From contig JAIBAH010000011.1 in the NCBI GenBank assembly GCA_019695295.1, positions 2,956-66,955 on the forward strand: DNA of 64,000 nucleotides. The letters run 5' to 3'. Below are positions 1 through 64,000 of the stretch, one piece after another (position 1 is the first letter of the stretch; every line of letters begins with the position of its first letter). This DNA comes from Bacteroidia bacterium. GTDB lineage: Bacteria > Bacteroidota > Bacteroidia > J057. Position numbers and translations under genes: made by a program. The notes beneath the pieces are model-generated. The model made no database searches, had not been told where the DNA came from, and was given only the letters and a program-made list of their open reading frames with translations.

Positions 1-765
1 TTTGCAGAGCAGAAAATCATTTTCCCTGAAAGCCGTACAACAATTCAGTTTCCTTTTACAGCAAACGATTCCTGGAATACTACAACAAGCCGGATTTCAG
101 TCAATTTTAATCTTAGTGTAGCAAGTGCAGGATTAAACGCTGCACCCGGGCAACACGTATTTCGTTATACCGAAAAAGACAGTGTAGCAGGCTGGGGAAA
201 ACTGAGGGTTTATACGGCAAGTGGTGCAAGTTCTCCGTATGATGTCTTACTGGTAAAAGTGGAATCCTATTCAATTGATAGCTTATATCTGGGAGGCTCC
301 CCTGCCCCGGCTACCCTGTTAAATGCTTTTGGGATTACACAAGGACAAAAAAATGATAGCCGTCATGCCTACAATTTTTACCGTAAAGGCTCATGGCTAT
401 ATCTTATGCGTAGATTTTACGGAACGGATAATACCTACACAAATCTTACAGGCTCCTGGGTTTCCACTGATAATATTTCGGTAAATATGGATGAAACACA
501 CACTTACAGTACCCTTTTATATCCCAATCCAGCCAACAGCAATGAATTAAATATCCAGATTCTGGGTAAAGGTACCCCCTGTGAGCAGTACAAAGTGATT
601 GACATGATGGGCAGAATCGTACAAACAGGGCAACCTTCTTCTATAAGCCTGAATGACCTGAAAGTACATTTAAATGAAAATCTGGTGAATGGCACTTATT
701 TTCTGCAAATTACAGACAATGAAAATCAATCCGTTTTAATGGAAAAGTTTGAACTATCAAGATAA
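1..765 (+). CDS. 3' part of a secreted protein ending in a T9SS type-A C-terminal sorting domain (the gene starts upstream of the window)
   Basis: Frame 1 is open from base 1 to the stop at 763-765, so the track start at 259 is only an internal GTG. The last ~80 aa (LYPNPANSNELNIQILG...GTYFLQITDNENQSVLMEKFELS) fit the Por/T9SS CTD pattern. Confidence 0.7.
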   Translation, partial: FAEQKIIFPESRTTIQFPFTANDSWNTTTSRISVNFNLSVASAGLNAAPGQHVFRYTEKDSVAGWGKLRVYTASGASSPYDVLLVKVESYSIDSLYLGGSPAPATLLNAFGITQGQKNDSRHAYNFYRKGSWLYLMRRFYGTDNTYTNLTGSWVSTDNISVNMDETHTYSTLLYPNPANSNELNIQILGKGTPCEQYKVIDMMGRIVQTGQPSSISLNDLKVHLNENLVNGTYFLQITDNENQSVLMEKFELSR

Positions 766-979
766 TCTTAATCAAGATACCAAAGGAGGCGAAAGGCACC
801 ATTGAAAAGAGAACGTTCTAAAAGCCATTTGCCGGAAGACATTATAACCACCCCTTATCTGAAAATATCCTGTAAATCAATTGCCTTGGGTTAAACCTTT
901 GGCAATTGATTTACAGTGATTTAGAAGAATAAAAAGACTGCTGTCTTTCAGATATCCATTTCCTTGATTGATCCAGACT

Positions 980-2224
980 TTATATTTGAAAATTAACGAA
1001 CACCTTTTCTATAATCTCACAGCAGTCATTCATCTGCGCTTCGGTCATCACCAAAGGTGGAGCAAAACGAATAATGTTTCCGTGAGTGGGTTTTGCGAGC
1101 AATCCATTTTCTGCCAGAAGCATACATAAATCCCAGCCCATACTGCCTTCTTCTGAATCATTGAGCACAACGGCGTTCAAAAGTCCTTTTCCTCTTACAT
1201 GGGTAATCAAATCCGGCCTTTTTTCCTGAAGTGAAGTCATCCGGGCACGGAAAATCTCTCCCAGGCGGGCAGCGTTTTCAGCCAGATTTTCATCCTTAAT
1301 GACAGTAAGTGCGGCTACAGCAACTGCACAGGCGAGCGGGTTTCCCCCATAGGTAGAACCATGCTGACCGGGTTTAATCACAAGCATTACCTCATCATCA
1401 GCAAGCACGGCAGACACCGGCAAAACCCCTCCGGATAGTGCTTTTCCCAGAATGAGTACATCCGGTCTTACTCCTTCGTGATCCGAAGCGAGCAACTTAC
1501 CCGTGCGGGCAATACCAGTTTGCACTTCATCTATCATAAATAATACATTGTATTTTTTACAAAGCAACTCTACAGCTTTCAGGTATCCTGCCGGGGGAAT
1601 CATAACACCTGCTTCACCCTGAATGGGCTCAATCCATACAGAACATACATTCGGGTTCTGAATCGCTTTTTCCATTGCTTCCAGATTCCCATACTCCAGA
1701 ATTTCAAATCCGGGCAGAAAAGGGCCGAAGTTGGTAGTGGAAGAGGGGTCAGTAGAAGCAGAAATAATCCCGAGTGTTCTTCCGTGGAAGTTCCCTCCCA
1801 CCGCAAGTATCACGGCCTGATTTGCAGGAATTTTTTTCTTTTCGTATCCCCATTTTCTTGCCAGTTTTAAAGCAGACTCGTTGGCTTCGGCGCCCGAGTT
1901 CATCATCAAAACTTTGTCATAACCAAAAAATTCTGCGATAAACTTCTCGGTTTCCCCCAATCTGTTATTATAAAATGCTCTGGAAGTGAGTGTAAGTGTC
2001 TGAGCCTGATCTATAAGGGCCTGAATAATTTTGGGATGGCAATGCCCCTGATTCACCGCACTGTAAGCAGAGAGAAAGTCATAATACTTTACGCCTTCTG
2101 GGCTATAGAGAAATACCCCTTCTCCTTTTGCGAGTACCACCGGAATCGGATGATAATTATGAGCACCGTACTGATCTTCGAGTGCAATTGCCTCTGCTGA
2201 GCTTATAAAATGTTCTAAAACCAT
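980..2224 (-). CDS. rocD: ornithine aminotransferase (class III PLP aminotransferase)
   Basis: The motifs YGAHNYHPIPVV, SAYSAVNQGHCHP, IDEVQTGIARTGK and STYGGNPLA are typical of ornithine-oxo-acid transaminase. The start is trimmed to the ATG at 2224 (MVLEHF), because the upstream 45 codons of the track ORF look non-coding. This gives 414 aa. Confidence 0.85.
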   Translation of the reverse strand: MVLEHFISSAEAIALEDQYGAHNYHPIPVVLAKGEGVFLYSPEGVKYYDFLSAYSAVNQGHCHPKIIQALIDQAQTLTLTSRAFYNNRLGETEKFIAEFFGYDKVLMMNSGAEANESALKLARKWGYEKKKIPANQAVILAVGGNFHGRTLGIISASTDPSSTTNFGPFLPGFEILEYGNLEAMEKAIQNPNVCSVWIEPIQGEAGVMIPPAGYLKAVELLCKKYNVLFMIDEVQTGIARTGKLLASDHEGVRPDVLILGKALSGGVLPVSAVLADDEVMLVIKPGQHGSTYGGNPLACAVAVAALTVIKDENLAENAARLGEIFRARMTSLQEKRPDLITHVRGKGLLNAVVLNDSEEGSMGWDLCMLLAENGLLAKPTHGNIIRFAPPLVMTEAQMNDCCEIIEKVFVNFQI

Positions 2225-2243
2225 AATAATGTGAATTTTACTG

Positions 2244-2251
2244 CAAAAGTA
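2244..2251 (-). promoter_or_regulatory. putative Bacteroidota -7 box (TAnnTTTG) for rocD
   Basis: The minus strand reads TACTTTTG, 20 nt upstream of the ATG at 2224. Confidence 0.4.
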
Positions 2252-2314
2252 CAAAAAATCAGGAAATAAATTCAAAAAATTGCAATAGTTTTTTGGGCAA
2301 TGCTTTTTTTGTCT

Positions 2315-2322
2315 TAATTTTG
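2315..2322 (+). promoter_or_regulatory. putative -7 box (TAnnTTTG) for the E2 gene
   Basis: TAATTTTG lies 56 nt upstream of the ATG at 2378. Confidence 0.4.
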
Positions 2323-2377
2323 TGCCGGATTTTACCGTCATCTGAAAATTAAATCCCAAAAATATTAAAACATAAAA

Positions 2378-3754
2378 ATGGCAAGATTTGAATTAGTAAT
2401 GCCTAAAATGGGCGAAAGTATTATCGAAGCGACAATTTTAAAATGGAGCAAAAAAGTCGGGGATTCTATCGATGCTGAAGAATCTGTTCTGGAAATTCAG
2501 ACCGACAAAGTAGATTCTGAAGTACCTTCTCCTGTTGGTGGTATATTAATGCAAATGTTATTTAAAGAAGGAGATGTGGTTCCGGTTGGGCAGGCAATTG
2601 CAATCATCGAAACCGAAGCCGCTTCCAATGGTGTGACCCCCGCTGTTTCTGCCCCTCAGGTGCAGGCACCCGTACTGGAACCTGTTACAGCGGAAGTACC
2701 TTATGTTCCGGTGAATCAACCGGCTGTCCTTCATGAAAATGTCGTTTCCAACGGAGCCGGCAAATTCTATTCTCCCCTGGTATTAAATATCGCAAGAGAA
2801 GAAAATATCTCCATGACCGAACTGGAAAAAATCCCCGGAACCGGAAGAGAAGGAAGAGTAACCAAAAAAGATATTCTGGAGTATGTAACTTCCAGAGAGC
2901 AAAAAACAGCTGAACCTGTAGTACAAACTCCTGCCGCTCCTGTCGTTGTAAAAACGGAAGTTGCAGCACCAGTGGCAGAAAAACCGGTTTCAGCACCTGC
3001 CCCGCTGAATTACGGGGTTCAGGAAAAGAAATTTACCCATACCGGGAATTTCGAAATCATGGAAATGGACCGTATGCGTAAGATTACAGCTGAAAATATG
3101 GTTTATTCCAAGCATATCTCTCCCCATGTAACTTCTTTTGTAGAAGCAGATGTAACGAATATCGTACTCTGGAGAAATAAAGTAAAAACCCAGTTTGAGA
3201 AGCAATATGGCGAAAAACTGACTTTTACCCCTATTTTTATCATGGCAATCGCCAAAGCTATCCGCGAACTACCGATGGTAAATATTTCCGTGGAAGGGGA
3301 TAAAATCATTGTAAAAAAAGACATTAATATCGGCGTAGCTGCTGCATTACCGGACGATAACCTGATAGTACCCGTCATCAAAAATGCAGACAGACTGAAT
3401 ATCGTAGGATTGGCGGCAGCAGTGAATGACCTTGCAGGACGTGCCCGTCTTCGTAAGCTTAAACCCGAAGAACTTGAAGGCGGAACCTATACGATAACCA
3501 ATGTGGGTACCTTCGGAAATGTCATGGGAACTCCGATTATCATGCAGCCTCAGGTAGCAATTCTGGCAACGGGCGCAATTCGCAAACTGCCTGCTGTAGT
3601 GGAAACTGAAACGGGTGACGTAATCGCTATCCGTCATAAAATGTTCCTTTCCCATTCTTATGACCACAGAGTAGTCAATGGTGCACTTGGCGGAAGGTTT
3701 ATCCGTAAAGTAGCAGATATTCTCGAGGCCTGGGATTTAAATACTCCTATCTGA
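2378..3754 (+). CDS. 2-oxoacid dehydrogenase complex E2 (dihydrolipoyllysine-residue acyltransferase)
   Basis: It has one N-terminal lipoyl domain (EIQTDKVDSEVPSP), an Ala/Pro linker and a peripheral subunit-binding domain (SPLVLNIAREENI...GTGREGRVTKKDI). The catalytic domain carries SHSYDHRVVNGALGGRF. No E1 or E3 gene is adjacent, so substrate class is not assigned. Confidence 0.85.
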   Translation: MARFELVMPKMGESIIEATILKWSKKVGDSIDAEESVLEIQTDKVDSEVPSPVGGILMQMLFKEGDVVPVGQAIAIIETEAASNGVTPAVSAPQVQAPVLEPVTAEVPYVPVNQPAVLHENVVSNGAGKFYSPLVLNIAREENISMTELEKIPGTGREGRVTKKDILEYVTSREQKTAEPVVQTPAAPVVVKTEVAAPVAEKPVSAPAPLNYGVQEKKFTHTGNFEIMEMDRMRKITAENMVYSKHISPHVTSFVEADVTNIVLWRNKVKTQFEKQYGEKLTFTPIFIMAIAKAIRELPMVNISVEGDKIIVKKDINIGVAAALPDDNLIVPVIKNADRLNIVGLAAAVNDLAGRARLRKLKPEELEGGTYTITNVGTFGNVMGTPIIMQPQVAILATGAIRKLPAVVETETGDVIAIRHKMFLSHSYDHRVVNGALGGRFIRKVADILEAWDLNTPI

Positions 3755-3776
3755 TTCAAAAAATAATAATATCAAA

Positions 3777-3806
3777 AGTCAATCTGGCAACGGATTGGCT
3801 TTTTTT
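3777..3806 (+). terminator. rho-independent terminator after the E2 gene
   Basis: An 8-bp stem agtcaatc/gattggct (one G:U pair) is followed by a T7 run. Confidence 0.55.
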
Positions 3807-3881
3807 GCGTTTATTAAAGCATCAAAGAAAAACCAAATATGTAGTTTAGCGTTTTTTCTTGATAATTTTAAGTTTAGTAAT

Positions 3882-3889
3882 TACCTTTG
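3882..3889 (+). promoter_or_regulatory. putative -7 box (TAnnTTTG)
   Basis: TACCTTTG lies 70 nt upstream of the ATG at 3959. Confidence 0.35.
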
Positions 3890-3958
3890 TACAAAATTAT
3901 TAATCTGGTTTTAATCAATATTAATTTAACTTTCATTTAATTATTCATTTTATCTATC

Positions 3959-5851
3959 ATGAAGAGAATTTTATCAGTTTTGTTGTTGATGTGTTCTTTT
4001 AGCGCATTTGCACAGAATATCCCTCAGGATACCCCTGATGATTTTGGATATGTCTGGAGAAATAATACAAATGCCAATGGCCCTACTTACGACTGGGTGG
4101 ATATCACCGCAGTAGGAACAGAGGTAAGCGGACTTGCAGACGACAATTTTGTCGGCCCGGTTGATATGGGAATGACCTTCAAGTTTTACTGGAATACTTT
4201 TGATAAGATTTATATTGGCTCCAACGGTTATATTGCTTTTTCCGGAGTGAATATTGCTTCCCAGACTAACGGATTTCCTACCTGCCCTACCTCTGACAAT
4301 AACGATGGTATTATTGCAGGAATGTTATGTGACCTTGCTTTCGGATATGCTGGCTCAGTAGCCCGTTGCTTTACCTATCACGATGTGACCAATAACCGTT
4401 TTATTGTGACTTTTGATAAAGTACCATTCTGGACAAATAATGCTCAGAATTATGACGGGGAAAATACTTTCCAGTTTATTCTTGATGCAGATGACAACTC
4501 TATCACCATCAATTATGCAGATCAGCAAGGCGTATGGAACTCAGGATATGACGGAGTAGCCAATCCTTTGGTAGTAGGTATTGAAAATGCAACTGGTGCT
4601 TACGGATTGAATGTCTCTAATAACGTATATCCAGACTCCGCTTCTTCTATCCGTGTTTATTATCCTACCGTTCCTTTGATTGATGTAACGGATGCAGGTC
4701 CTGCTTCTGTTCAGAATCCTAAAAATGGGGGATTTTTTGCTAAGCCCGGCGTTCCAATCGCTTTGGGAACAGAAATTTCCAATAGTGGTAATGTAGATAT
4801 CCCCGGCCAGATTCTTGTAAATGCAAGTGTGAAAGATGAGGCTAACCTTAGCGTATATAGCGGTTCAAGCGTTATTACCGGCCTGACCTCCAATTCAGTA
4901 CAACCAGTATTTTTCGCACCTGACTTTACGCCATCCGCTGCAGGCTCATACAAATTTGAAGTAACCTCCAACGTATTGCCTTCCGGTGATATGAACTCAG
5001 CAAATGACAAAAAAGAAGTGGAACTCGTAGCAATTGACACAACCGCTGCGGGAGAGGAAATTTATAGTTATGTAACTTACAATAACCCTAACTCAGGCGT
5101 TTCATGGTCAGGTGGTTCCGGAAACAGCGGAGGCGGTATTTATATCAAGCCTTATGCTTATCCTACTATCATCAAAGCAATTGAAATCCTGGTATTGCCT
5201 ACTCAGGGAAATGCAACGTATGACCCACCTTCCGGTGCAATGGTTTATCACCTCGATGTATATGCAGATGACGGCCCCAATGGTTCTGTAGGTCAGCCTT
5301 TGGCTAATATGGATATTGACGGTGCTACAGTAGATATGTCTAACGCCACAAATGGTCTGGTATGGAATCGTCATGATATTCCGGATCCTATCATCGTAAC
5401 TCAGGGCGGTGTATATGTAGGCTGGATTCAGAATGATGACAAAGTAGTGCTCGCGGCTGAAGACACATTCCTTATCTCCAGAAGAACATACGAAATTCTG
5501 AATAATGCATGGGCTCCTTACAGAGACCTGGAAAACACAGATTTCTATATCCGTATTGTTACTGAAAAAACCACCAGTACTGCAATAACTCCCGGTAGCG
5601 GAATCAATACGCTTTCTGTATTCCCGAATCCTTCTACAGGAGCATTTACTGTAAATGCAGCTTTTGCACAGTCTTCTGACGCAATGATTAAGGTATCAGA
5701 CATGACCGGCAGAAAAGTACATTTCGAAGTGCTGAATCAGGTAAGTGAGATTAACCGCTCACTAAACCTTAGTCATCTTACCAAAGGAGTATATATCCTT
5801 GAAGTATCGAATGATAAAGGCAAGGCCACTGAAAAAATCATTATTGAATAA
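3959..5851 (+). CDS. secreted protein with a T9SS type-A C-terminal sorting domain; function unknown
   Basis: It has a signal peptide (MKRILSVLLLMCSFSAFAQ). The C-terminus (LSVFPNPSTGAFTVNAAF...GVYILEVSNDKGKATEKIIIE) is a typical Por secretion tail. Confidence 0.75.
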   Translation: MKRILSVLLLMCSFSAFAQNIPQDTPDDFGYVWRNNTNANGPTYDWVDITAVGTEVSGLADDNFVGPVDMGMTFKFYWNTFDKIYIGSNGYIAFSGVNIASQTNGFPTCPTSDNNDGIIAGMLCDLAFGYAGSVARCFTYHDVTNNRFIVTFDKVPFWTNNAQNYDGENTFQFILDADDNSITINYADQQGVWNSGYDGVANPLVVGIENATGAYGLNVSNNVYPDSASSIRVYYPTVPLIDVTDAGPASVQNPKNGGFFAKPGVPIALGTEISNSGNVDIPGQILVNASVKDEANLSVYSGSSVITGLTSNSVQPVFFAPDFTPSAAGSYKFEVTSNVLPSGDMNSANDKKEVELVAIDTTAAGEEIYSYVTYNNPNSGVSWSGGSGNSGGGIYIKPYAYPTIIKAIEILVLPTQGNATYDPPSGAMVYHLDVYADDGPNGSVGQPLANMDIDGATVDMSNATNGLVWNRHDIPDPIIVTQGGVYVGWIQNDDKVVLAAEDTFLISRRTYEILNNAWAPYRDLENTDFYIRIVTEKTTSTAITPGSGINTLSVFPNPSTGAFTVNAAFAQSSDAMIKVSDMTGRKVHFEVLNQVSEINRSLNLSHLTKGVYILEVSNDKGKATEKIIIE

Positions 5852-5874
5852 TATCAATATCAGTGAATATAAAA

Positions 5875-5908
5875 AAGAGGAGTATCGTCCTGATGCTCCT
5901 CTTTTTTT
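5875..5908 (+). terminator. rho-independent terminator
   Basis: An 8-bp stem aagaggag/ctcctctt is followed by a T-run, 24 nt after the stop at 5851. Confidence 0.6.
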
Positions 5909-6197
5909 ATTTTTATAGACAAAGACTGTATAGAAAAACGATGCTCTTTTACTGAAAGTCCGGATATTAATGGCTCTTTGGGCTTTTAAATCTCCTTTAA
6001 TGAAACAAAAGTATAATTTATCCGTAAGGAATAAGTGGGAGAAGTTTAATTTTTATTAAATTGCGAAACTTTTTCTTAAAAATGGCTTATTTTGTATTTA
6101 TAGTATAATTTTTGATAGATAAATATAGTTGAATATAAGGTTCTGAATTTACTTATCTTATCTTTTTATTTTTAAATGAAATTAATTTTCTTAAATC

Positions 6198-8255
6198 ATG
6201 AAATCAATTCGTAAGTTATTATTTCTATTGCTGGCGGGAAGTTTGTCTGGTTTGTTTGCCCAAAACCTGGTGAATATTAAACTGGGAGGCGAACAAAGAG
6301 ACGTAGCAAGAGGAGCGGTTCAGACTCCCCTCGGTGATTATGTAGTAGCCGGATACAGTTTCTCCAATCCTAACGGAGGAGGTAAGGCTGACATTGTAGT
6401 AACCCGGGTTGATAAAAATGGAAAAAAAGTCTGGGAAAATTATTTTGGCGGAAGAAATCATGATATGGCAAGTGATATCATCATGGCAAAAGACGGAAAG
6501 TTTGTCATTGCCGGGTTTACTTCTGAATCCTCCTCCGACAATAAAACGGTCTCCACAAAAGGATGGATTATTTGTCTTAATCCAAAAGGACAAATCGAAT
6601 GGCAATATACTTCCTACGGTGACAAAGCCGAAAGGGTAAACAGCGTAGCCCAGGCAGCCGACGGTGGCTTCTACTTTTCGGGTCTTACACAAAGCCGTAC
6701 CAAAGGAAAAGAAGATATGTGGGTGGGAAAACTCGACCAAACCGGAAAACTCAGATGGGAAAAAAGGTTTGGGGGTGCACTGGAAGATAAAGGAAACGGA
6801 GTGAGTGCTTCCAAATACGGAGGATGTATCGCTGTAGGTTCTACCAAATCCGAAGGAGCCGGAGAATCTGATATGATGGTAGCAAGAATAGGGGAAGACG
6901 GTACTATGCTTTGGTATAAGGTTATGGGAGGAATTGATAAGGATGAAGCCATGTCTGTAGCAGAAACGCCGGACGGAAAAATTGTTGTGAGTGGATGGAC
7001 AAACTCCAAAGGGTTTGGGAAATCGGACGCTGAACTGATTTTCATGAATAAAGATGGCTCCGTTGTCTGGGATAAAACCTTTGGGAAAGCAGGAAATGAC
7101 GCGTTTTCTTCTGTAATCAACACTCCTGACGGAAACCTGATTATGAGTGGATATACAACTCCGCTTTCCGCAAGCGAAAGTAATCTCTGGGTTGTAAAAA
7201 CGGACCATAAAGGAAATGTTTTCTGGGATAAATCCAGCTCAAGTGATAAAGAAGAATTTGCTTATTCGATTCAGCCTCTGAGAGAAGGCGGTTATTTACT
7301 GTCCGGTTTTACCAATAATGAAACTGCCGGCGAATCCGATATGTGGCTGATTACCATGAGCAATCTGGGAGTTTACAAAGCAAATGTACCCTCCATTGAT
7401 ATTGCCCATAATAATAAACCCGGCAAACCTCAGACTCAGCCACAGCCTCCCAAAAAGGAAAACAAACCTACCAAACCTTCTGAAATGGAAAACTGGATGA
7501 AACCCAATCTTTATATTTTAGCCGTTGGAGTTTCTGAGTACAGCGACAGTAAGTATAACCTTACCTTTGCACATACAGACGCAGATTCTGTTGCAGATAT
7601 GTTTGCTACCATGAAAGGGAAACTTTTTAATAAAGTAGAAGTAAAAAAACTCCTGAATAAAGACGCAACCCTCGTCAATATCAAAACCGCAATTACCTGG
7701 TTAGAAGAACAAACAACTCAAAAAGACCTGATTGTGATGTTTTTCTCCTCTCATGGAGCTTTGGACAATAAAGGTAATCTTTATATTCTTCCTTATGACT
7801 TCAACGCTATCAGCTTATTTGCTACTGCACTGAATATCAAGGATATTACCAATGGAATCAACGGTACCCCCTGTAAAAAAATGATATTCATGGATGCTTG
7901 TCACAGTGGAGAAGCAGGACTGGACTTATTAGAGTTCGCTTCTGTAAAAGACGCAAGCATGGATGGAATTGTAAAAGAAATCGCAGAAGCAGAGCCCGGT
8001 ATCACAATTATGACTTCTTCTACCGGTAAAGAATATTCCTATGAGAAAAACTCCTGGGGACACGGTGCTTTTACCAAGGCAATCCTCGAAGGCTTAAACG
8101 GAAAAGCGGATTTCAATAAAGATAAAGTGATTTACTTCACTGAACTGAATCTTTATGTGGCAGACAGAGTAAAAGAACTTACCGGAGGAAAACAACATCC
8201 TTATACTCCGATTAATCTTTTCGGAAATATACCGATTTTCACCCTCAAGCCATGA
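6198..8255 (+). CDS. exported beta-propeller-like repeat protein fused to a caspase-family (peptidase C14) domain
   Basis: It has a signal peptide (…SLSGLFAQ) and about seven ~50-aa repeats of the form (GG..D.A.SV..T.DG..V.AG.T.S...G..D.WV.K.D..G...W.K). A Pro/Lys linker (KPGKPQTQPQPPKKENKPTKP) follows. The C14 core carries FFSSHG (His codon 7752-7754) and MDACHSGEAG (Cys codon 7899-7901). Confidence 0.8.
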   Translation: MKSIRKLLFLLLAGSLSGLFAQNLVNIKLGGEQRDVARGAVQTPLGDYVVAGYSFSNPNGGGKADIVVTRVDKNGKKVWENYFGGRNHDMASDIIMAKDGKFVIAGFTSESSSDNKTVSTKGWIICLNPKGQIEWQYTSYGDKAERVNSVAQAADGGFYFSGLTQSRTKGKEDMWVGKLDQTGKLRWEKRFGGALEDKGNGVSASKYGGCIAVGSTKSEGAGESDMMVARIGEDGTMLWYKVMGGIDKDEAMSVAETPDGKIVVSGWTNSKGFGKSDAELIFMNKDGSVVWDKTFGKAGNDAFSSVINTPDGNLIMSGYTTPLSASESNLWVVKTDHKGNVFWDKSSSSDKEEFAYSIQPLREGGYLLSGFTNNETAGESDMWLITMSNLGVYKANVPSIDIAHNNKPGKPQTQPQPPKKENKPTKPSEMENWMKPNLYILAVGVSEYSDSKYNLTFAHTDADSVADMFATMKGKLFNKVEVKKLLNKDATLVNIKTAITWLEEQTTQKDLIVMFFSSHGALDNKGNLYILPYDFNAISLFATALNIKDITNGINGTPCKKMIFMDACHSGEAGLDLLEFASVKDASMDGIVKEIAEAEPGITIMTSSTGKEYSYEKNSWGHGAFTKAILEGLNGKADFNKDKVIYFTELNLYVADRVKELTGGKQHPYTPINLFGNIPIFTLKP

Positions 8256-8320
8256 AAACCCGGTGCGCTTAGGCGATCTTTAAGAAAGTATAGTAAAGGA
8301 AAAATATAATCATCCTGAGA

Positions 8321-8357
8321 AACATTCCGGAAATCAACCTCCGGAATGTTTTTTTTG
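8321..8357 (+). terminator. rho-independent terminator after the caspase gene
   Basis: A perfect 10-bp stem aacattccgg/ccggaatgtt with a 10-nt loop is followed by T7. Confidence 0.7.
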
Positions 8358-8407
8358 TAAGACTACTTTTTTTCTTAGTTTTGTACTTCTTAAATAAAAC
8401 CGGACGA

Positions 8408-9892
8408 ATGCACCATTTTTTTGCCGTATTAAAAAACAAATCACTGGTTTTACTCATCATTGGAATGCTGAGTTTGGTCATGCATTTCAGAATATTTTCG
8501 CTGGACCTGATTGGAATCCATGTTTGGAGACAGACTCAGACCCAGACCACTATACGCAATTTTTATACTGAGGACTTTCATATTCTGAATCCAAAAGTAA
8601 ATGAAAAAGCCGATACCGACAGAATATTCAGAATGGAATTTCCGGTTATGCAATGGGTTTTTGCAGGTTTTTACAAACTTTTGGGGACAGAAAGTATCAC
8701 CCTAAGCAGAATTCTTACCTTTATTATCGGGCTTTTCAGTATTGCGGGTATTTATACGCTGCTTGAAACTTTATTCCGAAGCCGGGAAACTGCCGGTGCT
8801 GGTGCGTGGGCATTCTCTTTCTCTCCTGTTTTCTACTATTATACCGTAAACCCGCTGCCGGATAATCTGGCTTTATGTATGGGAATATGGAGTTTATCCT
8901 GTTTTCTCCGGTGGTCTCATCAGTCACGCCAACGCGATTTGATTCTCAGCATTATTTTCCTGAGTATTGCCACACTTGCCAAATTACCCTTTATCATTTA
9001 CGGAGGAGTTGTAGCAGGTCATTTTCTGTCTAAATTTTATAAAGAAAAAAAAACGGATTTCCGGAGGTTTTTTACCACTTTGGGGTTATACATTCTTCTG
9101 CTTCTGCCTGCGATACTCTGGTATGCAGTTGTCATTCCGCAATGGCAAAACGGAGTAATCAAGGGGATTGCGGATTCCCATGAAAGTTATACCGTGCTGT
9201 TGGATATCCTCTGGACAAATCTCATATCTGTATTACCGGAGTTGCTGCTGAATTATGCTTCGGTTCCTTTTTTTGTGATTGCTGTTTATCAATTGTTTTC
9301 CCAAAAAAAATACCTGCACAATGATTTTCCTGCACTTGGTGCCGGGCTTCTGCTTGTGGTAGCCTACTTTCTGTATGAATTGAATATGATAGCAAAAGTA
9401 CATGATTATTATCTGTTTCCTTTTCTACCGTTCCTGTTTATACTGGTGAGTTCAGGCATTCAGTCATTGTTGAAACATCCGGCTTCCGGTGCCCGGCATT
9501 TTGCATTATTTGCCCTGTTCCTCCTTCCTTTCACTGCTTATCTGAGAATCAACAGCCGGTGGAATGAACAAAAGCCGGGCTTTAACCCGGTGTATTACAC
9601 CCACAAAACAGAACTGCGCAAACTGATAAAACCGGATGAGCTTTGCGTTGCAGGAAAAGATGTATCTCACTATATTCTACTCTATTATTTAGACCGCAAA
9701 GGATGGGTTTTTGAAGAAGACACGCTGAGAGCTGCTTTTTTACAGGAAAAAATTCATCAGGGTGCCAAATATCTGTTTACGGATGTAGTTTCGGAAAATA
9801 CCCCTGAGATGAATCTGCTTCTGAGTGAAAAAATCTATGAGAATGAAACGCTTAAGGTTTACCGTTTAAAAGACAAGGCAATTTCGCCCTGA
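8408..9892 (+). CDS. polytopic membrane glycosyltransferase, GT39/ArnT-like (PMT_2-type)
   Basis: It has about 11-12 hydrophobic segments, with an N-terminal loop region and overall layout like ArnT or dolichyl-phosphate-mannose protein mannosyltransferase-like enzymes. The track start at 8381 is a TTG; the ATG at 8408 (MHHFFAVLKNK) is preferred. The family call rests on architecture only. Confidence 0.55.
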   Translation: MHHFFAVLKNKSLVLLIIGMLSLVMHFRIFSLDLIGIHVWRQTQTQTTIRNFYTEDFHILNPKVNEKADTDRIFRMEFPVMQWVFAGFYKLLGTESITLSRILTFIIGLFSIAGIYTLLETLFRSRETAGAGAWAFSFSPVFYYYTVNPLPDNLALCMGIWSLSCFLRWSHQSRQRDLILSIIFLSIATLAKLPFIIYGGVVAGHFLSKFYKEKKTDFRRFFTTLGLYILLLLPAILWYAVVIPQWQNGVIKGIADSHESYTVLLDILWTNLISVLPELLLNYASVPFFVIAVYQLFSQKKYLHNDFPALGAGLLLVVAYFLYELNMIAKVHDYYLFPFLPFLFILVSSGIQSLLKHPASGARHFALFALFLLPFTAYLRINSRWNEQKPGFNPVYYTHKTELRKLIKPDELCVAGKDVSHYILLYYLDRKGWVFEEDTLRAAFLQEKIHQGAKYLFTDVVSENTPEMNLLLSEKIYENETLKVYRLKDKAISP

Positions 9893-9939
9893 AAACCCTT
9901 TTTTTAAAACTTTTCTTTTTATAATTCCGACAAATCTAC

Positions 9940-9947
9940 TATCTTTG
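9940..9947 (+). promoter_or_regulatory. putative -7 box (TAnnTTTG)
   Basis: TATCTTTG lies 12 nt upstream of the ATG at 9959, implying a very short leader. Confidence 0.4.
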
Positions 9948-9958
9948 TAATAAAAAAC

Positions 9959-10348
9959 ATGAATACTTTTCCACTTCCATTTCAATTGAGTAGCTTTTGG
10001 GTAATACTATTTATAATGTTTATCTCCCCTTCTGCTTCGGCTGCTTCATATAATCAGGGGCAACTTCCGCATTCTGTATCACATAAATCAAACCCGGCTT
10101 CAAATCCCGTTAGTAAGGACTTGCTGTCTTTTGTAAAACCTAAAGATGGATTTTATTTATTGATAGGGTTTGGCATTATTTCTTTTACCCTGACAGCAAT
10201 AACCTTACTGGCACTGAAAATTGCAGGTGTCATTACAGCTATCAGCTGGGTTTGGGTATTGTCTCCCTTATGGATATTGGGCAGCCTGGTAATTCTGGCA
10301 TTCACCCTCGCTCTTTTTATGGGCAAAAAAATAAAAGCCAACGCCTGA
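9959..10348 (+). CDS. small membrane protein, function unknown
   Basis: It encodes 129 aa with an N-terminal hydrophobic segment, a Ser/Pro-rich spacer and two or three C-terminal TM helices. It has its own -7 box, and no family is recognised. Confidence 0.4.
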   Translation: MNTFPLPFQLSSFWVILFIMFISPSASAASYNQGQLPHSVSHKSNPASNPVSKDLLSFVKPKDGFYLLIGFGIISFTLTAITLLALKIAGVITAISWVWVLSPLWILGSLVILAFTLALFMGKKIKANA

Positions 10349-10351
10349 GCC

Positions 10352-11953
10352 TTATAAAATAGTATTCACAATAAAGTCTGATTTTTCCGGATAATCCGTA
10401 GTAAAATGGAGTCCTCTGCTTTCTTTACGCAGGCTTGCCGATTTTACAATCAGATAAGCAATCGTTATGATATTCCTGAGTTCACATAATTCCGGAGAGA
10501 CTTTGGTTTTCTGATAGAATGCTTCTGTTTCATGATGTATCAGTTCTATTCTTCTTGCGGCTCTTTCCAGACGGAGATTGCTTCTCACAATACCTACATA
10601 GTTACTCATAATACTTTGAATTTCCTTGAGATTATGACCAATCAGAATCCATTCTTCTGTTCGGGAAGTACCACTGTCGTTCCAGTCAGGAATTCGCTCA
10701 TTGTAGCTGAATGAATCAATGACTGAGTTTGTAGCAGTAAAAATCTGATGAGCATAGACAATCCCTTCAAGGAGGGAGTTGGAGGCGAGGCGGTTGGCAC
10801 CATGAAGCCCGCTACAGGTACATTCACCGGCAGCATAAAGGCGGTTAATGGAACTTTTACCGTTAGTGTCCACCATAATTCCTCCGCACATATAGTGAGA
10901 AGCCGGAACTACGGGAATCATATCTTTAGTAATATCAATGCCTTTATTCAAACAATACTCATAAATATTGGGAAACTCATGTTTAAGCTCTTCCGCGGGA
11001 ATATGCGTAGCATCCAGATAAACATGAGGCATCCCGGAAATTTTCATTTCATTGTCTATCGCCCTTGCGACAATATCCCTTGGGGCAAGACTGAGGCGGC
11101 TGTCATATTTATGCATGAACTCCTTTTTATAATATGCATCCTTGAGGATAGCGCCGTGACCTCTCAGGGCTTCGGTAATGAGAAATGCGGGTCTTGTCCC
11201 GGTAGGGTCATAAAGGGAAGTCGGATGAAACTGATTAAACTCCATATTGGCCACTCTCCCCTTTGCTCTGTACACCATCGCAATCCCATCCCCGGTAGCC
11301 ACAGGCGGATTTGTCGTGGCAACATATGCATTTCCCCCGCCGCCTGTGCATAAAACCGTGATTTTAGAAAGAATGGTAACGACTTTTCCGTTATGGATAT
11401 CCAGTGCATATACACCGAAACACTCTACCCCCGGTGTTCCCCGGTTAATATAGGTTCCCAGATGGTGCTGGGTAAGAATATCGATTGCAAAGTATTGTTC
11501 CGTTATTGTTATATTGGGATGATTCTGCGCCTTTTCTGTCAAAGCCCGCTGAATCTCCTTTCCGGTAGCGTCCTTTGAATGTAAAATCCGGTGGTGAGAG
11601 TGTCCTCCCTCCTTTGCCAGGTCAATTTCTCCTTTTTCATTGGTATCAAAATGAGTACCCCAATCCATCAGTTCCCGAATACGGTCAGGCGCACTTTCTA
11701 CTACCATTCTCACCACCGCTTCATCACATAATCCATCTCCTGCAATCAGGGTGTCGTGAATATGATTTCCGACATTATCTTCCGGAGAAAATACGCCGGC
11801 AATTCCACCCTGAGCCCAGTTGGTATTGGTATCCCCTACTGCTGCTTTAGTGATAATCAACACTTTGTGTTTTTCAGCTGCTTTTAGTGCAAAGGACAAG
11901 CCTGCTATTCCACTTCCAATCACCAGATAATCCGTAAATATTTGCGTACTCAT
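10352..11953 (-). CDS. nadB: L-aspartate oxidase
   Basis: It has the FAD fold DYLVIGSGIAGLSFA plus HSHHRILH, QFHPT, GLHGANRLASNSLLE and RKESRGLHF. The start is trimmed to the ATG at 11953 (MSTQIF). Confidence 0.9.
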   Translation of the reverse strand: MSTQIFTDYLVIGSGIAGLSFALKAAEKHKVLIITKAAVGDTNTNWAQGGIAGVFSPEDNVGNHIHDTLIAGDGLCDEAVVRMVVESAPDRIRELMDWGTHFDTNEKGEIDLAKEGGHSHHRILHSKDATGKEIQRALTEKAQNHPNITITEQYFAIDILTQHHLGTYINRGTPGVECFGVYALDIHNGKVVTILSKITVLCTGGGGNAYVATTNPPVATGDGIAMVYRAKGRVANMEFNQFHPTSLYDPTGTRPAFLITEALRGHGAILKDAYYKKEFMHKYDSRLSLAPRDIVARAIDNEMKISGMPHVYLDATHIPAEELKHEFPNIYEYCLNKGIDITKDMIPVVPASHYMCGGIMVDTNGKSSINRLYAAGECTCSGLHGANRLASNSLLEGIVYAHQIFTATNSVIDSFSYNERIPDWNDSGTSRTEEWILIGHNLKEIQSIMSNYVGIVRSNLRLERAARRIELIHHETEAFYQKTKVSPELCELRNIITIAYLIVKSASLRKESRGLHFTTDYPEKSDFIVNTIL

Positions 11954-12050
11954 GTTTATAAATATTAATATCCGGGCACCCTTTTGCTCTGAACAAGGAA
12001 ACCCCGTAAACAATATGCAAAGATAAGGGATAAACCTTAAATAAAAATAT

Positions 12051-14858
12051 TTATTTCACTAAGAGCACCCAGCCTTTCATTACTTTGGATTCGTTTCCGG
12101 CAAGTTTTTGCTCTTCGTATTCAATTACATAATAATAAACGCCAAACGACATTTCTTTTCCATTGCTGTCCATTCTGCCGTCCCAAAGATTTTGAATATC
12201 ATTTTCACTTTGATGAATCAGGACGCCCCACCGGTCATAGATTCCGATTTTTTTCAGCACTACCGCCCGGGAAATTATGGGTTGAAAAATATCATGCATT
12301 CCATCATTGTTGGGACTGAATACATTAGGCAAAGAAAACTCAGGGCAATAATCAATACATACAGGAGACGACAAAGCGGAAGTATTCCCATATACATTCG
12401 TTGCACTGATAGCATAGCAACCGGCATAATAACTCTGATTGTTTCCGTAATCGAGGGTAAAGGTAGTATCATTGAGGAAGTTATAGGGCAATGTCTGTAC
12501 CGGGACATAGGGCCCGCTGAAACTCGTGGCATAATGTAACTGAAGCTGTACTGTCAAATCATCACATGAACCCTGTTGTTTTTCAATGTGTATCGTATGC
12601 TGATAGCTATAACAATTTCCTGAAACTGTGGCTATTGGATTGCAGGGAGGCGTATTTTCTCTCGGATAAGCGCAATCCTGATTGGAGTCATTGATTAAAA
12701 CCGGTTTTATTCCGGCCACATTATGACTTCCTTCTGAACGGATAAAATAGCAGTATCTTGTATCAGGATTTAAGCCCACGTCCTGATAGTGATATTCCTC
12801 TGTTCCTGTAGCCACAATCGTAGCAATCAGGGTAACTGCCCCTCCGTTCCCGCTTCTGTAAATACTGTACTCCGTATTCACCCAGGCTGGATTAACCTTC
12901 CAGGTGAGGTCTGTCACACCCGCATCGGCCTGAACCGATAAATAGATAGAAGAGCTGGTTTTTTTGAGCGGACTCCCCGTTGGAATAACCATGCCTTTAC
13001 TGTCTAACAATTCTACTTTGTAATTATATCCGCGGATTTCGGTATTCAGGTTTATATCGGTAAAAGTAGTGTCATTCAACCCGAAAGTACCCACCGGAAT
13101 CACCGGATACTGATTATTATTGGCACGGTAAAGCTGATAATTATAGGGTGGAGTAAAGAACGGGTCTATTGTATCCGGTTTTGACCATGAAAGAAAGATA
13201 CTTCCATTTACTTCGTCCGTAGCGATAACACTATTATTGGTAATATAAAGGGTGTCAGTCAGGAAAGAAATACACACCAGATTGGAAGCGCAACTTTCCA
13301 GATCCGGATTAAAGGCAGGACCGTACATCGCTGTTACCAGATAACAGATTTTATCGGAGAAAAGTATATTCGGATTATTGAGCGAATCTACAAAAGAAGT
13401 ATTTGCCCAGCCTGATATATAAGTCAGTTTCTGAAATCCTGCCATTGCCGGGGATTGATCGCAACATACTGTATCCTGAGAGAAGATGCTTTCCCCCAGT
13501 CTCCTGTACACATTATAGCCAATCGCATTGCTGCATTCGGTTGGATTCCAGTTTAGCTGAACGGTGTGATTGGATTTAGTGACTGTCAGTTGAGTGGGAG
13601 CAGGCGGAATAACGTGAATAGAAACCGCTTTATTGGCGGTAAGCATCGCATTGCCTGCACTTCCGATATAAGAAAGGTTATCATGTGCAAAGAAATCTAC
13701 CTGATAGGGAGTTTTCCGGATATTATCACATAAAGTGACCCAAATTACTTCCCCTTTTATCGTATCATTTTTTAAGCCTACAGGAAGTATTACTCCTCCG
13801 GGTGGATTGGAAAGTGCAATCACAGCGGGATTATTTACTGCAAAAGGGCCGTTATTTCCAATACTTGCGTTGTTGAGGGCAAGATAAACACTGTCATTCT
13901 CATTAGGGTCCCAGGCCATAAATGCAAAGCGCAGAGTATCATTGGCATGAACACAGGTATCGGTAATCGTTTCGATAACGGGCGGGTCATTATTACAGTT
14001 TTTTACAATGATTACCATATCTCTCATTACTTTCCCCAACAGTACACCGTTTCTGTATTCTTCCACTACAAAGGCAAAGTTAAAAACGCCTATCATTTGC
14101 GGTGTATTCCAGGTAACGATTCCAGTAAGGGGATTTATATCAAAGGAACTTGCGCCAAAATCAGAAGCGTCCGGAAACTGATATCCTGTAGCAGGAATGG
14201 GATTGTAGGGTCCGTTATCGGAATCATATTGCTGGGAAGGCACAAGACTATATACGAGAGAATCGCCGTCTGCGTCAAATCCGCCGGGATTGTGGGTCCA
14301 TAGTTTACCCTTACAGGCTTCATCCAAAGGGCGATTCAGCAAAACCGGGGTATTATTTATACCAATCAGCGGATTGGTAATGAAAAGCTCTGTTTCAATA
14401 TAAAAATTCACATCTCCGGGATTAGATATATTGGCAATATCTGCCCTTCGGGTAGGGTCAAAATAACGAATCAGAAACCTGCCGGGCCCGGGAAAGGTAT
14501 ATTGCGTGCGATAAATATTTTCTTTAACCGTTTGATATACAGGCACTCCCAGATGGGAATTGGAAAGATTGCAGTTGGGTTGATTGGGAGCAAGCGGACC
14601 GTTTTCTCTGGGGATATCCTGAATCTCAGTAATTTTCACACCGGAAGCATTCCATATTTCCAGTGTAGCAGAACATCTGTCCACCTGGGCTGGAGCAGGG
14701 TCAGTATAAGTAGTCAGCAATAATTCATACTTATTCGTTCCTGTATATTTACAGGTAATCTGACCTGCAAGATTATGAGAAGCAAAGGTCATATTTATAT
14801 TTATCAGTACCATTAAGAATGCTACTAACCGGAAAGCAGAATGAAGTAAATTAACCAT
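12051..14858 (-). CDS. large Cys-rich surface protein with a T9SS type-B (gliding motility-associated) C-terminal domain
   Basis: The C-terminus LPNVFSPNNDGMHDIFQP...IYDRWGVLIH...WDGRMDSNGKEMSFGVYYYVIEY matches the type-B CTD signature. The start is trimmed to the ATG at 14858 (MVNLLHSAFRLVAFLMVL..., a signal-like sequence). Confidence 0.75.
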   Translation of the reverse strand: MVNLLHSAFRLVAFLMVLININMTFASHNLAGQITCKYTGTNKYELLLTTYTDPAPAQVDRCSATLEIWNASGVKITEIQDIPRENGPLAPNQPNCNLSNSHLGVPVYQTVKENIYRTQYTFPGPGRFLIRYFDPTRRADIANISNPGDVNFYIETELFITNPLIGINNTPVLLNRPLDEACKGKLWTHNPGGFDADGDSLVYSLVPSQQYDSDNGPYNPIPATGYQFPDASDFGASSFDINPLTGIVTWNTPQMIGVFNFAFVVEEYRNGVLLGKVMRDMVIIVKNCNNDPPVIETITDTCVHANDTLRFAFMAWDPNENDSVYLALNNASIGNNGPFAVNNPAVIALSNPPGGVILPVGLKNDTIKGEVIWVTLCDNIRKTPYQVDFFAHDNLSYIGSAGNAMLTANKAVSIHVIPPAPTQLTVTKSNHTVQLNWNPTECSNAIGYNVYRRLGESIFSQDTVCCDQSPAMAGFQKLTYISGWANTSFVDSLNNPNILFSDKICYLVTAMYGPAFNPDLESCASNLVCISFLTDTLYITNNSVIATDEVNGSIFLSWSKPDTIDPFFTPPYNYQLYRANNNQYPVIPVGTFGLNDTTFTDINLNTEIRGYNYKVELLDSKGMVIPTGSPLKKTSSSIYLSVQADAGVTDLTWKVNPAWVNTEYSIYRSGNGGAVTLIATIVATGTEEYHYQDVGLNPDTRYCYFIRSEGSHNVAGIKPVLINDSNQDCAYPRENTPPCNPIATVSGNCYSYQHTIHIEKQQGSCDDLTVQLQLHYATSFSGPYVPVQTLPYNFLNDTTFTLDYGNNQSYYAGCYAISATNVYGNTSALSSPVCIDYCPEFSLPNVFSPNNDGMHDIFQPIISRAVVLKKIGIYDRWGVLIHQSENDIQNLWDGRMDSNGKEMSFGVYYYVIEYEEQKLAGNESKVMKGWVLLVK

Positions 14859-15213
14859 AATTTCTACAAACTTATAAAGACACAAGAAAGGATAATACAC
14901 AGAATATTCTTTTCAAAGATAGTTAATTTTTTAATAAAATGAAAATGAATTGTAAAAATTCATGTTTTAATGGTATTTATTTCGCTTTAAGTGGTTATTT
15001 TCCGGAATCATTATTTCCGGTTTGAACCTCTTTTTTCTATTCCGCCTGCGGGAGTATTTGCAGTATTGTACAAAGACCGGTTTGCATCCATTCCGGTAGT
15101 CAGTAATAATTTCATCAGAAAAAACGTTTCTCTTCTTCTATTCATTTTGAAGACAGAATCAGGAACTTTCTTTAAGCGATAACGTATAGATTTTTATACT
15201 AAAAATACTGAAT

Positions 15214-15936
15214 ATGGGCAATTTTTTATCTGCTTCCTGGGAAAATCTTGCGATGGTAAACTTTGCTGTTTCTCCTGAAATTTTAACCCCTTACCTTCCC
15301 AAAGGCACAGAACTTGACACATGGAACGGGATTCATTATGTAAGTCTTGTAGGCTTTATGTTTACCAACGTCAGGGTGCTGGGTATTCCGGTTCCTTTTC
15401 ATACGGATTTTGAGGAAGTGAATCTCCGGTTCTATGTAAAAAGAAAAGAAGGGGATATCTGGAAAAGAGGAGTTGTTTTTATTAAGGAGATAGTGCCTAA
15501 AACCATGATTTCCTTCGTAGCCAATACCATTTATCACGAGCATTATGTAACCCTTAACATGAATCATCAGTATGCCCGAAACGCTGACGGGAGTTTATTC
15601 TGGGAATATGAATGGGAATACGAAGGAGAAGTCAATACCTTTTCCGTTACAACGGAGAATACGCCCGTTTCAATGCCTGAGGGAAGCGAAGCGGAATTTA
15701 TTACAGAACACTACTGGGGCTATACCCGGGTTTCGGAAACGGAAACAACCGAGTATGAAGTAAAGCATCCGAAATGGGAAGTTTATCCGGTAAAGGAGTA
15801 TAAAATCCGCTGTCAGCTTTCGAAACTGTATGGAAAACCCTTCCAGGAAATGCTCGAAAAACCTCCGCTTTCCGTATTTCTGGCGAAAGGCTCTCCGATT
15901 GAGGTGATGGGGAAAAAGAATCTGGCGTTCGAATAA
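15214..15936 (+). CDS. conserved hypothetical protein, probably DUF2071 (YgjF/COG3361-like)
   Basis: It encodes 240 aa. The N-terminus WENLAMVNFAVSPEILTPYLPKGTELDTWNG..YVSLVGFMF resembles DUF2071 proteins, but this is recalled from memory and not verified. Confidence 0.45.
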   Translation: MGNFLSASWENLAMVNFAVSPEILTPYLPKGTELDTWNGIHYVSLVGFMFTNVRVLGIPVPFHTDFEEVNLRFYVKRKEGDIWKRGVVFIKEIVPKTMISFVANTIYHEHYVTLNMNHQYARNADGSLFWEYEWEYEGEVNTFSVTTENTPVSMPEGSEAEFITEHYWGYTRVSETETTEYEVKHPKWEVYPVKEYKIRCQLSKLYGKPFQEMLEKPPLSVFLAKGSPIEVMGKKNLAFE

Positions 15937-15946
15937 AAAATCCCTT

Positions 15947-17209
15947 TCAGGGCTTGGTTCCCAATATCGTACTTCTGTAGGAATAATGATTAATCATGAT
16001 AAAAAACAGAATGGAAAATGCGAGAATTGCGGAGCCTCCGTAGCTAAAAAAGGGAAGCGGAATCCCGATTACCGGAATAAATCCGATGGTCATCCCTATA
16101 TTTACCAGTACGTGAAAGAAGAAAATGGAAACGACGCTGTATCCATAAATCCTTGCATACCGGGTTTTGGAATATTCTGCAAGATACCGTATTCTCATAA
16201 TCAGCAGGAAAAACAATACGATAACAGTTGTTGCTCCCAGCCAACCGCCTTCTTCTCCTACAGTGCAGAAAATAAAGTCAGTAACCTGTTTGGGAACAAA
16301 TTTATATTTGGTATAATTTCCCTGCAAAAAGCCTTTTCCAATCAATCCGCCTGAGCCGATTGCGATTTTGGATTGAATCACATTATAGCCTGTATCGGTA
16401 GGGTCAATCTGTGGATTGAAAAGCACCATAATCCGGTTTTGCTGATGTTTCTGAAGTTTGGATACAATGAAGTTGGTACTGATGGAAAGGATAATTGCCA
16501 ATAAGAGCGCAACCCCATGAATTATAGCCCATCTTACCCAGTCTTTTTTGCTGTGAATAATATAGAAAACAATCAGGGTAATACCGGTAAGAATAGAAAA
16601 TGTAATAATCTGATTGTTTACCCCTAAAGTAAGCACGCATACAAAAACAATCAGAAGGCCGGTAAGTGGCACCAGGGGATTCAGTCCTTCTCTGTACAAA
16701 ACAATAATGAAACTGCCAAAAACCAAAGCGGAGCCGGTATCATTCTGAAACAGGGTAATAAGTGCAGGTAAAATAATAATTCCCAGTGAAACCAATAAAT
16801 TCCGGGTATTTTCCACCGTGTAATTCAGGGAAGTCATATACTTAGCCAATGCCATTCCCGTAGCAACTTTTGCAAACTCAGAAGGCTGAAGGGAAACCCC
16901 TCCAAACTCCAGCCAGCTTGTAGCACCGTACACCTCCTTTCCAATGACAAATACAGACAAAAGCAGAAGAATACTTAGCCCGTAAACGATATAGCTGATG
17001 GTTTCCAGAAAGCGGTTATCCAGCGAAAGAATAATGACACCCATGATAAAGGAAGCCCCAATCCACATCAGCTGTTTTCCGTGGTTAGTGCTCCAGAAAG
17101 GGAGAGTAGAAGTAGATGAAACGGCAAAGATAGCCATCCAGCCCCCAATTACGAGGAGGACATAGAGAATGATGGAAATCCAGTCGAAGTCAAAAGTTTT
17201 GCGGTTCAT
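15947..17209 (-). CDS. rodA: rod shape-determining SEDS glycosyltransferase RodA
   Basis: It shows the FtsW/RodA/SpoVE pattern (SLQPSEFAK, TDFIFCTVGEEGG, PLPFFSYGGS). It is the last gene of the mre operon. Confidence 0.9.
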   Translation of the reverse strand: MNRKTFDFDWISIILYVLLVIGGWMAIFAVSSTSTLPFWSTNHGKQLMWIGASFIMGVIILSLDNRFLETISYIVYGLSILLLLSVFVIGKEVYGATSWLEFGGVSLQPSEFAKVATGMALAKYMTSLNYTVENTRNLLVSLGIIILPALITLFQNDTGSALVFGSFIIVLYREGLNPLVPLTGLLIVFVCVLTLGVNNQIITFSILTGITLIVFYIIHSKKDWVRWAIIHGVALLLAIILSISTNFIVSKLQKHQQNRIMVLFNPQIDPTDTGYNVIQSKIAIGSGGLIGKGFLQGNYTKYKFVPKQVTDFIFCTVGEEGGWLGATTVIVLFFLLIMRIRYLAEYSKTRYARIYGYSVVSIFFFHVLVNIGMTIGFIPVIGIPLPFFSYGGSAILAFSILFFIMINHYSYRSTILGTKP

Positions 17210-17231
17210 GATATATTTTTGCTCAAAGAAA

Positions 17232-19070
17232 TCAATGCATAAAGTTTGCGCTTTTTATACGCTGATATTCTACTTTTTTCTTTATAATGGTATCGGTCAG
17301 ATATTTTTCGATCATCACGCTTGTGAGCGGAGCTGCCCAGGAGCCACCGCTCGCACCTGCATTTTCGATGATACAGGCAATGGCTATTTTGGGGTTTTCT
17401 TTCGGGGCAAAACAGACAAAAACGGAGTGATCTCCACCATGCGGATTCTGCACGGTACCGGTTTTGCCACAAATCGTAATATCCGGATTAAAAGCCCTTT
17501 TAGCAGTACCTCTTTCCACAACGGCCTCCATTGCGTCAATGACTACACTAAAATTCTCCTTTGCAATTCCGGAGTTGATTACATTGAATTTCAGTGGCGA
17601 CCAGTTTCGTTTTTCATCTCTAAAAGACTTTACTACGTGGGGTTCAACGTAATATCCGCGATTTGCAATTATAGCGACAAGGTTTGCCATCTGAAGGGGA
17701 GTCATCAGTACCTCTCCCTGACCGATAGCATTACTGATAATCGTATTGGCCTGCCAGCGGTTTTTTCCGTACCACCTTTTGGGATTATCATACATTTCCG
17801 AAGTAGGAATCTGTCCTGACTTTTCGAAGGGGAGGTCTATATTGAGTTTTTTTCCTAAACCCAGTTTTGACATATAAGTGTACCAGGAATTATAGGCTCC
17901 ATAGATATCATCCGGATATTTAGGATGATTCATCAGATAATCATAATACACAGCAGCGAAATAGGAGTTACAGGAATACTGAATTGCCCCGCTCAGTCCT
18001 CCTGTAGGGCCATGTCCGTGACAGCGGGGTTTTCCTCTGTTTCTCCAGAATCCTCCGCCGCAACCGTAATGAGTAGAAGGCGTAATCACTCCGTCATTCA
18101 GGGCAGCAAGTGCCACTGCAAGCTTGAAGATAGAACCCGGAGGATAAGTCGCCATGAGAGGACGATTATAAAGGGGCTTATTGGGGTCATTCTGAAGACT
18201 CTTCCAGTTTTTTTTCAAATCACCTCCCGTGAGTAAGGCAGGATCATATCCGGGCGAGCTTACAAATGCGAGAATCTCTCCCGTAGCAGGCTCAATAGCC
18301 ACGATACTTCCTTTTTTATTCTGCATCATTTCTTCCCCGAGCAACTGAAGTCTTACATCAATGCCAATGAGTGCGTCTTTTCCCGGAATTTCTGTTTCAT
18401 CAAATTTTCCGTCCATATAACTTCCCACTTCCCGGTTATGTACATCTTTTAGGGTTACGTGTTTTCCCTTTTTGCCAAGAAGCTCCGTTTCATAAAACTT
18501 TTCGATACCTGCTTTTCCGACAAGGTCACCGTTTTGATAGAGATTTTCAGGTTTGGCTTTTATTCCCTGCGAATCCACCTCGCTGATATATCCCAGAAAA
18601 TTGGCTCCTACCGGAAAGAGATAGTTTCGCATATTGTATTCACTGAACGATAGTCCGTAAAAATTCCACATTTGCTCTTCCATCGCATAACGGGTAACAG
18701 GAGCTATATTTCTGTAAATAATGGATTCTTTTACCGGAGAATATTTTTTAGCGGCCTTAAGGCTTTTGATTAACTCTTCCTTGGTGATATTGAGTACCTG
18801 TTCCAGAAAAGCAGTATCCGGAATGATTAGTTCATTAGGGGTAACCATTAAATCAAACACCGGGCTATTGGTAACAAATACTCCTGTATCTCTGGTAAAA
18901 ATCGTACCTCTGCTGGGAGTAATGATTTTATTTTTAATTACATTCCGGTTTGCCTGTCCTTCGTAATTTTTATTCACTACCTGAATACCAAACAACCTCA
19001 TGATGTAAATCATTAAAATACATCCGATAAAGATAGAAATAATATTTCCTCTGATTCGAAGATTGTCCAT
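17232..19070 (-). CDS. mrdA: penicillin-binding protein 2 (elongasome transpeptidase)
   Basis: It has an N-terminal TM anchor and a PBP dimerisation domain. The transpeptidase motifs are PGSIFK (SxxK), SCNSY (SxN) and KTGT. Confidence 0.9.
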   Translation of the reverse strand: MDNLRIRGNIISIFIGCILMIYIMRLFGIQVVNKNYEGQANRNVIKNKIITPSRGTIFTRDTGVFVTNSPVFDLMVTPNELIIPDTAFLEQVLNITKEELIKSLKAAKKYSPVKESIIYRNIAPVTRYAMEEQMWNFYGLSFSEYNMRNYLFPVGANFLGYISEVDSQGIKAKPENLYQNGDLVGKAGIEKFYETELLGKKGKHVTLKDVHNREVGSYMDGKFDETEIPGKDALIGIDVRLQLLGEEMMQNKKGSIVAIEPATGEILAFVSSPGYDPALLTGGDLKKNWKSLQNDPNKPLYNRPLMATYPPGSIFKLAVALAALNDGVITPSTHYGCGGGFWRNRGKPRCHGHGPTGGLSGAIQYSCNSYFAAVYYDYLMNHPKYPDDIYGAYNSWYTYMSKLGLGKKLNIDLPFEKSGQIPTSEMYDNPKRWYGKNRWQANTIISNAIGQGEVLMTPLQMANLVAIIANRGYYVEPHVVKSFRDEKRNWSPLKFNVINSGIAKENFSVVIDAMEAVVERGTAKRAFNPDITICGKTGTVQNPHGGDHSVFVCFAPKENPKIAIACIIENAGASGGSWAAPLTSVMIEKYLTDTIIKKKVEYQRIKSANFMH

Positions 19071-19082
19071 TCTGAGCGTTAA

Positions 19083-19595
19083 TTACTTTTTATAGAAGGT
19101 GACACAAATTAAATAATTAATAAAAAAGCTATAAACTGTACTAGCCACTATCTTCAGTAAAGTATAGCCAAAATTCACAAAACTGAATGCTTCAAGCATA
19201 AAGTAAACCGTATTGTACACAAAAATGAGAATCAGCAGATAGGTAAAATACCAGAAAAAATTCTGACTGCTCAATGCAAGGTCTCCGGTTTCCCGCACTC
19301 CGGAAGAAATCGTAAACGGGATAATCAGCCTTTTTACGCCTAAAGCAAAAATAATCGCTGAAGCATTAATCCCCAGTGAAACTCCTGCAATATCTACCAG
19401 TAATCCCATAAAAAACCCAATCGTAAACTCCACAGGTGCGGGGATATTTACCGGTAGCATAAAAAGAAAAAGAAAGTAGATAAACGGAATGGCAGTATTA
19501 AAGAGAATAAGATGGTTTACCAGATATAACTGGAAAAACATGAATAAGAACCCTCCTGCTATCAGTGCAGCTAATTTATTAATCGTTAAATTCAT
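19083..19595 (-). CDS. mreD: rod shape-determining protein MreD
   Basis: It is a 170-aa polytopic membrane protein located between mreC and mrdA. Its start overlaps the mreC stop (ATGA). Confidence 0.7.
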   Translation of the reverse strand: MNLTINKLAALIAGGFLFMFFQLYLVNHLILFNTAIPFIYFLFLFMLPVNIPAPVEFTIGFFMGLLVDIAGVSLGINASAIIFALGVKRLIIPFTISSGVRETGDLALSSQNFFWYFTYLLILIFVYNTVYFMLEAFSFVNFGYTLLKIVASTVYSFFINYLICVTFYKK

Positions 19596-20449
19596 TGCGG
19601 TAAATCTAATGTAAGTGAATCTACAACCACTCTGTGTTTGGCTTCCACTATATACAAATCCTGAATTGCGTCAAACTGAGTAGAAAGTGCAACTCTGGCT
19701 TTATAGAATCCGCCTTTGATGTCTTTATTGTCCGATAAAACCCCGATAATAAAGCCCTCAGGGAAGACAGAACTGTAACCTGAAGTCACGATTGTGTCTC
19801 CTATCCGGATTTCCACTTCCTGAGGAATATACTTTATGTACCCGAACCGGCTGCTGCCTCCCTCCCATTCATACATTCCCACATTTCCTGTTCTGGAATC
19901 CTTGGCACTGAGCTTGAAGTTCAGGTTCAGCATACTGAGTGCAAGACTGTAGTCTTTGGTAACCCGAATGACCCTCCCGGCAATCCCTCTTGGAGAAATT
20001 ACGCCCATTCCTACCTTTACTCCGTCATCGCTGCCCTTATCCATCGTGATATAATTATAGTTCCTTTCGGTGGTATTATTGATTGCCCGGCAGGGAATAT
20101 AGGTATAAAACTGTTTCTGGATTTTTGAAGTATCAAAGGCAGTGATTTTGTTGGAATCCAGCCTTAATATTCCCTCGGTATAATTCAGCCGGCTTTTCAG
20201 GTATTCAATTTTCTGGTGAAGCACAAGGTTCTCTTCTTTCAGAATCTGATTTTCTGTATCGAGGTTAAAATATTTTTTAACGTTTGCTCTCCCTGACTGC
20301 ATTTTGCGGGAAAGCAAAAGCACATTATCCCCAACTTCATGTCGCTGATGATTATTGTAGTTTATGATAATAATAAAACAGATTAGCTGAAGTATAAACC
20401 AATACACCAGATTTCTGTATTCTGTAAGAAATTTTAATATTCTGAACAT
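19592..20449 (-). CDS. mreC: rod shape-determining protein MreC
   Basis: It has an N-terminal TM segment, a coiled-coil (ENQILKEENLVLHQKIEYLK) and a beta-rich C-domain (GIAGRVIRV, DTIVTSG). The operon context supports the call. Confidence 0.85.
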   Translation of the reverse strand: MFRILKFLTEYRNLVYWFILQLICFIIIINYNNHQRHEVGDNVLLLSRKMQSGRANVKKYFNLDTENQILKEENLVLHQKIEYLKSRLNYTEGILRLDSNKITAFDTSKIQKQFYTYIPCRAINNTTERNYNYITMDKGSDDGVKVGMGVISPRGIAGRVIRVTKDYSLALSMLNLNFKLSAKDSRTGNVGMYEWEGGSSRFGYIKYIPQEVEIRIGDTIVTSGYSSVFPEGFIIGVLSDNKDIKGGFYKARVALSTQFDAIQDLYIVEAKHRVVVDSLTLDLPQ

Positions 20450-20657
20450 ACTTTAGCGTACTTGCAGGAGCTATTTTAAAATTAATGCACAAAAGTACGA
20501 TTATTAGTCGTATTCTACCATAAAAAAAATGAAAAACTGATGATAGTTTGGTGTAAAGAATTTCTTTACTATTTTTCCCCTGAGAATAATACAATCAGGA
20601 TTAAATATTGATAAAAAAATCCTGTACCTGATTTTTCCGTATGCAAAATCCGGAAAA

Positions 20658-20701
20658 TACCCGAAAGTAAACAGAATGGTTTTACACTGCACTTTCGGGT
20701 A
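20658..20701 (-). terminator. hairpin (possible attenuator or partial terminator) between mreB and mreC
   Basis: A perfect 11-bp stem tacccgaaagt/actttcgggta has a 22-nt loop. On the minus strand it is followed by TTTTCCGGATTTTG. Confidence 0.4.
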
Positions 20702-20730
20702 TTCGCTATTTTACCAATCAGGCCGTACAA

Positions 20731-21753
20731 CTACGACATGAGATACTTATAATCATCCAGGTTTTTGAGGGCAATGCCTGTACCTCTCACTACCGCTTTC
20801 AGCGGGTCGGCGGCAATATGTACCGGAAGTTTGGTTTTTTCGGCAAGCCTTTTATCCAGTCCTCTCAATAAAGCACCTCCACCGGTAAGGTAAATCCCTC
20901 TTTCATAAATATCTGCTGACAATTCAGGAGGAGTATTTTCAAGTGCCTTAAGGATAGCGTCTTCTATTTTCGTAATGGATTTATTGAGTGCATGAGCCAC
21001 TTCACGATAGGAAATAGAAATCGTCTTGGGGATTCCCGTCATCAAATCTTTTCCTCTGATTTCAATATCTACCGGAGGAGTATCAATTTCGGGTAAAGCT
21101 GCACCTACTTCGATCTTGATTCGTTCTGCGCTTCTTTCACCGATGAGCATATTATGCTGCTTACGCATATAGTCAAGGATATCGTCATTAAACTCATCCC
21201 CTGCAATACGGATACTCTGATCGGTAACGATACCGGATAAAGCAATCACTGCAATTTCAGTGGTTCCCCCTCCGATATCCACAATCATATTTCCGGTAGG
21301 TTCCTTTACATTTAACCCGATTCCTATCGCTGCTGCCATAGGCTCTGCAATCAGATGTACTTCTTTTGCCCCTGCCTGCTCAGCCGAATCCCTTACTGCT
21401 CTTCTTTCCACTTCCGTAATTCCGCTTGGAATACAAATCACCATGCGGTAACTCGTAGAGAAAAACTTTTTGGTGGTAGGAATTAATTTTATCATTCCCC
21501 GAATCATGTGTTCAGCAACGGTAAAATCTGCAATTACTCCATCCCTGAGCGGACGAACCGTTTTATATTTTTCGTGCGTTTTTTCGTGCATTTGCTGTGC
21601 TTCCCAACCAATTGCAATCACTTTTTCTGAAAGTCTGTCAAGTGCTACAATTGAAGGCTGATCCACCACAATCTGGTCATTATACATGATGAGGGTGTTG
21701 GCTGTACCCAAATCAATTGCTATGTCTGTTGTTAAAAAATCAAAAAGTCCCAT
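20731..21753 (-). CDS. mreB: actin-like rod shape-determining protein MreB
   Basis: The motifs IAIDLGTANTLI, DIGGGTTEIAV and LTGGGALLRGLD are seen. It encodes 340 aa. Confidence 0.95.
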   Translation of the reverse strand: MGLFDFLTTDIAIDLGTANTLIMYNDQIVVDQPSIVALDRLSEKVIAIGWEAQQMHEKTHEKYKTVRPLRDGVIADFTVAEHMIRGMIKLIPTTKKFFSTSYRMVICIPSGITEVERRAVRDSAEQAGAKEVHLIAEPMAAAIGIGLNVKEPTGNMIVDIGGGTTEIAVIALSGIVTDQSIRIAGDEFNDDILDYMRKQHNMLIGERSAERIKIEVGAALPEIDTPPVDIEIRGKDLMTGIPKTISISYREVAHALNKSITKIEDAILKALENTPPELSADIYERGIYLTGGGALLRGLDKRLAEKTKLPVHIAADPLKAVVRGTGIALKNLDDYKYLMS

Positions 21754-22033
21754 TATTCTCTCGCTACTATATTAAGTTTTTTAAATCGGCCGTAAAATTA
21801 GACATTTTCAAGTGAAACAACGTTAAAAAAACAAAAAAAATAAAAAATATTTTTTTTGAAACAGTTAATTTCGTTTTTTCCCTGAAATTCAGAGATAAAG
21901 CCACATTTTAATGATTCGTTTTTTTCTTCGTAAAAGAAATTATGCGGGATATGAAAAATACCTTTATTTATATTTTTTAAAATGGTATTAAATTACGGCG
22001 GGTTTCGCCCATCAACTCTTTTTATAATTTTAA

Positions 22034-22064
22034 ATAAAAAAACCGGACTTCAGGGAAATCCGGT
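22034..22064 (-). terminator. weak rho-independent terminator after the 138-aa ORF
   Basis: On the minus strand a 6-bp GC-rich stem accgga/tccggt is followed by T8. Confidence 0.4.
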
Positions 22065-22096
22065 CTTTGTAAAAAACGGTAATCTATGAAAAGTTC

Positions 22097-22513
22097 TTAA
22101 TCTTCCTGATCTTTTGTGTCTGTATAATCCGGAACCTCGGCTTTGGTTTCGGTCTGATTCATGATTCTGCTTTCTTCATTTTGTTTCATAAGGCTCCAGT
22201 CGTCGGTTGATGCTGTCTGAATCCACAAATGACCTGACCTTCTGAAAACCTGCACTCCTATACCAAACTCCTCCCATAGTTTCATTTCAAAATTTCCGGT
22301 AGGAGTATCTTCACTAAACTCAAATTCTCCTTCTTTTTTCAGGGTGGCGATTGCCGAAAAAAGCGTATTATGAGCAAGTTGCTGTTTGTTTGAACTTAAA
22401 TCATGTATTTCATGAGACCGGGAGTACATTTCTATTTTCAGATAATGAAAGTACTGATGAAAAGCCTCCTGAATGGTAGAAATTGGTTCGTTTTTTTGAA
22501 TTATTAACTTCAT
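22097..22513 (-). CDS. hypothetical protein with an acidic C-terminal tail
   Basis: It is a 138-aa ORF flanked by wide AT-rich intergenic regions with a terminator-like hairpin downstream. No family is recognised. Confidence 0.45.
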   Translation of the reverse strand: MKLIIQKNEPISTIQEAFHQYFHYLKIEMYSRSHEIHDLSSNKQQLAHNTLFSAIATLKKEGEFEFSEDTPTGNFEMKLWEEFGIGVQVFRRSGHLWIQTASTDDWSLMKQNEESRIMNQTETKAEVPDYTDTKDQED

Positions 22514-22702
22514 TTTTTTAATTTTTTAGTATTAATTCTACAAATTTACCCTGATTTAAATTAAAAAAAAATGATTTGAATCAGGTTTTGGTTATTTTTT
22601 CTGATTTAAGTGCTGAAGATAAAGAAAACAACTACAAAAGGCCCGCAGAGCGAATTTTCTTTTGAGGGAATCTGTGATTTTATTAATGTTGGTTTCCGCT
22701 TG

Positions 22703-22710
22703 TAATTTTG
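22703..22710 (+). promoter_or_regulatory. putative -7 box (TAnnTTTG) for the DUF445-GT2 pair
   Basis: TAATTTTG lies ~105 nt upstream of the ATG at 22816. Confidence 0.3.
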
Positions 22711-22815
22711 CCCGTACCAAAATCCGAAATACAGAATCTGAAATTACTTTTTTTACAGAAAAATCAAACCTTTTCAGGAATTTGGGGTAAAAGGCTTAAG
22801 AGTAACTTGTAATTA

Positions 22816-23949
22816 ATGAAAGATTTTTTAAAAAAATATATTCCCCGTCATGTGAAGTTCAGAGAGTTATTACCTCAGACGCCTTCACAACCGGAGGAAA
22901 ACCTGGACTTTAACCGGTATAAATTATCTGCAAAAAAAAGAATCTGGCTTCAATTCGTCAGCATCAGTCACTGGGTTTGCCTTGCGGGTTTTGCGGTTTC
23001 TGTATTTTTGGTAAACGGAATGGGATTTAATCCTGAGGATTGGGCTGTTCCTTACAGCGACAAGGTGTTTGACCCGCTCGAGATGCTCAAAATGCTGTGC
23101 GTAAGTGGCCTTATTGGTTATGGTACCAATTATATTGCGATTCAGATGCTGTTCAGACCAGTACACAAGCGGCCTGTATGGGGTCAGGGACTGATTCCCG
23201 CCCAAAGACAAATTATTATTTTTACCCTTTCCAGAGGGATGCATAAACATGTACTCAACGAGGAACTGATTATCCATAATCTCGAAAAAGCAAAATTCCC
23301 GGCAAGACTTGCTGCCATGATTATTGATAGTGGTGAAGGCGTAGTCAGAGATGAGGAACTTAAAAAAGAGGTGAAGTACTGGATTGTCGAAGGTATCCGG
23401 GATTATTTCAGTAAAACACACGTTCAAAATGAGATTCTGGCCACCATTGATGAAAAACTGGATGTACACCTTGAAGGAGGATTAAAAAAACTCCTTGTCT
23501 CAACCTACCGTAAATACAATGCAAAAGACTATGAATCACTTGTAAAAAAGTTTATTCAGGAAATCCCTGAAATTACGGGCTCTGTGATGGATAAATTCGG
23601 TGCGGAAAAAACGGATGAGATTGTGGATTATCTGCATACCCAAAAAGGAGAACTTACCCATTTAATTACGGTTTCCATTGCAGATATACTCACGAGTATT
23701 GATATTACCGGATTACTGCGGAAGCAAATGGAGCATTTTGATGATTCCAAATTAGAAAAAATGGTAAGAGAGGCGACCAATGAGCAACTGAAATATATTC
23801 AGTATCTGGGAACTCTTCTGGGTTTACTGGGAGGACTCATTATATGGGAGCCCGTTTTTATGCTGATAGTGTATTCCGTCATTTTGGCCACCTTATTTAT
23901 TCTGGATAAAATACTGTATCAGAGACAAAATCCAAGTCATGGAAAATAA
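22816..23949 (+). CDS. DUF445-family membrane protein
   Basis: It has terminal TM segments flanking a long helical soluble region. The motif GYGTNYIAIQMLFRP resembles the conserved DUF445 (YheB-like) motif. Confidence 0.55.
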   Translation: MKDFLKKYIPRHVKFRELLPQTPSQPEENLDFNRYKLSAKKRIWLQFVSISHWVCLAGFAVSVFLVNGMGFNPEDWAVPYSDKVFDPLEMLKMLCVSGLIGYGTNYIAIQMLFRPVHKRPVWGQGLIPAQRQIIIFTLSRGMHKHVLNEELIIHNLEKAKFPARLAAMIIDSGEGVVRDEELKKEVKYWIVEGIRDYFSKTHVQNEILATIDEKLDVHLEGGLKKLLVSTYRKYNAKDYESLVKKFIQEIPEITGSVMDKFGAEKTDEIVDYLHTQKGELTHLITVSIADILTSIDITGLLRKQMEHFDDSKLEKMVREATNEQLKYIQYLGTLLGLLGGLIIWEPVFMLIVYSVILATLFILDKILYQRQNPSHGK

Positions 23950-25102
23950 GCCGGAACTATCCATTGTAATGCCCTGCCTGAATGAAATTGAAACGCTGGA
24001 AGTGTGCATTAAGAAAGCGCAAAAAGGCCTGGAAAAAAGTCAGGTGAAAGGCGAAATCATTATAGCAGACAACGGGAGTACCGATGGTTCTCAGGCGCTT
24101 GCCCTTTCACTTGGAGCAAAGGTCGTACATGTGAAAAAAAAAGGATACGGAAGTGCACTTTTGGGGGGAATCGAAGCGGCACAGGGGAAATATGTACTGA
24201 TGGGTGATTCAGATGACAGTTATGATTTTTCAGAAATCAGTGCTTTTGTAGCGAAACTCAGGGAGGGCGAAGAGTTGGTTATGGGCAATCGTTTCAAGGG
24301 TGGAATCCGCGAAAAGGCAATGCCTTTTCTGAATCGCTATCTGGGAAATCCTGTTTTGAGTTTTGTAGGCAGGCTTTTTTTCAGCAGCCCTGTGGGAGAT
24401 TTTCATTGCGGAATGCGGGCCTTCTCCAAAGCCGCTTTCCAATCCTGGAACCTTCAGACTTCGGGGATGGAGTTTGCTACGGAAATGGTGGTAAAAGCAA
24501 CACTTTTGAAAAGTAAAATTACGGAAGTTCCCATATTTTTATACCCTGACGGCAGAAACCGGCCTCCGCACCTGAGAAGATGGAGAGATGGCTGGCGTCA
24601 CCTTCGGTTCATGTGCCTGTATGCACCTGCCTGGTTATTTCTGTATCCCGGGTTATTTCTGATGGCTTTCGGATTATTCTTTTTTCTGATACTGCTAAAG
24701 CAGCCTCTCGACATAGGAGTGGCTGTACTGGATATTACTACGCTTTTATACAGTGCCCTGATATTTCTGGCCGGATTTCAGGCCATTTTGTTTTATTTTA
24801 AAACCCGGATATATGCCGGGCAACAAGGCTTCCTCCCCTACTCCCCTACTTTCTTCCGGCTTTTTGATTATTTTACCCTTGAGAGGGGCCTGATTACGGG
24901 GGGAATTCTGTGCCTTACCGGGATTGGAGCCTCATTTTTTTCCCTGAATTTCTGGGCGAGTCATAACTTTGGGCAACTGGAAGCCTCCTCTATCATCCGG
25001 ATTGGAATTATGGCTTTCCTCAGCCTTCTGATGGGGATTCAAGTTATTTTTTCAAGCCTGTTTTTCAGTATTCTGGGGTTACAAAAACCGCCGGAAGATT
25101 GA
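23939..25102 (+). CDS. family 2 glycosyltransferase with a C-terminal multi-TM domain (polyprenyl-phosphate glycosyltransferase-like)
   Basis: It shows LSIVMPCLNE, IIIADNGSTDGS and the DxD-like GDSDDSYDF, with 4-5 TM helices after aa ~225. It overlaps the DUF445 gene by 11 nt. Confidence 0.8.
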   Translation: MENKPELSIVMPCLNEIETLEVCIKKAQKGLEKSQVKGEIIIADNGSTDGSQALALSLGAKVVHVKKKGYGSALLGGIEAAQGKYVLMGDSDDSYDFSEISAFVAKLREGEELVMGNRFKGGIREKAMPFLNRYLGNPVLSFVGRLFFSSPVGDFHCGMRAFSKAAFQSWNLQTSGMEFATEMVVKATLLKSKITEVPIFLYPDGRNRPPHLRRWRDGWRHLRFMCLYAPAWLFLYPGLFLMAFGLFFFLILLKQPLDIGVAVLDITTLLYSALIFLAGFQAILFYFKTRIYAGQQGFLPYSPTFFRLFDYFTLERGLITGGILCLTGIGASFFSLNFWASHNFGQLEASSIIRIGIMAFLSLLMGIQVIFSSLFFSILGLQKPPED

Positions 25103-25472
25103 TTATTTCTATTTTTTTAAGAATCCATTTACAGAGAATCCTCTCAGGCTCATGACAGATTCTAAAAGTTGTTTACTTTATTGTTTTTTGGTCAATTCTG
25201 AATACTGGAGGGGAAAAGTTCAGAAAAAATCTCCTGATTTGAGAAAGAAAATTTTCAATTACAAATAGAAATAAAAAAACCGGTTTAATCCATTATTATG
25301 CGGATATAATTCAAATTATGAAGCGGTAATACCTTAACAGAGAAATATTTTTTGCCCTACTATTTATTCTAAATATCAAAAAAACTTACATTTCCCTTTT
25401 TTATTCAGAAAAAATGAATTTTTTGGCAGATAAATTGCGTTATTGATACTGAATTAAATACTAACTTTAGTA

Positions 25473-26870
25473 ATGAGAATCCTTTATATATGGAATGAAA
25501 GCGTCCGAATACTTAAAGAGAACGGAACCCGGCCTGAAAACACTGAACTGGAAAATCTGACAATTTCCTGGGTGAATATCATTTCGGTACTTTTTGCTTT
25601 TATGTCCATTCCTTATCTCATCAATACTACCGTAATATTTTTCTGGATAAATATTATTGCCTGTGTATTCAACTTACTTCCCCTTTATTTCAACAAAATA
25701 CATAAACCACTTACAGCTAAACTATTACTGATTCTACCTCCGATAGGAGTTACCATAATTGCAGTTTTGTTATTTCATCCTTTCAGCTGGGTTTCCCTCT
25801 TTATGGTTGCGATGCAGGTAGCCAGTTTTTTATATTTGCCATTTGTTGTATTTACTCTCAAAGAAGAGAAATATATGTACATAAGTGTGGCCACGGCAAT
25901 TGCAGGCTGTATTGTTTACGTGATTATCGGTTATAATACTCAACCTCCTTTTCCGGACAAGAATGTGGATGTAATTACCATTTTCTGGGCGATTTTCCTT
26001 TCATTTATTATAACAGTTATTCTGGGGATTGCATACTACCGGAAACTTCTGCTCAGATATACTGAAAAATTACTGGTTAATCAGACCTTATTATTAAGTA
26101 CAAAAGCAGAATTACAGAAGCAGAAAGAAACCCTTGACTCCCAAAATGATTCCCTTCAATCCCTCAATGGTAAGCTTTCCGGATCACTGGAACACAGTAA
26201 GGAATTTCTGCAAATGGTTTCGCATGATTTAAAAAGCCCGGTAAATGCTATCATCGGACTTACGGATATTATTCAGGCCGAAACCGATTTGTTAAAAATC
26301 AGACAATACAACGAATATGTGCTACACTCTGCTCAAAAAGCCTTACACCTGATAGAAAATCTGAGACAGATTACCATGCTTGAAAGCAATAATTTCGAAA
26401 TCAACAAAAAAGCATTTATGCTGGATAAACTGATTGAGGAGGTGATAGAGCAAAATAAAATCAATGCCCATAAAAAAGGACAAAAAATCGAATCCCTGAT
26501 ATCCTGTCAGACCCCGGCGATACTGGACCCTGTGAAAACGTATCAGATTGTAGATAATGTATTGAATAACGCGGTTAAATATTCTCCCAAAAACAGTACA
26601 ATCAAAATTTCACTCTCTAATGAAAATAATCAGAATACTATCCGGATTACCGATAACGGACCCGGATTTACCCCCGATGAATATAACAAACTTTTTCAGA
26701 AATTTTCAAAACTGAATGCAAAACCTACCGGAAATGAAATCTCCACCGGTTTGGGTCTTTTTATCAGCAAACGCCTCATCGAGTTGCAGGGTGGAAAAAT
26801 TTATGCTGAAAGTGAAGGAAAAAACAAAGGAAGTACTTTCGTCATTGAGTTTCCTGCTATCCAGAATTAA
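25473..26870 (+). CDS. membrane sensor histidine kinase (orphan)
   Basis: It has ~6 N-terminal TM helices and a coiled-coil. The H-box is VSHDLKSPVNAI and the HATPase regions are NAVKYSP, DNGPGF and GLGLFISK. No response regulator gene is adjacent. Confidence 0.85.
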   Translation: MRILYIWNESVRILKENGTRPENTELENLTISWVNIISVLFAFMSIPYLINTTVIFFWINIIACVFNLLPLYFNKIHKPLTAKLLLILPPIGVTIIAVLLFHPFSWVSLFMVAMQVASFLYLPFVVFTLKEEKYMYISVATAIAGCIVYVIIGYNTQPPFPDKNVDVITIFWAIFLSFIITVILGIAYYRKLLLRYTEKLLVNQTLLLSTKAELQKQKETLDSQNDSLQSLNGKLSGSLEHSKEFLQMVSHDLKSPVNAIIGLTDIIQAETDLLKIRQYNEYVLHSAQKALHLIENLRQITMLESNNFEINKKAFMLDKLIEEVIEQNKINAHKKGQKIESLISCQTPAILDPVKTYQIVDNVLNNAVKYSPKNSTIKISLSNENNQNTIRITDNGPGFTPDEYNKLFQKFSKLNAKPTGNEISTGLGLFISKRLIELQGGKIYAESEGKNKGSTFVIEFPAIQN

Positions 26871-26872
26871 GC

Positions 26873-27586
26873 TTAATATCCCATAAATCCTTTAATCAGA
26901 CTAAGGGCAAAAATCCCGGCTGTTTCAGTACGCAATCTGCTTTCTCCGAGAGAGACTGGCAGATAATTGTTTTTTTGAGCGAGCGCAATCTCCTGAGCAC
27001 TGAAGTCTCCTTCCGGCCCAATCATCATGACTGTATTGCCCCTGTTTTTAATTTCTGTCTGAAAGTCATTGATATGTACCTTTGCTTCACACCAGGCAAT
27101 CAGATTTACGGATGAGTGAACCGGAGCAGAAAAGAAAGATTCAAAAGCAACACTTTTGTGCAGTACCGGAAAACGGGCTCTTTTACACTGCTTGGCAGCC
27201 GAGACAATGATATTTTGCAATCTCTCCTGCTTTATATTTTCGGTAATTGTGTAACGGGAGATTACGGGATAAATCTCATCCACCCCCAATTCCGTCGCTT
27301 TTTCAATGAGCCACTCAAAACGCTCTTTTTGCCTGAGGGGAGAAGCCGCCAAAATTAACTTTCCTGATTGTTTTTCGCCATAATTTTCGGTTTTGTGTTT
27401 CAGTAAAACAGTGACCCCGGTCTTAGCGATTTTCTCAATCTGTCCTTCATAAAACCCGCCTTTTCCATCAATACAAAAAACGGTATCTCCCGTATTTTTC
27501 CTTAACACCTTTATACAATGTGCGGCTTCGTCCGCATCCATATAGCCATAGTTTCCTTCAATTCCCTGAATCAGAAAAAGATACAT
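26873..27586 (-). CDS. rsmE: 16S rRNA (uracil1498-N3)-methyltransferase
   Basis: It has a PUA-like N-domain and a SPOUT C-domain (VMMIGPEGDFSAQEI, VSLGESRLRTETAGI). The start is trimmed to the ATG at 27586 (MYLFLIQG). Confidence 0.8.
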   Translation of the reverse strand: MYLFLIQGIEGNYGYMDADEAAHCIKVLRKNTGDTVFCIDGKGGFYEGQIEKIAKTGVTVLLKHKTENYGEKQSGKLILAASPLRQKERFEWLIEKATELGVDEIYPVISRYTITENIKQERLQNIIVSAAKQCKRARFPVLHKSVAFESFFSAPVHSSVNLIAWCEAKVHINDFQTEIKNRGNTVMMIGPEGDFSAQEIALAQKNNYLPVSLGESRLRTETAGIFALSLIKGFMGY

Positions 27587-27646
27587 AGTTTTATAGATTA
27601 AAATAAAGAACAAAGGTAGTATTTTTTCTTTTCTTTATAAATTTTG

Positions 27647-27654
27647 TACTTTTG
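27647..27654 (+). promoter_or_regulatory. putative -7 box (TAnnTTTG)
   Basis: TACTTTTG lies 21 nt upstream of the ATG at 27675. Confidence 0.4.
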
Positions 27655-27674
27655 TACTTTCAAAAAAGAAAAAT

Positions 27675-28760
27675 ATGAAATTTTTTTTCTGTACTCCTTT
27701 GTTTTTCCTGGTAGCCTTCACTGTAATCTTTAGCTCCTGCAGCACCCTGAGCAGCGATTCCAAAGAAAACAATAAAACAGACAGCATTCAGAATGTAAGG
27801 AATATTTTATTATCTTACTGGGCTAATCCTCAATATATTACCGATGATTTTGGAGAACAGCTGACAGGAACTTCTGCTGAGCTGGAAATGTATGACCTGA
27901 GAGAAGACCGGATTTATTTTTCTATCCGCAAAGACTTAATGGACAGCACTACCCTTTCACGGCTTACGCTGGAGAGTGATTCTGTATTGTTTGGTCAGGA
28001 TGAAGGGAGGTTTATCCGGTTAGGGGGATATCGTTTGTATAAATCAGGGCATTTATTTTTCAGCATTCCTGCCCACTCTTTCCGGGTACCCGAAAAATTC
28101 ACCCTCATTGTCCCTTTTTCAAAATACAGTTATAACATAAGCGGCAATGAACTGGTGGATTTTGTGGAAAACCGCACGATTTACGGAGGAAAAATGTCCT
28201 TTATCAGCAAACAACTTACTGTAAATCAATGGGTATCGGCAAATCACGGCGCAATGGTAGCAACAAAAGGAGAATCTTCACTTTTGCGTTTGACCGATAA
28301 AATCACTCAGGGTTTAGCGAAAAAAGAGGAGAAAATTCAGGCTTTGCTGGATTTTGTAACCCGGGAAATTCCTTACAGCGAAAAAGAGAGAAATGCCCGA
28401 AGGGAAATCATGAAACGCCCCAATGAAGTACTGATGACCCGAACATCTGATTGCAGTGGAAAAACTATTCTTTTTGCTTCCTTACTGGAGCAACTGGGAG
28501 CAGATTACCGGCTTGCCTACCTGAATAATCACATTTGTGTATTAGTGAATGGGAACTTCAGTAAAGAAAATGATTTGAATGTTTCTCTGAATGATACTAC
28601 TTATTTTATGGCTGAGACTACGGCAAAAGGATTTATCATCGGTGAGAGTCAGTTGCAAAAAGCCCCCAATCTTCAGAAAGAGATTGAATTTATTCAAAAA
28701 CCCGAGAAGAACGGGTACATTTTGGAATATCCGTCTGGAGAGCCGGTGAAATTCAAGTAA
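27675..28760 (+). CDS. lipoprotein, possibly with a transglutaminase-like cysteine-protease core
   Basis: A lipobox is present (VIFSSC). TSDCSGKTILFASLLEQLGADYRLAY resembles the Cys motif of transglutaminase-like domains. The match is weak and made by eye. Confidence 0.45.
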   Translation: MKFFFCTPLFFLVAFTVIFSSCSTLSSDSKENNKTDSIQNVRNILLSYWANPQYITDDFGEQLTGTSAELEMYDLREDRIYFSIRKDLMDSTTLSRLTLESDSVLFGQDEGRFIRLGGYRLYKSGHLFFSIPAHSFRVPEKFTLIVPFSKYSYNISGNELVDFVENRTIYGGKMSFISKQLTVNQWVSANHGAMVATKGESSLLRLTDKITQGLAKKEEKIQALLDFVTREIPYSEKERNARREIMKRPNEVLMTRTSDCSGKTILFASLLEQLGADYRLAYLNNHICVLVNGNFSKENDLNVSLNDTTYFMAETTAKGFIIGESQLQKAPNLQKEIEFIQKPEKNGYILEYPSGEPVKFK

Positions 28761-28771
28761 GAAAAGTTGTA

Positions 28772-30457
28772 TTATTTTCGGGCACTTCTTGCAGAAACCA
28801 TCCACAAAACTACAGACAAACCCATTGCGCAAAGGTAACCGAAAGCACTGATATAGGGAATTCCCCATGAATTATAGGCTGTTTCGGGAAGTTTGGCCAA
28901 TAAAGCGATAGACGAACTGGCAAATAATCCGGTAATCAGAATCGCCAGGGTCAGACGATTGGAAGCCCGGGTGAGTTTATCAATAATACCATCAAACTCC
29001 GTATGCTCAATGATAAGTTTTAAACGCCCTTTCCGGGTTTGTTTGATGATATCCCGTATTTCAATCGGAACATCCTGCATAAACTGAAAAAGTTCAGAAG
29101 CGTCATGAAGTAAATCCCCGGCAATTTTTTTAGGGGCAAAACGGTCAGTGACGAGCTTGACCCCGTAGGGTTTCATAAACTCCATGGTATTAAACTCCGG
29201 GTAAATCACTTTTCCAATTCCTTCAAGAATCGCCAAAGCTCTCAGAATCAGGAAAATCGCTCCGGGTACCCGCATCCTGTTATCGTAAATAATCTGTTGT
29301 AACTGAGCACCCATTTCGCCCATATTGGATTCATTCACATCTAAAGAAGCGTGGTCTTCTATGAGTTCATGAAGGGCATATTCCAGTTGTTTTACGTCTT
29401 TGAGCTCATCATCCACCGAAAGCCTCCGAAGATACATAGACATACTCCTTGCATCCCGCTGCGCCATACTGATAAATACTCCGGCAAAATTAATGCGGTC
29501 TTCTTCCATCAGAGAGCCAACCATTCCAAAATCTATCAGACAAATCGAGCCATCCGGACGGACGAGTACATTTCCAGGATGAGGGTCGGCATGAAAATAC
29601 CCATGTTCAAATATCTGATTCAGGTATATTTTCATTCCTAATTTTGCAATCTCCTCCGGATTTACGCCCCACTCCTGCATCTGATGCAGATTGGTAATTT
29701 TACAGCCATTGATTTTTTCAATGACCATTATTTTGGCAGTAGTATAGAGTTTATATACTTTGGGGACATAAAAGTCTTTTTGTTTACTGTAATAATTCCG
29801 GAACTGATCGATATTTCTGGCTTCATTACAGTAATCCATTTCCTTATTCATGGACCGCTCAAACGCTACAACCACGTCCATGAGATTGATGATTCCAAAT
29901 CCTTCAAGCCAATCTGTCGTACGATTCACCAAATCCTTCATCAGTTGCAGGTCAGTAGCAACCTGAGCCTTCACATTGGGTCGCTGCACTTTGACCACCA
30001 CTTCCTCTCCTGTCCTGAGCCTTGCAACATGTACCTGTCCAATGGAAGCCGAACCAATAGGAATGTCACTAAAAAACTCAAAAACGTCTTCAATCGGGGC
30101 TTTCAGTTCTTCTTCAATGATTTTTTTGGCAATTTCAGAAGGAAAAGGAGGAACATTACTCTGAAGTTTTTCGAACTCAGAGACCAACTCTTCGGGAAGG
30201 ATATCCGGACGATTACTCAATACCTGAGCAAATTTTACAAATGTAGGCCCTAATTCTTCGGTTGCCATACGGATTCTTTCCCATCTTGTATATTCAAAAA
30301 CCGGTCTTTCTCTTCTGTACCAGGTAAGTTTGGTTCTTTGAGTGACGAAAGAAGCCAGTGAGGTTTCAGTAACCGCATCCTCGAACCCGTATTTGATTAA
30401 AATACGGGTAATCTCTCTCATCCTCCTGATATTCTGAAACGTTTTTTGAAAAAGCAT
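28772..30457 (-). CDS. ABC1/UbiB-family atypical kinase
   Basis: The motifs GPTFVKFAQVLSNRPDILP, ASIGQVHVA, HADPHPGNVLV and IDFGMVG are present, with two C-terminal TM helices. Confidence 0.85.
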   Translation of the reverse strand: MLFQKTFQNIRRMREITRILIKYGFEDAVTETSLASFVTQRTKLTWYRRERPVFEYTRWERIRMATEELGPTFVKFAQVLSNRPDILPEELVSEFEKLQSNVPPFPSEIAKKIIEEELKAPIEDVFEFFSDIPIGSASIGQVHVARLRTGEEVVVKVQRPNVKAQVATDLQLMKDLVNRTTDWLEGFGIINLMDVVVAFERSMNKEMDYCNEARNIDQFRNYYSKQKDFYVPKVYKLYTTAKIMVIEKINGCKITNLHQMQEWGVNPEEIAKLGMKIYLNQIFEHGYFHADPHPGNVLVRPDGSICLIDFGMVGSLMEEDRINFAGVFISMAQRDARSMSMYLRRLSVDDELKDVKQLEYALHELIEDHASLDVNESNMGEMGAQLQQIIYDNRMRVPGAIFLILRALAILEGIGKVIYPEFNTMEFMKPYGVKLVTDRFAPKKIAGDLLHDASELFQFMQDVPIEIRDIIKQTRKGRLKLIIEHTEFDGIIDKLTRASNRLTLAILITGLFASSSIALLAKLPETAYNSWGIPYISAFGYLCAMGLSVVLWMVSARSARK

Positions 30458-30492
30458 ACATTATGTAAATTCCAGGCGCAAGTTACTAATCC

Positions 30493-31242
30493 TTATCGGG
30501 ATTGCCAAATTTCCCAGGCTTTTTCCGCCTGCAAGTACAGCATTTCAAGGCCGTTTTGTACAAATGCCCCCTTTCTCATTCCTTTTTGTAAAAACAAAGT
30601 ATATTCCGGATTATAAATCAAATCAATCAGCCAGTGAGATGCATTCAGTTTTTCGTAAGGAAAATCCGGGGATAAATCCGTGTCGGGATACATTCCCAAT
30701 GGAGTGGAATTAATAATCAGTATATCATCCGGAAGGGACTCACTTAGCAGATTTTCATATACCAGTATTCCTTTTCCTTGTCTTCTGGAAATCAGCTGAA
30801 AGGGAATTCCCCATTTTTCCAGTACAAACTGAACCGCTTTGGACGCGCCACCTGTTCCCAAAATGAGTGCTTTTGAAGGAAATGAATCTCTGTTTTGTGC
30901 TTTTTTTCCGTTCAGAAGCGTAGCTTCAAATCCGTAAACATCGGTATTATAGCCTTTTATCTTTCCATTTTCGGTTATTTTTATGGTATTTACTGCTCCT
31001 ATTTTCAGGGCTTCATCTGAAATTTCGTCCAGACAGGGAATGATTTCAGTTTTATAGGGAATCGTGATATTTAAGCCGCCGATGAGAGGATTTTTGGTAA
31101 GCCATTCCCGGAAACCTTTCAGCGAATCTCTTTCAAACAAAAGATATTCTGCATCTGTATTGAGTTCCTTAAACTTTTGCGTGAAATACTGTTTTGAGAA
31201 ACTATGTCCCAGCTTTTTTCCGATTAAACCGTATTGTTTCAT
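30493..31242 (-). CDS. aroE: shikimate dehydrogenase
   Basis: It shows GLIGKKLGHSFS, NITIPYK, GAVNTI, GYNTD and LGTGGASKAV. Confidence 0.85.
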   Translation of the reverse strand: MKQYGLIGKKLGHSFSKQYFTQKFKELNTDAEYLLFERDSLKGFREWLTKNPLIGGLNITIPYKTEIIPCLDEISDEALKIGAVNTIKITENGKIKGYNTDVYGFEATLLNGKKAQNRDSFPSKALILGTGGASKAVQFVLEKWGIPFQLISRRQGKGILVYENLLSESLPDDILIINSTPLGMYPDTDLSPDFPYEKLNASHWLIDLIYNPEYTLFLQKGMRKGAFVQNGLEMLYLQAEKAWEIWQSR

Positions 31243-31268
31243 ATTTTTTTAGGGGTTTAGTTGCCGGT

Positions 31269-32690
31269 TTATCTCCTGGAAGAACTTTCTTCTCCCGGGG
31301 TTTCTGATTTTTTCAGGGCTTCATATTCCGCTTCTTCTTCCGCAATCAACCGGTCTATAAATCCGGTTTTATTCACTTCATACATTGATTTTTTATCTAT
31401 CAGAAAGGCAATAGAACTGGAAGCGAGGCCGGCAAGTATCAGATAAAAAATCGTTGAATACCGGTCGGACATTTCCAGCACCAGAATAGCGGAGGTAAAA
31501 GGAGCACGCGTTACCCCGGTCAGAAAAGCCACCATTCCTGCAAGTACCAGAAAATTAAAGTTTTCAGGAGAAACCTCAAAAATATGCGCCATTAATGCGC
31601 CAAAACTTGCTCCGGCACTCAGGGAGGGTGCAAAAACGCCTCCTGCCCCTTCTACCGAATAGCTTAACACCGGCCCAAAGAAACGCAAAGGAAACAACTC
31701 CCAGCCCGAAAACCGGTCAGCAGAGGATTTGCCGAATAAAATCCGCATCATTGCGTCTTTGCCTGAACCCGTAGCGTCTGTGCTCACAAAATAAATGAGT
31801 GCAGCTACTGCCCAACCCGCCAGAATGATAAAAACGACATGCTGCCAGTTTTTTTTCAGCTTTTTCTTCCAGGCACCTACCCATAAAAGGGTTTTGCCAA
31901 ATACTGCCCCAAATACTCCTCCCAGAATTCCGGTGAGCAATACCAAAAGAGTTATCGTAAATGGGACGACTCCGCGGTTTACAGGCGGGTAATCCAGGTA
32001 TAAATAGGAACCTATCAGCGTCTGAGCGGTAAGTCCTGCTATAATTACCGAAGTAAAAACCGCAGTACGGAACTGAGCAAAATGGGTTTTGGAAAGCTCC
32101 TCTATGGCAAAAACGATTCCTCCCAAAGGAGTATTGAAGGCTGCTGCAAGGCCGGAAGCTGCTCCGGTCATAATCATGATTTTTTTGGAAACATTACTGC
32201 CAAAAACCTGAGGAAAATATTTATTGATGATTCTGAAAATAGCCGCTGAAATCTGAATGGTAGAACCTTCTCTTCCCACTGCGCCTCCACCCAGCAAAAT
32301 TACCACACTACTTATTATTTTTACTATGATAATCTTAAAATTCAGGAGTTTATCTACTTTATCAATATGGCGGGGGGAAGCAAGTTCCAGAGAAGCCATC
32401 ACCTGAGGAATACCACTTCCTTTTGCATAAGGGGCAAACTTCCGTACTACCCACCAACCCACAAGAAAACAAAAAGGTGTAACAAAAAATACAAATACCG
32501 GGTATTTTTTCATCCAGTAAACATTGAAAATCTCTACATAATGAAATATTCTGGCGTAAGCTACCGCTACAAAACCCACTACAACTGAGGCAATCCAGTA
32601 GGGCATAGTTTGAAGTGTTTTCCGGATTGCTTCCGATTCAGAAAGAGATTCCGCTATTCTTTGAATATTCTTTTTTATAAATTGGTACAT
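31269..32690 (-). CDS. ClC-family voltage-gated chloride channel/antiporter
   Basis: It shows GSGIP, GREGS/GREGSTI and GGIVFAIEE, with 10+ TM helices. The track start at 32696 is a TTG; the ATG at 32690 (MYQFIKKN) is preferred. Confidence 0.85.
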   Translation of the reverse strand: MYQFIKKNIQRIAESLSESEAIRKTLQTMPYWIASVVVGFVAVAYARIFHYVEIFNVYWMKKYPVFVFFVTPFCFLVGWWVVRKFAPYAKGSGIPQVMASLELASPRHIDKVDKLLNFKIIIVKIISSVVILLGGGAVGREGSTIQISAAIFRIINKYFPQVFGSNVSKKIMIMTGAASGLAAAFNTPLGGIVFAIEELSKTHFAQFRTAVFTSVIIAGLTAQTLIGSYLYLDYPPVNRGVVPFTITLLVLLTGILGGVFGAVFGKTLLWVGAWKKKLKKNWQHVVFIILAGWAVAALIYFVSTDATGSGKDAMMRILFGKSSADRFSGWELFPLRFFGPVLSYSVEGAGGVFAPSLSAGASFGALMAHIFEVSPENFNFLVLAGMVAFLTGVTRAPFTSAILVLEMSDRYSTIFYLILAGLASSSIAFLIDKKSMYEVNKTGFIDRLIAEEEAEYEALKKSETPGEESSSRR

Positions 32691-32928
32691 TGACAAATTT
32701 TTCTATATTTATAAGGTAAAATTCTCAAAGGCTGACATTAGAAAATACAGTTGTTTCCCTGATTTACCCTACAAAAAGCAAAATTCGTTATTTTTTAATG
32801 ATTGAGCAATTTATCTTATCATTTTTTTATATTTCTCTGATGCTGCGTCCTGATTATCGGAAAGGAATTTCATTGATTATTTTTGTTTATTTGGAGTAAT
32901 TCTATTATATTTGAGCAAAAAAACTGGT

Positions 32929-32936
32929 TACTTTTG
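32929..32936 (+). promoter_or_regulatory. putative -7 box (TAnnTTTG) for the LRR gene
   Basis: TACTTTTG lies 14 nt upstream of the ATG at 32950. A second match, TATATTTG, is at 32906-32913. Confidence 0.4.
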
Positions 32937-32949
32937 AATCATTTACTCA

Positions 32950-34251
32950 ATGAAAGCCTTACAATTAATCCGGGAATGTATTGATACTCAAAATCCTGTG
33001 CTCGACCTTGGCTTCTGCGGACTGAAGGATGAAACGCTCGCAGCAGGCTCTCAGACGGATATTGCACTTCGGAAATGCACTCATGTAAAAACCCTCATAC
33101 TCAGCAATCAATGGCAGGACTGGATACACTATCAACGAATTCAGAGTAAAAATAAAGGGAGAAGAAATGTATTTTCACAGCCACCTCCGGCTATTGCTGA
33201 ACTTACAGGCCTTGAAACGCTGATTTTATCCGGGGAGAATGCAAGCCGCGAAAGGGGGAAAATCCGTGATATGCAATTTATTTCAAACCTCCCCAATCTT
33301 CAGTACCTAGACCTTTCTTACAACAAAATAGCGGAAATTAAAGGAGTTGAGAATCTTTCGAAACTGAAGTTTCTTGCGCTCAATGAAAATTATATTTCAA
33401 CAATTTCCGGGCTGGATTCACTTTCTTCTCTGGAATATCTTTACCTTCATGGCAATAAACTAAAAACAACAGAGGGACTCCAGGCTTTAAGCAATTTAGG
33501 CTCGCTTCATCTATCCAACAACAAAATCAAAGTAGTTTCCGGACTGGAGAATCTGAGGAATCTCAGGAATTTTGCTGTATTTTATAATCAAATTGCTACA
33601 ATCTCAGGACTTTCCACCCTCGTTTCTCTGGAAGAGTTAAACCTATCAAGTAATAAGATAGTAAAGATATCCGGACTGGAATCACTCACCGGATTACAAA
33701 AACTGTATCTTTCTGACAATGAAATTACTGAAATACAGGGTCTGGAAAACCTCCTTCATTTACAAAGGCTTTATCTTTACAGTAACCGGCTTACTTCCCT
33801 TAAAGGACTCGAACATTTGCTTGAACTGAATGACCTTTCGGTATTTCAAAATCAGCTTTCTTCAATCATTGGAATAGAGAATCTGAAAAACCTGGAAAGT
33901 CTGTCGATTTCTCAAAATCAGATTACTTCGATTCTGGGCTTTGAAAAAATGACCGGACTAAAAAACCTGAACCTTCACACCAATCAGATTTCAGTCATTG
34001 AGGAAGCGGATAAATTACCTCAACTCCAACAACTCAACCTGTCCAAAAATAAAATTATAAGCCTGAAGCCCCTGATTCCGCTGCTGAAAAGAACAGAGAA
34101 CCCGCTTTCCATCATCTCCGGAGGCGCATTTTCTGCTCATGGTATCCGGATCAAGGATAATCCCTGTCCTTTGCCTCCTGTGGATATACTGAAAAAAGGA
34201 AATCAGTCCGTAATAGAATGGATTGAAAATGAATCGTTTTCCACAGACTGA
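32950..34251 (+). CDS. cytoplasmic leucine-rich repeat protein (about 13-14 repeats of 22 aa)
   Basis: There is no signal peptide. The repeated unit is L..L..L.LS.N.I..I.GLE.L, and a C-terminal cap reads IRIKDNPCPLPPVDILKKGNQSVIEWI. Confidence 0.85.
   Translation: MKALQLIRECIDTQNPVLDLGFCGLKDETLAAGSQTDIALRKCTHVKTLILSNQWQDWIHYQRIQSKNKGRRNVFSQPPPAIAELTGLETLILSGENASRERGKIRDMQFISNLPNLQYLDLSYNKIAEIKGVENLSKLKFLALNENYISTISGLDSLSSLEYLYLHGNKLKTTEGLQALSNLGSLHLSNNKIKVVSGLENLRNLRNFAVFYNQIATISGLSTLVSLEELNLSSNKIVKISGLESLTGLQKLYLSDNEITEIQGLENLLHLQRLYLYSNRLTSLKGLEHLLELNDLSVFQNQLSSIIGIENLKNLESLSISQNQITSILGFEKMTGLKNLNLHTNQISVIEEADKLPQLQQLNLSKNKIISLKPLIPLLKRTENPLSIISGGAFSAHGIRIKDNPCPLPPVDILKKGNQSVIEWIENESFSTD
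33200..34075 (+). repeat. 66-bp periodic coding repeats (LRR units)
   Basis: The DNA shows recurring ...ctggaaaa(c/t)ct... and tt(a/t)tctt(t/a)c.aacaa(a/t)at... units in phase with the 22-aa LRR. The repeats are coding, not CRISPR. Confidence 0.7.
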
Positions 34252-34343
34252 CCGGTACCCCAAAAACCAAAATCTGATTGAGTATTTCAATTACTATCCG
34301 AAATAGTTTTTATTCAATATCGTAATTATTTCCTGATTTTCTT

Positions 34344-34351
34344 TACTTTTG
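34344..34351 (+). promoter_or_regulatory. putative -7 box (TAnnTTTG)
   Basis: TACTTTTG lies 26 nt upstream of the ATG at 34377. Confidence 0.4.
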
Positions 34352-34376
34352 CATTCAGGATTAAAAAAATGATTTT

Positions 34377-36668
34377 ATGAAACAATACAGAATATCGGCA
34401 CTGCTTTTTCTTTTGATGATATCAGGAATGATATTTCCGGTTTTGGCACAGCAAAATGTAGGAATCGGCACCGTCAATCCTAACCCTAAAGCAAAACTTC
34501 ATATCGTTTCGAATAATTCCGGGATTCTTGTTCCGAGGCTTACCGCAGCACAACGGGCGGCAATGAACCCCAACGGTATCAGTGACGCAGGTATTCTGGT
34601 ATTTGATTCTTTGGATCAGCATTTTTACTATTATAATTCCATCCAGAATCAGTGGAATCCCATTCCGGATTTAGACTGGATAATCGCCGGAGCGGACCAG
34701 TATTCCGGGGTTCCGGGCAATGTTGGGATTGGGGTCGCGGCCCCTTCTGCAAAACTCCATGTAAATGGAAGTGTACGTTTTCAGGGGCTGGGAAATGCTG
34801 GGCTGAATGATACCGCTGTTTTGGTTACTGACCTTAACGGCAATGTAATGTTAAGAAATTTACCCCTCAATGTCTGGGATGGAGACGACATCAATGACGC
34901 TGACGCTGACCCGCTCAATGAAATGAATACGGCTATTTTTTATGACCCGCTTACCAATACAATCGCTATTACCGATGGTAACGGAACCCTTACCGCAACC
35001 ATTTCCAATCTCGGTATTCAGAATATTCAGGCGGGAGCAGGACTTTCCGGAATCACCGCCGGCAATACCGTAACGCTGAATGTAAATGCAAATAACGGGC
35101 TGTATGTGGACCCTGTTTCAGATGAGGTAAAATTAGGAGGCGCACTTGTTGAAAATACTACGGTTGGAATCGGTAACTATCAGATGTACTGGAACCTGAA
35201 CGGAACCGGCAATTTTGAAATTCAGAATAACGGAGTTCCCACCCTGACAGTAACCAATTACAGTAACATCGGGGTTAATAATCCGCTCCCCAATACGAAT
35301 GCAATTGTGGATATTAATTCAACCACTAAAGGAATTCTTCTTCCAAGAATGACCACTATCCAGAGAGATAATATTCTTCCTCCTCCCATTGGGTTGATTA
35401 TTTACAACACCGATGAGAATATGCCTCAGCATTATAACGGAACCTGCTGGTTAAATATGTATCAGCCCAGCTGTGACAACTGTGATTTTACCATTGCGCT
35501 GAGTGATACTTTTGGTATTATTACCCACACCCTGAACGATACCGTTACAACGACCGTAACCATCACCCAAACTTCAGGACCTCCCGCTGCAATTAATCTC
35601 TATTATCTGCAGAATTTACCCATGGGAACTTCCATTTATTTTAATAATTATGTAATTACCGGAGGTACAGGTACTTCTACCTTAACGGTCGCTTCCAATA
35701 TTTTTGCCACTCCCGGAATTTATCCCGTGGCTATCCAGGCTTTATGTGGAACAACCCTGAAAACCAAAATGTTTTACGTTCAGATAGACTCCTGTTACAA
35801 GGTGTATATAGATACGGCATTCACCAACTATGACCTTCAGGTAATCAACAGCCTGCCTTCCAATGTACCTATCTGTGTAATCGCAACGGTTCAGCCGAAT
35901 GGTAAAGTATATGGAGACAGTCTTCCTGCATTTACAACCGGCAATTTACATCCTCAGTCCAGCGTGGGAATTATCAATATGGGAGAGATATACGGAAGCG
36001 GAGGAGATGGAGGGGACCTGGCTCTGCTCAATATCCCGCCCACAAGCGTAGGGAATCCCGGAGAAGATGGCACACATGCGATTGACCTGACAGTAAAATC
36101 CACGCTGAACAATAACGGATTTATTTTCGGTGGCGGAGGCGGAGGCGGCTCTATTGGCTGGGCTTTATCTTTCTCTATCCCGATTCCTTTTTCGCCTCCG
36201 GTTACTTTCGGGGTTGGTCTGGGTGTCGGTGGAGGCGGCGGCGCTCCCAATGGATTAGGTGGAGCTATCTCCAATGTAAATTTCACATTAGGTCTTCTGG
36301 ATGCCGGAAATGACGCTACCGGCGGACTAAACGGAGCCGGCGGTCAGGGAGGAGTGGAAAATATTCCTATCTCTATTCCATTGTTTGCAGGAGCTTCTAT
36401 TACCGCCCAACCCAATGCTTTTGGGGGAGATGGCGGGGGATACGGACTCCCCGGAGGCAACGGAAGCATTAGTATAAGCCTTTCAGCGACCCTGCCTTTA
36501 ATCGGCAATATTTCTTTGGGTACTTACCCCAATCCTCCCTACAGCGGGGGCATTATCCCTCCGGGTGGCGTAGCCGGTTATGCCATAAAACGAAATGGCA
36601 ATGCGCTTACCGGACTTCCGGACGGATATTATCAGGTATTCCAGATCCGGGGTCAGGTAGGGCCTTAG
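34377..36668 (+). CDS. secreted protein with a duplicated N-terminal module and a glycine-rich C-terminal region; function unknown
   Basis: It has a signal peptide (…IFPVLAQQ). A duplicated module is seen: GILVPRLTAAQRAAM...GILVFDS...YYYN and GILLPRMTTIQRDNI...GLIIYNTD...HYNG. The last ~250 aa are Gly-rich (GGGGGGGSIGW, GVGGGGGAPNGLGG). No T9SS CTD is recognisable. Confidence 0.6.
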   Translation: MKQYRISALLFLLMISGMIFPVLAQQNVGIGTVNPNPKAKLHIVSNNSGILVPRLTAAQRAAMNPNGISDAGILVFDSLDQHFYYYNSIQNQWNPIPDLDWIIAGADQYSGVPGNVGIGVAAPSAKLHVNGSVRFQGLGNAGLNDTAVLVTDLNGNVMLRNLPLNVWDGDDINDADADPLNEMNTAIFYDPLTNTIAITDGNGTLTATISNLGIQNIQAGAGLSGITAGNTVTLNVNANNGLYVDPVSDEVKLGGALVENTTVGIGNYQMYWNLNGTGNFEIQNNGVPTLTVTNYSNIGVNNPLPNTNAIVDINSTTKGILLPRMTTIQRDNILPPPIGLIIYNTDENMPQHYNGTCWLNMYQPSCDNCDFTIALSDTFGIITHTLNDTVTTTVTITQTSGPPAAINLYYLQNLPMGTSIYFNNYVITGGTGTSTLTVASNIFATPGIYPVAIQALCGTTLKTKMFYVQIDSCYKVYIDTAFTNYDLQVINSLPSNVPICVIATVQPNGKVYGDSLPAFTTGNLHPQSSVGIINMGEIYGSGGDGGDLALLNIPPTSVGNPGEDGTHAIDLTVKSTLNNNGFIFGGGGGGGSIGWALSFSIPIPFSPPVTFGVGLGVGGGGGAPNGLGGAISNVNFTLGLLDAGNDATGGLNGAGGQGGVENIPISIPLFAGASITAQPNAFGGDGGGYGLPGGNGSISISLSATLPLIGNISLGTYPNPPYSGGIIPPGGVAGYAIKRNGNALTGLPDGYYQVFQIRGQVGP

Positions 36669-36685
36669 GAATCATAAAAATAGAG

Positions 36686-36733
36686 AAACCCCCACTGATT
36701 TTAGAGACTATAAAAAATCAGTGAGGTTTTTAT
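36686..36733. terminator. hairpin between convergent genes (bidirectional terminator candidate)
   Basis: A perfect 10-bp stem cactgatttt/aaaatcagtg is extended by aaacc/ggttt and flanked by A-rich and T-rich runs. Confidence 0.55.
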
Positions 36734-36786
36734 TCCTGCAAATGCCGCTTTCGGTTTAGCGACCTGCCGTACAGAATGGGTTTATT

Positions 36787-39330
36787 TTATGAGACATTCC
36801 CCCATTTCCCTCTCATCCACTTCTCCACTTCTACTCCATGAAATACAATTAACGACACCAAAATACACATCCCCAATTCTTTCAGACTAAGGGCTTGTGT
36901 ATGGAAAATATCCTGTAAAAACGGGATATAAAGCAGCGCAAGTTGAAGCAAAAAGGTCAATAGTACAGCTCCAACTAAAGGCCGATTGCTAAATATGCCT
37001 TGCTGGAAAAGGTAAAAATGACTGCTGCGAATAGAAGAAACGTGCCCCATCTGACTGAAACAAAGTACAGTAAATACATACGTTTGCCATTTCGGATCGT
37101 TGTGGTGAATTGCCCATGCCTGTACCCCCAAACAGACAGCTCCCATTAATAAACCCACCCAGAGAATATGCCAGCCTAATCCATTGGCAAAAATGCTTTC
37201 ATCAGGTTTCCGGGGTGGTAATTTCATGACATTTTTTTCCGCAGGCTCAATTGCCAGAGCAAGACCGGGTAAACCATCTGTAACGAGGTTAATCCAAAGA
37301 ATGTGGATGGGCAAAAGCGCAATCGGCAAGCCCACTAAAGGAGCGAGAAAAATCGTCCAGATTTCACCAGCATTGCTCGTCATCGTGTATTTGATAAACT
37401 TACGGATATTGTCATAAATGCGTCTTCCTTCTTTTACTGCCTTTACAATCGTGGCAAAATTATCATCCAATAGTACCAGATCCGATGCTTCTTTGCTTAC
37501 GTCGGTGCCGTTTATACCCATGGCTACCCCAATATTTGCCGCTTTGAGAGAGGGAGCGTCATTTACACCATCGCCTGTCATTGAAACAAAATGCCCTTTT
37601 CGTTGCAGGGTACGCACAATCCGCAGCTTTTGGTCGGGGGAAACGCGGGCATATACCGCCACACTTTCTACCTGTTCGTCAAATGCCTCCTCACTGATAT
37701 TCTGCAGCTCTGTTCCCGTCATCACCAGATCCCTTTCGCCCAGAATCCCGATTTCCCTTGCAATCGCTTTTGCCGTTGCAGGATGGTCGCCTGTAATCAT
37801 CACAGGCTTAATCCCTGCGGTTTTACATTCGGCGATAGCTACTTTTACTTCTTCCCGGGGCGGGTCAATCAATCCCACAACGCCTGCGAGTGTCAATTCT
37901 TTCTCCACCAAATCATAGGTAAAAGGCTCAGGCAGGGCAGCTACGATTTTGTAAGCATACGCCAGTACCCGTTTTCCTTCATTTGCCCAATTATCGGAAT
38001 ATTGCTTTACAATACTTTTCTCCTGCTCATTCAACAAAGAAGCCGTTATGGCCTCACTTGCCCCTTTTGTTACAATCAAAAATTGTCCGTTATGATAATG
38101 ATGAACGGTTGTCATGCATTTTCTATCCGAATCAAAAGGAAGTTCTGCCAGTCGTTTGTGATATTGAATTAAATCTACAAAACCTTCATAACTAAGATTT
38201 TCCACAATATTTTGAACCAAAGCCAACTCGGTAGATTCTCCAAAAGGTTCTTTTTTATCATTAAATTTCACATCATGATTGAGTGCCATACACAAGGAAA
38301 GCAAAGGCGAAACCTCGTGTTTCTCCACTACCTTCATTTGATTCAGGGTCAAAGTACCTGTTTTATCGCTACATATATAAGTAACAGAACCCAGCGTTTC
38401 TACGGAAGGCAATTTTCGGACAAGCGCTTGTTTTTTTGCCAGACGGGAAGCTCCTCCTGCCAGAACTATCGTTATCATAGCGGGTAATGCTTCGGGAATA
38501 GCTGCAACCGCAAGACTAATGGAGAGTAACAACATTTTAAAAGGGTCATCCCCCCGCAAAAGACCAGTAACGAATAAAACCAGACAGATTGCCAGTACAA
38601 TATAAGAGAGTTTTTTGCCAAACTGCGCCATTCTAGCCTGCAAAGGAGTCATTGCTTCGCCTTCCTGCAAAAGATTTGCAATTTTCCCTAGTTCCGTTTT
38701 CATTCCCGTGGCCACTACTACCCCTTTTGCCCTGCCATTCGTTACCAAAGTACCTTTAAACGCCATATTGAACTGGTCGCCAAGGGGAATATTTTGCCCG
38801 TTTAACTCAATGCTGTTTTTATCAACAGGAATAGACTCGCCCGTAAGCGAAGATTCGTCAATGCGCAAACTATGGGTTTCTATCATACGCATATCCGCAG
38901 GCACCACATTTCCAGCTTCTATGATGACAATATCTCCAGGTACTAATTCCGTTGAAGAGATAATAACAGGTTGATTATCCCGTAGTACCTGCGTTTGCGT
39001 AATCGTCATTTTTTTGAGCGCCTCCATTGCTTTCTCGGCTTTATATTCTTGTGCAAAACCAATAATCGCATTGAGCAGTACAATAATCAGAATTATAATT
39101 GTGTCCGTAATGTCGCCCATAATGCCCGATAAAATGGCAGCAGCAAGCAAGACAATGATCATAAAATCTTTGAATTGATTCAGGAAAAGCCGCCAGACAG
39201 GTAGTTTTTTCTTTTCCTGCAATTCATTTAAGCCTGCCTCCGTCAGGCGTTTTTTTGCTTCGGCATGAGACAAGCCCTGTTCGGAGGTCTTTTGTGTTTG
39301 TAAGATGTTGGAAATGGATTGGTTATACAT
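36787..39330 (-). CDS. P-type cation-transporting ATPase, type IIA-like (probably Ca2+)
   Basis: It shows the motifs DKTGTLT, TGES, MITGDH and MTGDGVNDAPSLK. The TM4 motif IPEALP and the TM6 motif NLVTDGLPGLAL resemble Ca2+-ATPases. Confidence 0.9.
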   Translation of the reverse strand: MYNQSISNILQTQKTSEQGLSHAEAKKRLTEAGLNELQEKKKLPVWRLFLNQFKDFMIIVLLAAAILSGIMGDITDTIIILIIVLLNAIIGFAQEYKAEKAMEALKKMTITQTQVLRDNQPVIISSTELVPGDIVIIEAGNVVPADMRMIETHSLRIDESSLTGESIPVDKNSIELNGQNIPLGDQFNMAFKGTLVTNGRAKGVVVATGMKTELGKIANLLQEGEAMTPLQARMAQFGKKLSYIVLAICLVLFVTGLLRGDDPFKMLLLSISLAVAAIPEALPAMITIVLAGGASRLAKKQALVRKLPSVETLGSVTYICSDKTGTLTLNQMKVVEKHEVSPLLSLCMALNHDVKFNDKKEPFGESTELALVQNIVENLSYEGFVDLIQYHKRLAELPFDSDRKCMTTVHHYHNGQFLIVTKGASEAITASLLNEQEKSIVKQYSDNWANEGKRVLAYAYKIVAALPEPFTYDLVEKELTLAGVVGLIDPPREEVKVAIAECKTAGIKPVMITGDHPATAKAIAREIGILGERDLVMTGTELQNISEEAFDEQVESVAVYARVSPDQKLRIVRTLQRKGHFVSMTGDGVNDAPSLKAANIGVAMGINGTDVSKEASDLVLLDDNFATIVKAVKEGRRIYDNIRKFIKYTMTSNAGEIWTIFLAPLVGLPIALLPIHILWINLVTDGLPGLALAIEPAEKNVMKLPPRKPDESIFANGLGWHILWVGLLMGAVCLGVQAWAIHHNDPKWQTYVFTVLCFSQMGHVSSIRSSHFYLFQQGIFSNRPLVGAVLLTFLLQLALLYIPFLQDIFHTQALSLKELGMCILVSLIVFHGVEVEKWMRGKWGNVS

Positions 39331-39366
39331 GATGATATTGTTAAGAAATTATAGAAGAACGATTTT

Positions 39367-40365
39367 TTATTTCGTCAGAAAAAACAACAAAACCATATTG
39401 ACCACATACAGTCCGAATATCGTAAAAGTATCCCAGGACATCAGGATTTTTTTTTCTTTGCTGGGGAAAATAAAGCCAATAATCGCTACTCCTGTCATCA
39501 TCGCCACAAAAAAGACAGACAATAGGTTTACTTCTGAGGCATCTTTAAGCAAAAGCCCCTTTGTGTAAAAGATGTCGTCCAAAAATAAAATAGCGACATT
39601 GAATAAATTACTTCCTAATAAATTGCCAACAGCCATATCGGTCGAACCCATGCGAATAGCCGCTAAGGAAACTGCTATTTCGGGCAGAGAAGTAGAAATC
39701 GCTAAAAACAAAGTACCTACAAAGGATTTCCCTAAACCTGTATCTTCGGCAATATGCCCGGCAAAATAAGGTAATGCCAACGCTGTAACAATTATAATGG
39801 AAGCGAAAAAAGCATAGCGAATCACAACTTGCTTGAGACTCAAATTCGTTTCTACCTCTTCTGATCCGGCATTTATCACCACATTATTTTTTTGATAATT
39901 GAAAATCGTTCTCATTGCTATCAAATAAACAATCACAAAAGAGAAACTTGTTAGTGCCAAAAAGGGCGTTAGTTCAATGTCTTTTTCCAAAAACAAATTT
40001 AAGCCTACCAGCGCAATCAGAATTATGCCAAAGGCGGCTGCAAGAATATGGCTGCGGGAGACATTGCTAAACAGGGGCTTATCTTTCGGGGTAAAAATAT
40101 CCATCAAAGACAAAATCCCTAAATTAAAGGCACAACTGCCCAAAATATCGCCTACTGCTAAGTCTGCCGATTGCACGATTGTAGCCGAACTAATTCCCAC
40201 CATCAATTCGGGTAAGGAAGTTACGGCCGCCATCAATATCAGCCCTATCCAGGCCTTGCCCAGACCCGATAGGTCTGCCAATAAATCACCATAATGTGAG
40301 AGCCGTTTGCCTGCAAAAAAGATAATTGAAGCACAGAGTAAAAAACCTAATAAATGGATTGCCAT
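39367..40365 (-). CDS. CaCA-family sodium/calcium (cation/Ca2+) exchanger, YrbG-like
   Basis: It encodes 332 aa with ~10 TM helices. Two alpha-repeat motifs are present (VTSLPELMVGIS... and STSLPEIAVSLAA...GNLLGSNLFN). Confidence 0.8.
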   Translation of the reverse strand: MAIHLLGFLLCASIIFFAGKRLSHYGDLLADLSGLGKAWIGLILMAAVTSLPELMVGISSATIVQSADLAVGDILGSCAFNLGILSLMDIFTPKDKPLFSNVSRSHILAAAFGIILIALVGLNLFLEKDIELTPFLALTSFSFVIVYLIAMRTIFNYQKNNVVINAGSEEVETNLSLKQVVIRYAFFASIIIVTALALPYFAGHIAEDTGLGKSFVGTLFLAISTSLPEIAVSLAAIRMGSTDMAVGNLLGSNLFNVAILFLDDIFYTKGLLLKDASEVNLLSVFFVAMMTGVAIIGFIFPSKEKKILMSWDTFTIFGLYVVNMVLLFFLTK

Positions 40366-40377
40366 ATTCTTATTTTT

Positions 40378-41361
40378 TTAATCTACCTTATTTTTCAACT
40401 CCATTCCCTGCTCAAAAGCATTTACATTTTCAAGCGTAGTTTGCGCAATTTCGGTCATTGCCTCTTCTGTAAAAAATGCCTGATGTGCTGTAACCAGAAC
40501 ATTTGGAAAAGACATCAGGCGTAAAATTAACTCATCCTGAATCACAAACTCTGAAAAATCTCTGAAAAACAATTTATCTTCCTGCTCATATACATCAAGT
40601 CCCAAATAGCCCAAATGACCTGATTTCAATGATTTTACAACCGCTTTTGTATCAATCAGGCCGCCTCTGCCCGTATTGATGAGCATTGAGCCCTTTTTCA
40701 TCAGCATCAAAGATTCGGCATTGATAAGGTAATGGGTAGCTTCATTCAAAGGACAATGCAGGGAAATAATATCCGATTTTTGTAATAGTTCGGGTAAGTC
40801 TGTGTAAATCACTCCCATTTTTATTAATTCCTCATCCTGATGAATATCATAAGCCATCACCTTACACCCCAAACCCAGCATAATTCGGCAGAATACCGCA
40901 CCGATTTTTCCTGTGCCTACTACGCCTACTGTTTTTTGGTACAAATCAAACCCCATTAACCGCTCTAAAGAAAAATTGCCTTCCCGTACACGATTATAGG
41001 CTTTGTGCGTTTTGCGGTTGAGCGTCAATATTAAGGCCAAAGTATGCTCTGCAACGGCATGAGGCGAATAGGCAGGTACCCGCACCACCGTCAGTCCGTA
41101 TTGCTTTGCAGCCTGAAGGTTTACATTATTATAACCCGCACAACACATTGCAATGAGTTTTACTCCCATTTCGGCTAAAGCACCCATCACCGCTTCATTC
41201 AATTTATCATTCACAAAAGCACAAACTGCCCCACTTCCTTTTGCAAGTATTACCGTTTCTTCGCTCAAAGGAACATCCACAAAATGTAAATCATGGATTT
41301 GATTATTCACCTCAAACCAGGCTTTGTCGTAGGATTGTGTAGAAAAAAACGTAATTCTCAT
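40378..41361 (-). CDS. ldhA: D-lactate dehydrogenase (D-isomer-specific 2-hydroxyacid dehydrogenase)
   Basis: It appears collinear by eye with my recollection of E. coli LdhA: VVRVPAYSPHAVAEH, GVVGTGKIG, SLHCPL, NTGRGGLID and TAHQAFFT. Confidence 0.8.
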   Translation of the reverse strand: MRITFFSTQSYDKAWFEVNNQIHDLHFVDVPLSEETVILAKGSGAVCAFVNDKLNEAVMGALAEMGVKLIAMCCAGYNNVNLQAAKQYGLTVVRVPAYSPHAVAEHTLALILTLNRKTHKAYNRVREGNFSLERLMGFDLYQKTVGVVGTGKIGAVFCRIMLGLGCKVMAYDIHQDEELIKMGVIYTDLPELLQKSDIISLHCPLNEATHYLINAESLMLMKKGSMLINTGRGGLIDTKAVVKSLKSGHLGYLGLDVYEQEDKLFFRDFSEFVIQDELILRLMSFPNVLVTAHQAFFTEEAMTEIAQTTLENVNAFEQGMELKNKVD

Positions 41362-41423
41362 ATTGCTTAATATAGTAATGTTTATCAGGACACAGATAAA
41401 AAAGTAGTTTTTTTATTCAGAAT

Positions 41424-41477
41424 CTTTTGTTTTTGGGTCATTAAAGTGTAGCCGAAATGTAACCCAAAACAAAAAAC
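41424..41477 (-). terminator. long hairpin downstream of the AI-2E transporter gene
   Basis: A ~14-bp stem ttttgtttttgggt/acccaaaacaaaa (one-base slip) has a 23-nt loop. It lies between the transporter stop (41565) and the ldhA start (41361). Confidence 0.4.
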
Positions 41478-41564
41478 TGTCTAAGTCCTGATTTCTCTAC
41501 TTTTTATACGCAGAATAAGGCCTGTAGTTAAGAAAAAGCTATCTATAATTTCTTTAACAGTGAC

Positions 41565-42611
41565 TCATTCCCCCAAAAGTTCCGACAAATAACGAAGTTT
41601 CGGGCTTTTATCCGCAATTAATTTTACAATACTTACCATAGGAATAAGCAGAATCATTCCTGCCGCCCCCCATAGCATTCCGCCAAATATAATCATTATA
41701 AAAACAATCAGGGTATTGATTTTTAATTTTTTACCGACAGCAAGCGGGAAGATAAGATAAGCTTCCAAAGTTTGGACAAACCCAAAAACAAATACCACAG
41801 CCAGCGGGTACCAGATAGAATTATACGTTACCCAGGCTACTGTAATTGGCAGCAGCGAAGCAATCATAATGCCCACGTAGGGAATAAAAGTAAGTATCGC
41901 CGCAATGCAACCAAATAAAACCGGGTGGGGCACTCCTATCAGGGCAAGCCCAATACTGTTAAGAATCCCTACGACAAGATAGACAATCGCCATTCCTTTG
42001 ATAAAATTGTAATACGTATGAATACTCTCCGTCAGAATTTCATAAATGGAACTTTGGCTTTCTGAGGGGAAAAACTGATAGAGGGCGTTCGCTAATTTGT
42101 TTCGGTAAAGCAGTATAAGAGAAGAAAAAATGGGAATCATCATCAGAAAAAACAACCCTTCGGAGAAAGAAGAAGCTGTACTTCCCAGGATGCTGAATAC
42201 TTTATTTCCGGCATTATTTGCCAGATCATTCAGCATCTCTGCTTGTTTTTTCGTGCTTAATCCTAATTTTTCAGTCAGCAACAGACTTACCTGCTGCACG
42301 GTTTCCAATAATTTCCCTTTTATATTAATCCATTCAGCGGTAAACTCCATGAGCTGGGAAATCAGTAGCCAGGATAAGCCCCCCAAAACCATGATCACCA
42401 GAAAAACAGGCAACGTAATCGCAACGCCCCGATTTATTCCCTTATTTTCCAGCCACTTACAAACGGGATATAATATAAAACTAATCAAAAGAGAAAAACT
42501 CAGCGGAATAAGCAACGTTTTACCCAGATATAAAATGAGGATAGAAAATACAAATACCTGTACAATCATCAGTATTTGCTGCAATGAGTCTTTTGATTTG
42601 AGAGGGTTCAT
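41565..42611 (-). CDS. AI-2E family transporter (PerM/YhhT-like permease)
   Basis: It encodes 348 aa with 7-8 TM helices. The C-terminal core (…TFIPYVG…, LIFPLAVGKKLKINTL, GAAGMILLIP) is typical of the family. Confidence 0.75.
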   Translation of the reverse strand: MNPLKSKDSLQQILMIVQVFVFSILILYLGKTLLIPLSFSLLISFILYPVCKWLENKGINRGVAITLPVFLVIMVLGGLSWLLISQLMEFTAEWINIKGKLLETVQQVSLLLTEKLGLSTKKQAEMLNDLANNAGNKVFSILGSTASSFSEGLFFLMMIPIFSSLILLYRNKLANALYQFFPSESQSSIYEILTESIHTYYNFIKGMAIVYLVVGILNSIGLALIGVPHPVLFGCIAAILTFIPYVGIMIASLLPITVAWVTYNSIWYPLAVVFVFGFVQTLEAYLIFPLAVGKKLKINTLIVFIMIIFGGMLWGAAGMILLIPMVSIVKLIADKSPKLRYLSELLGE

Positions 42612-42921
42612 AATTCACACTAAATTAATAAGGCTTGTCTATGGTTTTACAAATATAGGGGTTTTAAGCTAAAAACAAAATCCTTCTGCATAAAAAAAAA
42701 CAAAATTCAGGAAAAACAGAAGTTTTGAATATGACACAAAACTCAACTCCATTCCCACATAATTACCATACAGTTTTCCATTAATTCCCCTCCAAATCTG
42801 AACAAATAAAAAAAATCTGTTACTTTTCAAAAAAAAATCATCTAAAAAGCAATGCAGGTAATTCTAATTGTGTAATATTGCAGATAGTAGTTAGTTATCA
42901 ATATTTTAAATCACATTAATC

Positions 42922-43821
42922 ATGAAAAATTTTTTACTGTGGTTATTACTTTTTATTTTGTTACTGTGGACGCTTTTAGGTACAATATGGTATAAAAACA
43001 CCTGTTGTGATTGTTGTTCCCTGAAAGCTTCTCATCCTTTAGTAATAACCGATGGTCCGGAAACGGTTGTCAGGGCGAATGACAATGTCAGGTTCGACAT
43101 GAACGGTGCGGCTCCGGGAATTGGAGCAGAAGTAAGGGATGCTTACGGGCAACTTGCGGATTACCTTAAGAAAAATCCGGGTAAAACGCTTACGATTACA
43201 GGCAGGTACTCCGAAAACGAAACGGCTCCTTCCGGATTTGAAAATATGGGCTTAGCCCGGGCGGATGCCATAAAGAAATACCTGATTCAAACGGGTATTC
43301 CCGAAAAACAACTGAAAACAGCTGCTGTATTGGACAAAGCCCTGTTTGCTGACGGAAAATCCGTTTTTGGTGGAATGGGGTATGATTTTTCTAATGCGGC
43401 AAACGTTCCGGATTCGGCAGCGGTAGCAAAACTGCTTTCAGAAAAAACAAATTCAGGTGATAAAAGCAGATCTGACGCAATTTCTGTCACTCCTTTTACT
43501 TTGTACTTTGGAACCAATAACAACAAAATTGAGCTTTCTCAGGAGCAAACACAATTATTTGTTCAAATGATTCAGTTCCTTTCCCAAAGTCCGGAGTCAA
43601 AGGTAAATATCTCAGGGCACACCGACAATGTAGGAAAAGAAGCTTCCAACAAAGCACTTTCTTTGAAACGGGCAGAGTTCGCCAAAAAGTTCTTTATAAG
43701 CAAAGGTATTCCTCAAAACAGAATTATGGTAGAGGGCTTAGGTTCATCCAAACCGGTAGCTGACAACAGTACTGAAGAAGGAAGGGCCAGAAACAGAAGA
43801 ACTGAGGTATCTGTAAAATAA
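42922..43821 (+). CDS. OmpA-family peptidoglycan-binding protein
   Basis: It has an N-terminal TM or signal anchor. The C-terminal OmpA_C motif reads ISGHTDNVG...SLKRAEFAKKFF...GLGSSKPVADNSTEEGRARNRRTEV. A degenerate second OmpA-like unit lies upstream. Confidence 0.8.
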   Translation: MKNFLLWLLLFILLLWTLLGTIWYKNTCCDCCSLKASHPLVITDGPETVVRANDNVRFDMNGAAPGIGAEVRDAYGQLADYLKKNPGKTLTITGRYSENETAPSGFENMGLARADAIKKYLIQTGIPEKQLKTAAVLDKALFADGKSVFGGMGYDFSNAANVPDSAAVAKLLSEKTNSGDKSRSDAISVTPFTLYFGTNNNKIELSQEQTQLFVQMIQFLSQSPESKVNISGHTDNVGKEASNKALSLKRAEFAKKFFISKGIPQNRIMVEGLGSSKPVADNSTEEGRARNRRTEVSVK

Positions 43822-43877
43822 TCTGATATTTTTTTTATTTAACTTTAAACAATTCATTATCAATAATAATAAAAATT

Positions 43878-44657
43878 ATGAACTGGTGTATTCTTATTCC
43901 AATAATTATAAGTTTAGTGTCAGCACTACTTGGCGGTTTGATAGGTTGTATGATTTGTCGCCGGAAAGCTGAAGAAAAAGAAAATTCGTATAATGCTTCG
44001 GCTAATTTGCATAATGCATGGGAAGGAAAATACAATGATTTATATGCTTCCCACCAAACACTTTTGGGTGACCTGAAAAACTGCAAAAATGAAAATGCAG
44101 CAATCAAATCTGAACTCGAAGCCGCAATCCACTCAAAAACAAGAATGGAAACTGACTTAAACACATGCAAAGCCGCTAAATCCGAACTCGAAGCTGAAAT
44201 CGCAAAACTCAAAGGAAAACTGCTGGAATTGGAGGAAAACGGAAAAGGACTGAGCATTATTCAGGGCGACCTGACTGCTTGTATGTCAAGTAAATCCGAA
44301 CTCGAAGCTGAAGTTGCTAAGCTAAAAGGAAAACTTTCCGAGTGCGGAGAAAATGTAAATGGACTAAGTCTTCAGTTGGCTGCATTTGCTACCCCACCTG
44401 AGCCGGATGATTTGAAAATCGTTGAGGGCATTGGACCAAAAATCGAAGAACTACTGAATAAAGGCGGTATCTACACCTTTAAGCAACTGGCGGATGCTCC
44501 GATTGAACGCTTACAAAGAATACTCGATGAGGCGGGCCCAAGATTTCAGATGCATAACCCGGGTACATGGCCTGAACAATCCAGGCTTTGCTATGAAGGA
44601 AAATGGGATGAATTAAAGAAACTGCAGGATGAACTAAAAGGAGGACGTCCTGACTAA
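43878..44657 (+). CDS. membrane-anchored coiled-coil protein with a C-terminal helix-hairpin-helix-like domain
   Basis: It has an N-terminal TM helix and three KSELEA(A/E)(I/V)... coiled-coil units. The C-terminus reads DDLKIVEGIGPKIEELLNKGGIYTFKQLA (HhH / DUF4332-like). Confidence 0.6.
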   Translation: MNWCILIPIIISLVSALLGGLIGCMICRRKAEEKENSYNASANLHNAWEGKYNDLYASHQTLLGDLKNCKNENAAIKSELEAAIHSKTRMETDLNTCKAAKSELEAEIAKLKGKLLELEENGKGLSIIQGDLTACMSSKSELEAEVAKLKGKLSECGENVNGLSLQLAAFATPPEPDDLKIVEGIGPKIEELLNKGGIYTFKQLADAPIERLQRILDEAGPRFQMHNPGTWPEQSRLCYEGKWDELKKLQDELKGGRPD

Positions 44658-44679
44658 AACCGAATACTGATACTATTTC

Positions 44680-44725
44680 AGAGGCTGACTATACGGGAAT
44701 ACCTGATAAGTCAGCCTCTTTTTTA
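44680..44725 (+). terminator. rho-independent terminator
   Basis: A perfect 11-bp stem agaggctgact/agtcagcctct is followed by T6. Confidence 0.75.
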
Positions 44726-44737
44726 TGACAATGATTG

Positions 44738-44915
44738 CACGCAAAAGATGGATTGTTTTTTCATGCAGAGTCGCAGAGAGCGCAAAGAAAGATGGTTTTT
44801 TCACACAAAGCCACATAGGGCCGCAAAGAGAGAGGGATTTTACCCAACAACCTTACCGACTTAGCGCCTCTGCGGGAGACTAATTCACCTATCACAAAAC
44901 AACCTTAGCGGGAGA
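44738..44915. repeat. intergenic cluster of degenerate tandem and inverted repeats
   Basis: There are three ~40-bp units of the form CA(C/T)(G/A)CA(A/G)AG...CGCAAAGA.AGA(T/G)GG.TTTT. Two units of AACCTTA..GCGGGAGA.T.ATT...TTCACC follow. GTCGCAGAGAGCGC and GCGCCTCTGCGGGA are partly complementary. Confidence 0.6.
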
Positions 44916-44921
44916 TTATTT

Positions 44922-46502
44922 TTACTGATTCACCTCAAAACGGATTCTGTCAAAGTCATCGTCTCCGTTTTCCAGTCTGAGCACCCCTCTCGGACATACT
45001 GAAGCACATACTCCGCAACCAACGCAGGAAGCCCTGACGATATTTTCCCCTCTTTGAGCATAAGCCCTGACATCTATTCCCATTTCGCAATAAGTAGAAC
45101 AATTACCGCAGGAAATACATTGTCCGCCATTGGTAGTGATTCTGAAACGGGACTTAAACCGCTGAATGATACCCATAATCGCTGCAAGCGGGCAACCAAA
45201 ACGGCACCACATCCGGTTTCCCATCAAAGGATAAAAACCCGTTCCAATCACTCCGGAAAAGATGGAACCAATCAGGAATCCATACCATTCTCTCAGATTA
45301 TAGGAAAACCCGAAACCTCCGGTAAAAAACGTAATCAATACCGCAATTGTCATCAGCACAGCAAAAACCAGTACTCCGTAAATCAGATATCTTTCTATTT
45401 TCCATGCTTTCAGGCTTTTATCTGATTGCTGACGAAAGGGGTCTCCCAAAGTTTCTGCAAGTCCCCCGCAACCACAAACCCAGGAACAATACCATCTTTT
45501 ACCATATTTCCAGGTCATTGCAGGAACCGCCACAAAAGATAACAATAACCCCCAAATTAAAAAAATCAGTCCGGTACGGACTCCAAAAAAAGTCATGCTC
45601 CCACCCGTATAACCCCAGTCTGCCTTGCCTGTAAAGGAATAAAGCCGGTATTCATAAAAGAAACTATAATCCAAAGGCCATGCAACATGAAACTGAATAT
45701 AAGGCTCATTCAAATAGGCAAGAATCTCAGGAATCATAAACGCAAACCCCAGCTGAAAAAAAATAACGCTCGCTGTACGAATTTGCTGATAACGGTTATG
45801 ACGATACTTTGCAAACATTCTGATTCCCATAATCGTAACCGCAAGACAATAAAGAATTCCGTACATAAACCAGCGGTCTCCTTCTCCGTTCTGAACCCAA
45901 AGGGATTTTAAGGTATCAAACAATGCAATTTGCTCGGTAATATATTTCGGATAAAAATATAAAACGATATAAAAAAGAATCAGAATTGTACCCAGAATAA
46001 TACCGGGAATTCCCCTGCTGAGCCATTTGGAGTGATAGATTCCGTTGTGCTTGATTCCCGGAAGTCCGTCGAGAAACATCGGGAGAATGTACATCATTCC
46101 GCCGAGAATGATACCGAAAAACAAAAGCCAGAAAAGACTGCTTTTATTCTCCGTAGCGAATCCGGTTCCCGAATATTTGGTGATATAAAAATTATAATCT
46201 TTAAACTCCGAAACCGGATTGATTTTTTTATCGGGCGTTGCATGATTGTTCGCTTCAATCTTCTCCCCTACCCTTTTCCATACTCCCTGCATTTCCCCGA
46301 ACAACTCCCCTTTACTCATTTCTTTTCCTTTCAGGCCAGATAATTCCGTAAAAAGCATCTCCTGATGTTCAGGCTTGATTTTCGCTTTCAGCTTTTCGAG
46401 GGTAGAATCGGCCACGGAATAGCGATTCAAAAAGGACAGACTTATAAAAACGGCCAAAACTGCCAGCAAAATCCCTGCTCCTGTTTTTTTTATAAATTCC
46501 AT
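44922..46502 (-). CDS. membrane polyferredoxin, NapH/YccM-like (4Fe-4S binding)
   Basis: It has multiple TM helices and two W-C-x3-C motifs (WYCSWVCGCGG, MWCRFGCPLA). Two CxxCxxCxxxC(P) clusters are at the C-terminus (CISCGNCSTYCEMG, CVGCGVCASVCPRG). Confidence 0.75.
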   Translation of the reverse strand: MEFIKKTGAGILLAVLAVFISLSFLNRYSVADSTLEKLKAKIKPEHQEMLFTELSGLKGKEMSKGELFGEMQGVWKRVGEKIEANNHATPDKKINPVSEFKDYNFYITKYSGTGFATENKSSLFWLLFFGIILGGMMYILPMFLDGLPGIKHNGIYHSKWLSRGIPGIILGTILILFYIVLYFYPKYITEQIALFDTLKSLWVQNGEGDRWFMYGILYCLAVTIMGIRMFAKYRHNRYQQIRTASVIFFQLGFAFMIPEILAYLNEPYIQFHVAWPLDYSFFYEYRLYSFTGKADWGYTGGSMTFFGVRTGLIFLIWGLLLSFVAVPAMTWKYGKRWYCSWVCGCGGLAETLGDPFRQQSDKSLKAWKIERYLIYGVLVFAVLMTIAVLITFFTGGFGFSYNLREWYGFLIGSIFSGVIGTGFYPLMGNRMWCRFGCPLAAIMGIIQRFKSRFRITTNGGQCISCGNCSTYCEMGIDVRAYAQRGENIVRASCVGCGVCASVCPRGVLRLENGDDDFDRIRFEVNQ

Positions 46503-46511
46503 AGGATAATT

Positions 46512-47864
46512 TTATTTAACTATTTTTCCGGAAAACAAAGCCTTCACGCTGTCAAGACCTCTTTTTCTTTTTAAGTGAACTTTTATTCCCGTTTGGCTTT
46601 CATATTTTTTCAATAGTTCTGATTCATATTCATCAAAAAATTCAGGGTCAAAATTGGCAGTACCCAGATTTTCCAGTACAGAAAGAATAGAAGTTCCGGA
46701 AGCTATCCATTTTTCACACACCTCCTGACGATACCGAATTCCCATCAGATTAAAGCCTTTTACATTCTGAGTTGACTTATCCCACACAATCCGGATGGAC
46801 TTATCCCCTTTGGGGTGTTCCCAGTAAATTATGTCCTCCTCCGGTTTTAAGGTCGGGTTTATCTCTCCATATACCTGATATTCGATTTCAAAAAATTTGG
46901 CTGAATTAAACCAGACTCCCTGAATATAAGGCACAGACTCTCCGCAAATATTCTTCGCCAGAATCGGAGCCATAAGTTTTCCTGTGTACCAAACCGCTTC
47001 TACCGGCCGGCGGTGGGCTGCCGGATTTCGTAGTTCCGCACAATCCCCGATGGCATAGATTTCCGGAATATTCGTTTGCAGGAACTCATTGACGAGAATC
47101 CCTCTGTTTACTTCGATATCACTTCCTTTTAAGAGTTCAGTATTGGGGTGAACGCCTGCGGTAATCCCCACAAACTGACAGACTATTGTTTCTCCTTTAC
47201 CGGTCACGATTGCTTTGACTCTTCCGTTTTCATCCGGAATAATCTCCTTTAATTCGTTTTCCAGCATGAGGTTTACTCCTTTCTGAAGCCGGATATGACG
47301 ATTTACCATCTGAGACTCTTCCTCAGGGAGCACGATATTCCAGAAACTTTTTTCTCTTACCAAAAAGGTAACGGGAATATGCCTGGAATGAAACATCTCT
47401 GCCATCTCAATCCCGATTAACCCTCCTCCTACAATCACTGCATTACGGGTATCTGCCGAAAAAGCCTCCATGCTTTCAAGGTCCTGACGGAAATAAAGCC
47501 CCTGAACCCCTTTTGATTCCTGCCCTTTCCATCCAAAAAAATTAGGCTTAGACCCGGTAGCAATCACTAAACGGTCATACTGAATTTCTCCGTGTCCGGT
47601 TACCTCCAGCGTCCGGTTTCCGGTATTCAGCGCAGTTACCTTTCCCTGAATCAGGGATATCCGGTTTTTTTCCCAGAAATCATTTTCATAAGGCTGAGTA
47701 TGCTCAAACTTCATGTGTCCCATATAGACATACATCAGGGCGGTACGGGAAAAAAAATAGTCTGTCTCCTCAGAAATCATCACGATTTCATGATTGGATA
47801 TTTTACGGATATGCCGTGCGGCAGAACTTCCGGCAATACCATTACCGATAATCACTATTTTCAT
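46512..47864 (-). CDS. FAD/NAD(P)-dependent pyridine nucleotide-disulfide-type oxidoreductase
   Basis: A GxGxxG motif is at the N-terminus (KIVIIGNGIAGSSAA) and a second dinucleotide fold follows (AVIVGGGLIGIEMAE), with AIGDCAE. A C-terminal extension of unknown type is present. Confidence 0.85.
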   Translation of the reverse strand: MKIVIIGNGIAGSSAARHIRKISNHEIVMISEETDYFFSRTALMYVYMGHMKFEHTQPYENDFWEKNRISLIQGKVTALNTGNRTLEVTGHGEIQYDRLVIATGSKPNFFGWKGQESKGVQGLYFRQDLESMEAFSADTRNAVIVGGGLIGIEMAEMFHSRHIPVTFLVREKSFWNIVLPEEESQMVNRHIRLQKGVNLMLENELKEIIPDENGRVKAIVTGKGETIVCQFVGITAGVHPNTELLKGSDIEVNRGILVNEFLQTNIPEIYAIGDCAELRNPAAHRRPVEAVWYTGKLMAPILAKNICGESVPYIQGVWFNSAKFFEIEYQVYGEINPTLKPEEDIIYWEHPKGDKSIRIVWDKSTQNVKGFNLMGIRYRQEVCEKWIASGTSILSVLENLGTANFDPEFFDEYESELLKKYESQTGIKVHLKRKRGLDSVKALFSGKIVK

Positions 47865-47908
47865 AATCAGGATATTAAGATAAAAAATATTGATTCAGAG
47901 CCACCATA

Positions 47909-49048
47909 TTATTCATTCAGATTCCAGTCATATTCCCTGTAGGTAACTTTAGCATTGTCTTTCACCTCTACATCGGAGTATTTATTAATAAAGGCAATTA
48001 CTCCTCCGGCAGCGGCAAAATCATCCTTATACCATTCAAAAATTTTGGAAAGTTCCGCTTTCTTTTCAGATATTACATTGGCTTCCTTATTGTTAATAAA
48101 TGCCTTTGCCATTTTTTCAAGCTGAGCGTCCAGTTTTTCCGGCATGAAGGCTTCATTGTGCAGTTTCGGACAGGATTTGGCTGCACAATTTACCGCAAAG
48201 TGAATTCTTGGCTCCTTGAAAGTAGGGCGGATAATTTCATTTTCAATTTGATTCAGGGTATAGGTTTTATCCCCGATTTTTGCAATCGCCTGATCCCATG
48301 GCTTAGCGGTAATTTTGGTAATACTGGAAGTAGGATAATTTTCTATAATCATCTTTATCGTATTGGCATTATAGGCATTAATCCAGTAAGCGAGGCGTTT
48401 GTTTCTATCCCAGCTTTGTTGCGGTGGATTGGCTTCGAGCACTTCAAGGTACTCATACAATTTGTCTTTTTCGGACTTAATGCCTTTGTAGTCCACTTTT
48501 CCGGTTGAGGATACATATTTTTTGAGCAAATTATTGAAAACACTATGAGACAAATCCGGTTTTTTAGGGGAAGGGTCCTGCATTTTCTGAGGTTCAGATT
48601 TAGGCGCTTCGGCAGGAGGAGACTTGGGCCTTGGAGGAGGATTGGTACCGGGAGCCGGAGGAATTACCGCACCGGTAGAGGTCTGATTAGGGCTTTGAGG
48701 CGTGGTCGGGTTTCCGGATGATTTAACCGGAGGGGGTGGAGGTGTGTTTTTGGGGTCAGCAGAACTGGTTTTAGCGGTTGAAGGCTTAACCGGAGTATTA
48801 TTTCCGGGCGTAGTTGGATTCACCTTATTCGTGCTTTGCGGTAATTCAGCTGGATTCTCTGTAGTAACAGGAGGAGTTTCAGTACCGGGTACAGTATTGG
48901 TAAAAGTACTACTGTCAGGAGCAGTAACCGTATTTTGAAGAGTATCCTGAGAGACTGCGTTTTCTTCTCCTTCTTTTTTACTTCCACAGGAAGATAAAAT
49001 CACAGTAAACAGAAGCAGCGATAAAATACTAAAAAAAAGTTGTTTCAT
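47909..49048 (-). CDS. DUF547-domain lipoprotein with a Pro/Thr-rich N-terminal spacer
   Basis: A lipobox is present (VILSSC), followed by ~130 aa of low-complexity P/T/S-rich sequence. The C-domain carries LAYWINAYNANTI and HFAVNCAAKSCPKL, as in DUF547. Confidence 0.7.
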   Translation of the reverse strand: MKQLFFSILSLLLFTVILSSCGSKKEGEENAVSQDTLQNTVTAPDSSTFTNTVPGTETPPVTTENPAELPQSTNKVNPTTPGNNTPVKPSTAKTSSADPKNTPPPPPVKSSGNPTTPQSPNQTSTGAVIPPAPGTNPPPRPKSPPAEAPKSEPQKMQDPSPKKPDLSHSVFNNLLKKYVSSTGKVDYKGIKSEKDKLYEYLEVLEANPPQQSWDRNKRLAYWINAYNANTIKMIIENYPTSSITKITAKPWDQAIAKIGDKTYTLNQIENEIIRPTFKEPRIHFAVNCAAKSCPKLHNEAFMPEKLDAQLEKMAKAFINNKEANVISEKKAELSKIFEWYKDDFAAAGGVIAFINKYSDVEVKDNAKVTYREYDWNLNE

Positions 49049-49274
49049 TTTATTAAAATATCATTAAATGGATGAGCATTGAATTATTAAACGAAAATTA
49101 TCAACCCTGAGATGTCATTTTTGGGACGATTCTCAAAGAGAGTACTTTTTTGTATAAAGCAACGCAAGTTAATCAATAATCCGAGTTTATCAAATATTTT
49201 GAAAAATAAACACGATTAAGTTTTTAAAAAACGGAAAGTATTCAATAGTATGGGGCGTTTTTGGGTAAAAGCAA

Positions 49275-49302
49275 TAAAAAAACGGAACCAGTGATTCCGT
49301 TT
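49275..49302 (-). terminator. terminator downstream of tRNA-Leu
   Basis: On the minus strand the stem aacggaa/ttccgtt is followed by T7. Confidence 0.55.
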
Positions 49303-49311
49303 AAATTTATG

Positions 49312-49393
49312 TGCGGTTGGGGGGACTCGAACCCCCAAGCCTTGCGACACAGGCTTCTGAGACCTGCACGGTTACCAGTTTCGCCACAACCGC
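49312..49393 (-). tRNA. tRNA-Leu (anticodon CAG), class II with a long variable arm
   Basis: The minus strand reads GCGGTTG..., with acceptor stem GCGGTTG/CAACCGC. The anticodon stem CAGGT/GCCTG has loop CTCAGAA, giving anticodon CAG. The T arm is GGGGG-TTCGAGT-CCCCC, the discriminator is A, and CCA is not encoded. Confidence 0.85.
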
Positions 49394-49550
49394 ATTTGAG
49401 GGCACAAAAGTAGGAAGTTTTTATGGAAAGACTACAAAAAAATTTAACTTTTTCTGAAAAAAAACATACATTTCCTTTCCTTATATTCGCATATTATTGA
49501 ATTTCAGGCACTAATAATTTACCCTCAAAACAATATTTCAGGGAAAATTT

Positions 49551-50735
49551 TCAGGTTTTTATTTTGATGTCATTCTGATTCATCCAGTCATAAATACTGA
49601 TTCGCTGAATAGCAGCAGCCATAAGTGAAGGAAACTGATCAGGAGTACAGGCAAAACAGGGAATATCCATACCCGCAAGAATTCCGGCATTCCGCGTATC
49701 GTAAAAAGGAGAACCTTCATCGTTCAGCGCAAGCAAAGTAATAAAATTCACTCCGGAGCTTTTGATTTCGGCTACTCTGCGGAGCATTTGTTTTTCATCC
49801 CCTCCTTCGTATAAATCCGTAATTAATATTAAAATTGTGTCATCAGGCTTAGTAATAAGTGTCTGACAATACGCCAGGGCCTTATTAATATCTGTTCCTC
49901 CGCCCAGTTGTACCCCGAAAAGAATATCGACCGGGTCTTTTATATTCTCTGTCAAATCCGCTACCGAGGTATCAAACACTACCATTCGTGTATTCAATGC
50001 GGGTAAAGAAGCAAGGACTGCCCCAAACACCCCGGAATATACAACAGAAGAGCCCATAGAACCACTTTGATCTATACATAAAATGATGTTTTTATGAACC
50101 GATTGCCCGCGCTTACCACTCCCAATCAACCGTTCAGGAATAATCGTTTTATAAGCGTGTTGATAATGTTTCATATTCGCCTTAATCGTTTTATCCCAGT
50201 CAATCTCCCGGAATTTGGGCCGGTTGTTTCTCACGGAACGGCTTAAAGCACCTTTGACGGCTTGTTTGGTAGGATTTGTTAGTTTCTCCTCGAGTTGTTT
50301 TACCAGTTTCTGAATGATTACCCTCGCCGACTCTTTTACTTTCTGCGGCATTGTACGGCTCAGGGACATCAGCGTAGTTACCAGTTCAATATTTACTTCT
50401 ACTGTTTCCAGAAATTCGGGTTCTGAAAGCAGCTCTTCCACTCCCAGCCTGTCCATTGCGTCTTTTTGAAGCATGGAGACGACCGTGGAAGGGAAGTATT
50501 TCTGAATATCTCCAAGCCACCGGTTCACTTTTGGAGATGATGAGCCTAACCCTCCCCTTCTGTCGGAATCATACAAAGCATCAAGGCTATCACATACCCC
50601 CTGAAGATTCCTTTCGCCTTCAGACTCCTGATCGCCCTCATTTCCCGGATTACTTTTCAGGTCAATAGAGTTACCGGCATCCGATTGCCCTCCTAAAACA
50701 AGTTTCCACCGCTGAAATTTATTCTTATCAAGCAT
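49551..50735 (-). CDS. vWA-domain protein (CoxE/YehP-like), third gene of the AAA_5-DUF5682-vWA cassette
   Basis: The C-terminal vWA has MIDAS residues ILCIDQSGSM, ...GGGTDINKAL and LITDLYEGG. The N-terminal ~190 aa are helical and acidic. Confidence 0.8.
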   Translation of the reverse strand: MLDKNKFQRWKLVLGGQSDAGNSIDLKSNPGNEGDQESEGERNLQGVCDSLDALYDSDRRGGLGSSSPKVNRWLGDIQKYFPSTVVSMLQKDAMDRLGVEELLSEPEFLETVEVNIELVTTLMSLSRTMPQKVKESARVIIQKLVKQLEEKLTNPTKQAVKGALSRSVRNNRPKFREIDWDKTIKANMKHYQHAYKTIIPERLIGSGKRGQSVHKNIILCIDQSGSMGSSVVYSGVFGAVLASLPALNTRMVVFDTSVADLTENIKDPVDILFGVQLGGGTDINKALAYCQTLITKPDDTILILITDLYEGGDEKQMLRRVAEIKSSGVNFITLLALNDEGSPFYDTRNAGILAGMDIPCFACTPDQFPSLMAAAIQRISIYDWMNQNDIKIKT

Positions 50736-50784
50736 ATTTTTTTATTTATTTTTCAGATAGGTCTGTTTAAAAAAAAGAAAAGCA

Positions 50785-53058
50785 TTATCCTTGTACCGGT
50801 TTATAAATCAGGTCTGTCCATTCTTTAAACGCGGATTCTATCAAGTTTGCATTTTCAGTATTAAGGGATACGGATTTTTCGGCTGCTACCGAATTGGGAT
50901 TTGCCTTTACTTTTTGCTCAGTCATCAGCATATTCATGATTTTTTGGCGCTCAGGTACAGAAAACCGGCTGAATACCTTACGCATTACAGCCACATACTC
51001 TATAAACAGATTTTCTTTGAGTCCATGAAGCCATGCATCAATCACAGAGAGAATATCCGGATTATAAAGCAGAATCGTCACAGACTCCATCAGAAATCCA
51101 TCCAGCCACCGCATAGAAAACTGCGTATCCATTCCGGACGAAAGCGCAGCGGATAAACAGATACGGGTTTTTTCGATAGGGATTTTCCCGGAATCATTCA
51201 GAATTCTCACACTTCCTCCGGCGATTTTACCATCTACTCCCTGCAATTCCACAATTTTATCCATCATTTCAAACCATTGAGCAGAAAATTCAGGGTTTCC
51301 TAAAAGAATCATGACTTCATGCACCCTTTTTATTCTGCCCCATATATCATTCGAAGCCTCAGCATCAAGAGAAACGCACAGGTAAGGAAGAGAAATACAG
51401 ATACGCGGAATAATTTCATCTATCAGCTCCCGGACGGTTTCCAAATCCGTTTTATAGATATCCGTAGTAGAATACCTTGAGATACTCACCAAATCCGGTA
51501 AAACATCCATCAGTGAGAAAATATCTCTCGACTGAGTAGCCAGATTTTTAATTTTTTTCAATAGTACTCCGTTCAGCTTAGGAAGTTCGGCCCTCAGGGT
51601 ATCCTTGAGCAGTTTGGTTAATTCTGAAAGGTCCGATGAAGAATGAATTCTGTTGGCAACCAGATTCGATACAGCATCATAAACTGTATTACCCCAAACC
51701 CCTGCTTCAATGATGGCCATTTCCATCTCAGGTTTCCATTTCAGGGTCCAGTTCTCTTCTGAGCCAAGCCGTTTATTATGATCCGAATACTTTTTCTTTT
51801 CAGCCCATTTTATCTCTAAAAGTGACATACGGTGTAAGAACCGGCTTTTTTCCAGCCCTCTTGGCTCCCTTAAATCGAGTTTAACCTCTGATTTTCCGGG
51901 CGTTCCCCAGTATGCCATCATCCGGAGTTTTTTAAGCTGCTGCTCCAGGTCATTTCTCAGGGGTGAATTTTTGAGCTCATTGGGGACTGCTCCCATTTTG
52001 GTTCCAATAATCAATTCTTTTTCGATAATCTGAACCGTTTCAGGATAGCCTCCTCCAAAAATCGTAGTTGCAGACTCCATCATATCCTGTAATCCCGGAA
52101 TAGCCTGCTCCCTGATAATGGCAAGTGTATTTGCCAGTCGGACAGCTTCGATAATATGTGCTGAGGAAGCGTCCATTTGCTCCTGGCGAAGCAATCCTGC
52201 TGCCCTTGTCATCCATAAATTCAGTACTTTTTCCCGTTTATTTTTGAAAAGCATATCATACCAGGCAGGAGAAACTACCCCTGCCCCATATCCGGAAGAA
52301 GTCGAAAGACGTTCATAAGTCCAGGGAATCCAGGTATAATTTACGGGGACTTTTTTGAGTTTTTTCAGCAACTTCTCGTCTTCTTTGGCTGTCTCCGTAT
52401 AAGAAGGCAAAGCCGGTGTATGCCACGCACCACAGACAATCGCTATATTCTGATAATTATCCCCGATAGTCTCCCGGATTGTCGTACGCATTTTGGCTTC
52501 TCTCAACTCCGTTTCATAAGACTCTTTAAAGTTTAATTCTGAACGCAAGGCCGTCATCAATTCCATGATAGCCTGAAAAGCAGGCTCTTGCCCGCCTTGT
52601 TTTTCTATTACTTCTTCCCACCATCTTTCACCGTCAGCATAGCCCGCAAGCCTTCCGATATACCCCAAAGGGTCATGCCGGATAGCAATATCGTCCGGGC
52701 TCTCCTCTTCTGAGTCGTCTTCTTTCCGGGGCGAATGAGTAAGTGCAAGCCAGTTTTCCTTGGGTAAATCAAAGCACCGGAGATGAATATTATTTTTAAG
52801 GCAATAGGAAACCGCCTGCCATTCCGGAGAGAATTCCGCAAAAGGATAATAACTAGCTGCCGCAGGCTGATCCGGATTATATATCAAAAGGGCAACCGGC
52901 GGTTTCATTTTTTTATGCTGCACAATTTCCAGTGCGTCCCTTATATCCGAAGGCATTTCAAGCAGTACCGCATCGGGCTTTATCTTTTTCAGCGCCTCCA
53001 CCAGATTGCGGGAACTGCCCGGGCCGTGATGTCTTATACCAAGATAATGAATTTTCAT
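50785..53058 (-). CDS. DUF5682-family (YehM-like) protein, function unknown
   Basis: It encodes 757 aa. The N-terminus MKIHYLGIRHHGPGSSRNLVEAL...AVLLEMPSD matches what I recall as the conserved start of DUF5682/YehM proteins. It sits between the AAA_5 and vWA genes. Confidence 0.6.
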   Translation of the reverse strand: MKIHYLGIRHHGPGSSRNLVEALKKIKPDAVLLEMPSDIRDALEIVQHKKMKPPVALLIYNPDQPAAASYYPFAEFSPEWQAVSYCLKNNIHLRCFDLPKENWLALTHSPRKEDDSEEESPDDIAIRHDPLGYIGRLAGYADGERWWEEVIEKQGGQEPAFQAIMELMTALRSELNFKESYETELREAKMRTTIRETIGDNYQNIAIVCGAWHTPALPSYTETAKEDEKLLKKLKKVPVNYTWIPWTYERLSTSSGYGAGVVSPAWYDMLFKNKREKVLNLWMTRAAGLLRQEQMDASSAHIIEAVRLANTLAIIREQAIPGLQDMMESATTIFGGGYPETVQIIEKELIIGTKMGAVPNELKNSPLRNDLEQQLKKLRMMAYWGTPGKSEVKLDLREPRGLEKSRFLHRMSLLEIKWAEKKKYSDHNKRLGSEENWTLKWKPEMEMAIIEAGVWGNTVYDAVSNLVANRIHSSSDLSELTKLLKDTLRAELPKLNGVLLKKIKNLATQSRDIFSLMDVLPDLVSISRYSTTDIYKTDLETVRELIDEIIPRICISLPYLCVSLDAEASNDIWGRIKRVHEVMILLGNPEFSAQWFEMMDKIVELQGVDGKIAGGSVRILNDSGKIPIEKTRICLSAALSSGMDTQFSMRWLDGFLMESVTILLYNPDILSVIDAWLHGLKENLFIEYVAVMRKVFSRFSVPERQKIMNMLMTEQKVKANPNSVAAEKSVSLNTENANLIESAFKEWTDLIYKPVQG

Positions 53059-53112
53059 ATTAGAAAAAAACTGAAGAAATGGACAGAAATAACAAAAAAT
53101 ATAAAAAACTGC

Positions 53113-54192
53113 TTATTTGAATTCCTTGCAGGCTCTGTATAAATCTTTCCAGTTTTCACGCTCTTTTACCACTGTTTCCAGATACTCATTCCATACTACT
53201 GTATCCTGAACCGGGTCTTTAATAATCGCACCAATCAGGCCTGCAGCCAAATCTGCGGCTTTGAGTCTGCCGTCGCTGAAATAAGCAGCCAGAGACTGAC
53301 CCTGATTAATCACTGAAATCGCCTCTGCAGAGCTCAAAGTACTGCTCGGTTGCTTGAGTTTGGTTTTGCCGTCAATGGTTTTGCCACTTCTCAACTCCCG
53401 GAAAATGGTAACGAGCCTGCGGATTTCCTCCACTGCCGGTTTTTCTGCAGGAAGATTGAGCGAAATACCGATTTTTTCAACCCTTGTCTGAACGATGGTA
53501 ATTTCTTCTTCGAGCGATGAAGGCAATGGCAAAACCACTGTATTAAAACGCCGTTTTAAAGCGGCAGAAAGGTCATTTACCCCCTTATCCCGGTCATTGG
53601 CAGTAGCGATTACATTAAAGCCCCGCTGCGCCTGAACCTGAAAATTGAGTTCAGGTACGGGAAGAACTTTTTCAGACAAAATTGTAATCAGCGTATCCTG
53701 AACGTCCGCCGGAATCCTTGTCAGTTCTTCAACCCTGACCGTTTTTCCATCCTGCATTCCTTTCATCATAGGACTGGAAACAAGTGCATTTACAGAAGGG
53801 CCTTCAGCAAGCAGTTTTGCATAATTCCAGGAATAGCGTATCTGATCTTCGCTCGTTCCGGCTGTACCCTGAATCAATAAAGAGGAGTCTCCACTGATAG
53901 CAGCGGTAATATGCTCAGAAACCCAGCTTTTAGCAGTACCCGGTACCCCCATCAGTAATAATGCCCTGTCCGTAGCCAGGGTAGCCACCGCAATCTCCAT
54001 CAGTCTTTTATTTCCAATATACTTGGGTTCGATTATCATCCCGTTGGGTAATTTCCCTCCGAGCAAATATAATAATACCGACCAGGGAGAAAGCACCCAA
54101 TTTTCAGGTTTTTGTCTGGTGTCTGCTTTTTTGAGTGCTTCAAGTTCCTCTGCATATTGCACTTCGGCCTGTGGTCTTAGAATATGATTCAT
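53113..54192 (-). CDS. AAA_5-type (MoxR/dynein-related, YehL-like) ATPase
   Basis: Walker A is LLMGVPGTAKS and Walker B is TVRVEELTR. Sensor and arginine regions are VIATANDRD and LKRRFN. It encodes 359 aa. Confidence 0.85.
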   Translation of the reverse strand: MNHILRPQAEVQYAEELEALKKADTRQKPENWVLSPWSVLLYLLGGKLPNGMIIEPKYIGNKRLMEIAVATLATDRALLLMGVPGTAKSWVSEHITAAISGDSSLLIQGTAGTSEDQIRYSWNYAKLLAEGPSVNALVSSPMMKGMQDGKTVRVEELTRIPADVQDTLITILSEKVLPVPELNFQVQAQRGFNVIATANDRDKGVNDLSAALKRRFNTVVLPLPSSLEEEITIVQTRVEKIGISLNLPAEKPAVEEIRRLVTIFRELRSGKTIDGKTKLKQPSSTLSSAEAISVINQGQSLAAYFSDGRLKAADLAAGLIGAIIKDPVQDTVVWNEYLETVVKERENWKDLYRACKEFK

Positions 54193-54226
54193 ATTTTTTT
54201 AAAAATTGTTATTTTAAATTTCTGCA

Positions 54227-54234
54227 CAAAAATA
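54227..54234 (-). promoter_or_regulatory. putative -7 box (TAnnTTTG) for the AAA_5-DUF5682-vWA operon
   Basis: The minus strand reads TATTTTTG, 35 nt upstream of the ATG at 54192. Confidence 0.4.
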
Positions 54235-54448
54235 CAGTTTTTTTTATATTTTTATTCATACGAAAATAAATACAAAATGTTCTTTTTGTTAGTAAAATCC
54301 AGTAATTACATTATTTTATTTAGCAATTCGCAAAAAACATGCGATATTTTTTATAGAAAGGCCTCAAATGGCGGCAAATACTTTCGGAATATAGTTTAAC
54401 CTAAATATTTCTTTTAAAATAAATTTAGGTTAAAAGAAGAAAAACCAT

Positions 54449-54456
54449 TACATTTG
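54449..54456 (+). promoter_or_regulatory. putative -7 box (TAnnTTTG) for def
   Basis: TACATTTG lies 53 nt upstream of the ATG at 54509. Confidence 0.4.
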
Positions 54457-54508
54457 TGTCCTTTTTCACATCAGTATAAGGATTTTTTTAATTTTATATT
54501 CCAATAGT

Positions 54509-55090
54509 ATGATATTATCAATCGTGGGGTACGGACATCCGACACTGCGTAAAAAGGCGTCTCCTGTCAATCCTGATTATCCCGGTTTGCAAAAGTTGAT
54601 AGCAAACATGTTTGAAACGATGTATAAAGCGCATGGAGTGGGTTTGGCAGCTCCTCAGGTGAACGAATCGGTCAGAGTATTTATAATAGACAGTACTCCG
54701 ATGGTTGATGAGCCTGAAGAAGGACAGGAACCCGAAACTCCGGTCAAAAAAGTATTCATCAATGCCAGAATATTGTCTGAGACCGGAACAGAATGGGGGT
54801 TTAACGAAGGATGTCTGAGCATTCCGGAAGTAAGAGAAGAAGTAAAAAGAAAAGATACGATTGTGATTCATTATTTCGATGAAAATTTTCAGGAAAAAAC
54901 TGAAACCTACAACGGAATTGTAGCGAGAATTATACAGCATGAATATGATCATATCGAAGGTATATTATTTATAGACAGAATCTCGGCATTCAGAAGGCAA
55001 CTTCTTAAAAACCGCCTGCTGAGAATACAAAAAGGAGATATCAGAACGGGGTATCCGATGAAATTCGCAAACGTAACGAAAGTAAAATAA
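54509..55090 (+). CDS. def: peptide deformylase
   Basis: The three signature motifs GVGLAAPQV, EGCLSIP and HEYDHIEG are present. Confidence 0.95.
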   Translation: MILSIVGYGHPTLRKKASPVNPDYPGLQKLIANMFETMYKAHGVGLAAPQVNESVRVFIIDSTPMVDEPEEGQEPETPVKKVFINARILSETGTEWGFNEGCLSIPEVREEVKRKDTIVIHYFDENFQEKTETYNGIVARIIQHEYDHIEGILFIDRISAFRRQLLKNRLLRIQKGDIRTGYPMKFANVTKVK

Positions 55091-55121
55091 TTTTTTTCAT
55101 TTTTTAATTCCTAATATTTCA

Positions 55122-55400
55122 ATGGCAACCGTAATTACTCAACAAGAACTGTATGATGACATTATGATCATCAAAAAACTCCTGAATAAGGAGATTGTGA
55201 AGCATCGCGTGGGTTCTGAAGGTACCCTTTTCAGTCAGCAGGAAATTTATACCCGTCTGGATTTAATCCATGAAGCTGAGAGAAAAGGTTTCAGACATTT
55301 AGACCCAAGAATTATCCGTAAACTGGAAAAGTTGATTTCAGAAATTGAGGTAGTAATGAAATCATTGACATTTGAAGAAAGTACAGAATCCGAAGACTAA
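55122..55400 (+). CDS. hypothetical helical protein with an acidic tail
   Basis: It is a 92-aa ORF 31 nt downstream of def on the same strand. No family is recognised. Confidence 0.4.
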   Translation: MATVITQQELYDDIMIIKKLLNKEIVKHRVGSEGTLFSQQEIYTRLDLIHEAERKGFRHLDPRIIRKLEKLISEIEVVMKSLTFEESTESED

Positions 55401-55577
55401 TTTTGTTGTTTTATGAATCAATTTAAACGAGCTTTTTGCCTGAATTAAGGTGAAAAGCTTTTTTTTATTCTTACCACTTATCCACAAGCCCAAAACACAA
55501 AACACTAAATATCAATTACTTATAAAAATATGTGGAAAAATAGCTACATTATTCTTTGGAAATTCGCAATTTATCCT

Positions 55578-55585
55578 TAACTTTG
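55578..55585 (+). promoter_or_regulatory. putative -7 box (TAnnTTTG) for the LOG gene
   Basis: TAACTTTG lies 44 nt upstream of the ATG at 55629. Confidence 0.4.
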
Positions 55586-55628
55586 CAGCCCCTTCAGTCA
55601 TAAATATCTGGGACTAAGGGGAATACAA

Positions 55629-56336
55629 ATGGATTATAATAACGGATCATACTTTGCAGACAGACTGGACGAGTGGAAAAAGCGGAGCGGGAAGGACTCG
55701 TGGACAGTGCTTAGAATCATGTCTGAGTTTGTAGAAGGATTTGAAAAGCTATCAACTATCGGGCCTTGTGTATCTATTTTTGGCTCAGCACGCACAAAAC
55801 CCGGTACAGTATATTATGAACTTGCGGTTGAAATCGCAAAAAAAGCCACCGAACTTGGGTTTGGAGTAATTACAGGCGGTGGACCCGGTATAATGGAAGC
55901 TGCCAATAAAGGAGCTTTCGAAAACAAAAGTACTTCCGTAGGTCTGAATATCAATCTGCCCTTTGAGCAGCATTTCAATCCTTATATTCAGGAGAACAAA
56001 AACATCAATTTCAACTACTTCTTTGTCCGTAAGGTTATGTTTGTGAAATATGCACAGGCATTCGTCGTTCTGCCGGGAGGATTCGGTACGCTTGATGAGC
56101 TTTTCGAATCTCTTACACTGATTCAAACCCTTAAAATAGACCGCTTTCCGGTAATTTTAGTCGGTACTGAATTCTGGGGCGGATTGGTGGACTGGATTAA
56201 GAAAACCCTGCTCGAAAAAGAAAACAATATTTCTCCGGGCGATCTGGACTTGTTTTATATGGCGGATACTGCCGATGAAACCGTTGCGATTATCCGGGAT
56301 TTCTATAAAACAAATTTAATTCAACCAAATTTCTAA
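55629..56336 (+). CDS. LOG-family (TIGR00730-type) nucleotide 5'-monophosphate nucleosidase
   Basis: It shows VSIFGSAR, ITGGGPGIMEAANKGA and the signature PGGFGTLDELFE. Confidence 0.85.
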   Translation: MDYNNGSYFADRLDEWKKRSGKDSWTVLRIMSEFVEGFEKLSTIGPCVSIFGSARTKPGTVYYELAVEIAKKATELGFGVITGGGPGIMEAANKGAFENKSTSVGLNINLPFEQHFNPYIQENKNINFNYFFVRKVMFVKYAQAFVVLPGGFGTLDELFESLTLIQTLKIDRFPVILVGTEFWGGLVDWIKKTLLEKENNISPGDLDLFYMADTADETVAIIRDFYKTNLIQPNF

Positions 56337-56529
56337 ATATATAAAAAAATATACCCTTCCGGTAAAGGGAATTATCATTAAATCATTGTTCAACTAAGAG
56401 GGAAAAGGACTTACTTTAAGAGTAAGGATATTTAATTAAATTTTTCTTAAATATTTGAAATATAAACAATTAAAAAATGTATCGGCTTTTTTAACTTGTT
56501 TCAGCCTTGTACCTCTAAATACTTTTAGT

Positions 56530-57675
56530 ATGCATTCTAAGATAGTTTATTATCTTGTACCGTCATTATTGGCTACCGGTGGGGTAGTATTAATTAAAAA
56601 CCACAAAACACCTGAGGGTGTACAGAGCGTAAAGTATGTAACCCAAAATCTGAGTCTGCTTTCCTCCAGTATTTCAAGAGGTGTAAAAAACACAAACAAA
56701 CCTGCATTTGAAATTGTAACCCCTGATCAGTCCGTTTCTCAGGAAGTCCCCCAAATCGTTACTGACGAATCCGCTGAGATTCAGTTTTGTGGCGAAAAAG
56801 TGCCTCTTGAGTTTCAGCACGTTCTCCAGAAATTTGAGAACGAAATCCGGAAAAACAAAGAAGCCAGAGGCTCTCTGCTTCAATCCATCAAAATCGGAAA
56901 CCGCTACAAGGCCGAAATTCTCCGGACACTGAAAGAAAACGGAATTCCTGAAGATTTCTTCTACCTCGCAATGGCAGAAAGTGGTCTTAACAATCTTACC
57001 TCTCCCAGAGGTGCCAAGGGTTTCTGGCAGTTTATGGAAGACGCCGCAACCCGTTCGGGACTCGAAATCAGTGCTACAGTAGATGAAAGACTCCATCCGC
57101 AAAAGGCTACACTTGCCGCAGCAAAATACCTTAAATCCCTCAGAAAGTATTTCAAAAGCTGGACTCTTACCGCTGCTTCCTACAATATGGGTGCAGGCGG
57201 ACTGATGAATGCAATGAATTCGCAGGGAAAAGACGATTATTATTCTCTCAATCTGAATCCGGAAACCTCTCAGTATATTTACAGGATTGTTGCCCTGAAG
57301 TACCTGATGGAACAGCCTCAGAAATTCGACGTAAACGTAAATATTAAAGCCAAATATGCTCCGATTCCTTATTATATTGTAAAGGTGAATCAAAGTATCT
57401 CTGATTTGGCTGAGTTTGCCCGTGAGAACAATTCTAATCTGAAAACGCTGAAAAGCATGAATCCCTGGCTGATTGCAGATAATCTTGAAGTAAAGTCCGG
57501 TAAAGTATATGAAATTCGCTTTCCTAAATCTGCAAATCTCGTAGCAGAAGAAATGCTTGCTTTACCGTATCGTCCGGGAATGAATCGTAAGGATTTAAGA
57601 GACAGCATTCTGAAATCCTTTAACAGAAAGGAAAAAGCAGTTACAGAAGAACCCAAACCGGAATATACTTTCTAA
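56530..57675 (+). CDS. membrane-bound lytic transglycosylase (SLT domain plus LysM-like domain, MltD-like)
   Basis: The SLT motifs LAMAESGLN (catalytic Glu), GFWQFM and AASYNMG are present, with a LysM-like segment ISDLAEFARENNSNLKTLKSMNPWL. The track start at 56455 is a TTG; the ATG at 56530 (MHSKIVYYL, TM anchor) is preferred. Confidence 0.8.
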   Translation: MHSKIVYYLVPSLLATGGVVLIKNHKTPEGVQSVKYVTQNLSLLSSSISRGVKNTNKPAFEIVTPDQSVSQEVPQIVTDESAEIQFCGEKVPLEFQHVLQKFENEIRKNKEARGSLLQSIKIGNRYKAEILRTLKENGIPEDFFYLAMAESGLNNLTSPRGAKGFWQFMEDAATRSGLEISATVDERLHPQKATLAAAKYLKSLRKYFKSWTLTAASYNMGAGGLMNAMNSQGKDDYYSLNLNPETSQYIYRIVALKYLMEQPQKFDVNVNIKAKYAPIPYYIVKVNQSISDLAEFARENNSNLKTLKSMNPWLIADNLEVKSGKVYEIRFPKSANLVAEEMLALPYRPGMNRKDLRDSILKSFNRKEKAVTEEPKPEYTF

Positions 57676-57698
57676 TCTTTAGGGTTTTCTATCATACT

Positions 57699-57730
57699 AA
57701 ACGGATGTATTCAGGTACATCCGTTTTTTT
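57699..57730 (+). terminator. rho-independent terminator
   Basis: An 11-bp stem aaacggatgta/tacatccgttt with a 6-nt loop is followed by a T-run. Confidence 0.75.
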
Positions 57731-57779
57731 TATTTTCATTTTCCGGAATATTCTATTCATTATCTCTGAATTTTTTTTT

Positions 57780-57787
57780 TATCTTTG
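57780..57787 (+). promoter_or_regulatory. putative -7 box (TAnnTTTG) for the vWA-hydrolase-propeller operon
   Basis: TATCTTTG lies 42 nt upstream of the ATG at 57829 and is preceded by a T10 tract. Confidence 0.4.
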
Positions 57788-57828
57788 TAACCAGCATTTT
57801 TTTATTTACTTTTAAATCTAACAATACA

Positions 57829-58881
57829 ATGAAAATACTCATTTCTTTTGATGATACAGGAAGTATGTCATCTTTGCGCAAAGTAGTCAGGGAAAAATGT
57901 ACGGAATTCGTAAACCACCTTTTTGACCGCTTCAAAGGCTTGCAAATCGGCGTAATTATCCATAATGACTATTGCGATGCCGATACTATTCAACAACTGG
58001 ATTTTACTTATGACAGAAAACAGATTACCGAATTCATCAACCGGAACTCCTCTATGGGAGGCGGGGATTCTGATGAATGTTACGAATATGTACTTCAGCT
58101 TGCCACCGAAATGAACTGGGATGACACCGACAAAAAAATTCTCATCATGATTGGGGACTGCAATCCTCATCCTGTAGGATATAAACACAATGGAAAAACC
58201 TATAATATAGACTGGAAGCAGGAGTCCCAGAAACTGGCAGATTTAGGTGTGCAGATTTATGCAATTCAGGCGATGGGAAACCGTTCCTCTTCCAAATTCT
58301 ATGAAGGGATGAGCAAAATCACCGGAGGCGTAAAACTGGACCTTACTCAGTTTAAAAATATCCCGCAATACCTCACCGCAATTACCTATCAGCAGGAAGG
58401 AAAACTGGAAGAGTATGAAAACTCTGACGAAAGTTTCAAAAAAGATTATATGCTCAGAAATATGTTCTCCAAACTCAAACGCGGTGCGGTTTCCATGGAG
58501 GAGATTGATGAAGACAAAATCGAAATGCTTTCCCGTTTTCAGGTAATGAACGTTGAATATGACTGTCAGATTAATGACTTTGTAAGAGAACACGGACGCT
58601 CTTTCAAGGCTGGTTCAGGATATTATCAGCTGGCAGGCAGCGAAAAAGTGCAGCCTCACAAAAAAATCGTTTTTGTACACAGGGAAACCGGAGAAATGAC
58701 GGACAACGCTGATTTCTGCCGTGGCAAACTGGGAATTCTGGGTGAACCCGGAACGGTAACGGTCTCCCCCAAAAAGTGTAAAGACGCGCTGGCCGAGTAT
58801 GACGTATTTATTCAAAGTACCTCCTACAACCGAAAACTGGATGCTGGAACCAAGTTCCTCTATGAACTGGAAAGAAGTTAA
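57829..58881 (+). CDS. cytoplasmic vWA-domain protein with an uncharacterised C-terminal domain
   Basis: There is no signal peptide. The vWA starts at residue 1 (MKILISFDDTGSM is the MIDAS DxTGS), followed by MGGGDSDECYEY and ILIMIGDCNPH. The ~160-aa C-terminal domain is not recognised. Confidence 0.65.
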   Translation: MKILISFDDTGSMSSLRKVVREKCTEFVNHLFDRFKGLQIGVIIHNDYCDADTIQQLDFTYDRKQITEFINRNSSMGGGDSDECYEYVLQLATEMNWDDTDKKILIMIGDCNPHPVGYKHNGKTYNIDWKQESQKLADLGVQIYAIQAMGNRSSSKFYEGMSKITGGVKLDLTQFKNIPQYLTAITYQQEGKLEEYENSDESFKKDYMLRNMFSKLKRGAVSMEEIDEDKIEMLSRFQVMNVEYDCQINDFVREHGRSFKAGSGYYQLAGSEKVQPHKKIVFVHRETGEMTDNADFCRGKLGILGEPGTVTVSPKKCKDALAEYDVFIQSTSYNRKLDAGTKFLYELERS

Positions 58882-58895
58882 TCCCCTGAATTATC

Positions 58896-60134
58896 ATGTC
58901 CTTAAAAACTCAGACAGACCAGTTTCTTTACAGGCGTTTTAGTGCGGATGACCCGGAGAAATTAAAAGAACTTGAAACCCTCGCTCAAAAAGAGGGGGTA
59001 AATATATTGCAGTATGAATCCTTGCTCAGAAGCGGGTACAGTAATTTTCCGGATGTCAATCCGCTCAGAGGAAAAATCTCCCGTTTGTCTTTTACGTGCG
59101 ACTACACCGGGCTGAAAATTCCCTATTATCTCTATGTCCCACCGGGATATTCTCCAGGGAACCCGTCTCCCCTCACCCTGATTGCACATGGGGGGAATAA
59201 TGCCATGTCTCCCGACGAAGCCCTGGATACAGCGCTGGACTATATCCGGGCATACTCTCCTATCGGAGTAAATGGTAATCATATTCTGGCAGCACCGGCA
59301 AGTTCCAGGGGATGGGGTTCAGTTGGGGTAGGAAATCTCTTTTCCCTCCGCTCATTACTCACCCGAACCTTTCATATTCATCCTGACAAAATCCACATTA
59401 CGGGTCAATCGATGGGTGGACATCTTGCCTATCGTATGGCGCTTTGGTTCTCTGACCGTTTTGGGGCAATTTCACCACACAGCGGAGGGTATGATTATGT
59501 ATCTCAGGATATTATCGTGAATCTGCTGGATTCCAAAGCCTATTCTGTATTCGGTGAATATGAGCCTTACGGAATCAACGAAGCCAATAAAATCAATGAG
59601 CAATGGCTGAAAAAACAGCAGACAAACTGGGTTTTTGTAGAGAAAAAAGGCGGAGGACACAGCATTTATCCGGATGAGATGAACAACATCATCCGGTTTT
59701 TCAATCAGTATCCCCGAAATCTCTATCCTCCAAAAGTAAGGATGAAAATCAGGGGAAGCATGATTTTTGAAGGAGAAAGTCACCCAAACTGGGGCAATGA
59801 AATGATTAAACCCATTCAGGGCCGAACCTTCTCTTCCCGCTCCCGTTACTGGCTCAGAATCATGAAAGGCATAGACATGAATCAGTATATGGAATTATCC
59901 GGTGAAATCCGGAACGGAAATATTATCTCTGTTCAGCAAAAAAATGTTTCGGAATTTGAGTTGTGGTTACACCCGAAAATGGTAGACTGGAGTCAAAAAG
60001 TAAAAGTAATCCTTAACGGAAAAACCATTTACGAGGAACTTCCCTCCGAAAATCTCAAAGAGATGCTCACACATGTCAAAGAATATGACGACAGGGGGCG
60101 GATATTCTATCAAAAACTGGTTTTTAATGCATGA
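58896..60134 (+). CDS. alpha/beta hydrolase (esterase/peptidase-like)
   Basis: It has the nucleophile elbow ITGQSMGGH, an oxyanion-type IAHGGNN and a candidate catalytic His in GGGHSIYPDE. There is no signal peptide. It starts 14 nt after the vWA stop. Confidence 0.7.
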   Translation: MSLKTQTDQFLYRRFSADDPEKLKELETLAQKEGVNILQYESLLRSGYSNFPDVNPLRGKISRLSFTCDYTGLKIPYYLYVPPGYSPGNPSPLTLIAHGGNNAMSPDEALDTALDYIRAYSPIGVNGNHILAAPASSRGWGSVGVGNLFSLRSLLTRTFHIHPDKIHITGQSMGGHLAYRMALWFSDRFGAISPHSGGYDYVSQDIIVNLLDSKAYSVFGEYEPYGINEANKINEQWLKKQQTNWVFVEKKGGGHSIYPDEMNNIIRFFNQYPRNLYPPKVRMKIRGSMIFEGESHPNWGNEMIKPIQGRTFSSRSRYWLRIMKGIDMNQYMELSGEIRNGNIISVQQKNVSEFELWLHPKMVDWSQKVKVILNGKTIYEELPSENLKEMLTHVKEYDDRGRIFYQKLVFNA

Positions 60135-62476
60135 TTCAGGTTTTTACCACTTTTTATAATAAAAAAGAGATGATTCAATATTTCTCCCAAAGTTGTCTGT
60201 TGATTGTCTTTTATCTGCTTTCGTTTTTGCCGGTTTACAGTCAGCCCGGGATTATGACGATGAAAGAAACAGGAACTGGTCCTTCTTCTGCTTTATATAG
60301 CCTTATAGCCTCCTCTGACAATCATTTTTACTGTGCCGGATACATTACAGATTCCACGCCTTCTCAAACGAATGGACATCTGATAAAACTGAATGAAAAA
60401 GGCGAAATTCTTTGGGAGAAAATCCTTGACAAAGGCCATAATGAAAAGGTAATTTCGATTTTTTCCGATAATCAGGGGGGCGTTTTTTCCCTTATGTCCC
60501 ATTCTCCAGATTCCCTTTCGCCCTGGAAAAACCGGAAAACCTTTCTGATTCATTTTGACGAAAACGGGAATCTTCTTTCCGAAATGGCGCAGGAGAAAGA
60601 AAATGCACTTTTTCCGCCGGTTCAGCAATTGTCCGGAGGCGATTTTTTATCTCTGGTGTATCATAAAAATGCTGCGGATTCTGCCGCAAACCCGGTTCCC
60701 GGACTAGTGAAACTGAATGCAAAGGGAGAAATTCTCTGGAAGAAAAGCTATCTGCCGGATTCCGGAATTGTCAGTGAAGCAACTTTCATGCGCTTACCCA
60801 ATGAGGAAATTCTGTTTATCATGGCAGTGAGTTTTCCGCCGGATAGTATGGATTTCTCAAAGTACTGGAAATGGAATCAGGAAGGAATTTACCTGATCCG
60901 GTGTAAAAATGACGGGACTGAAATCAGCCGGAAATATCTTCCGCCATTCTCAAAAGTCTATATTATCCAACCCACAAAAGACGGGAATTTTATAGCGGCA
61001 GGAAGTAAAAATGTGGATGAAGACTCTGATACAGAGATTGATATTTTCATCCGGAAAATCGCCATTTCAGGGGAAACGATATGGGAAAAACAAATTCATG
61101 TACAAAAATATGACTCTCCTATGGAAATTTCAGAGTTATCCTCCGGCAATATTATACTTTCCGCTTATTGTGGAGGCAGCTGGGTGACAGCCTCTGCGCA
61201 CACCGCTTTGTTTGAATTGAGCGGAAAGGGAGAAACTCTTTGGAGCAAAGTTTTCCGTGACGGAAATTGTATCAATCAACTCGTTCAGAAAAAGGACAGT
61301 ACTTACTTTGGAGTGGGTTTATTTTCTGAAACTTATGTACAGAAAGAGGATGATTCCTATTCTTTTTCCCATGATAAATCCTTCGAAAGCAAATCCCGTT
61401 TGTATCATCTCAGCAGCAATCAGGTATTATGGCAGAAACATCTTTCCACTTTCAATAGTTCGGAGCAGGCTTATTGTATCGAAAAAAGCAAAGACAACGG
61501 ATTTTACCTTTCCGGGATAGACTTTAACGGAAACCATATTTTCATCCGGAAGATAGACGAAAACGGGAATACGTTATGGGTCAACAGTATGGGCACATGG
61601 AGTGCTTCGATGGAAGTACCTTCAGGCGTCACAGAACTGGCTGAAGGTGGCTGCATTGCTTTCAATAATAAAGATGATTTGTATCGTTTTTCTGAATCCG
61701 GAGAAATGCTCTGGAAAAACAAAAACCTTGACTTTAAGCATATTTCCGGAATTAAACCCCATAAGAAAAACACTTTTTTTGTAGCGGGTTCGGTTTGGTT
61801 GAATTACCCGGAAAATAATTTATGGTGGGGAATTACAGGAGAAGACGGCAACCTCATTTCAGAGAAAGAAAAACACTTTTCCTTGCCGGTAAAGGTCTGG
61901 GATATAGAAAAATGCAGGGATGAAGGATTTCTTCTGGGATGTGAAGCAGGCGAGCCGGGAGAAAATATCATTCAGCTTGTGAAAATTGACAAGGAGGGGG
62001 AATACGAATGGAATGAGCTTTACCCGATGGGAAAATCCTCTGAAGCCCGAAGCGTAGCCGAGTTAAAATCAGGAGGGTACGCAATTGGAGGGATTTCCTA
62101 TAATCCGCAGGAGAAATACCGGGCGGTTTTGATAAAAACGGACTCCAAAGGAAAGAAAGAATGGGATTTAAAACTGGTGAAAACAGAGAGCGAATTATTT
62201 ACGAGCGTAATCACCGTTGATACCGCAGGCTATATTTTGCTTGCAGCAACCCATAAGTTCAATAGCTATAAAGGAGAACAGGAAATTTATGTCACAAAAA
62301 TATCAGAAAAGGGAGAAATTATCTGGGAAAAATTCCTCTGTGGCGCAGGGTCTCATCAGGTGGGTGGGATTGCCCTTACGCATGACAATCATATTCTGAT
62401 TACGGGCTATTCCAGTTATCATCAAACCCATAAAAGCGAACCGGAAATTTTGCTGGTGAAGGTAAAAAATGACTGA
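60131..62476 (+). CDS. exported repeat protein (about 13-14 beta-propeller-like blades), paralogue of the caspase N-domain
   Basis: G(E/K).(L/I)W.K-type repeats recur every ~50-55 aa. The ATG at 60131 overlaps the hydrolase stop (ATGA). The signal-like segment starts at the second Met (ATG 60170: MIQYFSQSCLLIVFYLLSFLPVYSQ), so 60170 is an alternative start. Confidence 0.65.
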   Translation: MIQVFTTFYNKKEMIQYFSQSCLLIVFYLLSFLPVYSQPGIMTMKETGTGPSSALYSLIASSDNHFYCAGYITDSTPSQTNGHLIKLNEKGEILWEKILDKGHNEKVISIFSDNQGGVFSLMSHSPDSLSPWKNRKTFLIHFDENGNLLSEMAQEKENALFPPVQQLSGGDFLSLVYHKNAADSAANPVPGLVKLNAKGEILWKKSYLPDSGIVSEATFMRLPNEEILFIMAVSFPPDSMDFSKYWKWNQEGIYLIRCKNDGTEISRKYLPPFSKVYIIQPTKDGNFIAAGSKNVDEDSDTEIDIFIRKIAISGETIWEKQIHVQKYDSPMEISELSSGNIILSAYCGGSWVTASAHTALFELSGKGETLWSKVFRDGNCINQLVQKKDSTYFGVGLFSETYVQKEDDSYSFSHDKSFESKSRLYHLSSNQVLWQKHLSTFNSSEQAYCIEKSKDNGFYLSGIDFNGNHIFIRKIDENGNTLWVNSMGTWSASMEVPSGVTELAEGGCIAFNNKDDLYRFSESGEMLWKNKNLDFKHISGIKPHKKNTFFVAGSVWLNYPENNLWWGITGEDGNLISEKEKHFSLPVKVWDIEKCRDEGFLLGCEAGEPGENIIQLVKIDKEGEYEWNELYPMGKSSEARSVAELKSGGYAIGGISYNPQEKYRAVLIKTDSKGKKEWDLKLVKTESELFTSVITVDTAGYILLAATHKFNSYKGEQEIYVTKISEKGEIIWEKFLCGAGSHQVGGIALTHDNHILITGYSSYHQTHKSEPEILLVKVKND

Positions 62477-62523
62477 GCTGTTTTGATTTAAAATAATCCC
62501 TTACAGAACGATTAAAAATCTCA

Positions 62524-62531
62524 TATCTTTG
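62524..62531 (+). promoter_or_regulatory. putative -7 box (TAnnTTTG) for the MBOAT gene
   Basis: TATCTTTG lies 34 nt upstream of the start at 62565. Confidence 0.4.
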
Positions 62532-62564
62532 CTGTAAGATTACCAGTAGCAAATAAATACTTTT

Positions 62565-63989
62565 TTGGTTTTTAGCAGTATCATATTTTTACTTTATTTC
62601 TTACCGCTTTTTTTGTGGGTATATCTGCTTGTACCCAAATCCCTGAAAAATGCCGTTATCCTTATAGGAAGTTGTCTGTTTTATGCCTGGGAGTCCCCTC
62701 AGTTTGTGTTCGTAATCCTTACCACAACGTGGTTAGATTATCATTTTGTACGTCAAATGGACAAAGTAGAAAGCCCCTTTCTGAGAAAAATCTGGCTGGT
62801 TTTTTCTTTAAGCCTGAACCTTGGGTTATTATTTTATTTTAAATATTGTAATTTTTTTGTAGAAAATCTCAGCGAAATGCTTTCGGAAGGCTCCGGAACA
62901 GTAACTCCCTGGATAAAACTTGCGCTTCCCATAGGCATTTCATTCTATACCTTTGAAAGCATTACTTATGTAGTGGATGTTTACAGAAAAATCCATAAAC
63001 CGCTTCGGAATTTCTGGTTGTATCAGGTTTATATCATGCTATTTCCCAAACTAATAGCAGGCCCGGTGATCCGTTATCATGAGATATCAGAACAGTTGAC
63101 TAACAGAATCGAAACCGCTGAGCTAAGACTTTATGGCTTGTACCGTTTTATCATCGGACTTTCCAAAAAAGTATGGATTGCCAATACAATGGCGGGGTAT
63201 GCGGCGGATATTTATAGTCATTCTCCTGATAAAATCAGTACTTTGGGAGCGTGGACTGGCGCACTCGCTTATACGTTTCAAATTTATTTTGATTTTTCGG
63301 GTTATTCAGATATGGCAATTGGGATTGGAAAGATGATGGGATTTCGTTTTCCCGAAAATTTCAATAATCCCTATTCTTCCCTGAGTATTACCGAGTTTTG
63401 GAAACGGTGGCACATCACACTCGGAGCGTGGATGCGCAATTATTTATATATCCCTCTAGGGGGAAATCAAGTAACCCCTCCTTACCGCATTTATGTGAAT
63501 CTTATGGTGGTCTTTTTGATATCCGGATTCTGGCATGGAGCGGAATGGGCATTTGTCTTTTGGGGGCTGTATCATGGATTTTTTCTGATTGTGGAAAGGC
63601 TTTTTTTGCTGAAAATTCTCCAAAATTTACCAAAATTCGTGGGATTATTCTATGCTTTTTTGGTTGTAGTGATAGGCTTAGTATTTTTCAATCTGGAGGA
63701 AATTCCCAAAAGCATAGCATTTCTCAAAATAATGTTTGGGGAGGGCAAGCCTGATGCCTATCAATCCACAATGGATTTTATGTTCTTATTTTATTTCACT
63801 CTTGCCTTTCTATTCAGTTTTTGGATACTCCTTCCAAAAGGAAAAGCAATTCAGGAAGTCGTTTTTTCAGAAAAATACGGGTTTAAAGAACACGTTTTTG
63901 CATCCTTTCTCAGTTTTATTTTTTTAATCCTTTGCGCAGCCAAAATTACCGGCTCTGATTTTAATCCATTTATTTATTTCCGTTTCTGA
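62565..63989 (+). CDS. MBOAT-family membrane O-acyltransferase (AlgI/DltB-like)
   Basis: It is polytopic, with FDFSGYSDMAIG, FWKRWHITLGAWMRNY and the catalytic-His region FLISGFWHGAEW. The start codon appears to be TTG, with no in-frame ATG near the conserved MVFSS N-terminus. Confidence 0.9.
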   Translation: MVFSSIIFLLYFLPLFLWVYLLVPKSLKNAVILIGSCLFYAWESPQFVFVILTTTWLDYHFVRQMDKVESPFLRKIWLVFSLSLNLGLLFYFKYCNFFVENLSEMLSEGSGTVTPWIKLALPIGISFYTFESITYVVDVYRKIHKPLRNFWLYQVYIMLFPKLIAGPVIRYHEISEQLTNRIETAELRLYGLYRFIIGLSKKVWIANTMAGYAADIYSHSPDKISTLGAWTGALAYTFQIYFDFSGYSDMAIGIGKMMGFRFPENFNNPYSSLSITEFWKRWHITLGAWMRNYLYIPLGGNQVTPPYRIYVNLMVVFLISGFWHGAEWAFVFWGLYHGFFLIVERLFLLKILQNLPKFVGLFYAFLVVVIGLVFFNLEEIPKSIAFLKIMFGEGKPDAYQSTMDFMFLFYFTLAFLFSFWILLPKGKAIQEVVFSEKYGFKEHVFASFLSFIFLILCAAKITGSDFNPFIYFRF

Positions 63990-64000
63990 TATGAAAAATC

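Follow-up and report, generated by a model that had tools for sequence, protein, structure and literature searches.

The open reading frame at positions 6198-8255 (+) of the window, i.e. the whole 64,000-nucleotide stretch of Bacteroidia DNA that was analysed, is a real and intact gene. It is a complete coding sequence for a 685-amino-acid protein, hereafter the propeller-caspase, in which a signal peptide, an SBBP β-propeller, a linker and a C14 (caspase) domain follow one another (Table 1). The product is probably a Sec-exported two-domain protease of the cell envelope that cleaves after Arg or Lys and has a housekeeping role in its lineage, rather than a mobile death or defence effector. 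Bacterial caspase homologues have nearly always been discussed as cytoplasmic effectors of death or defence, and no bench-studied exported C14 enzyme was found in the literature.

Gene boundaries and transcription signals

The reading frame was recovered with the boundaries and length given in the first-pass annotation, and the AT-rich upstream region described there proved to be of the size reported. No exact Bacteroidota TAnnTTTG promoter box is present within this 346-bp region, and its single sigma-70-like match, at 6076-6104, is no better than chance. Intrinsic terminators had been noted on both sides of the gene, and both were found. The upstream one belongs to the preceding T9SS-cargo gene and insulates the caspase gene at its 5' side. 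The downstream hairpin was not picked up by the consensus terminator scan but by reading of the sequence and by RNA folding, which gave a folding energy of -20.4 kcal/mol (z = -4.77). Two long open reading frames on the minus strand lie within the gene, at 6225-7208 and 6671-7123; they were left out of consideration, since it is the plus-strand frame that 30 homologues conserve.

Table 1. Features of the propeller-caspase gene and its product (positions refer to the window).
Feature	Position	Strand	Basis or remarks
AT-rich intergenic/promoter region	5852..6197	+	346 bp, 24.6% GC
Upstream intrinsic terminator	5871..5907	+	Terminator scan: 17-pair stem, 3-nt loop, then T-run
Predicted Sec/SPI signal peptide, residues 1-21	6198..6260	+	Rule-based reading; 30/30 homologues alike
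Seven-bladed β-propeller, SBBP/delta-60/CylK type, residues 22-392	6261..7373	+	AF2, Foldseek, phmmer, Pfam
Disordered Pro/Lys-rich linker, residues 393-434	7374..7499	+	AF2 pLDDT, homologue variability
Peptidase_C14 domain (metacaspase/orthocaspase-like), residues 435-685	7500..8252	+	Pfam, profile search, Foldseek
Asp461, predicted S1-pocket acid, helix α1	7578..7580	+	Invariant in 30 homologues; equivalent to TbMCA2 Asp95
Catalytic His519 (FFSSHG), codon CAT	7752..7754	+	Invariant in 30 homologues; aligned to metacaspase YSGHG His
Asp566, predicted S1-pocket acid, two residues before Cys568	7893..7895	+	Invariant; equivalent to TbMCA2 Asp211
Catalytic Cys568 (DACHSG), codon TGT	7899..7901	+	Invariant in 30 homologues; aligned to metacaspase DSCHSG Cys
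Lys584, invariant basic residue in loop after Cys568	7947..7949	+	Candidate autoprocessing site
Downstream intrinsic terminator	8317..8357	+	15-bp stem, 8-nt loop, U-run

Signal peptide and export

The N-terminus reads MKSIRK-LLFLLLAGSLSGLF-A↓QN, where the arrow marks the predicted cleavage, and comprises a basic n-region, a 14-residue hydrophobic core, Ala at -1 and Gln at +1. Cleavage at LFA↓Q, after residue 21, would place Gln22 at +1, in keeping with the Q-rule of Bacteroidetes signal peptides (PMC5837995). The same N-terminal layout recurs in each of the 30 full-length homologues, with a hydrophobic core and Ala/Ser-Gln at the predicted cleavage site. The assignment was made by rules (n-, h- and c-regions and the +1 residue) and agrees with the cleavable-looking signal peptide proposed in the first-pass annotation.

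The protein has no second hydrophobic segment besides the signal-peptide core. Residues 1-40 include no Cys and hence no lipobox for processing by SPII. Pfam and NCBIfam searches revealed no C-terminal sorting domain (CTD) of the T9SS, whether of type A or type B (no PF18962/TIGR04183 or type-B match), and in the same searches the neighbouring gene at 3959-5851 gave a T9SS CTD at 60 bits. Given the export signal and the seven-bladed propeller, the propeller-caspase most likely acts in the cell envelope. Since a lipobox, a second membrane segment and a T9SS sorting domain are all lacking, the mature protein most likely occurs in soluble form in the periplasm or cell envelope. Following Sec export, residues 1-21 would be cleaved off by signal peptidase I, leaving Gln22 as the new N-terminus; both this cleavage and periplasmic residence are predicted from the rule-read N-terminus.

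A secreted or surface protease that degrades external proteins in a nutritional or adhesive role, as gingipains do, is an improbable alternative. Gingipains of Porphyromonas (family C25, clan CD) are exported Arg/Lys-specific cysteine proteases of Bacteroidota that follow the Q-rule, and offer a functional analogy (PMC4357240). Propellers of the SBBP type occur widely in T9SS cargo, as many matches with Por_Secre_tail indicate, and in the window the propeller-caspase gene adjoins a T9SS-cargo gene. However, gingipains are secreted by the T9SS via a CTD and carry a pro-domain and adhesin domains, whereas the propeller-caspase has neither a CTD of either type nor a lipobox, and its C-terminus is part of the conserved caspase fold. 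Moreover, the T9SS-cargo neighbour is kept only within the genus of the window, and Pfam gave no similarity to Peptidase_C25.

Propeller and linker

In the AF2 model, 28 strands between residues 26 and 387 form seven blades of four strands (pLDDT >90) with a repeat period of 51-56 residues. The best match of this part among solved structures was seven-bladed CylK, both by fold (7fh6, Foldseek E 1.3e-28) and by sequence (phmmer E 1.4e-14). In Pfam, DUF5122 (PF17164; 28.5 against a cut-off of 27) and PQQ_2 (PF13360; 30.6 against 27.6) were above cut-off, and the NCBIfam model TIGR02608 scored 64.6, below its cut-off of 76.5. The C-terminal propeller of CylK (7FH6/7RON) and the SBBP/delta-60 proteins belong to the same seven-bladed repeat class as the propeller-caspase. 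CylK itself, from cyanobacteria, catalyses Friedel-Crafts alkylation and has a Ca-binding domain at its N-terminus; no catalytic equivalence is implied.

The ~50-aa repeats seen in the first-pass annotation thus do form a seven-bladed propeller. Their recurrence at 60131-62476 also held: the 781-aa protein encoded there has repeats of the same class, which BLASTP aligned in several registers at E 5e-13, and it and the propeller-caspase each give a weak match to the same NCBIfam SBBP model.

The description of the propeller as a ligand-binding sensor was not upheld. Its invariant residues are the structural Gly, Trp and Asp of each blade, and mean pairwise identity is 39.5% in the propeller, as compared with 70% in the catalytic half and 17.7% in the linker. 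Judged by these values, the catalytic half is strongly constrained, whereas the propeller diverges much faster. The probable function of the SBBP propeller is docking or recruitment of a partner, be it a protein or part of the envelope.

The linker is Pro/Lys-rich, as had been read from the sequence, with 8 Pro and 7 Lys among the 39 residues 396-434 (counted by eye). Residues 396-431 have pLDDT <50 in the AF2 model, and both length and sequence vary among the homologues. A flexible segment of ~40 residues would tether the propeller to the catalytic domain.

Caspase domain

Residues 441-669 match PF00656 Peptidase_C14 over profile positions 5-222 of 233 (E 8.9e-21; 75.1 bits against a cut-off of 21.4), in agreement with the earlier assignment of the C-terminal domain to C14. 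The domain includes a p10-like part and a conserved C-terminal tail, QHPxTPINLFGNIP. With the caspase domain alone as query, phmmer found no significant match among PDB sequences, that to DptH at E 1.1 being due to chance. A profile search against solved structures, for which a 13-sequence caspase-domain alignment was used, matched AtMC4 (6w8s), Yca1 (4f6o), TbMCA2 (4af8) and GSU0716 (3bij) and set His519 and Cys568 on the catalytic residues of all four. For the caspase part, Foldseek found GSU0716 (3bij), MALT1 (3v4o; TM 0.72, target-normalised) and a Candida metacaspase (7qp0) at E ~1e-7, using a model whose pLDDT is 56-88 in this part. The His-Cys dyad recognised in the first-pass annotation is conserved in sequence, being invariant and aligned by profile on that of metacaspases.

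The two predicted S1 residues are equally conserved. In AtMC4 and Yca1, the aligned counterpart of Asp461 is the D of the C-x-N-D motif of metacaspases, and Asp566 is invariant both among the 30 homologues and in the caspase-domain profile alignment. The corresponding residues of TbMCA2, Asp95 and Asp211, are S1-pocket acids (PMC4357240, PMC6426788). Because Asp461 and Asp566 match these acidic residues, cleavage after Arg or Lys is predicted, for which the C14 domain would use His519 and Cys568 together with the acidic S1 pocket. Activation would probably occur by autoprocessing, as in other C14 enzymes; candidate sites are the loop with the invariant Lys584 and the Lys-rich linker. That loop, residues 570-592 beyond the catalytic Cys, has pLDDT <50 in the AF2 model, and WD40-type relatives have GKRR there. 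Catalytic activity, P1 specificity and autoprocessing would all follow from these features of the sequence.

AtMC4 (6W8S), Yca1 (4F6O), TbMCA2 (4AF8) and MaOC1 from Microcystis (MEROPS C14B) share with the propeller-caspase the caspase/hemoglobinase fold, as predicted for the latter, and the SHG and D-x-CHSG motifs. The two acidic S1 residues and the p10-like C-terminal part are likewise common to metacaspases and orthocaspases (C14B). The similarity is remote, with E values of 1e-5 to 2e-4 even by profile. In contrast to the propeller-caspase, characterised metacaspases and orthocaspases have no signal peptide and reside in the cytoplasm (the cytosol in eukaryotes), and none has an N-terminal SBBP propeller. 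GSU0716 of Geobacter sulfurreducens is a bacterial C14 protein and was among the best matches to the catalytic half by fold and by profile. Unlike the propeller-caspase, this structural-genomics protein has a single domain and no propeller.

It is very improbable that the protein is a non-catalytic scaffold (pseudo-protease), or a binding protein held at the inner membrane by an uncleaved N-terminal anchor. Pseudo-orthocaspases are common in some phyla (PMC6426788), and the caspase half of the AF2 model has low-confidence loops. However, pseudo-variants replace the dyad, whereas here His519, Cys568, the Gly after His519 and the two S1 Asp residues do not vary among the 30 homologues, even at 38% identity. 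As for an anchor, a short h-region with A↓Q behind it is in keeping with a cleaved substrate of signal peptidase I.

Distribution and relatives

The 30 full-length homologues are 38-96% identical to the propeller-caspase. The fusion of an SBBP propeller to a caspase was found in 46 of the 51 species of the uncultured Bacteroidia family to which the window belongs, always as a single copy per genome. It was absent from the rest of the order (0/26 species) and from the other genomes of a class-wide sample (0/392). Within the sampled genomes, the SBBP-propeller version is therefore restricted to a single family of Bacteroidia.

The subfamily that includes this caspase domain has at least 1,298 cluster representatives, most of which are exported WD40-caspase proteins of ~950-1,000 aa from many phyla. 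The closest relatives of the catalytic domain are exported WD40-Ig-caspases of this size (e.g. P0041 and P0053; 35-46% identity), hosted by Planctomycetota, Desulfobacterota, Verrucomicrobiota, Campylobacterota, Saprospiraceae and others. They share with the propeller-caspase the motifs KPNLYILAVGVS, DACHSG and WGHGAFT, the C-terminal tail, and the order of signal peptide, propeller(s) and C-terminal caspase. They differ in having two WD40 propellers with Ig-like modules and in occurring in many phyla, as compared with one SBBP propeller and one family.

The nearest paralogues of the propeller-caspase are two LysM-caspases with signal peptides encoded in the same genome; LysM is a peptidoglycan-binding module. 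A survey of 2012 (PMC3501461) had already reported prokaryotic caspase homologues with probable signal peptides and with extracellular partner domains. Given this survey, the large WD40-caspase family and the two LysM-caspases, an exported caspase is not the exception that the first-pass annotation took it to be. By these comparisons, the propeller-caspase represents a minor branch, specific to its lineage, within a large family of exported bacterial caspases. What is new is the detail of the SBBP-propeller version; the architecture class itself is widespread and already known from sequence surveys, and the finding alone adds one more member to it. The question of what caspases do in the envelope extends to thousands of WD40- and LysM-linked relatives.

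Genetic context and probable role

The neighbours of the propeller-caspase gene encode an aminotransferase, an E2 acyltransferase, a glycosyltransferase and NadB. PADLOC returned its generic caspase model only, and nothing among the neighbours. Thus, the gene lies outside defence islands, among housekeeping genes.

An envelope effector of suicide, defence or fratricide would use the propeller to sense phage, damaged peptidoglycan or a foreign cell in the periplasm and free the caspase to act on envelope proteins, killing the cell or its neighbour. Bacterial caspase-like proteases are often conflict effectors, and a surface cell-death or fratricidal role was proposed for extracellular caspase forms in the 2012 survey (PMC3501461). 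The periplasmic TPR-CHAT anti-sigma factor DdvA of Myxococcus xanthus, a characterised caspase-fold domain in the periplasm, controls a defence island (PMC11506125). However, DdvA has a CHAT (C50-like) rather than a C14 domain, its dyad is incomplete, and it is anchored in the membrane and coupled with an ECF sigma factor; nothing similar was found near the propeller-caspase gene. The caspase domain does score 74.8 bits on the NCBIfam model for the EACC1-associated type (NF047832) and 26.9 bits on the PADLOC caspase model, but both scores are far under the family thresholds (140 for NF047832). Neither the protein nor its neighbours include an EACC1 or NTPase domain, and no sigma/anti-sigma or other defence partner was found near the gene. 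Furthermore, defence genes are typically patchy and fast-evolving, whereas this gene is single-copy, near-universal and vertically inherited within its one family, and its catalytic domain is highly conserved. An effector function is therefore considered unlikely.

The same combination of single-copy, vertical, near-universal inheritance and a housekeeping neighbourhood points instead to a lineage-specific protease for processing or quality control in the envelope. A free active-site thiol in the oxidising periplasm is a liability for the envelope-protease interpretation. Regulated extracytoplasmic proteolysis had been suggested in the first-pass annotation; since the C14 match, the aligned dyad, the signal peptide and the propeller fold all held, extracytoplasmic proteolysis is the best reading, and a sensory role of the propeller found no support. 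With two domains in 685 aa, an intact and strongly conserved sequence and a presence in nearly all members of the lineage, the family offers a convenient model for caspase-type proteases in the bacterial envelope.

A possible divergent partner operon

In 34 of 47 genomes, the caspase gene lies head-to-head with an operon on the same contig, always divergent and 334-916 bp apart, which encodes a small protein with two transmembrane segments (2-TM) and an exported propeller of ~490 aa. Neither product has a match in Pfam or NCBIfam, and Foldseek gave generic propellers only. In the genome of the window the operon is on another contig, and the two are unlinked in its genus. Divergent transcription of the caspase gene and the operon would be the ancestral layout, and the operon possibly encodes a partner or co-regulated machinery.

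The gene pair is an order-wide core, present in 76 of 78 genomes with or without the caspase. Because of this, and of the lack of linkage in the genus of the window, the adjacency may reflect inherited synteny rather than function. No shared intergenic motif was evident by eye among 14 divergent loci, the upstream region in the window and the region upstream of the unlinked operon. No other caspase lies beside the operon in ten fusion-less genomes from other families of the order. A conserved 3' gene context was considered and rejected, since besides the operon no neighbour occurs in more than 4 of 22 loci; an MBL-hydrolase neighbour recurs only in loci L007 and L011.

It may tentatively be suggested, as a conjecture more doubtful than the envelope-protease assignment itself, that SBBP-, WD40- and LysM-caspases make up one widespread and so far unrecognised class of periplasmic proteases in diderms. 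These enzymes would perform routine envelope work, such as maturation, quality control and peptidoglycan-associated remodelling, and not cell death. In this Bacteroidia order the protease would act with the order-wide 2-TM/~490-aa pair, to which SBBP propellers with varied C-terminal heads (caspase in one family, OmpA-like peptidoglycan-binding in another) would repeatedly be linked. In one other family of the order, an SBBP-propeller-OmpA protein is encoded beside the partner operon.

Gene and transcription unit

The fusion of propeller and caspase is encoded by an uninterrupted open reading frame, and the codons for catalytic His519 and Cys568 lie where the first-pass annotation had placed them. 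Since a terminator flanks the gene on each side and the 5′ spacer is 346 bp long (GC content 24.6%), the gene very probably has its own transcript, in agreement with the earlier description of it as monocistronic. Directly 3′ of its terminator lies a gene for a polytopic PMT_2 (ArnT-like) glycosyltransferase, an adjacency that other genomes do not conserve.

Features of the fusion gene, its surroundings and the partner operon (window positions unless a locus is named)
Feature	Position	Strand	Basis or remark
ORF of the fusion, 685 residues	6198-8255	+	window sequence
Codon CAT, catalytic His519, within FFSSHG	7752-7754	+	translation
Codon TGT, catalytic Cys568, within DACHSG	7899-7901	+	translation
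Terminator 3′ of preceding gene	5871-5907		terminator scan
Hairpin of 15 bp with U-run, 3′ of fusion gene	~8317-8357		folding: -20.4 kcal/mol, z = -4.8
T9SS cargo gene	3959-5851	+	630 aa
PMT_2 glycosyltransferase gene	8381-9892	+
α/β-Hydrolase gene	58896-60134	+
SBBP double-propeller gene	60131-62476	+	781 aa
MBOAT acyltransferase gene	62565-63989
Partner operon genes, window's genome	L012 (G000:C93) 1214-1426 and 1489-2964
Partner operon, other loci	L006 6221-7887; L009 4094-5767
Gene adjacent to partner, genome G003	L096 1508-3508	-	666 aa

Structure of the propeller and linker

AlphaFold2 was run with an alignment of 30 full-length homologues as input. In the model, the 28 β-strands of residues 26-387 make up seven blades of four, repeating every 51-56 residues, with pLDDT mostly >90; this bears out the seven-repeat propeller proposed earlier. 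The closest solved structure is the seven-bladed propeller of CylK (Foldseek E 1.3e-28, phmmer E 1.4e-14). Pfam models DUF5122 and PQQ_2 score above their thresholds, and the NCBIfam delta-60 repeat model slightly under its own. The propeller belongs to the SBBP/delta-60 repeat class, which is very common among exported Bacteroidota proteins; most matches in protein searches bear a T9SS sorting tail. In the Pro- and Lys-rich linker, also noted previously, residues 396-431 are disordered in the model.

As reported before, the same repeat class recurs in the window without a protease. The 781-aa protein concerned consists of a signal peptide and an SBBP double propeller; its gene is overlapped by 4 nt by an α/β-hydrolase gene and followed by an MBOAT acyltransferase gene.

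The propeller had been termed a sensor, a role that is unproven. Mean pairwise identity among the homologues is 39.5% in the propeller versus 70% in the catalytic half, and the invariant propeller residues are the Gly, Trp and Asp of each blade. This pattern speaks for a propeller that would serve as a docking scaffold and against one with a conserved pocket for small ligands.

The protease domain

Residues 441-669 match Pfam Peptidase_C14 with E 8.9e-21 (75 bits, cut-off 21). The catalytic half is modelled with moderate confidence (pLDDT 56-88); its Foldseek matches are GSU0716 (3BIJ; bacterial C14), the paracaspase MALT1 and a metacaspase from Candida. PDB sequences were also searched with a profile of 13 caspase-domain sequences, which matched GSU0716 together with metacaspase-4 of Arabidopsis, Yca1 of yeast and MCA2 of T. 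brucei. In these alignments SSHG falls on metacaspase YSGHG and DACHSG on DSCHSG. Asp461 aligns with the acidic residue of the C-x-N-D motif in metacaspases; Asp566 is located two residues N-terminal to Cys568. They are the counterparts of TbMCA2 Asp95 and Asp211, respectively, an acidic pair that accommodates the basic P1 side chain (PMC4357240, PMC6426788). All 30 homologues retain His519, Cys568, Asp461 and Asp566. As the dyad and both Asp residues are invariant and aligned with those of metacaspases, the protein is predicted to be an active enzyme cleaving after Arg or Lys.

The loop C-terminal to Cys568 (residues 570-592) is disordered in the model and contains an invariant Lys584; relatives of the WD40 type have GKRR at the corresponding position. 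Autoprocessing of C14 enzymes usually occurs in the loop following the catalytic Cys, which makes the Lys584 loop a candidate activation site.

Signal peptide and probable location

The N-terminus, MKSIRK-LLFLLLAGSLSGLF-A↓QN (arrow, putative cleavage site), has a basic n-region, a hydrophobic core of 14 residues, a small residue at -1 and Gln at +1, the last being the Bacteroidetes 'Q-rule' mark of signal peptidase I substrates (PMC5837995). Judged by sequence rules, the hydrophobic core is present in 30/30 homologues and the basic n-region in 29/30, and all 30 have [A/S]-Q where the predicted cleavage site aligns, in agreement with the signal peptide inferred earlier. No lipobox Cys is present at the N-terminus and no further hydrophobic segment elsewhere in the protein. 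Searches that find a T9SS C-terminal domain in the adjoining gene product find none in the fusion, whose conserved C-terminal tail is part of the caspase fold. The simplest reading of these sequence features is a soluble periplasmic or envelope protein; it is possible that the hydrophobic core instead remains as an uncleaved anchor.

We consider it probable that the fusion is an exported, active, Arg/Lys-specific envelope protease, and assign much lower confidence to any particular physiological role. Extracytoplasmic proteolysis by a propeller-linked caspase, as first suggested, is the best-supported reading, and the earlier observation was confirmed in all its details.

Distribution and genomic context

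Of the 51 species in the GTDB family to which the window belongs, 46 have the full-length fusion; it was not found in any of 26 species of the order's ten other families, nor in any of 392 other genomes of a class-wide sample (two candidates scored per genome). All named records are MAGs of uncultured 'Bacteroidia/Bacteroidota bacterium'. There is one copy per genome, and identity to the window protein declines in parallel with that of an unrelated core gene. The surroundings are housekeeping genes, and PADLOC gave a weak generic match only. The fusion is near-core, vertically inherited, strongly constrained and outside defence islands, which is more in keeping with a routine protease of the envelope than with a conflict effector.

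At 15 of the 22 related loci, transcription of the fusion diverges from that of a two-gene operon, whose products are a ~65-70-aa membrane protein containing two hydrophobic helices and a signal-peptide protein of ~490 aa (the partner); any other neighbour is shared by four of these loci at most. Family-wide, fusion and partner share a contig in 34 of 47 fusion-bearing genomes, in a head-to-head arrangement without exception and at a distance of 334-916 bp; most of the remainder are broken assemblies. The partner has no Pfam or NCBIfam match and is confidently predicted to be an all-β propeller (pLDDT 86, pTM 0.79) with generic structural matches only. Together with the small two-helix protein it forms a core pair of the entire order (76/78 genomes) and is therefore independent of the caspase.

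In the window's genus the fusion and the operon are separated, the operon here lying on another contig. Its position is taken by a gene for a T9SS type-A cargo protein (Por_Secre_tail 60 bits, weak nidogen-like match), with a homologue likewise placed at locus L013. In G003, a genome from another family of the order that lacks the fusion, a gene on the same strand 3 bp upstream of the partner encodes a signal-peptide protein whose SBBP propeller is colinear with that of the fusion (E 4e-31) and whose C-terminal domain is OmpA-like and peptidoglycan-binding, replacing the caspase. A possible role of the partner at the cell wall, in concert with SBBP-propeller proteins, is thus suggested, but no more than as a lead, since the case comes from one lineage and SBBP proteins are abundant.

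Exported caspase relatives

The caspase domain alone, searched against 1.84 billion cluster representatives, matched 37,105 at E ≤ 1e-3, of which 1,298 reach E ≤ 1e-30. About three of the best 150 matches are of the SBBP type (676-685 aa), and most are proteins of 920-1,060 aa with a C-terminal caspase. In examples of the latter, a signal peptide (or membrane anchor) and WD40 propellers precede a C-terminal caspase that shares the motifs of the fusion. These long relatives span Planctomycetota, Desulfobacterota, Verrucomicrobiota, Campylobacterota, Saprospiraceae and others, and 43 of 58 such loci in species-representative genomes have a signal-peptide-like N-terminus. In 2012, Asplund-Samuelsson et al. 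described an N-terminal helix, possibly a signal peptide, in many prokaryotic homologues of caspases, together with extracellular or peptidoglycan-binding partner domains, and reported WD40 as the most frequent partner (PMC3501461).

Five C14 genes are present in the genome that contains the window. Two encode exported caspases of 348 and 374 aa (L004 on G000:C10 and L005) with the order signal peptide-LysM-C14 and both His and Cys present; the one on G000:C199 (L005) is the closest paralogue of the fusion's caspase domain and shares its P-INxFGN tail. Given these paralogues, the long relatives and the 2012 survey, the presumed rarity of an exported caspase does not hold, and the fusion is unsurprising: among the exported C14 proteases of bacteria, a very large group, it is a lineage-restricted variant with an SBBP propeller replacing WD40. 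No characterised exported C14 enzyme was found in the open-access literature; the nearest characterised case, DdvA, has a periplasmic TPR-CHAT domain and differs in family from C14. The class merits bench work, for which the compact window protein would be a good model.

Two Bacteroidota proteins, P0046 (Saprospiraceae, 990 aa) and P0035 (736 aa), have extra Ig-like modules between an SBBP propeller and C14, the P0035 caspase being of a different subfamily. From these architectures, the propeller-caspase combination seems to have arisen more than once. Two further C14 proteins of the window's genome, L001 (G000:C61) and L002 (G000:C113), are apparently cytoplasmic; one is a large multidomain protein (open frame ~1,144 aa) with the caspase near its C-terminal end, and the other, of 695 aa, has it at the extreme N-terminus.

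Follow-up and report, generated by a model that had tools for sequence, protein, structure and literature searches.

The Yeh-type MoxR-DUF5682-vWA system occurs in many phyla and in 98% of complete E. coli genomes, and the searchable literature is silent on its function; our own search on DUF5682 or DUF5691 found nothing. In the Bacteroidia DNA analysed here, a stretch of 64 kb in its whole length that we call the window, the system is represented by three genes, which raises the question of whether such a reduced set still works and, if so, as what. We propose, with a probability of roughly 0.4, that these three genes make up a reduced but functional version of this widespread and uncharacterised system and that it works as an ATP-gated hydrolase machine. 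As such, the window contributes a natural 'minimal' variant and no new protein family.

The features of the locus are collected in Table 1. The three minus-strand reading frames described in the initial annotation, with sizes of 359, 757 and 394 aa, were re-derived from ORF calls; all are co-directional in the order MoxR > DUF5682 > vWA, with gaps of 54 nt (MoxR-DUF5682) and 49 nt (DUF5682-vWA). The flanks named there were also found, namely a tRNA-Leu gene, read here as tRNA-Leu(CAG), and a divergent region of 316 bp, which lies between the MoxR gene and def. The trio had further been credited with a TAnnTTTG box of its own. While TATTTTTG is present 34 nt upstream of the MoxR ATG and would suit a Bacteroidota promoter, the window as a whole shows no enrichment of the motif (82 observed versus 69 +/- 8 expected), so that its frequency is near chance and the evidence for a promoter is positional, not statistical. 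The neighbours of the trio in the window are def, LOG, SLT, tRNA-Leu, DUF547, Pyr_redox_2 and Fer4, and the downstream flank of one relative (L002) is unlike that of the window.

Table 1. Features of the three-gene cassette and its flanks, in positions of the window
Feature	Position	Strand	Basis
YehL-type MoxR AAA+ ATPase gene, 359 aa	53113..54192	-	ORF call + Pfam
DUF5682/YehM-like gene, 757 aa, signature component of the system	50785..53058	-	ORF call + Pfam
YehP-like CoxE-type vWA gene, 394 aa	49551..50735	-	ORF call + Pfam
DUF5682 N-terminal alpha/beta domain (~aa 1-355), putative TraB/TIKI-like hydrolase domain	51994..53058	-	invariant columns + model
DUF5682 C-terminal all-alpha solenoid (~aa 459-752), HEAT/ARM-like	50803..51684	-	model secondary structure
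TATTTTTG, candidate Bacteroidota-type TAnnTTTG (-7) promoter box	54227..54234	-	position only
tRNA-Leu(CAG)	49311-49393	-	
Peptide deformylase gene (def), divergent	54509-55090	+	

The MoxR protein belongs to Pfam AAA_5 (E 5e-35) and aligns over its full length with E. coli YehL (BLASTP, 41% identity, E 7e-84). Walker A (GVPGTAKS, residue 82) and Walker B (VRVEEL, residue 152), both read correctly in the initial annotation, are accompanied by a sensor-1 ATAN (196) and an Arg-finger region KRRF (213), and among solved structures the Midasin AAA domains come nearest in sequence (2e-10). The vWA protein belongs to Pfam VWA_CoxE (1e-47) and aligns end to end with E. coli YehP (33% identity, E 7e-71). 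Its vWA domain covers aa 157-370 of 394, and the MIDAS recognised earlier from DQSGSM is intact (D222-x-S-x-S, T281, D307), the corresponding motifs being DQSGSM (222), GGGTD (278) and ITDLYEGG (305). Pfam has no separate model for the N-terminal helical region, and neither Pfam nor the YehP alignment revealed an effector domain fused to the C-terminus, where the protein ends with the vWA domain. We regard all three proteins of the trio as soluble and cytoplasmic.

The profile searches and E. coli alignments suggested earlier as a check also place the second protein, already assigned to DUF5682/YehM, in that family: the match to Pfam PF18934 reaches 1e-211 and 705.6 bits (cut-off 26) over residues 21-727 of 757 and profile positions 3-706 of 727, and E. 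coli YehM is 25% identical over 519 aa (E 3e-36). The protein begins with MKIHYLGIRHHGPGSS at residue 1, as had been quoted, and contains no hydrophobic segment. An AlphaFold model of the whole protein was obtained with pLDDT 88 and pTM 0.77. In Foldseek, the C-terminal solenoid matched just karyopherin, AP-2 and designed helical repeats, none of them significantly, and judging from the model it is likely a protein-binding scaffold. In the N-terminal domain, the residues G7-I-R-H10-H11-G-P-G14, E34, S77-P-E79-W80, R186-E187 and C209-G-A-W-H213 are invariant among 58 sequences, and the catalytic-looking motifs are all kept in E. coli YehM.

The N-terminal domain was modelled separately (pLDDT 90, pTM 0.89) as an alpha/beta domain of seven strands, similar in this to the TIKI/TraB/PrgY/GumN/erythromycin-esterase/ChaN superfamily, the TIKI hallmarks of which are a parallel beta-sheet core and 2His/2Glu plus a basic residue (PMC6254334). 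The top Foldseek matches in the PDB were 7w5z_E and 8b6h_DQ (prob 0.95, E 0.01, TM ~0.25), both very probably COXTT5, a 385-aa 'TraB family protein' of Tetrahymena complex IV (PMC10060162); for 7w5z_E this identity comes from a length match alone, and the YbaP profile fails to reach that chain by sequence. None of the EreA, ChaN, RRSP, HopBA1 and Bcr135 structures was among the top 50 matches, and Pfam TraB_PrgY_gumN gave no match to the DUF5682 protein. The first hhalign runs were insignificant. The best run, against a deep TraB profile, gave P 0.0044 and a score of 26.3, which none of 120 shuffles attained (z ~4.8), compared with 23.1 for an unrelated DUF5691 profile and 22.0 for a reversed profile. 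The motifs GxxH, beta-strand-Glu, R[N/E]xxM and GxxH follow one another in DUF5682 with the order and spacing that they have in E. coli YbaP and the deep TraB profile. H10/H11, H213, E34, E79/E187 and R186, invariant in the 58 sequences, align with the YbaP/TraB motifs, and a composite motif pattern was found in 86/86 DUF5682 proteins, 95/104 TraB family members and 0/1185 other ORFs. Unlike the superfamily, DUF5682 carries two histidines in its first motif (RHHG), an insertion of ~100 residues and a 400-residue C-terminal extension. The similarity lies under Pfam detection and has moderate statistical support, and the TraB/TIKI assignment is not statistically secure. Considering the AlphaFold model, the Foldseek top match, the motif collinearity and the weak profile-profile signal, we hold with moderate confidence that the domain is TraB/TIKI-like with an invariant 2His/2Glu/Arg set.

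Gene neighbourhoods were surveyed in 80 genomes/loci of many phyla, with clients sought within 10 kb. In its usual form the system comprises five genes, SWIM > DUF5691 > MoxR > DUF5682 > vWA, at times followed by DUF4132. Five-gene clusters were seen in Chitinophagaceae, Cyanobacteria, Chloroflexota, Acidobacteriota, Thiotrichales and a Citrobacter MAG; by sequence they are the closest relatives beyond the window's own clade, and their SWIM family is ~440 aa long with an invariant CxC...CxH. SWIM and DUF4132 had been named as the usual partners of the trio. Both were seen, but DUF5691 had gone unmentioned and DUF4132 is optional, adjoining the system in 5 of the 80 loci, where it may follow downstream, and also in E. 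coli. The core order MoxR > DUF5682 > vWA was present in loci from at least seven phyla, and 39 loci held all three genes at full length. In these closest relatives beyond the clade DUF5682 is 36-42% identical over the 80 loci, and the mean pairwise MoxR identity across loci is 0.73. DUF5682 makes up more than 7,600 clusters at 90% identity among the matches listed, and at least 595 stretches in a species-representative genome collection encode a relative.

In the 64-kb window, tblastn and six-frame HMM searches detected no homologue of YehQ, YehI or YehK and no member of the SWIM or DUF5691 families (YehI tblastn, E > 0.9; no ORF labelled DUF4132), in agreement with the absence of SWIM and DUF4132 recorded at the outset. 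SWIM and DUF5691 are also missing near the trio in four relatives of the clade (L087, L002, L088 and L089). The reduced layout recurs in the window's own clade, where the trio is kept together in relatives at 80% and 62% identity, as the initial annotation had expected of its synteny, and in one Chloroflexota genome. More distant members of the clade (59-51% identity) have a looser or divided cassette, so tight operon coupling is not obligatory. The term 'minimal core' holds in the Bacteroidia clade within the available DNA, although SWIM and DUF5691 genes may lie elsewhere in the genome. DUF5682 was found without its partners in at least 12 uncut loci, as would be expected if it has an activity of its own. 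No non-core neighbour recurred in the 80 loci, no Pfam family exceeded a count of 3 among 120 flanking proteins, and the earlier remark that no client is adjacent extends to all 80 loci, beside which neither a known client nor a defence context recurs. With DUF5682 similarity significant, the genes syntenic and no recurrent client, the earlier identification stands.

Against the relative at 80% identity, dN/dS was 0.017 for MoxR, 0.088 for DUF5682 and 0.022 for vWA, values comparable with the 0.013 of the essential neighbour def. The three proteins co-diverge (Spearman 0.83-0.85, reached in 0/500 permutations). The trio is inherited as a unit under strong purifying selection, and this three-gene core persists without SWIM, DUF5691 and DUF4132.

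How the ATP-gated machine would operate can be outlined from studied MoxR-vWA pairs. By analogy, the vWA protein would dock an acidic residue of a partner through its MIDAS, and a MoxR hexamer would spend ATP on remodelling the docked partner. The dedicated partner is most likely DUF5682 itself, because it is the sole protein that always travels with the MoxR-vWA pair. In the model, its N-terminal domain resembles a TraB/TIKI-type hydrolase, either a protease or an esterase, while the helical solenoid at the C-terminus looks like a scaffold for binding a substrate or partner. MoxR-vWA may switch, load or reset the DUF5682 active site. SWIM, DUF5691 and DUF4132 would then have an accessory part as sensors or regulators, and this lineage would either manage without them or carry their genes at another place.

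A different and somewhat unlikely role is that of a chelatase-like or maturation machine, in which DUF5682 is a metal- or cofactor-insertion subunit, analogous to CobN/BchH with CobS-CobT/BchI-BchD or to CoxF with CoxD-CoxE, and loads a client encoded elsewhere. Mg/Co chelatases combine a small AAA+ protein with a vWA protein and a third, large subunit, a layout that the trio parallels, and the vWA protein falls in the CoxE family. The invariant His/Glu/Asp-rich site of DUF5682 could bind metal, and the TIKI superfamily takes in haem-binding ChaN and metal-dependent Tiki (PMC6254334). That yehLMP behaves as part of the E. coli core genome, being found in 5337 of 5426 complete genomes, would also suit such a factor. 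While the NCBIfam models for cobaltochelatase CobT, GvpN and MadB ATPases show a weak resemblance, their scores are far under the cut-offs, and the SWIM and DUF5691 partners are without parallel in known maturation systems. Furthermore, the CoxDE, NorQD and CbbQO genes adjoin their clients, whereas no client recurs within 10 kb in the 80 loci.

We judge it unlikely that the trio is a conflict or threat-sensing switch, with MoxR-vWA as thresholding chaperones and DUF5682 as sensor and/or effector, such as a TIKI-type protease that cleaves a host or invader target. The three-component logic is that of the MoxR-vWA conflict systems (PMC7159879), MoxR-vWA signalling in threat sensing has an experimental precedent in Esr (PMC13622651), and TIKI-fold toxins such as RRSP exist (PMC6254334). 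The patchy phyletic spread together with the very high MoxR identity suggests horizontal transfer, and SUKH/SMI1_KNR4, DUF1963, Mrr and Uma2 genes are inserted within some operons, PDDEXK_9 and AAA_15/21 genes adjoin DUF5682 in two loci (L004 and L006), and the few PADLOC matches among flanking genes fit as well. However, PADLOC-DB 2.0 gave no significant match for the trio itself (one MoxR match, DruE, E 0.0095, 11.8 bits; none for DUF5682 or vWA), the bpMoxR model scored the window's MoxR at 20.7 bits, under its 27-bit cut-off, and neither a C-terminal effector domain on the vWA protein nor a variable effector was seen. No viral contig carrying the system was found, and in E. coli it is a single-copy chromosomal gene set of near-universal presence. 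Flanking genes are mostly housekeeping, those beside the trio in the window being def, LOG, SLT, a tRNA and redox genes, and the strongly purifying selection shows no trace of diversification. Taken together, the lack of a recurrent client, of a PADLOC match and of viral copies and the presence in 98% of E. coli genomes speak against an ordinary maturation factor and equally against a mobile defence island.

That the trio is a decaying, non-functional remnant of a five-gene system, as the missing SWIM and DUF5691 and the fragmented cluster in more distant clade members might suggest, is highly improbable and effectively refuted by the strong purifying selection (dN/dS 0.02-0.09). The frames are intact and full-length, all family-invariant residues are kept, MoxR is more conserved than essential def in the same genome pair, and the trio is retained in the relatives at 80% and 62% identity.

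Comparing the cassette with known systems, the E. coli operon yehL-yehM-yehP(-yehQ) has identical families, order and orientation and similar sizes (359/757/394 versus 362/759/378 aa). In E. coli, unlike the window, the three genes are followed by YehQ (SWIM) and preceded by YehI (DUF4132) and YehK, and neighbouring genes touch or overlap in contrast with the gaps of 49-54 nt. The five-gene-type SWIM and DUF5691 profiles do not match YehQ, and the E. coli layout is a divergent branch of the system. The five-gene clusters have the same MoxR-DUF5682-vWA core order as the window, whereas the window and its clade are without SWIM and DUF5691 within the available DNA.

With the chelatases the trio shares a large third component, but DUF5682 is unrelated to CobN/BchH. 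The client-linked pairs CoxD-CoxE, NorQ-NorD, CbbQ-CbbO and RavA-ViaA, listed with the Mg/Co chelatases in PMC7159879, resemble the window in combining a MoxR/AAA_5-type ATPase with a MIDAS vWA protein, which here is of the CoxE family; unlike CoxDE, NorQD and CbbQO, the system has no adjacent client enzyme in the window or the 80 related loci. The conflict systems of the same paper, the text of which makes no mention of SWIM or YehL, and Esr (PMC13622651) have in common with the trio a MoxR, a vWA and a conserved third protein, as well as a CoxE-like N-terminal region of the vWA protein. In those ternary systems the third protein is VMAP, iSTAND, FtsH or a beta-propeller (PMC7159879), whereas in the window it is DUF5682, and no variable effector domain is fused to the vWA. 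It is conceivable, although doubtful, that MoxR-vWA-DUF5682 makes up a fifth, undescribed class of MoxR-vWA ternary machine, with DUF5682 as an ATP-gated TIKI/TraB hydrolase and the trio of the window as its minimal functional unit. Judging from the model, a TraB/TIKI-like 2His/2Glu/Arg hydrolase domain is probably part of the signature protein, which makes this idea of function testable in E. coli K-12.

The initial annotation had the positions, sizes, strand and gaps (54 and 49 nt) of the three cassette genes exactly right, and Pfam returned the families it expected, AAA_5, DUF5682 and VWA_CoxE. The flanks were also as described, with tRNA-Leu on one side and a 316-bp divergent region on the other. 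Judged from sequence, the MoxR protein has intact ATPase motifs, with Walker A, Walker B, sensor-1 and the Arg-finger region all found, and the vWA protein has a complete MIDAS. No hydrophobic segment was detected in any of the three proteins, so they are predicted to be soluble and cytoplasmic. The TATTTTTG box, read earlier as the cassette's own promoter element, is present and is a plausible candidate for a Bacteroidota promoter element, but it carries no statistical weight because the window shows no over-representation of TAnnTTTG (82 seen versus 69 ± 8 expected). The cassette (50001-54000) has a GC content of 0.425-0.454; the window averages ~0.40 and ranges from 0.356 to 0.478, and composition gives no clear sign of recent transfer. 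Elsewhere in the window, a co-directional stretch opens with another vWA protein of 350 aa, unrelated to that of the cassette, and a 763-aa ORF without a Pfam match comes after the gene for a 433-aa leucine-rich-repeat protein.

Features of the window, the DUF5682 protein and surveyed loci (L-numbers, relatives' loci; L001, E. coli K-12 yeh locus)
Feature	Location	Strand	Remark
Leucine-rich-repeat gene and 763-aa ORF	32950-36668	+
tRNA-Leu(CAG)	49311-49393		downstream of cassette
vWA protein	49551-50735	-	394 aa; Pfam VWA_CoxE 1e-47
DUF5682 protein	50785-53058	-	757 aa; Pfam DUF5682 1e-211, almost whole length
MoxR ATPase	53113-54192	-	359 aa; Pfam AAA_5 5e-35
TATTTTTG box (TAnnTTTG type)	54227-54234		34 nt ahead of MoxR start codon
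Peptide deformylase (def)	54509-55090	+	divergent, 316 bp upstream of cassette
Stretch begun by second vWA gene	57829-63989	+
Esterase/alpha-beta hydrolase	58896-60134	+	after second vWA gene
781-aa ORF	60131-62476	+	no Pfam match; 4-nt overlap with esterase/alpha-beta hydrolase gene
MBOAT acyltransferase	62565-63989	+	after 781-aa ORF
N-terminal alpha/beta domain	residues ~1-355		AlphaFold model of DUF5682
Small alpha/beta module	residues ~385-455		AlphaFold model of DUF5682
C-terminal helical solenoid	residues ~459-752		AlphaFold model of DUF5682
def copies	L087 2095-2676; L002 7790-8371; L005 20909-21454; L008 20449-21006; L064 4304-4900 and 19435-20010
Hymenobacter inserts	L005 7368-9972; L008 6839-9963; L028 6094-8582; L075 7550-9906
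Lone DUF5682	L010, L015, L018, L020-L022, L033, L038, L043, L067, L080, L084
Genes after DUF5682 in L004	L004 3283-8108
E. coli yehQ	L001 14101-15945		614 aa; two Pfam SWIM stretches

DUF5682 has at least 7,600 relatives, many in Hymenobacter. A pattern scan with one genome per species gave at least 600 stretches, at least 595 of which were confirmed, and the best 80 of these loci (Bacteroidota, Cyanobacteria, Chloroflexota, Gammaproteobacteria, Acidobacteriota, Planctomycetota and others) were kept for a context survey in which ORFs were called and classes set by seed-based iterated HMMs. The commonest architecture among these best 80 of at least 595 loci was SWIM, DUF5691, MoxR, DUF5682 and vWA in this order (32 loci), with DUF4132 added downstream in 5 of the 32. 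The SWIM label is secure because a CxC...CxH signature is invariant throughout the SWIM family of the five-gene systems. Among the loci surveyed with uncut flanks, the trio alone was found in the window, in L002 (62% identical) and in L074 from Phototrophicaceae. In at least 12 uncut loci, most of them from Saprospiraceae, the 10 kb to each side of DUF5682 contain none of the MoxR, vWA, SWIM and DUF5691 genes; here either the partners are dispersed in the genome or DUF5682 acts alone. DUF5682 is the sole constant companion of the MoxR-vWA pair and also occurs by itself. In Hymenobacter operons, two SUKH/SMI1_KNR4 genes, DUF1963, DUF6985 and unannotated small genes lie between MoxR and DUF5682, while vWA has been displaced or falls outside the range covered; the inserted families are immunity-protein-like. 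The same position is taken by an Mrr endonuclease in one other locus and by Uma2 endonucleases in two cyanobacterial loci. Literature on DUF5682, DUF5691, DUF4132 and yehL/M/P/Q/I yielded gene lists only and nothing functional.

The proposed synteny of the trio held in close relatives and loosened further out. The identical trio recurs at 80% identity (L087) and 62% identity (L002/L003), both sharing the def, small-ORF and LOG neighbours and the latter also SLT. At 59% (L088), MoxR-DUF5682 is retained and followed by a metallophosphatase; at 52% (L089), a gene for a T9SS cargo lies between DUF5682 and vWA, and MoxR does not adjoin them; at 51% (L004/L006), DUF5682 is followed by PDDEXK_9 and AAA_15/21 genes. 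Gene linkage in the clade is loose at these greater distances. The genes downstream in L004 and L006, a defence-like gene pair, comprise an AAA-ATPase_like/PDDEXK_9 gene and an AAA_15/AAA_21 ATPase accompanied by a 330-aa partner. Neither SWIM nor DUF5691 was found near the trio genes in any of these relatives, so the SWIM-less state is a feature of the clade.

In an alignment of 58 DUF5682 sequences, G7-I-R-H-H-G-P-G14, E34, S77-P-E-W80, R186-E187 and C209-G-A-W-H213 are invariant. These residues would fit the hallmarks of the TIKI superfamily (PMC6254334), in which a 2His/2Glu set and a conserved basic residue accompany a parallel beta-sheet core. AlphaFold modeled the full-length protein with pLDDT 88 and pTM 0.77, and residues 1-360 with pLDDT 90 and pTM 0.89. 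In a whole-protein Foldseek search of the PDB, the C-terminal solenoid dominated, and only non-significant HEAT/ARM-like matches came back. With the N-terminal domain, the top three matches (7w5z_E, 8b6h_DQ and 8bqs_DQ; best E 0.01, prob 0.95, TM ~0.25) were one Tetrahymena complex IV subunit of 383-384 residues. From length alone we infer this chain to be COXTT5, the one complex IV subunit of matching size (385 aa), described as a 'TraB family protein' (PMC10060162). A YbaP profile searched against PDB sequences failed to pick up chain 7w5z_E, phmmer and hmmsearch with DUF5682 and its profile found nothing among PDB sequences, the Pfam TraB model did not match DUF5682, and ChaN, Ere, RRSP and HopBA1 structures were absent from the top 50 Foldseek matches of the N-terminal domain. 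Taking E. coli YbaP as the TraB reference, hhalign of DUF5682 against YbaP singly or against a shallow profile of relatives at least 65% identical gave an insignificant score with all motifs collinear, and against a deep profile of 94 diverse TraB/GumN representatives a score of 26.3 (P 0.0044). Column-shuffled controls scored 14.7 ± 2.4 (maximum 23.6; 0/120 reached 26.3), the reversed profile 22.0 and six unrelated real profiles 13.9-23.1. A permissive alignment placed DUF5682 1-223 on TraB 32-262, pairing both GxxH, the beta2-Glu and R[N/E]xxM. A composite motif pattern drawn up post hoc matched 86/86 DUF5682 and 95/104 YbaP-family proteins, 0/1,185 other ORFs and 0/1,720 shuffles. We put the chance that the N-terminal domain is TraB/TIKI-like at roughly two in three. 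The histidine-phosphatase (RHG motif) reading of GIRHHG is ranked below this, because Sts-1 PGM domains matched only at E ~2-3 and prob 0.12-0.13.

The best explanation of the cassette, at a probability of about 0.4, is that DUF5682 is a putative ATP-gated hydrolase. By analogy with known MoxR-vWA pairs (PMC7159879), the vWA MIDAS would dock a partner by an acidic residue on it, and ATP would power remodeling of the docked partner by the MoxR hexamer. The most economical partner would be DUF5682 itself, whose enzyme-like N-terminal site may be switched, loaded or reset by MoxR-vWA, and whose solenoid could bind substrate or, where the system is full, its SWIM, DUF5691 and DUF4132 accessory proteins.

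A chelatase-like or maturation role is doubtful and would place the client at a distance. The earlier observation of no adjacent client extends to the family: in the best 80 of at least 595 loci, no client neighbour recurs, and clustering of non-core ORFs gave no recurrent neighbour beyond lineage-specific synteny. The 120 immediately flanking proteins are mostly housekeeping, and none of their Pfam families is seen more than three times. DUF547, Pyr_redox_2 and Fer4, encoded downstream, were rejected as clients: the tRNA stands between them and the cassette, and their conservation does not extend to the 62% relative. Separately, def lies within 10 kb of a DUF5682 system in three unrelated lineages, adjacent and divergent in the window's clade, ~8.5 kb off in Hymenobacter and on both sides in a Synechococcales MAG; this could be chance, but the possible TIKI-type (N-terminal processing) protease domain makes it worth noting.

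MoxR-vWA pairs also occur in conflict systems, surveyed as VMAP, iSTAND, FtsH and beta-propeller classes in a text that mentions neither SWIM nor YehL (PMC7159879); the Esr pathway (PMC13622651), which has been studied by experiment, belongs to the beta-propeller type. A conflict or threat-sensing switch is nevertheless unlikely here, since yehLMP is single-copy, chromosomal and found in 5,337/5,426 complete E. coli genomes and therefore core-like, unlike a typical mobile defence system. PADLOC matches among the 120 flanking proteins were scattered, any one defence family being matched by two of them at most, and PADLOC gave no meaningful match for the three window proteins; a scan of viral contigs found no relative encoded.

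That the trio is a decaying remnant is barely credible, since every family-invariant residue is kept in the window DUF5682 and dN/dS against L087 is ~0.02 for MoxR, ~0.09 for DUF5682 and ~0.02 for vWA (dN 0.026, 0.142 and 0.099; dS saturated at 1.6-4.5), with MoxR better conserved than the adjoining essential def (96% versus 91% identity; def dN/dS 0.013). Across 39 full-trio loci, the three proteins' pairwise identities rise and fall together (Spearman 0.83-0.85; reached by 0/500 permutations), as for a trio inherited as a unit, and shared phylogeny alone could yield the same correlation. Conserved and co-inherited, the three genes make up one strongly constrained module. Mean pairwise identity across phyla in these loci is 0.73 for MoxR, 0.63 for vWA and 0.48 for DUF5682, the YehL-type MoxR being unusually conserved.

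The initial annotation had noted a likeness to E. coli yehL-yehM-yehP, and we retrieved the K-12 yeh locus for pairwise comparison. MoxR is 41% identical to YehL (E 7e-84), DUF5682 25% identical to YehM across the N-terminal 519 residues (E 3e-36) and vWA 33% identical to YehP (E 7e-71); gene order and protein sizes also match, so the likeness is true homology. One report (PMC3686432) lists the E. coli operon with genes silenced by H-NS/Hha. Whereas E. coli also has YehQ, YehI and YehK, no homologue of these lies within the 64-kb window, in keeping with the reported absence of SWIM (YehQ) and DUF4132 (YehI) partners, and a six-frame search of the window with five-gene-type SWIM and DUF5691 profiles gave no match. 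These profiles (SWIM ~440 aa) do not match YehQ either, so E. coli represents a divergent branch, with the window nearer the five-gene type. Since a Citrobacter MAG (L029) holds the five-gene type, enterobacteria carry two deep branches of the system. The earlier interpretation as a minimal core is supported for the DNA covered here, and is refined by the canonical five-gene form with DUF5691. The analysis defines this architecture, adds evidence for the trio as its constrained functional core, excludes a conserved client or defence context among the surveyed loci and offers a tentatively supported, testable hydrolase hypothesis for DUF5682. Taken together, the cassette is a reduced variant of the already known Yeh-type system rather than a new kind.
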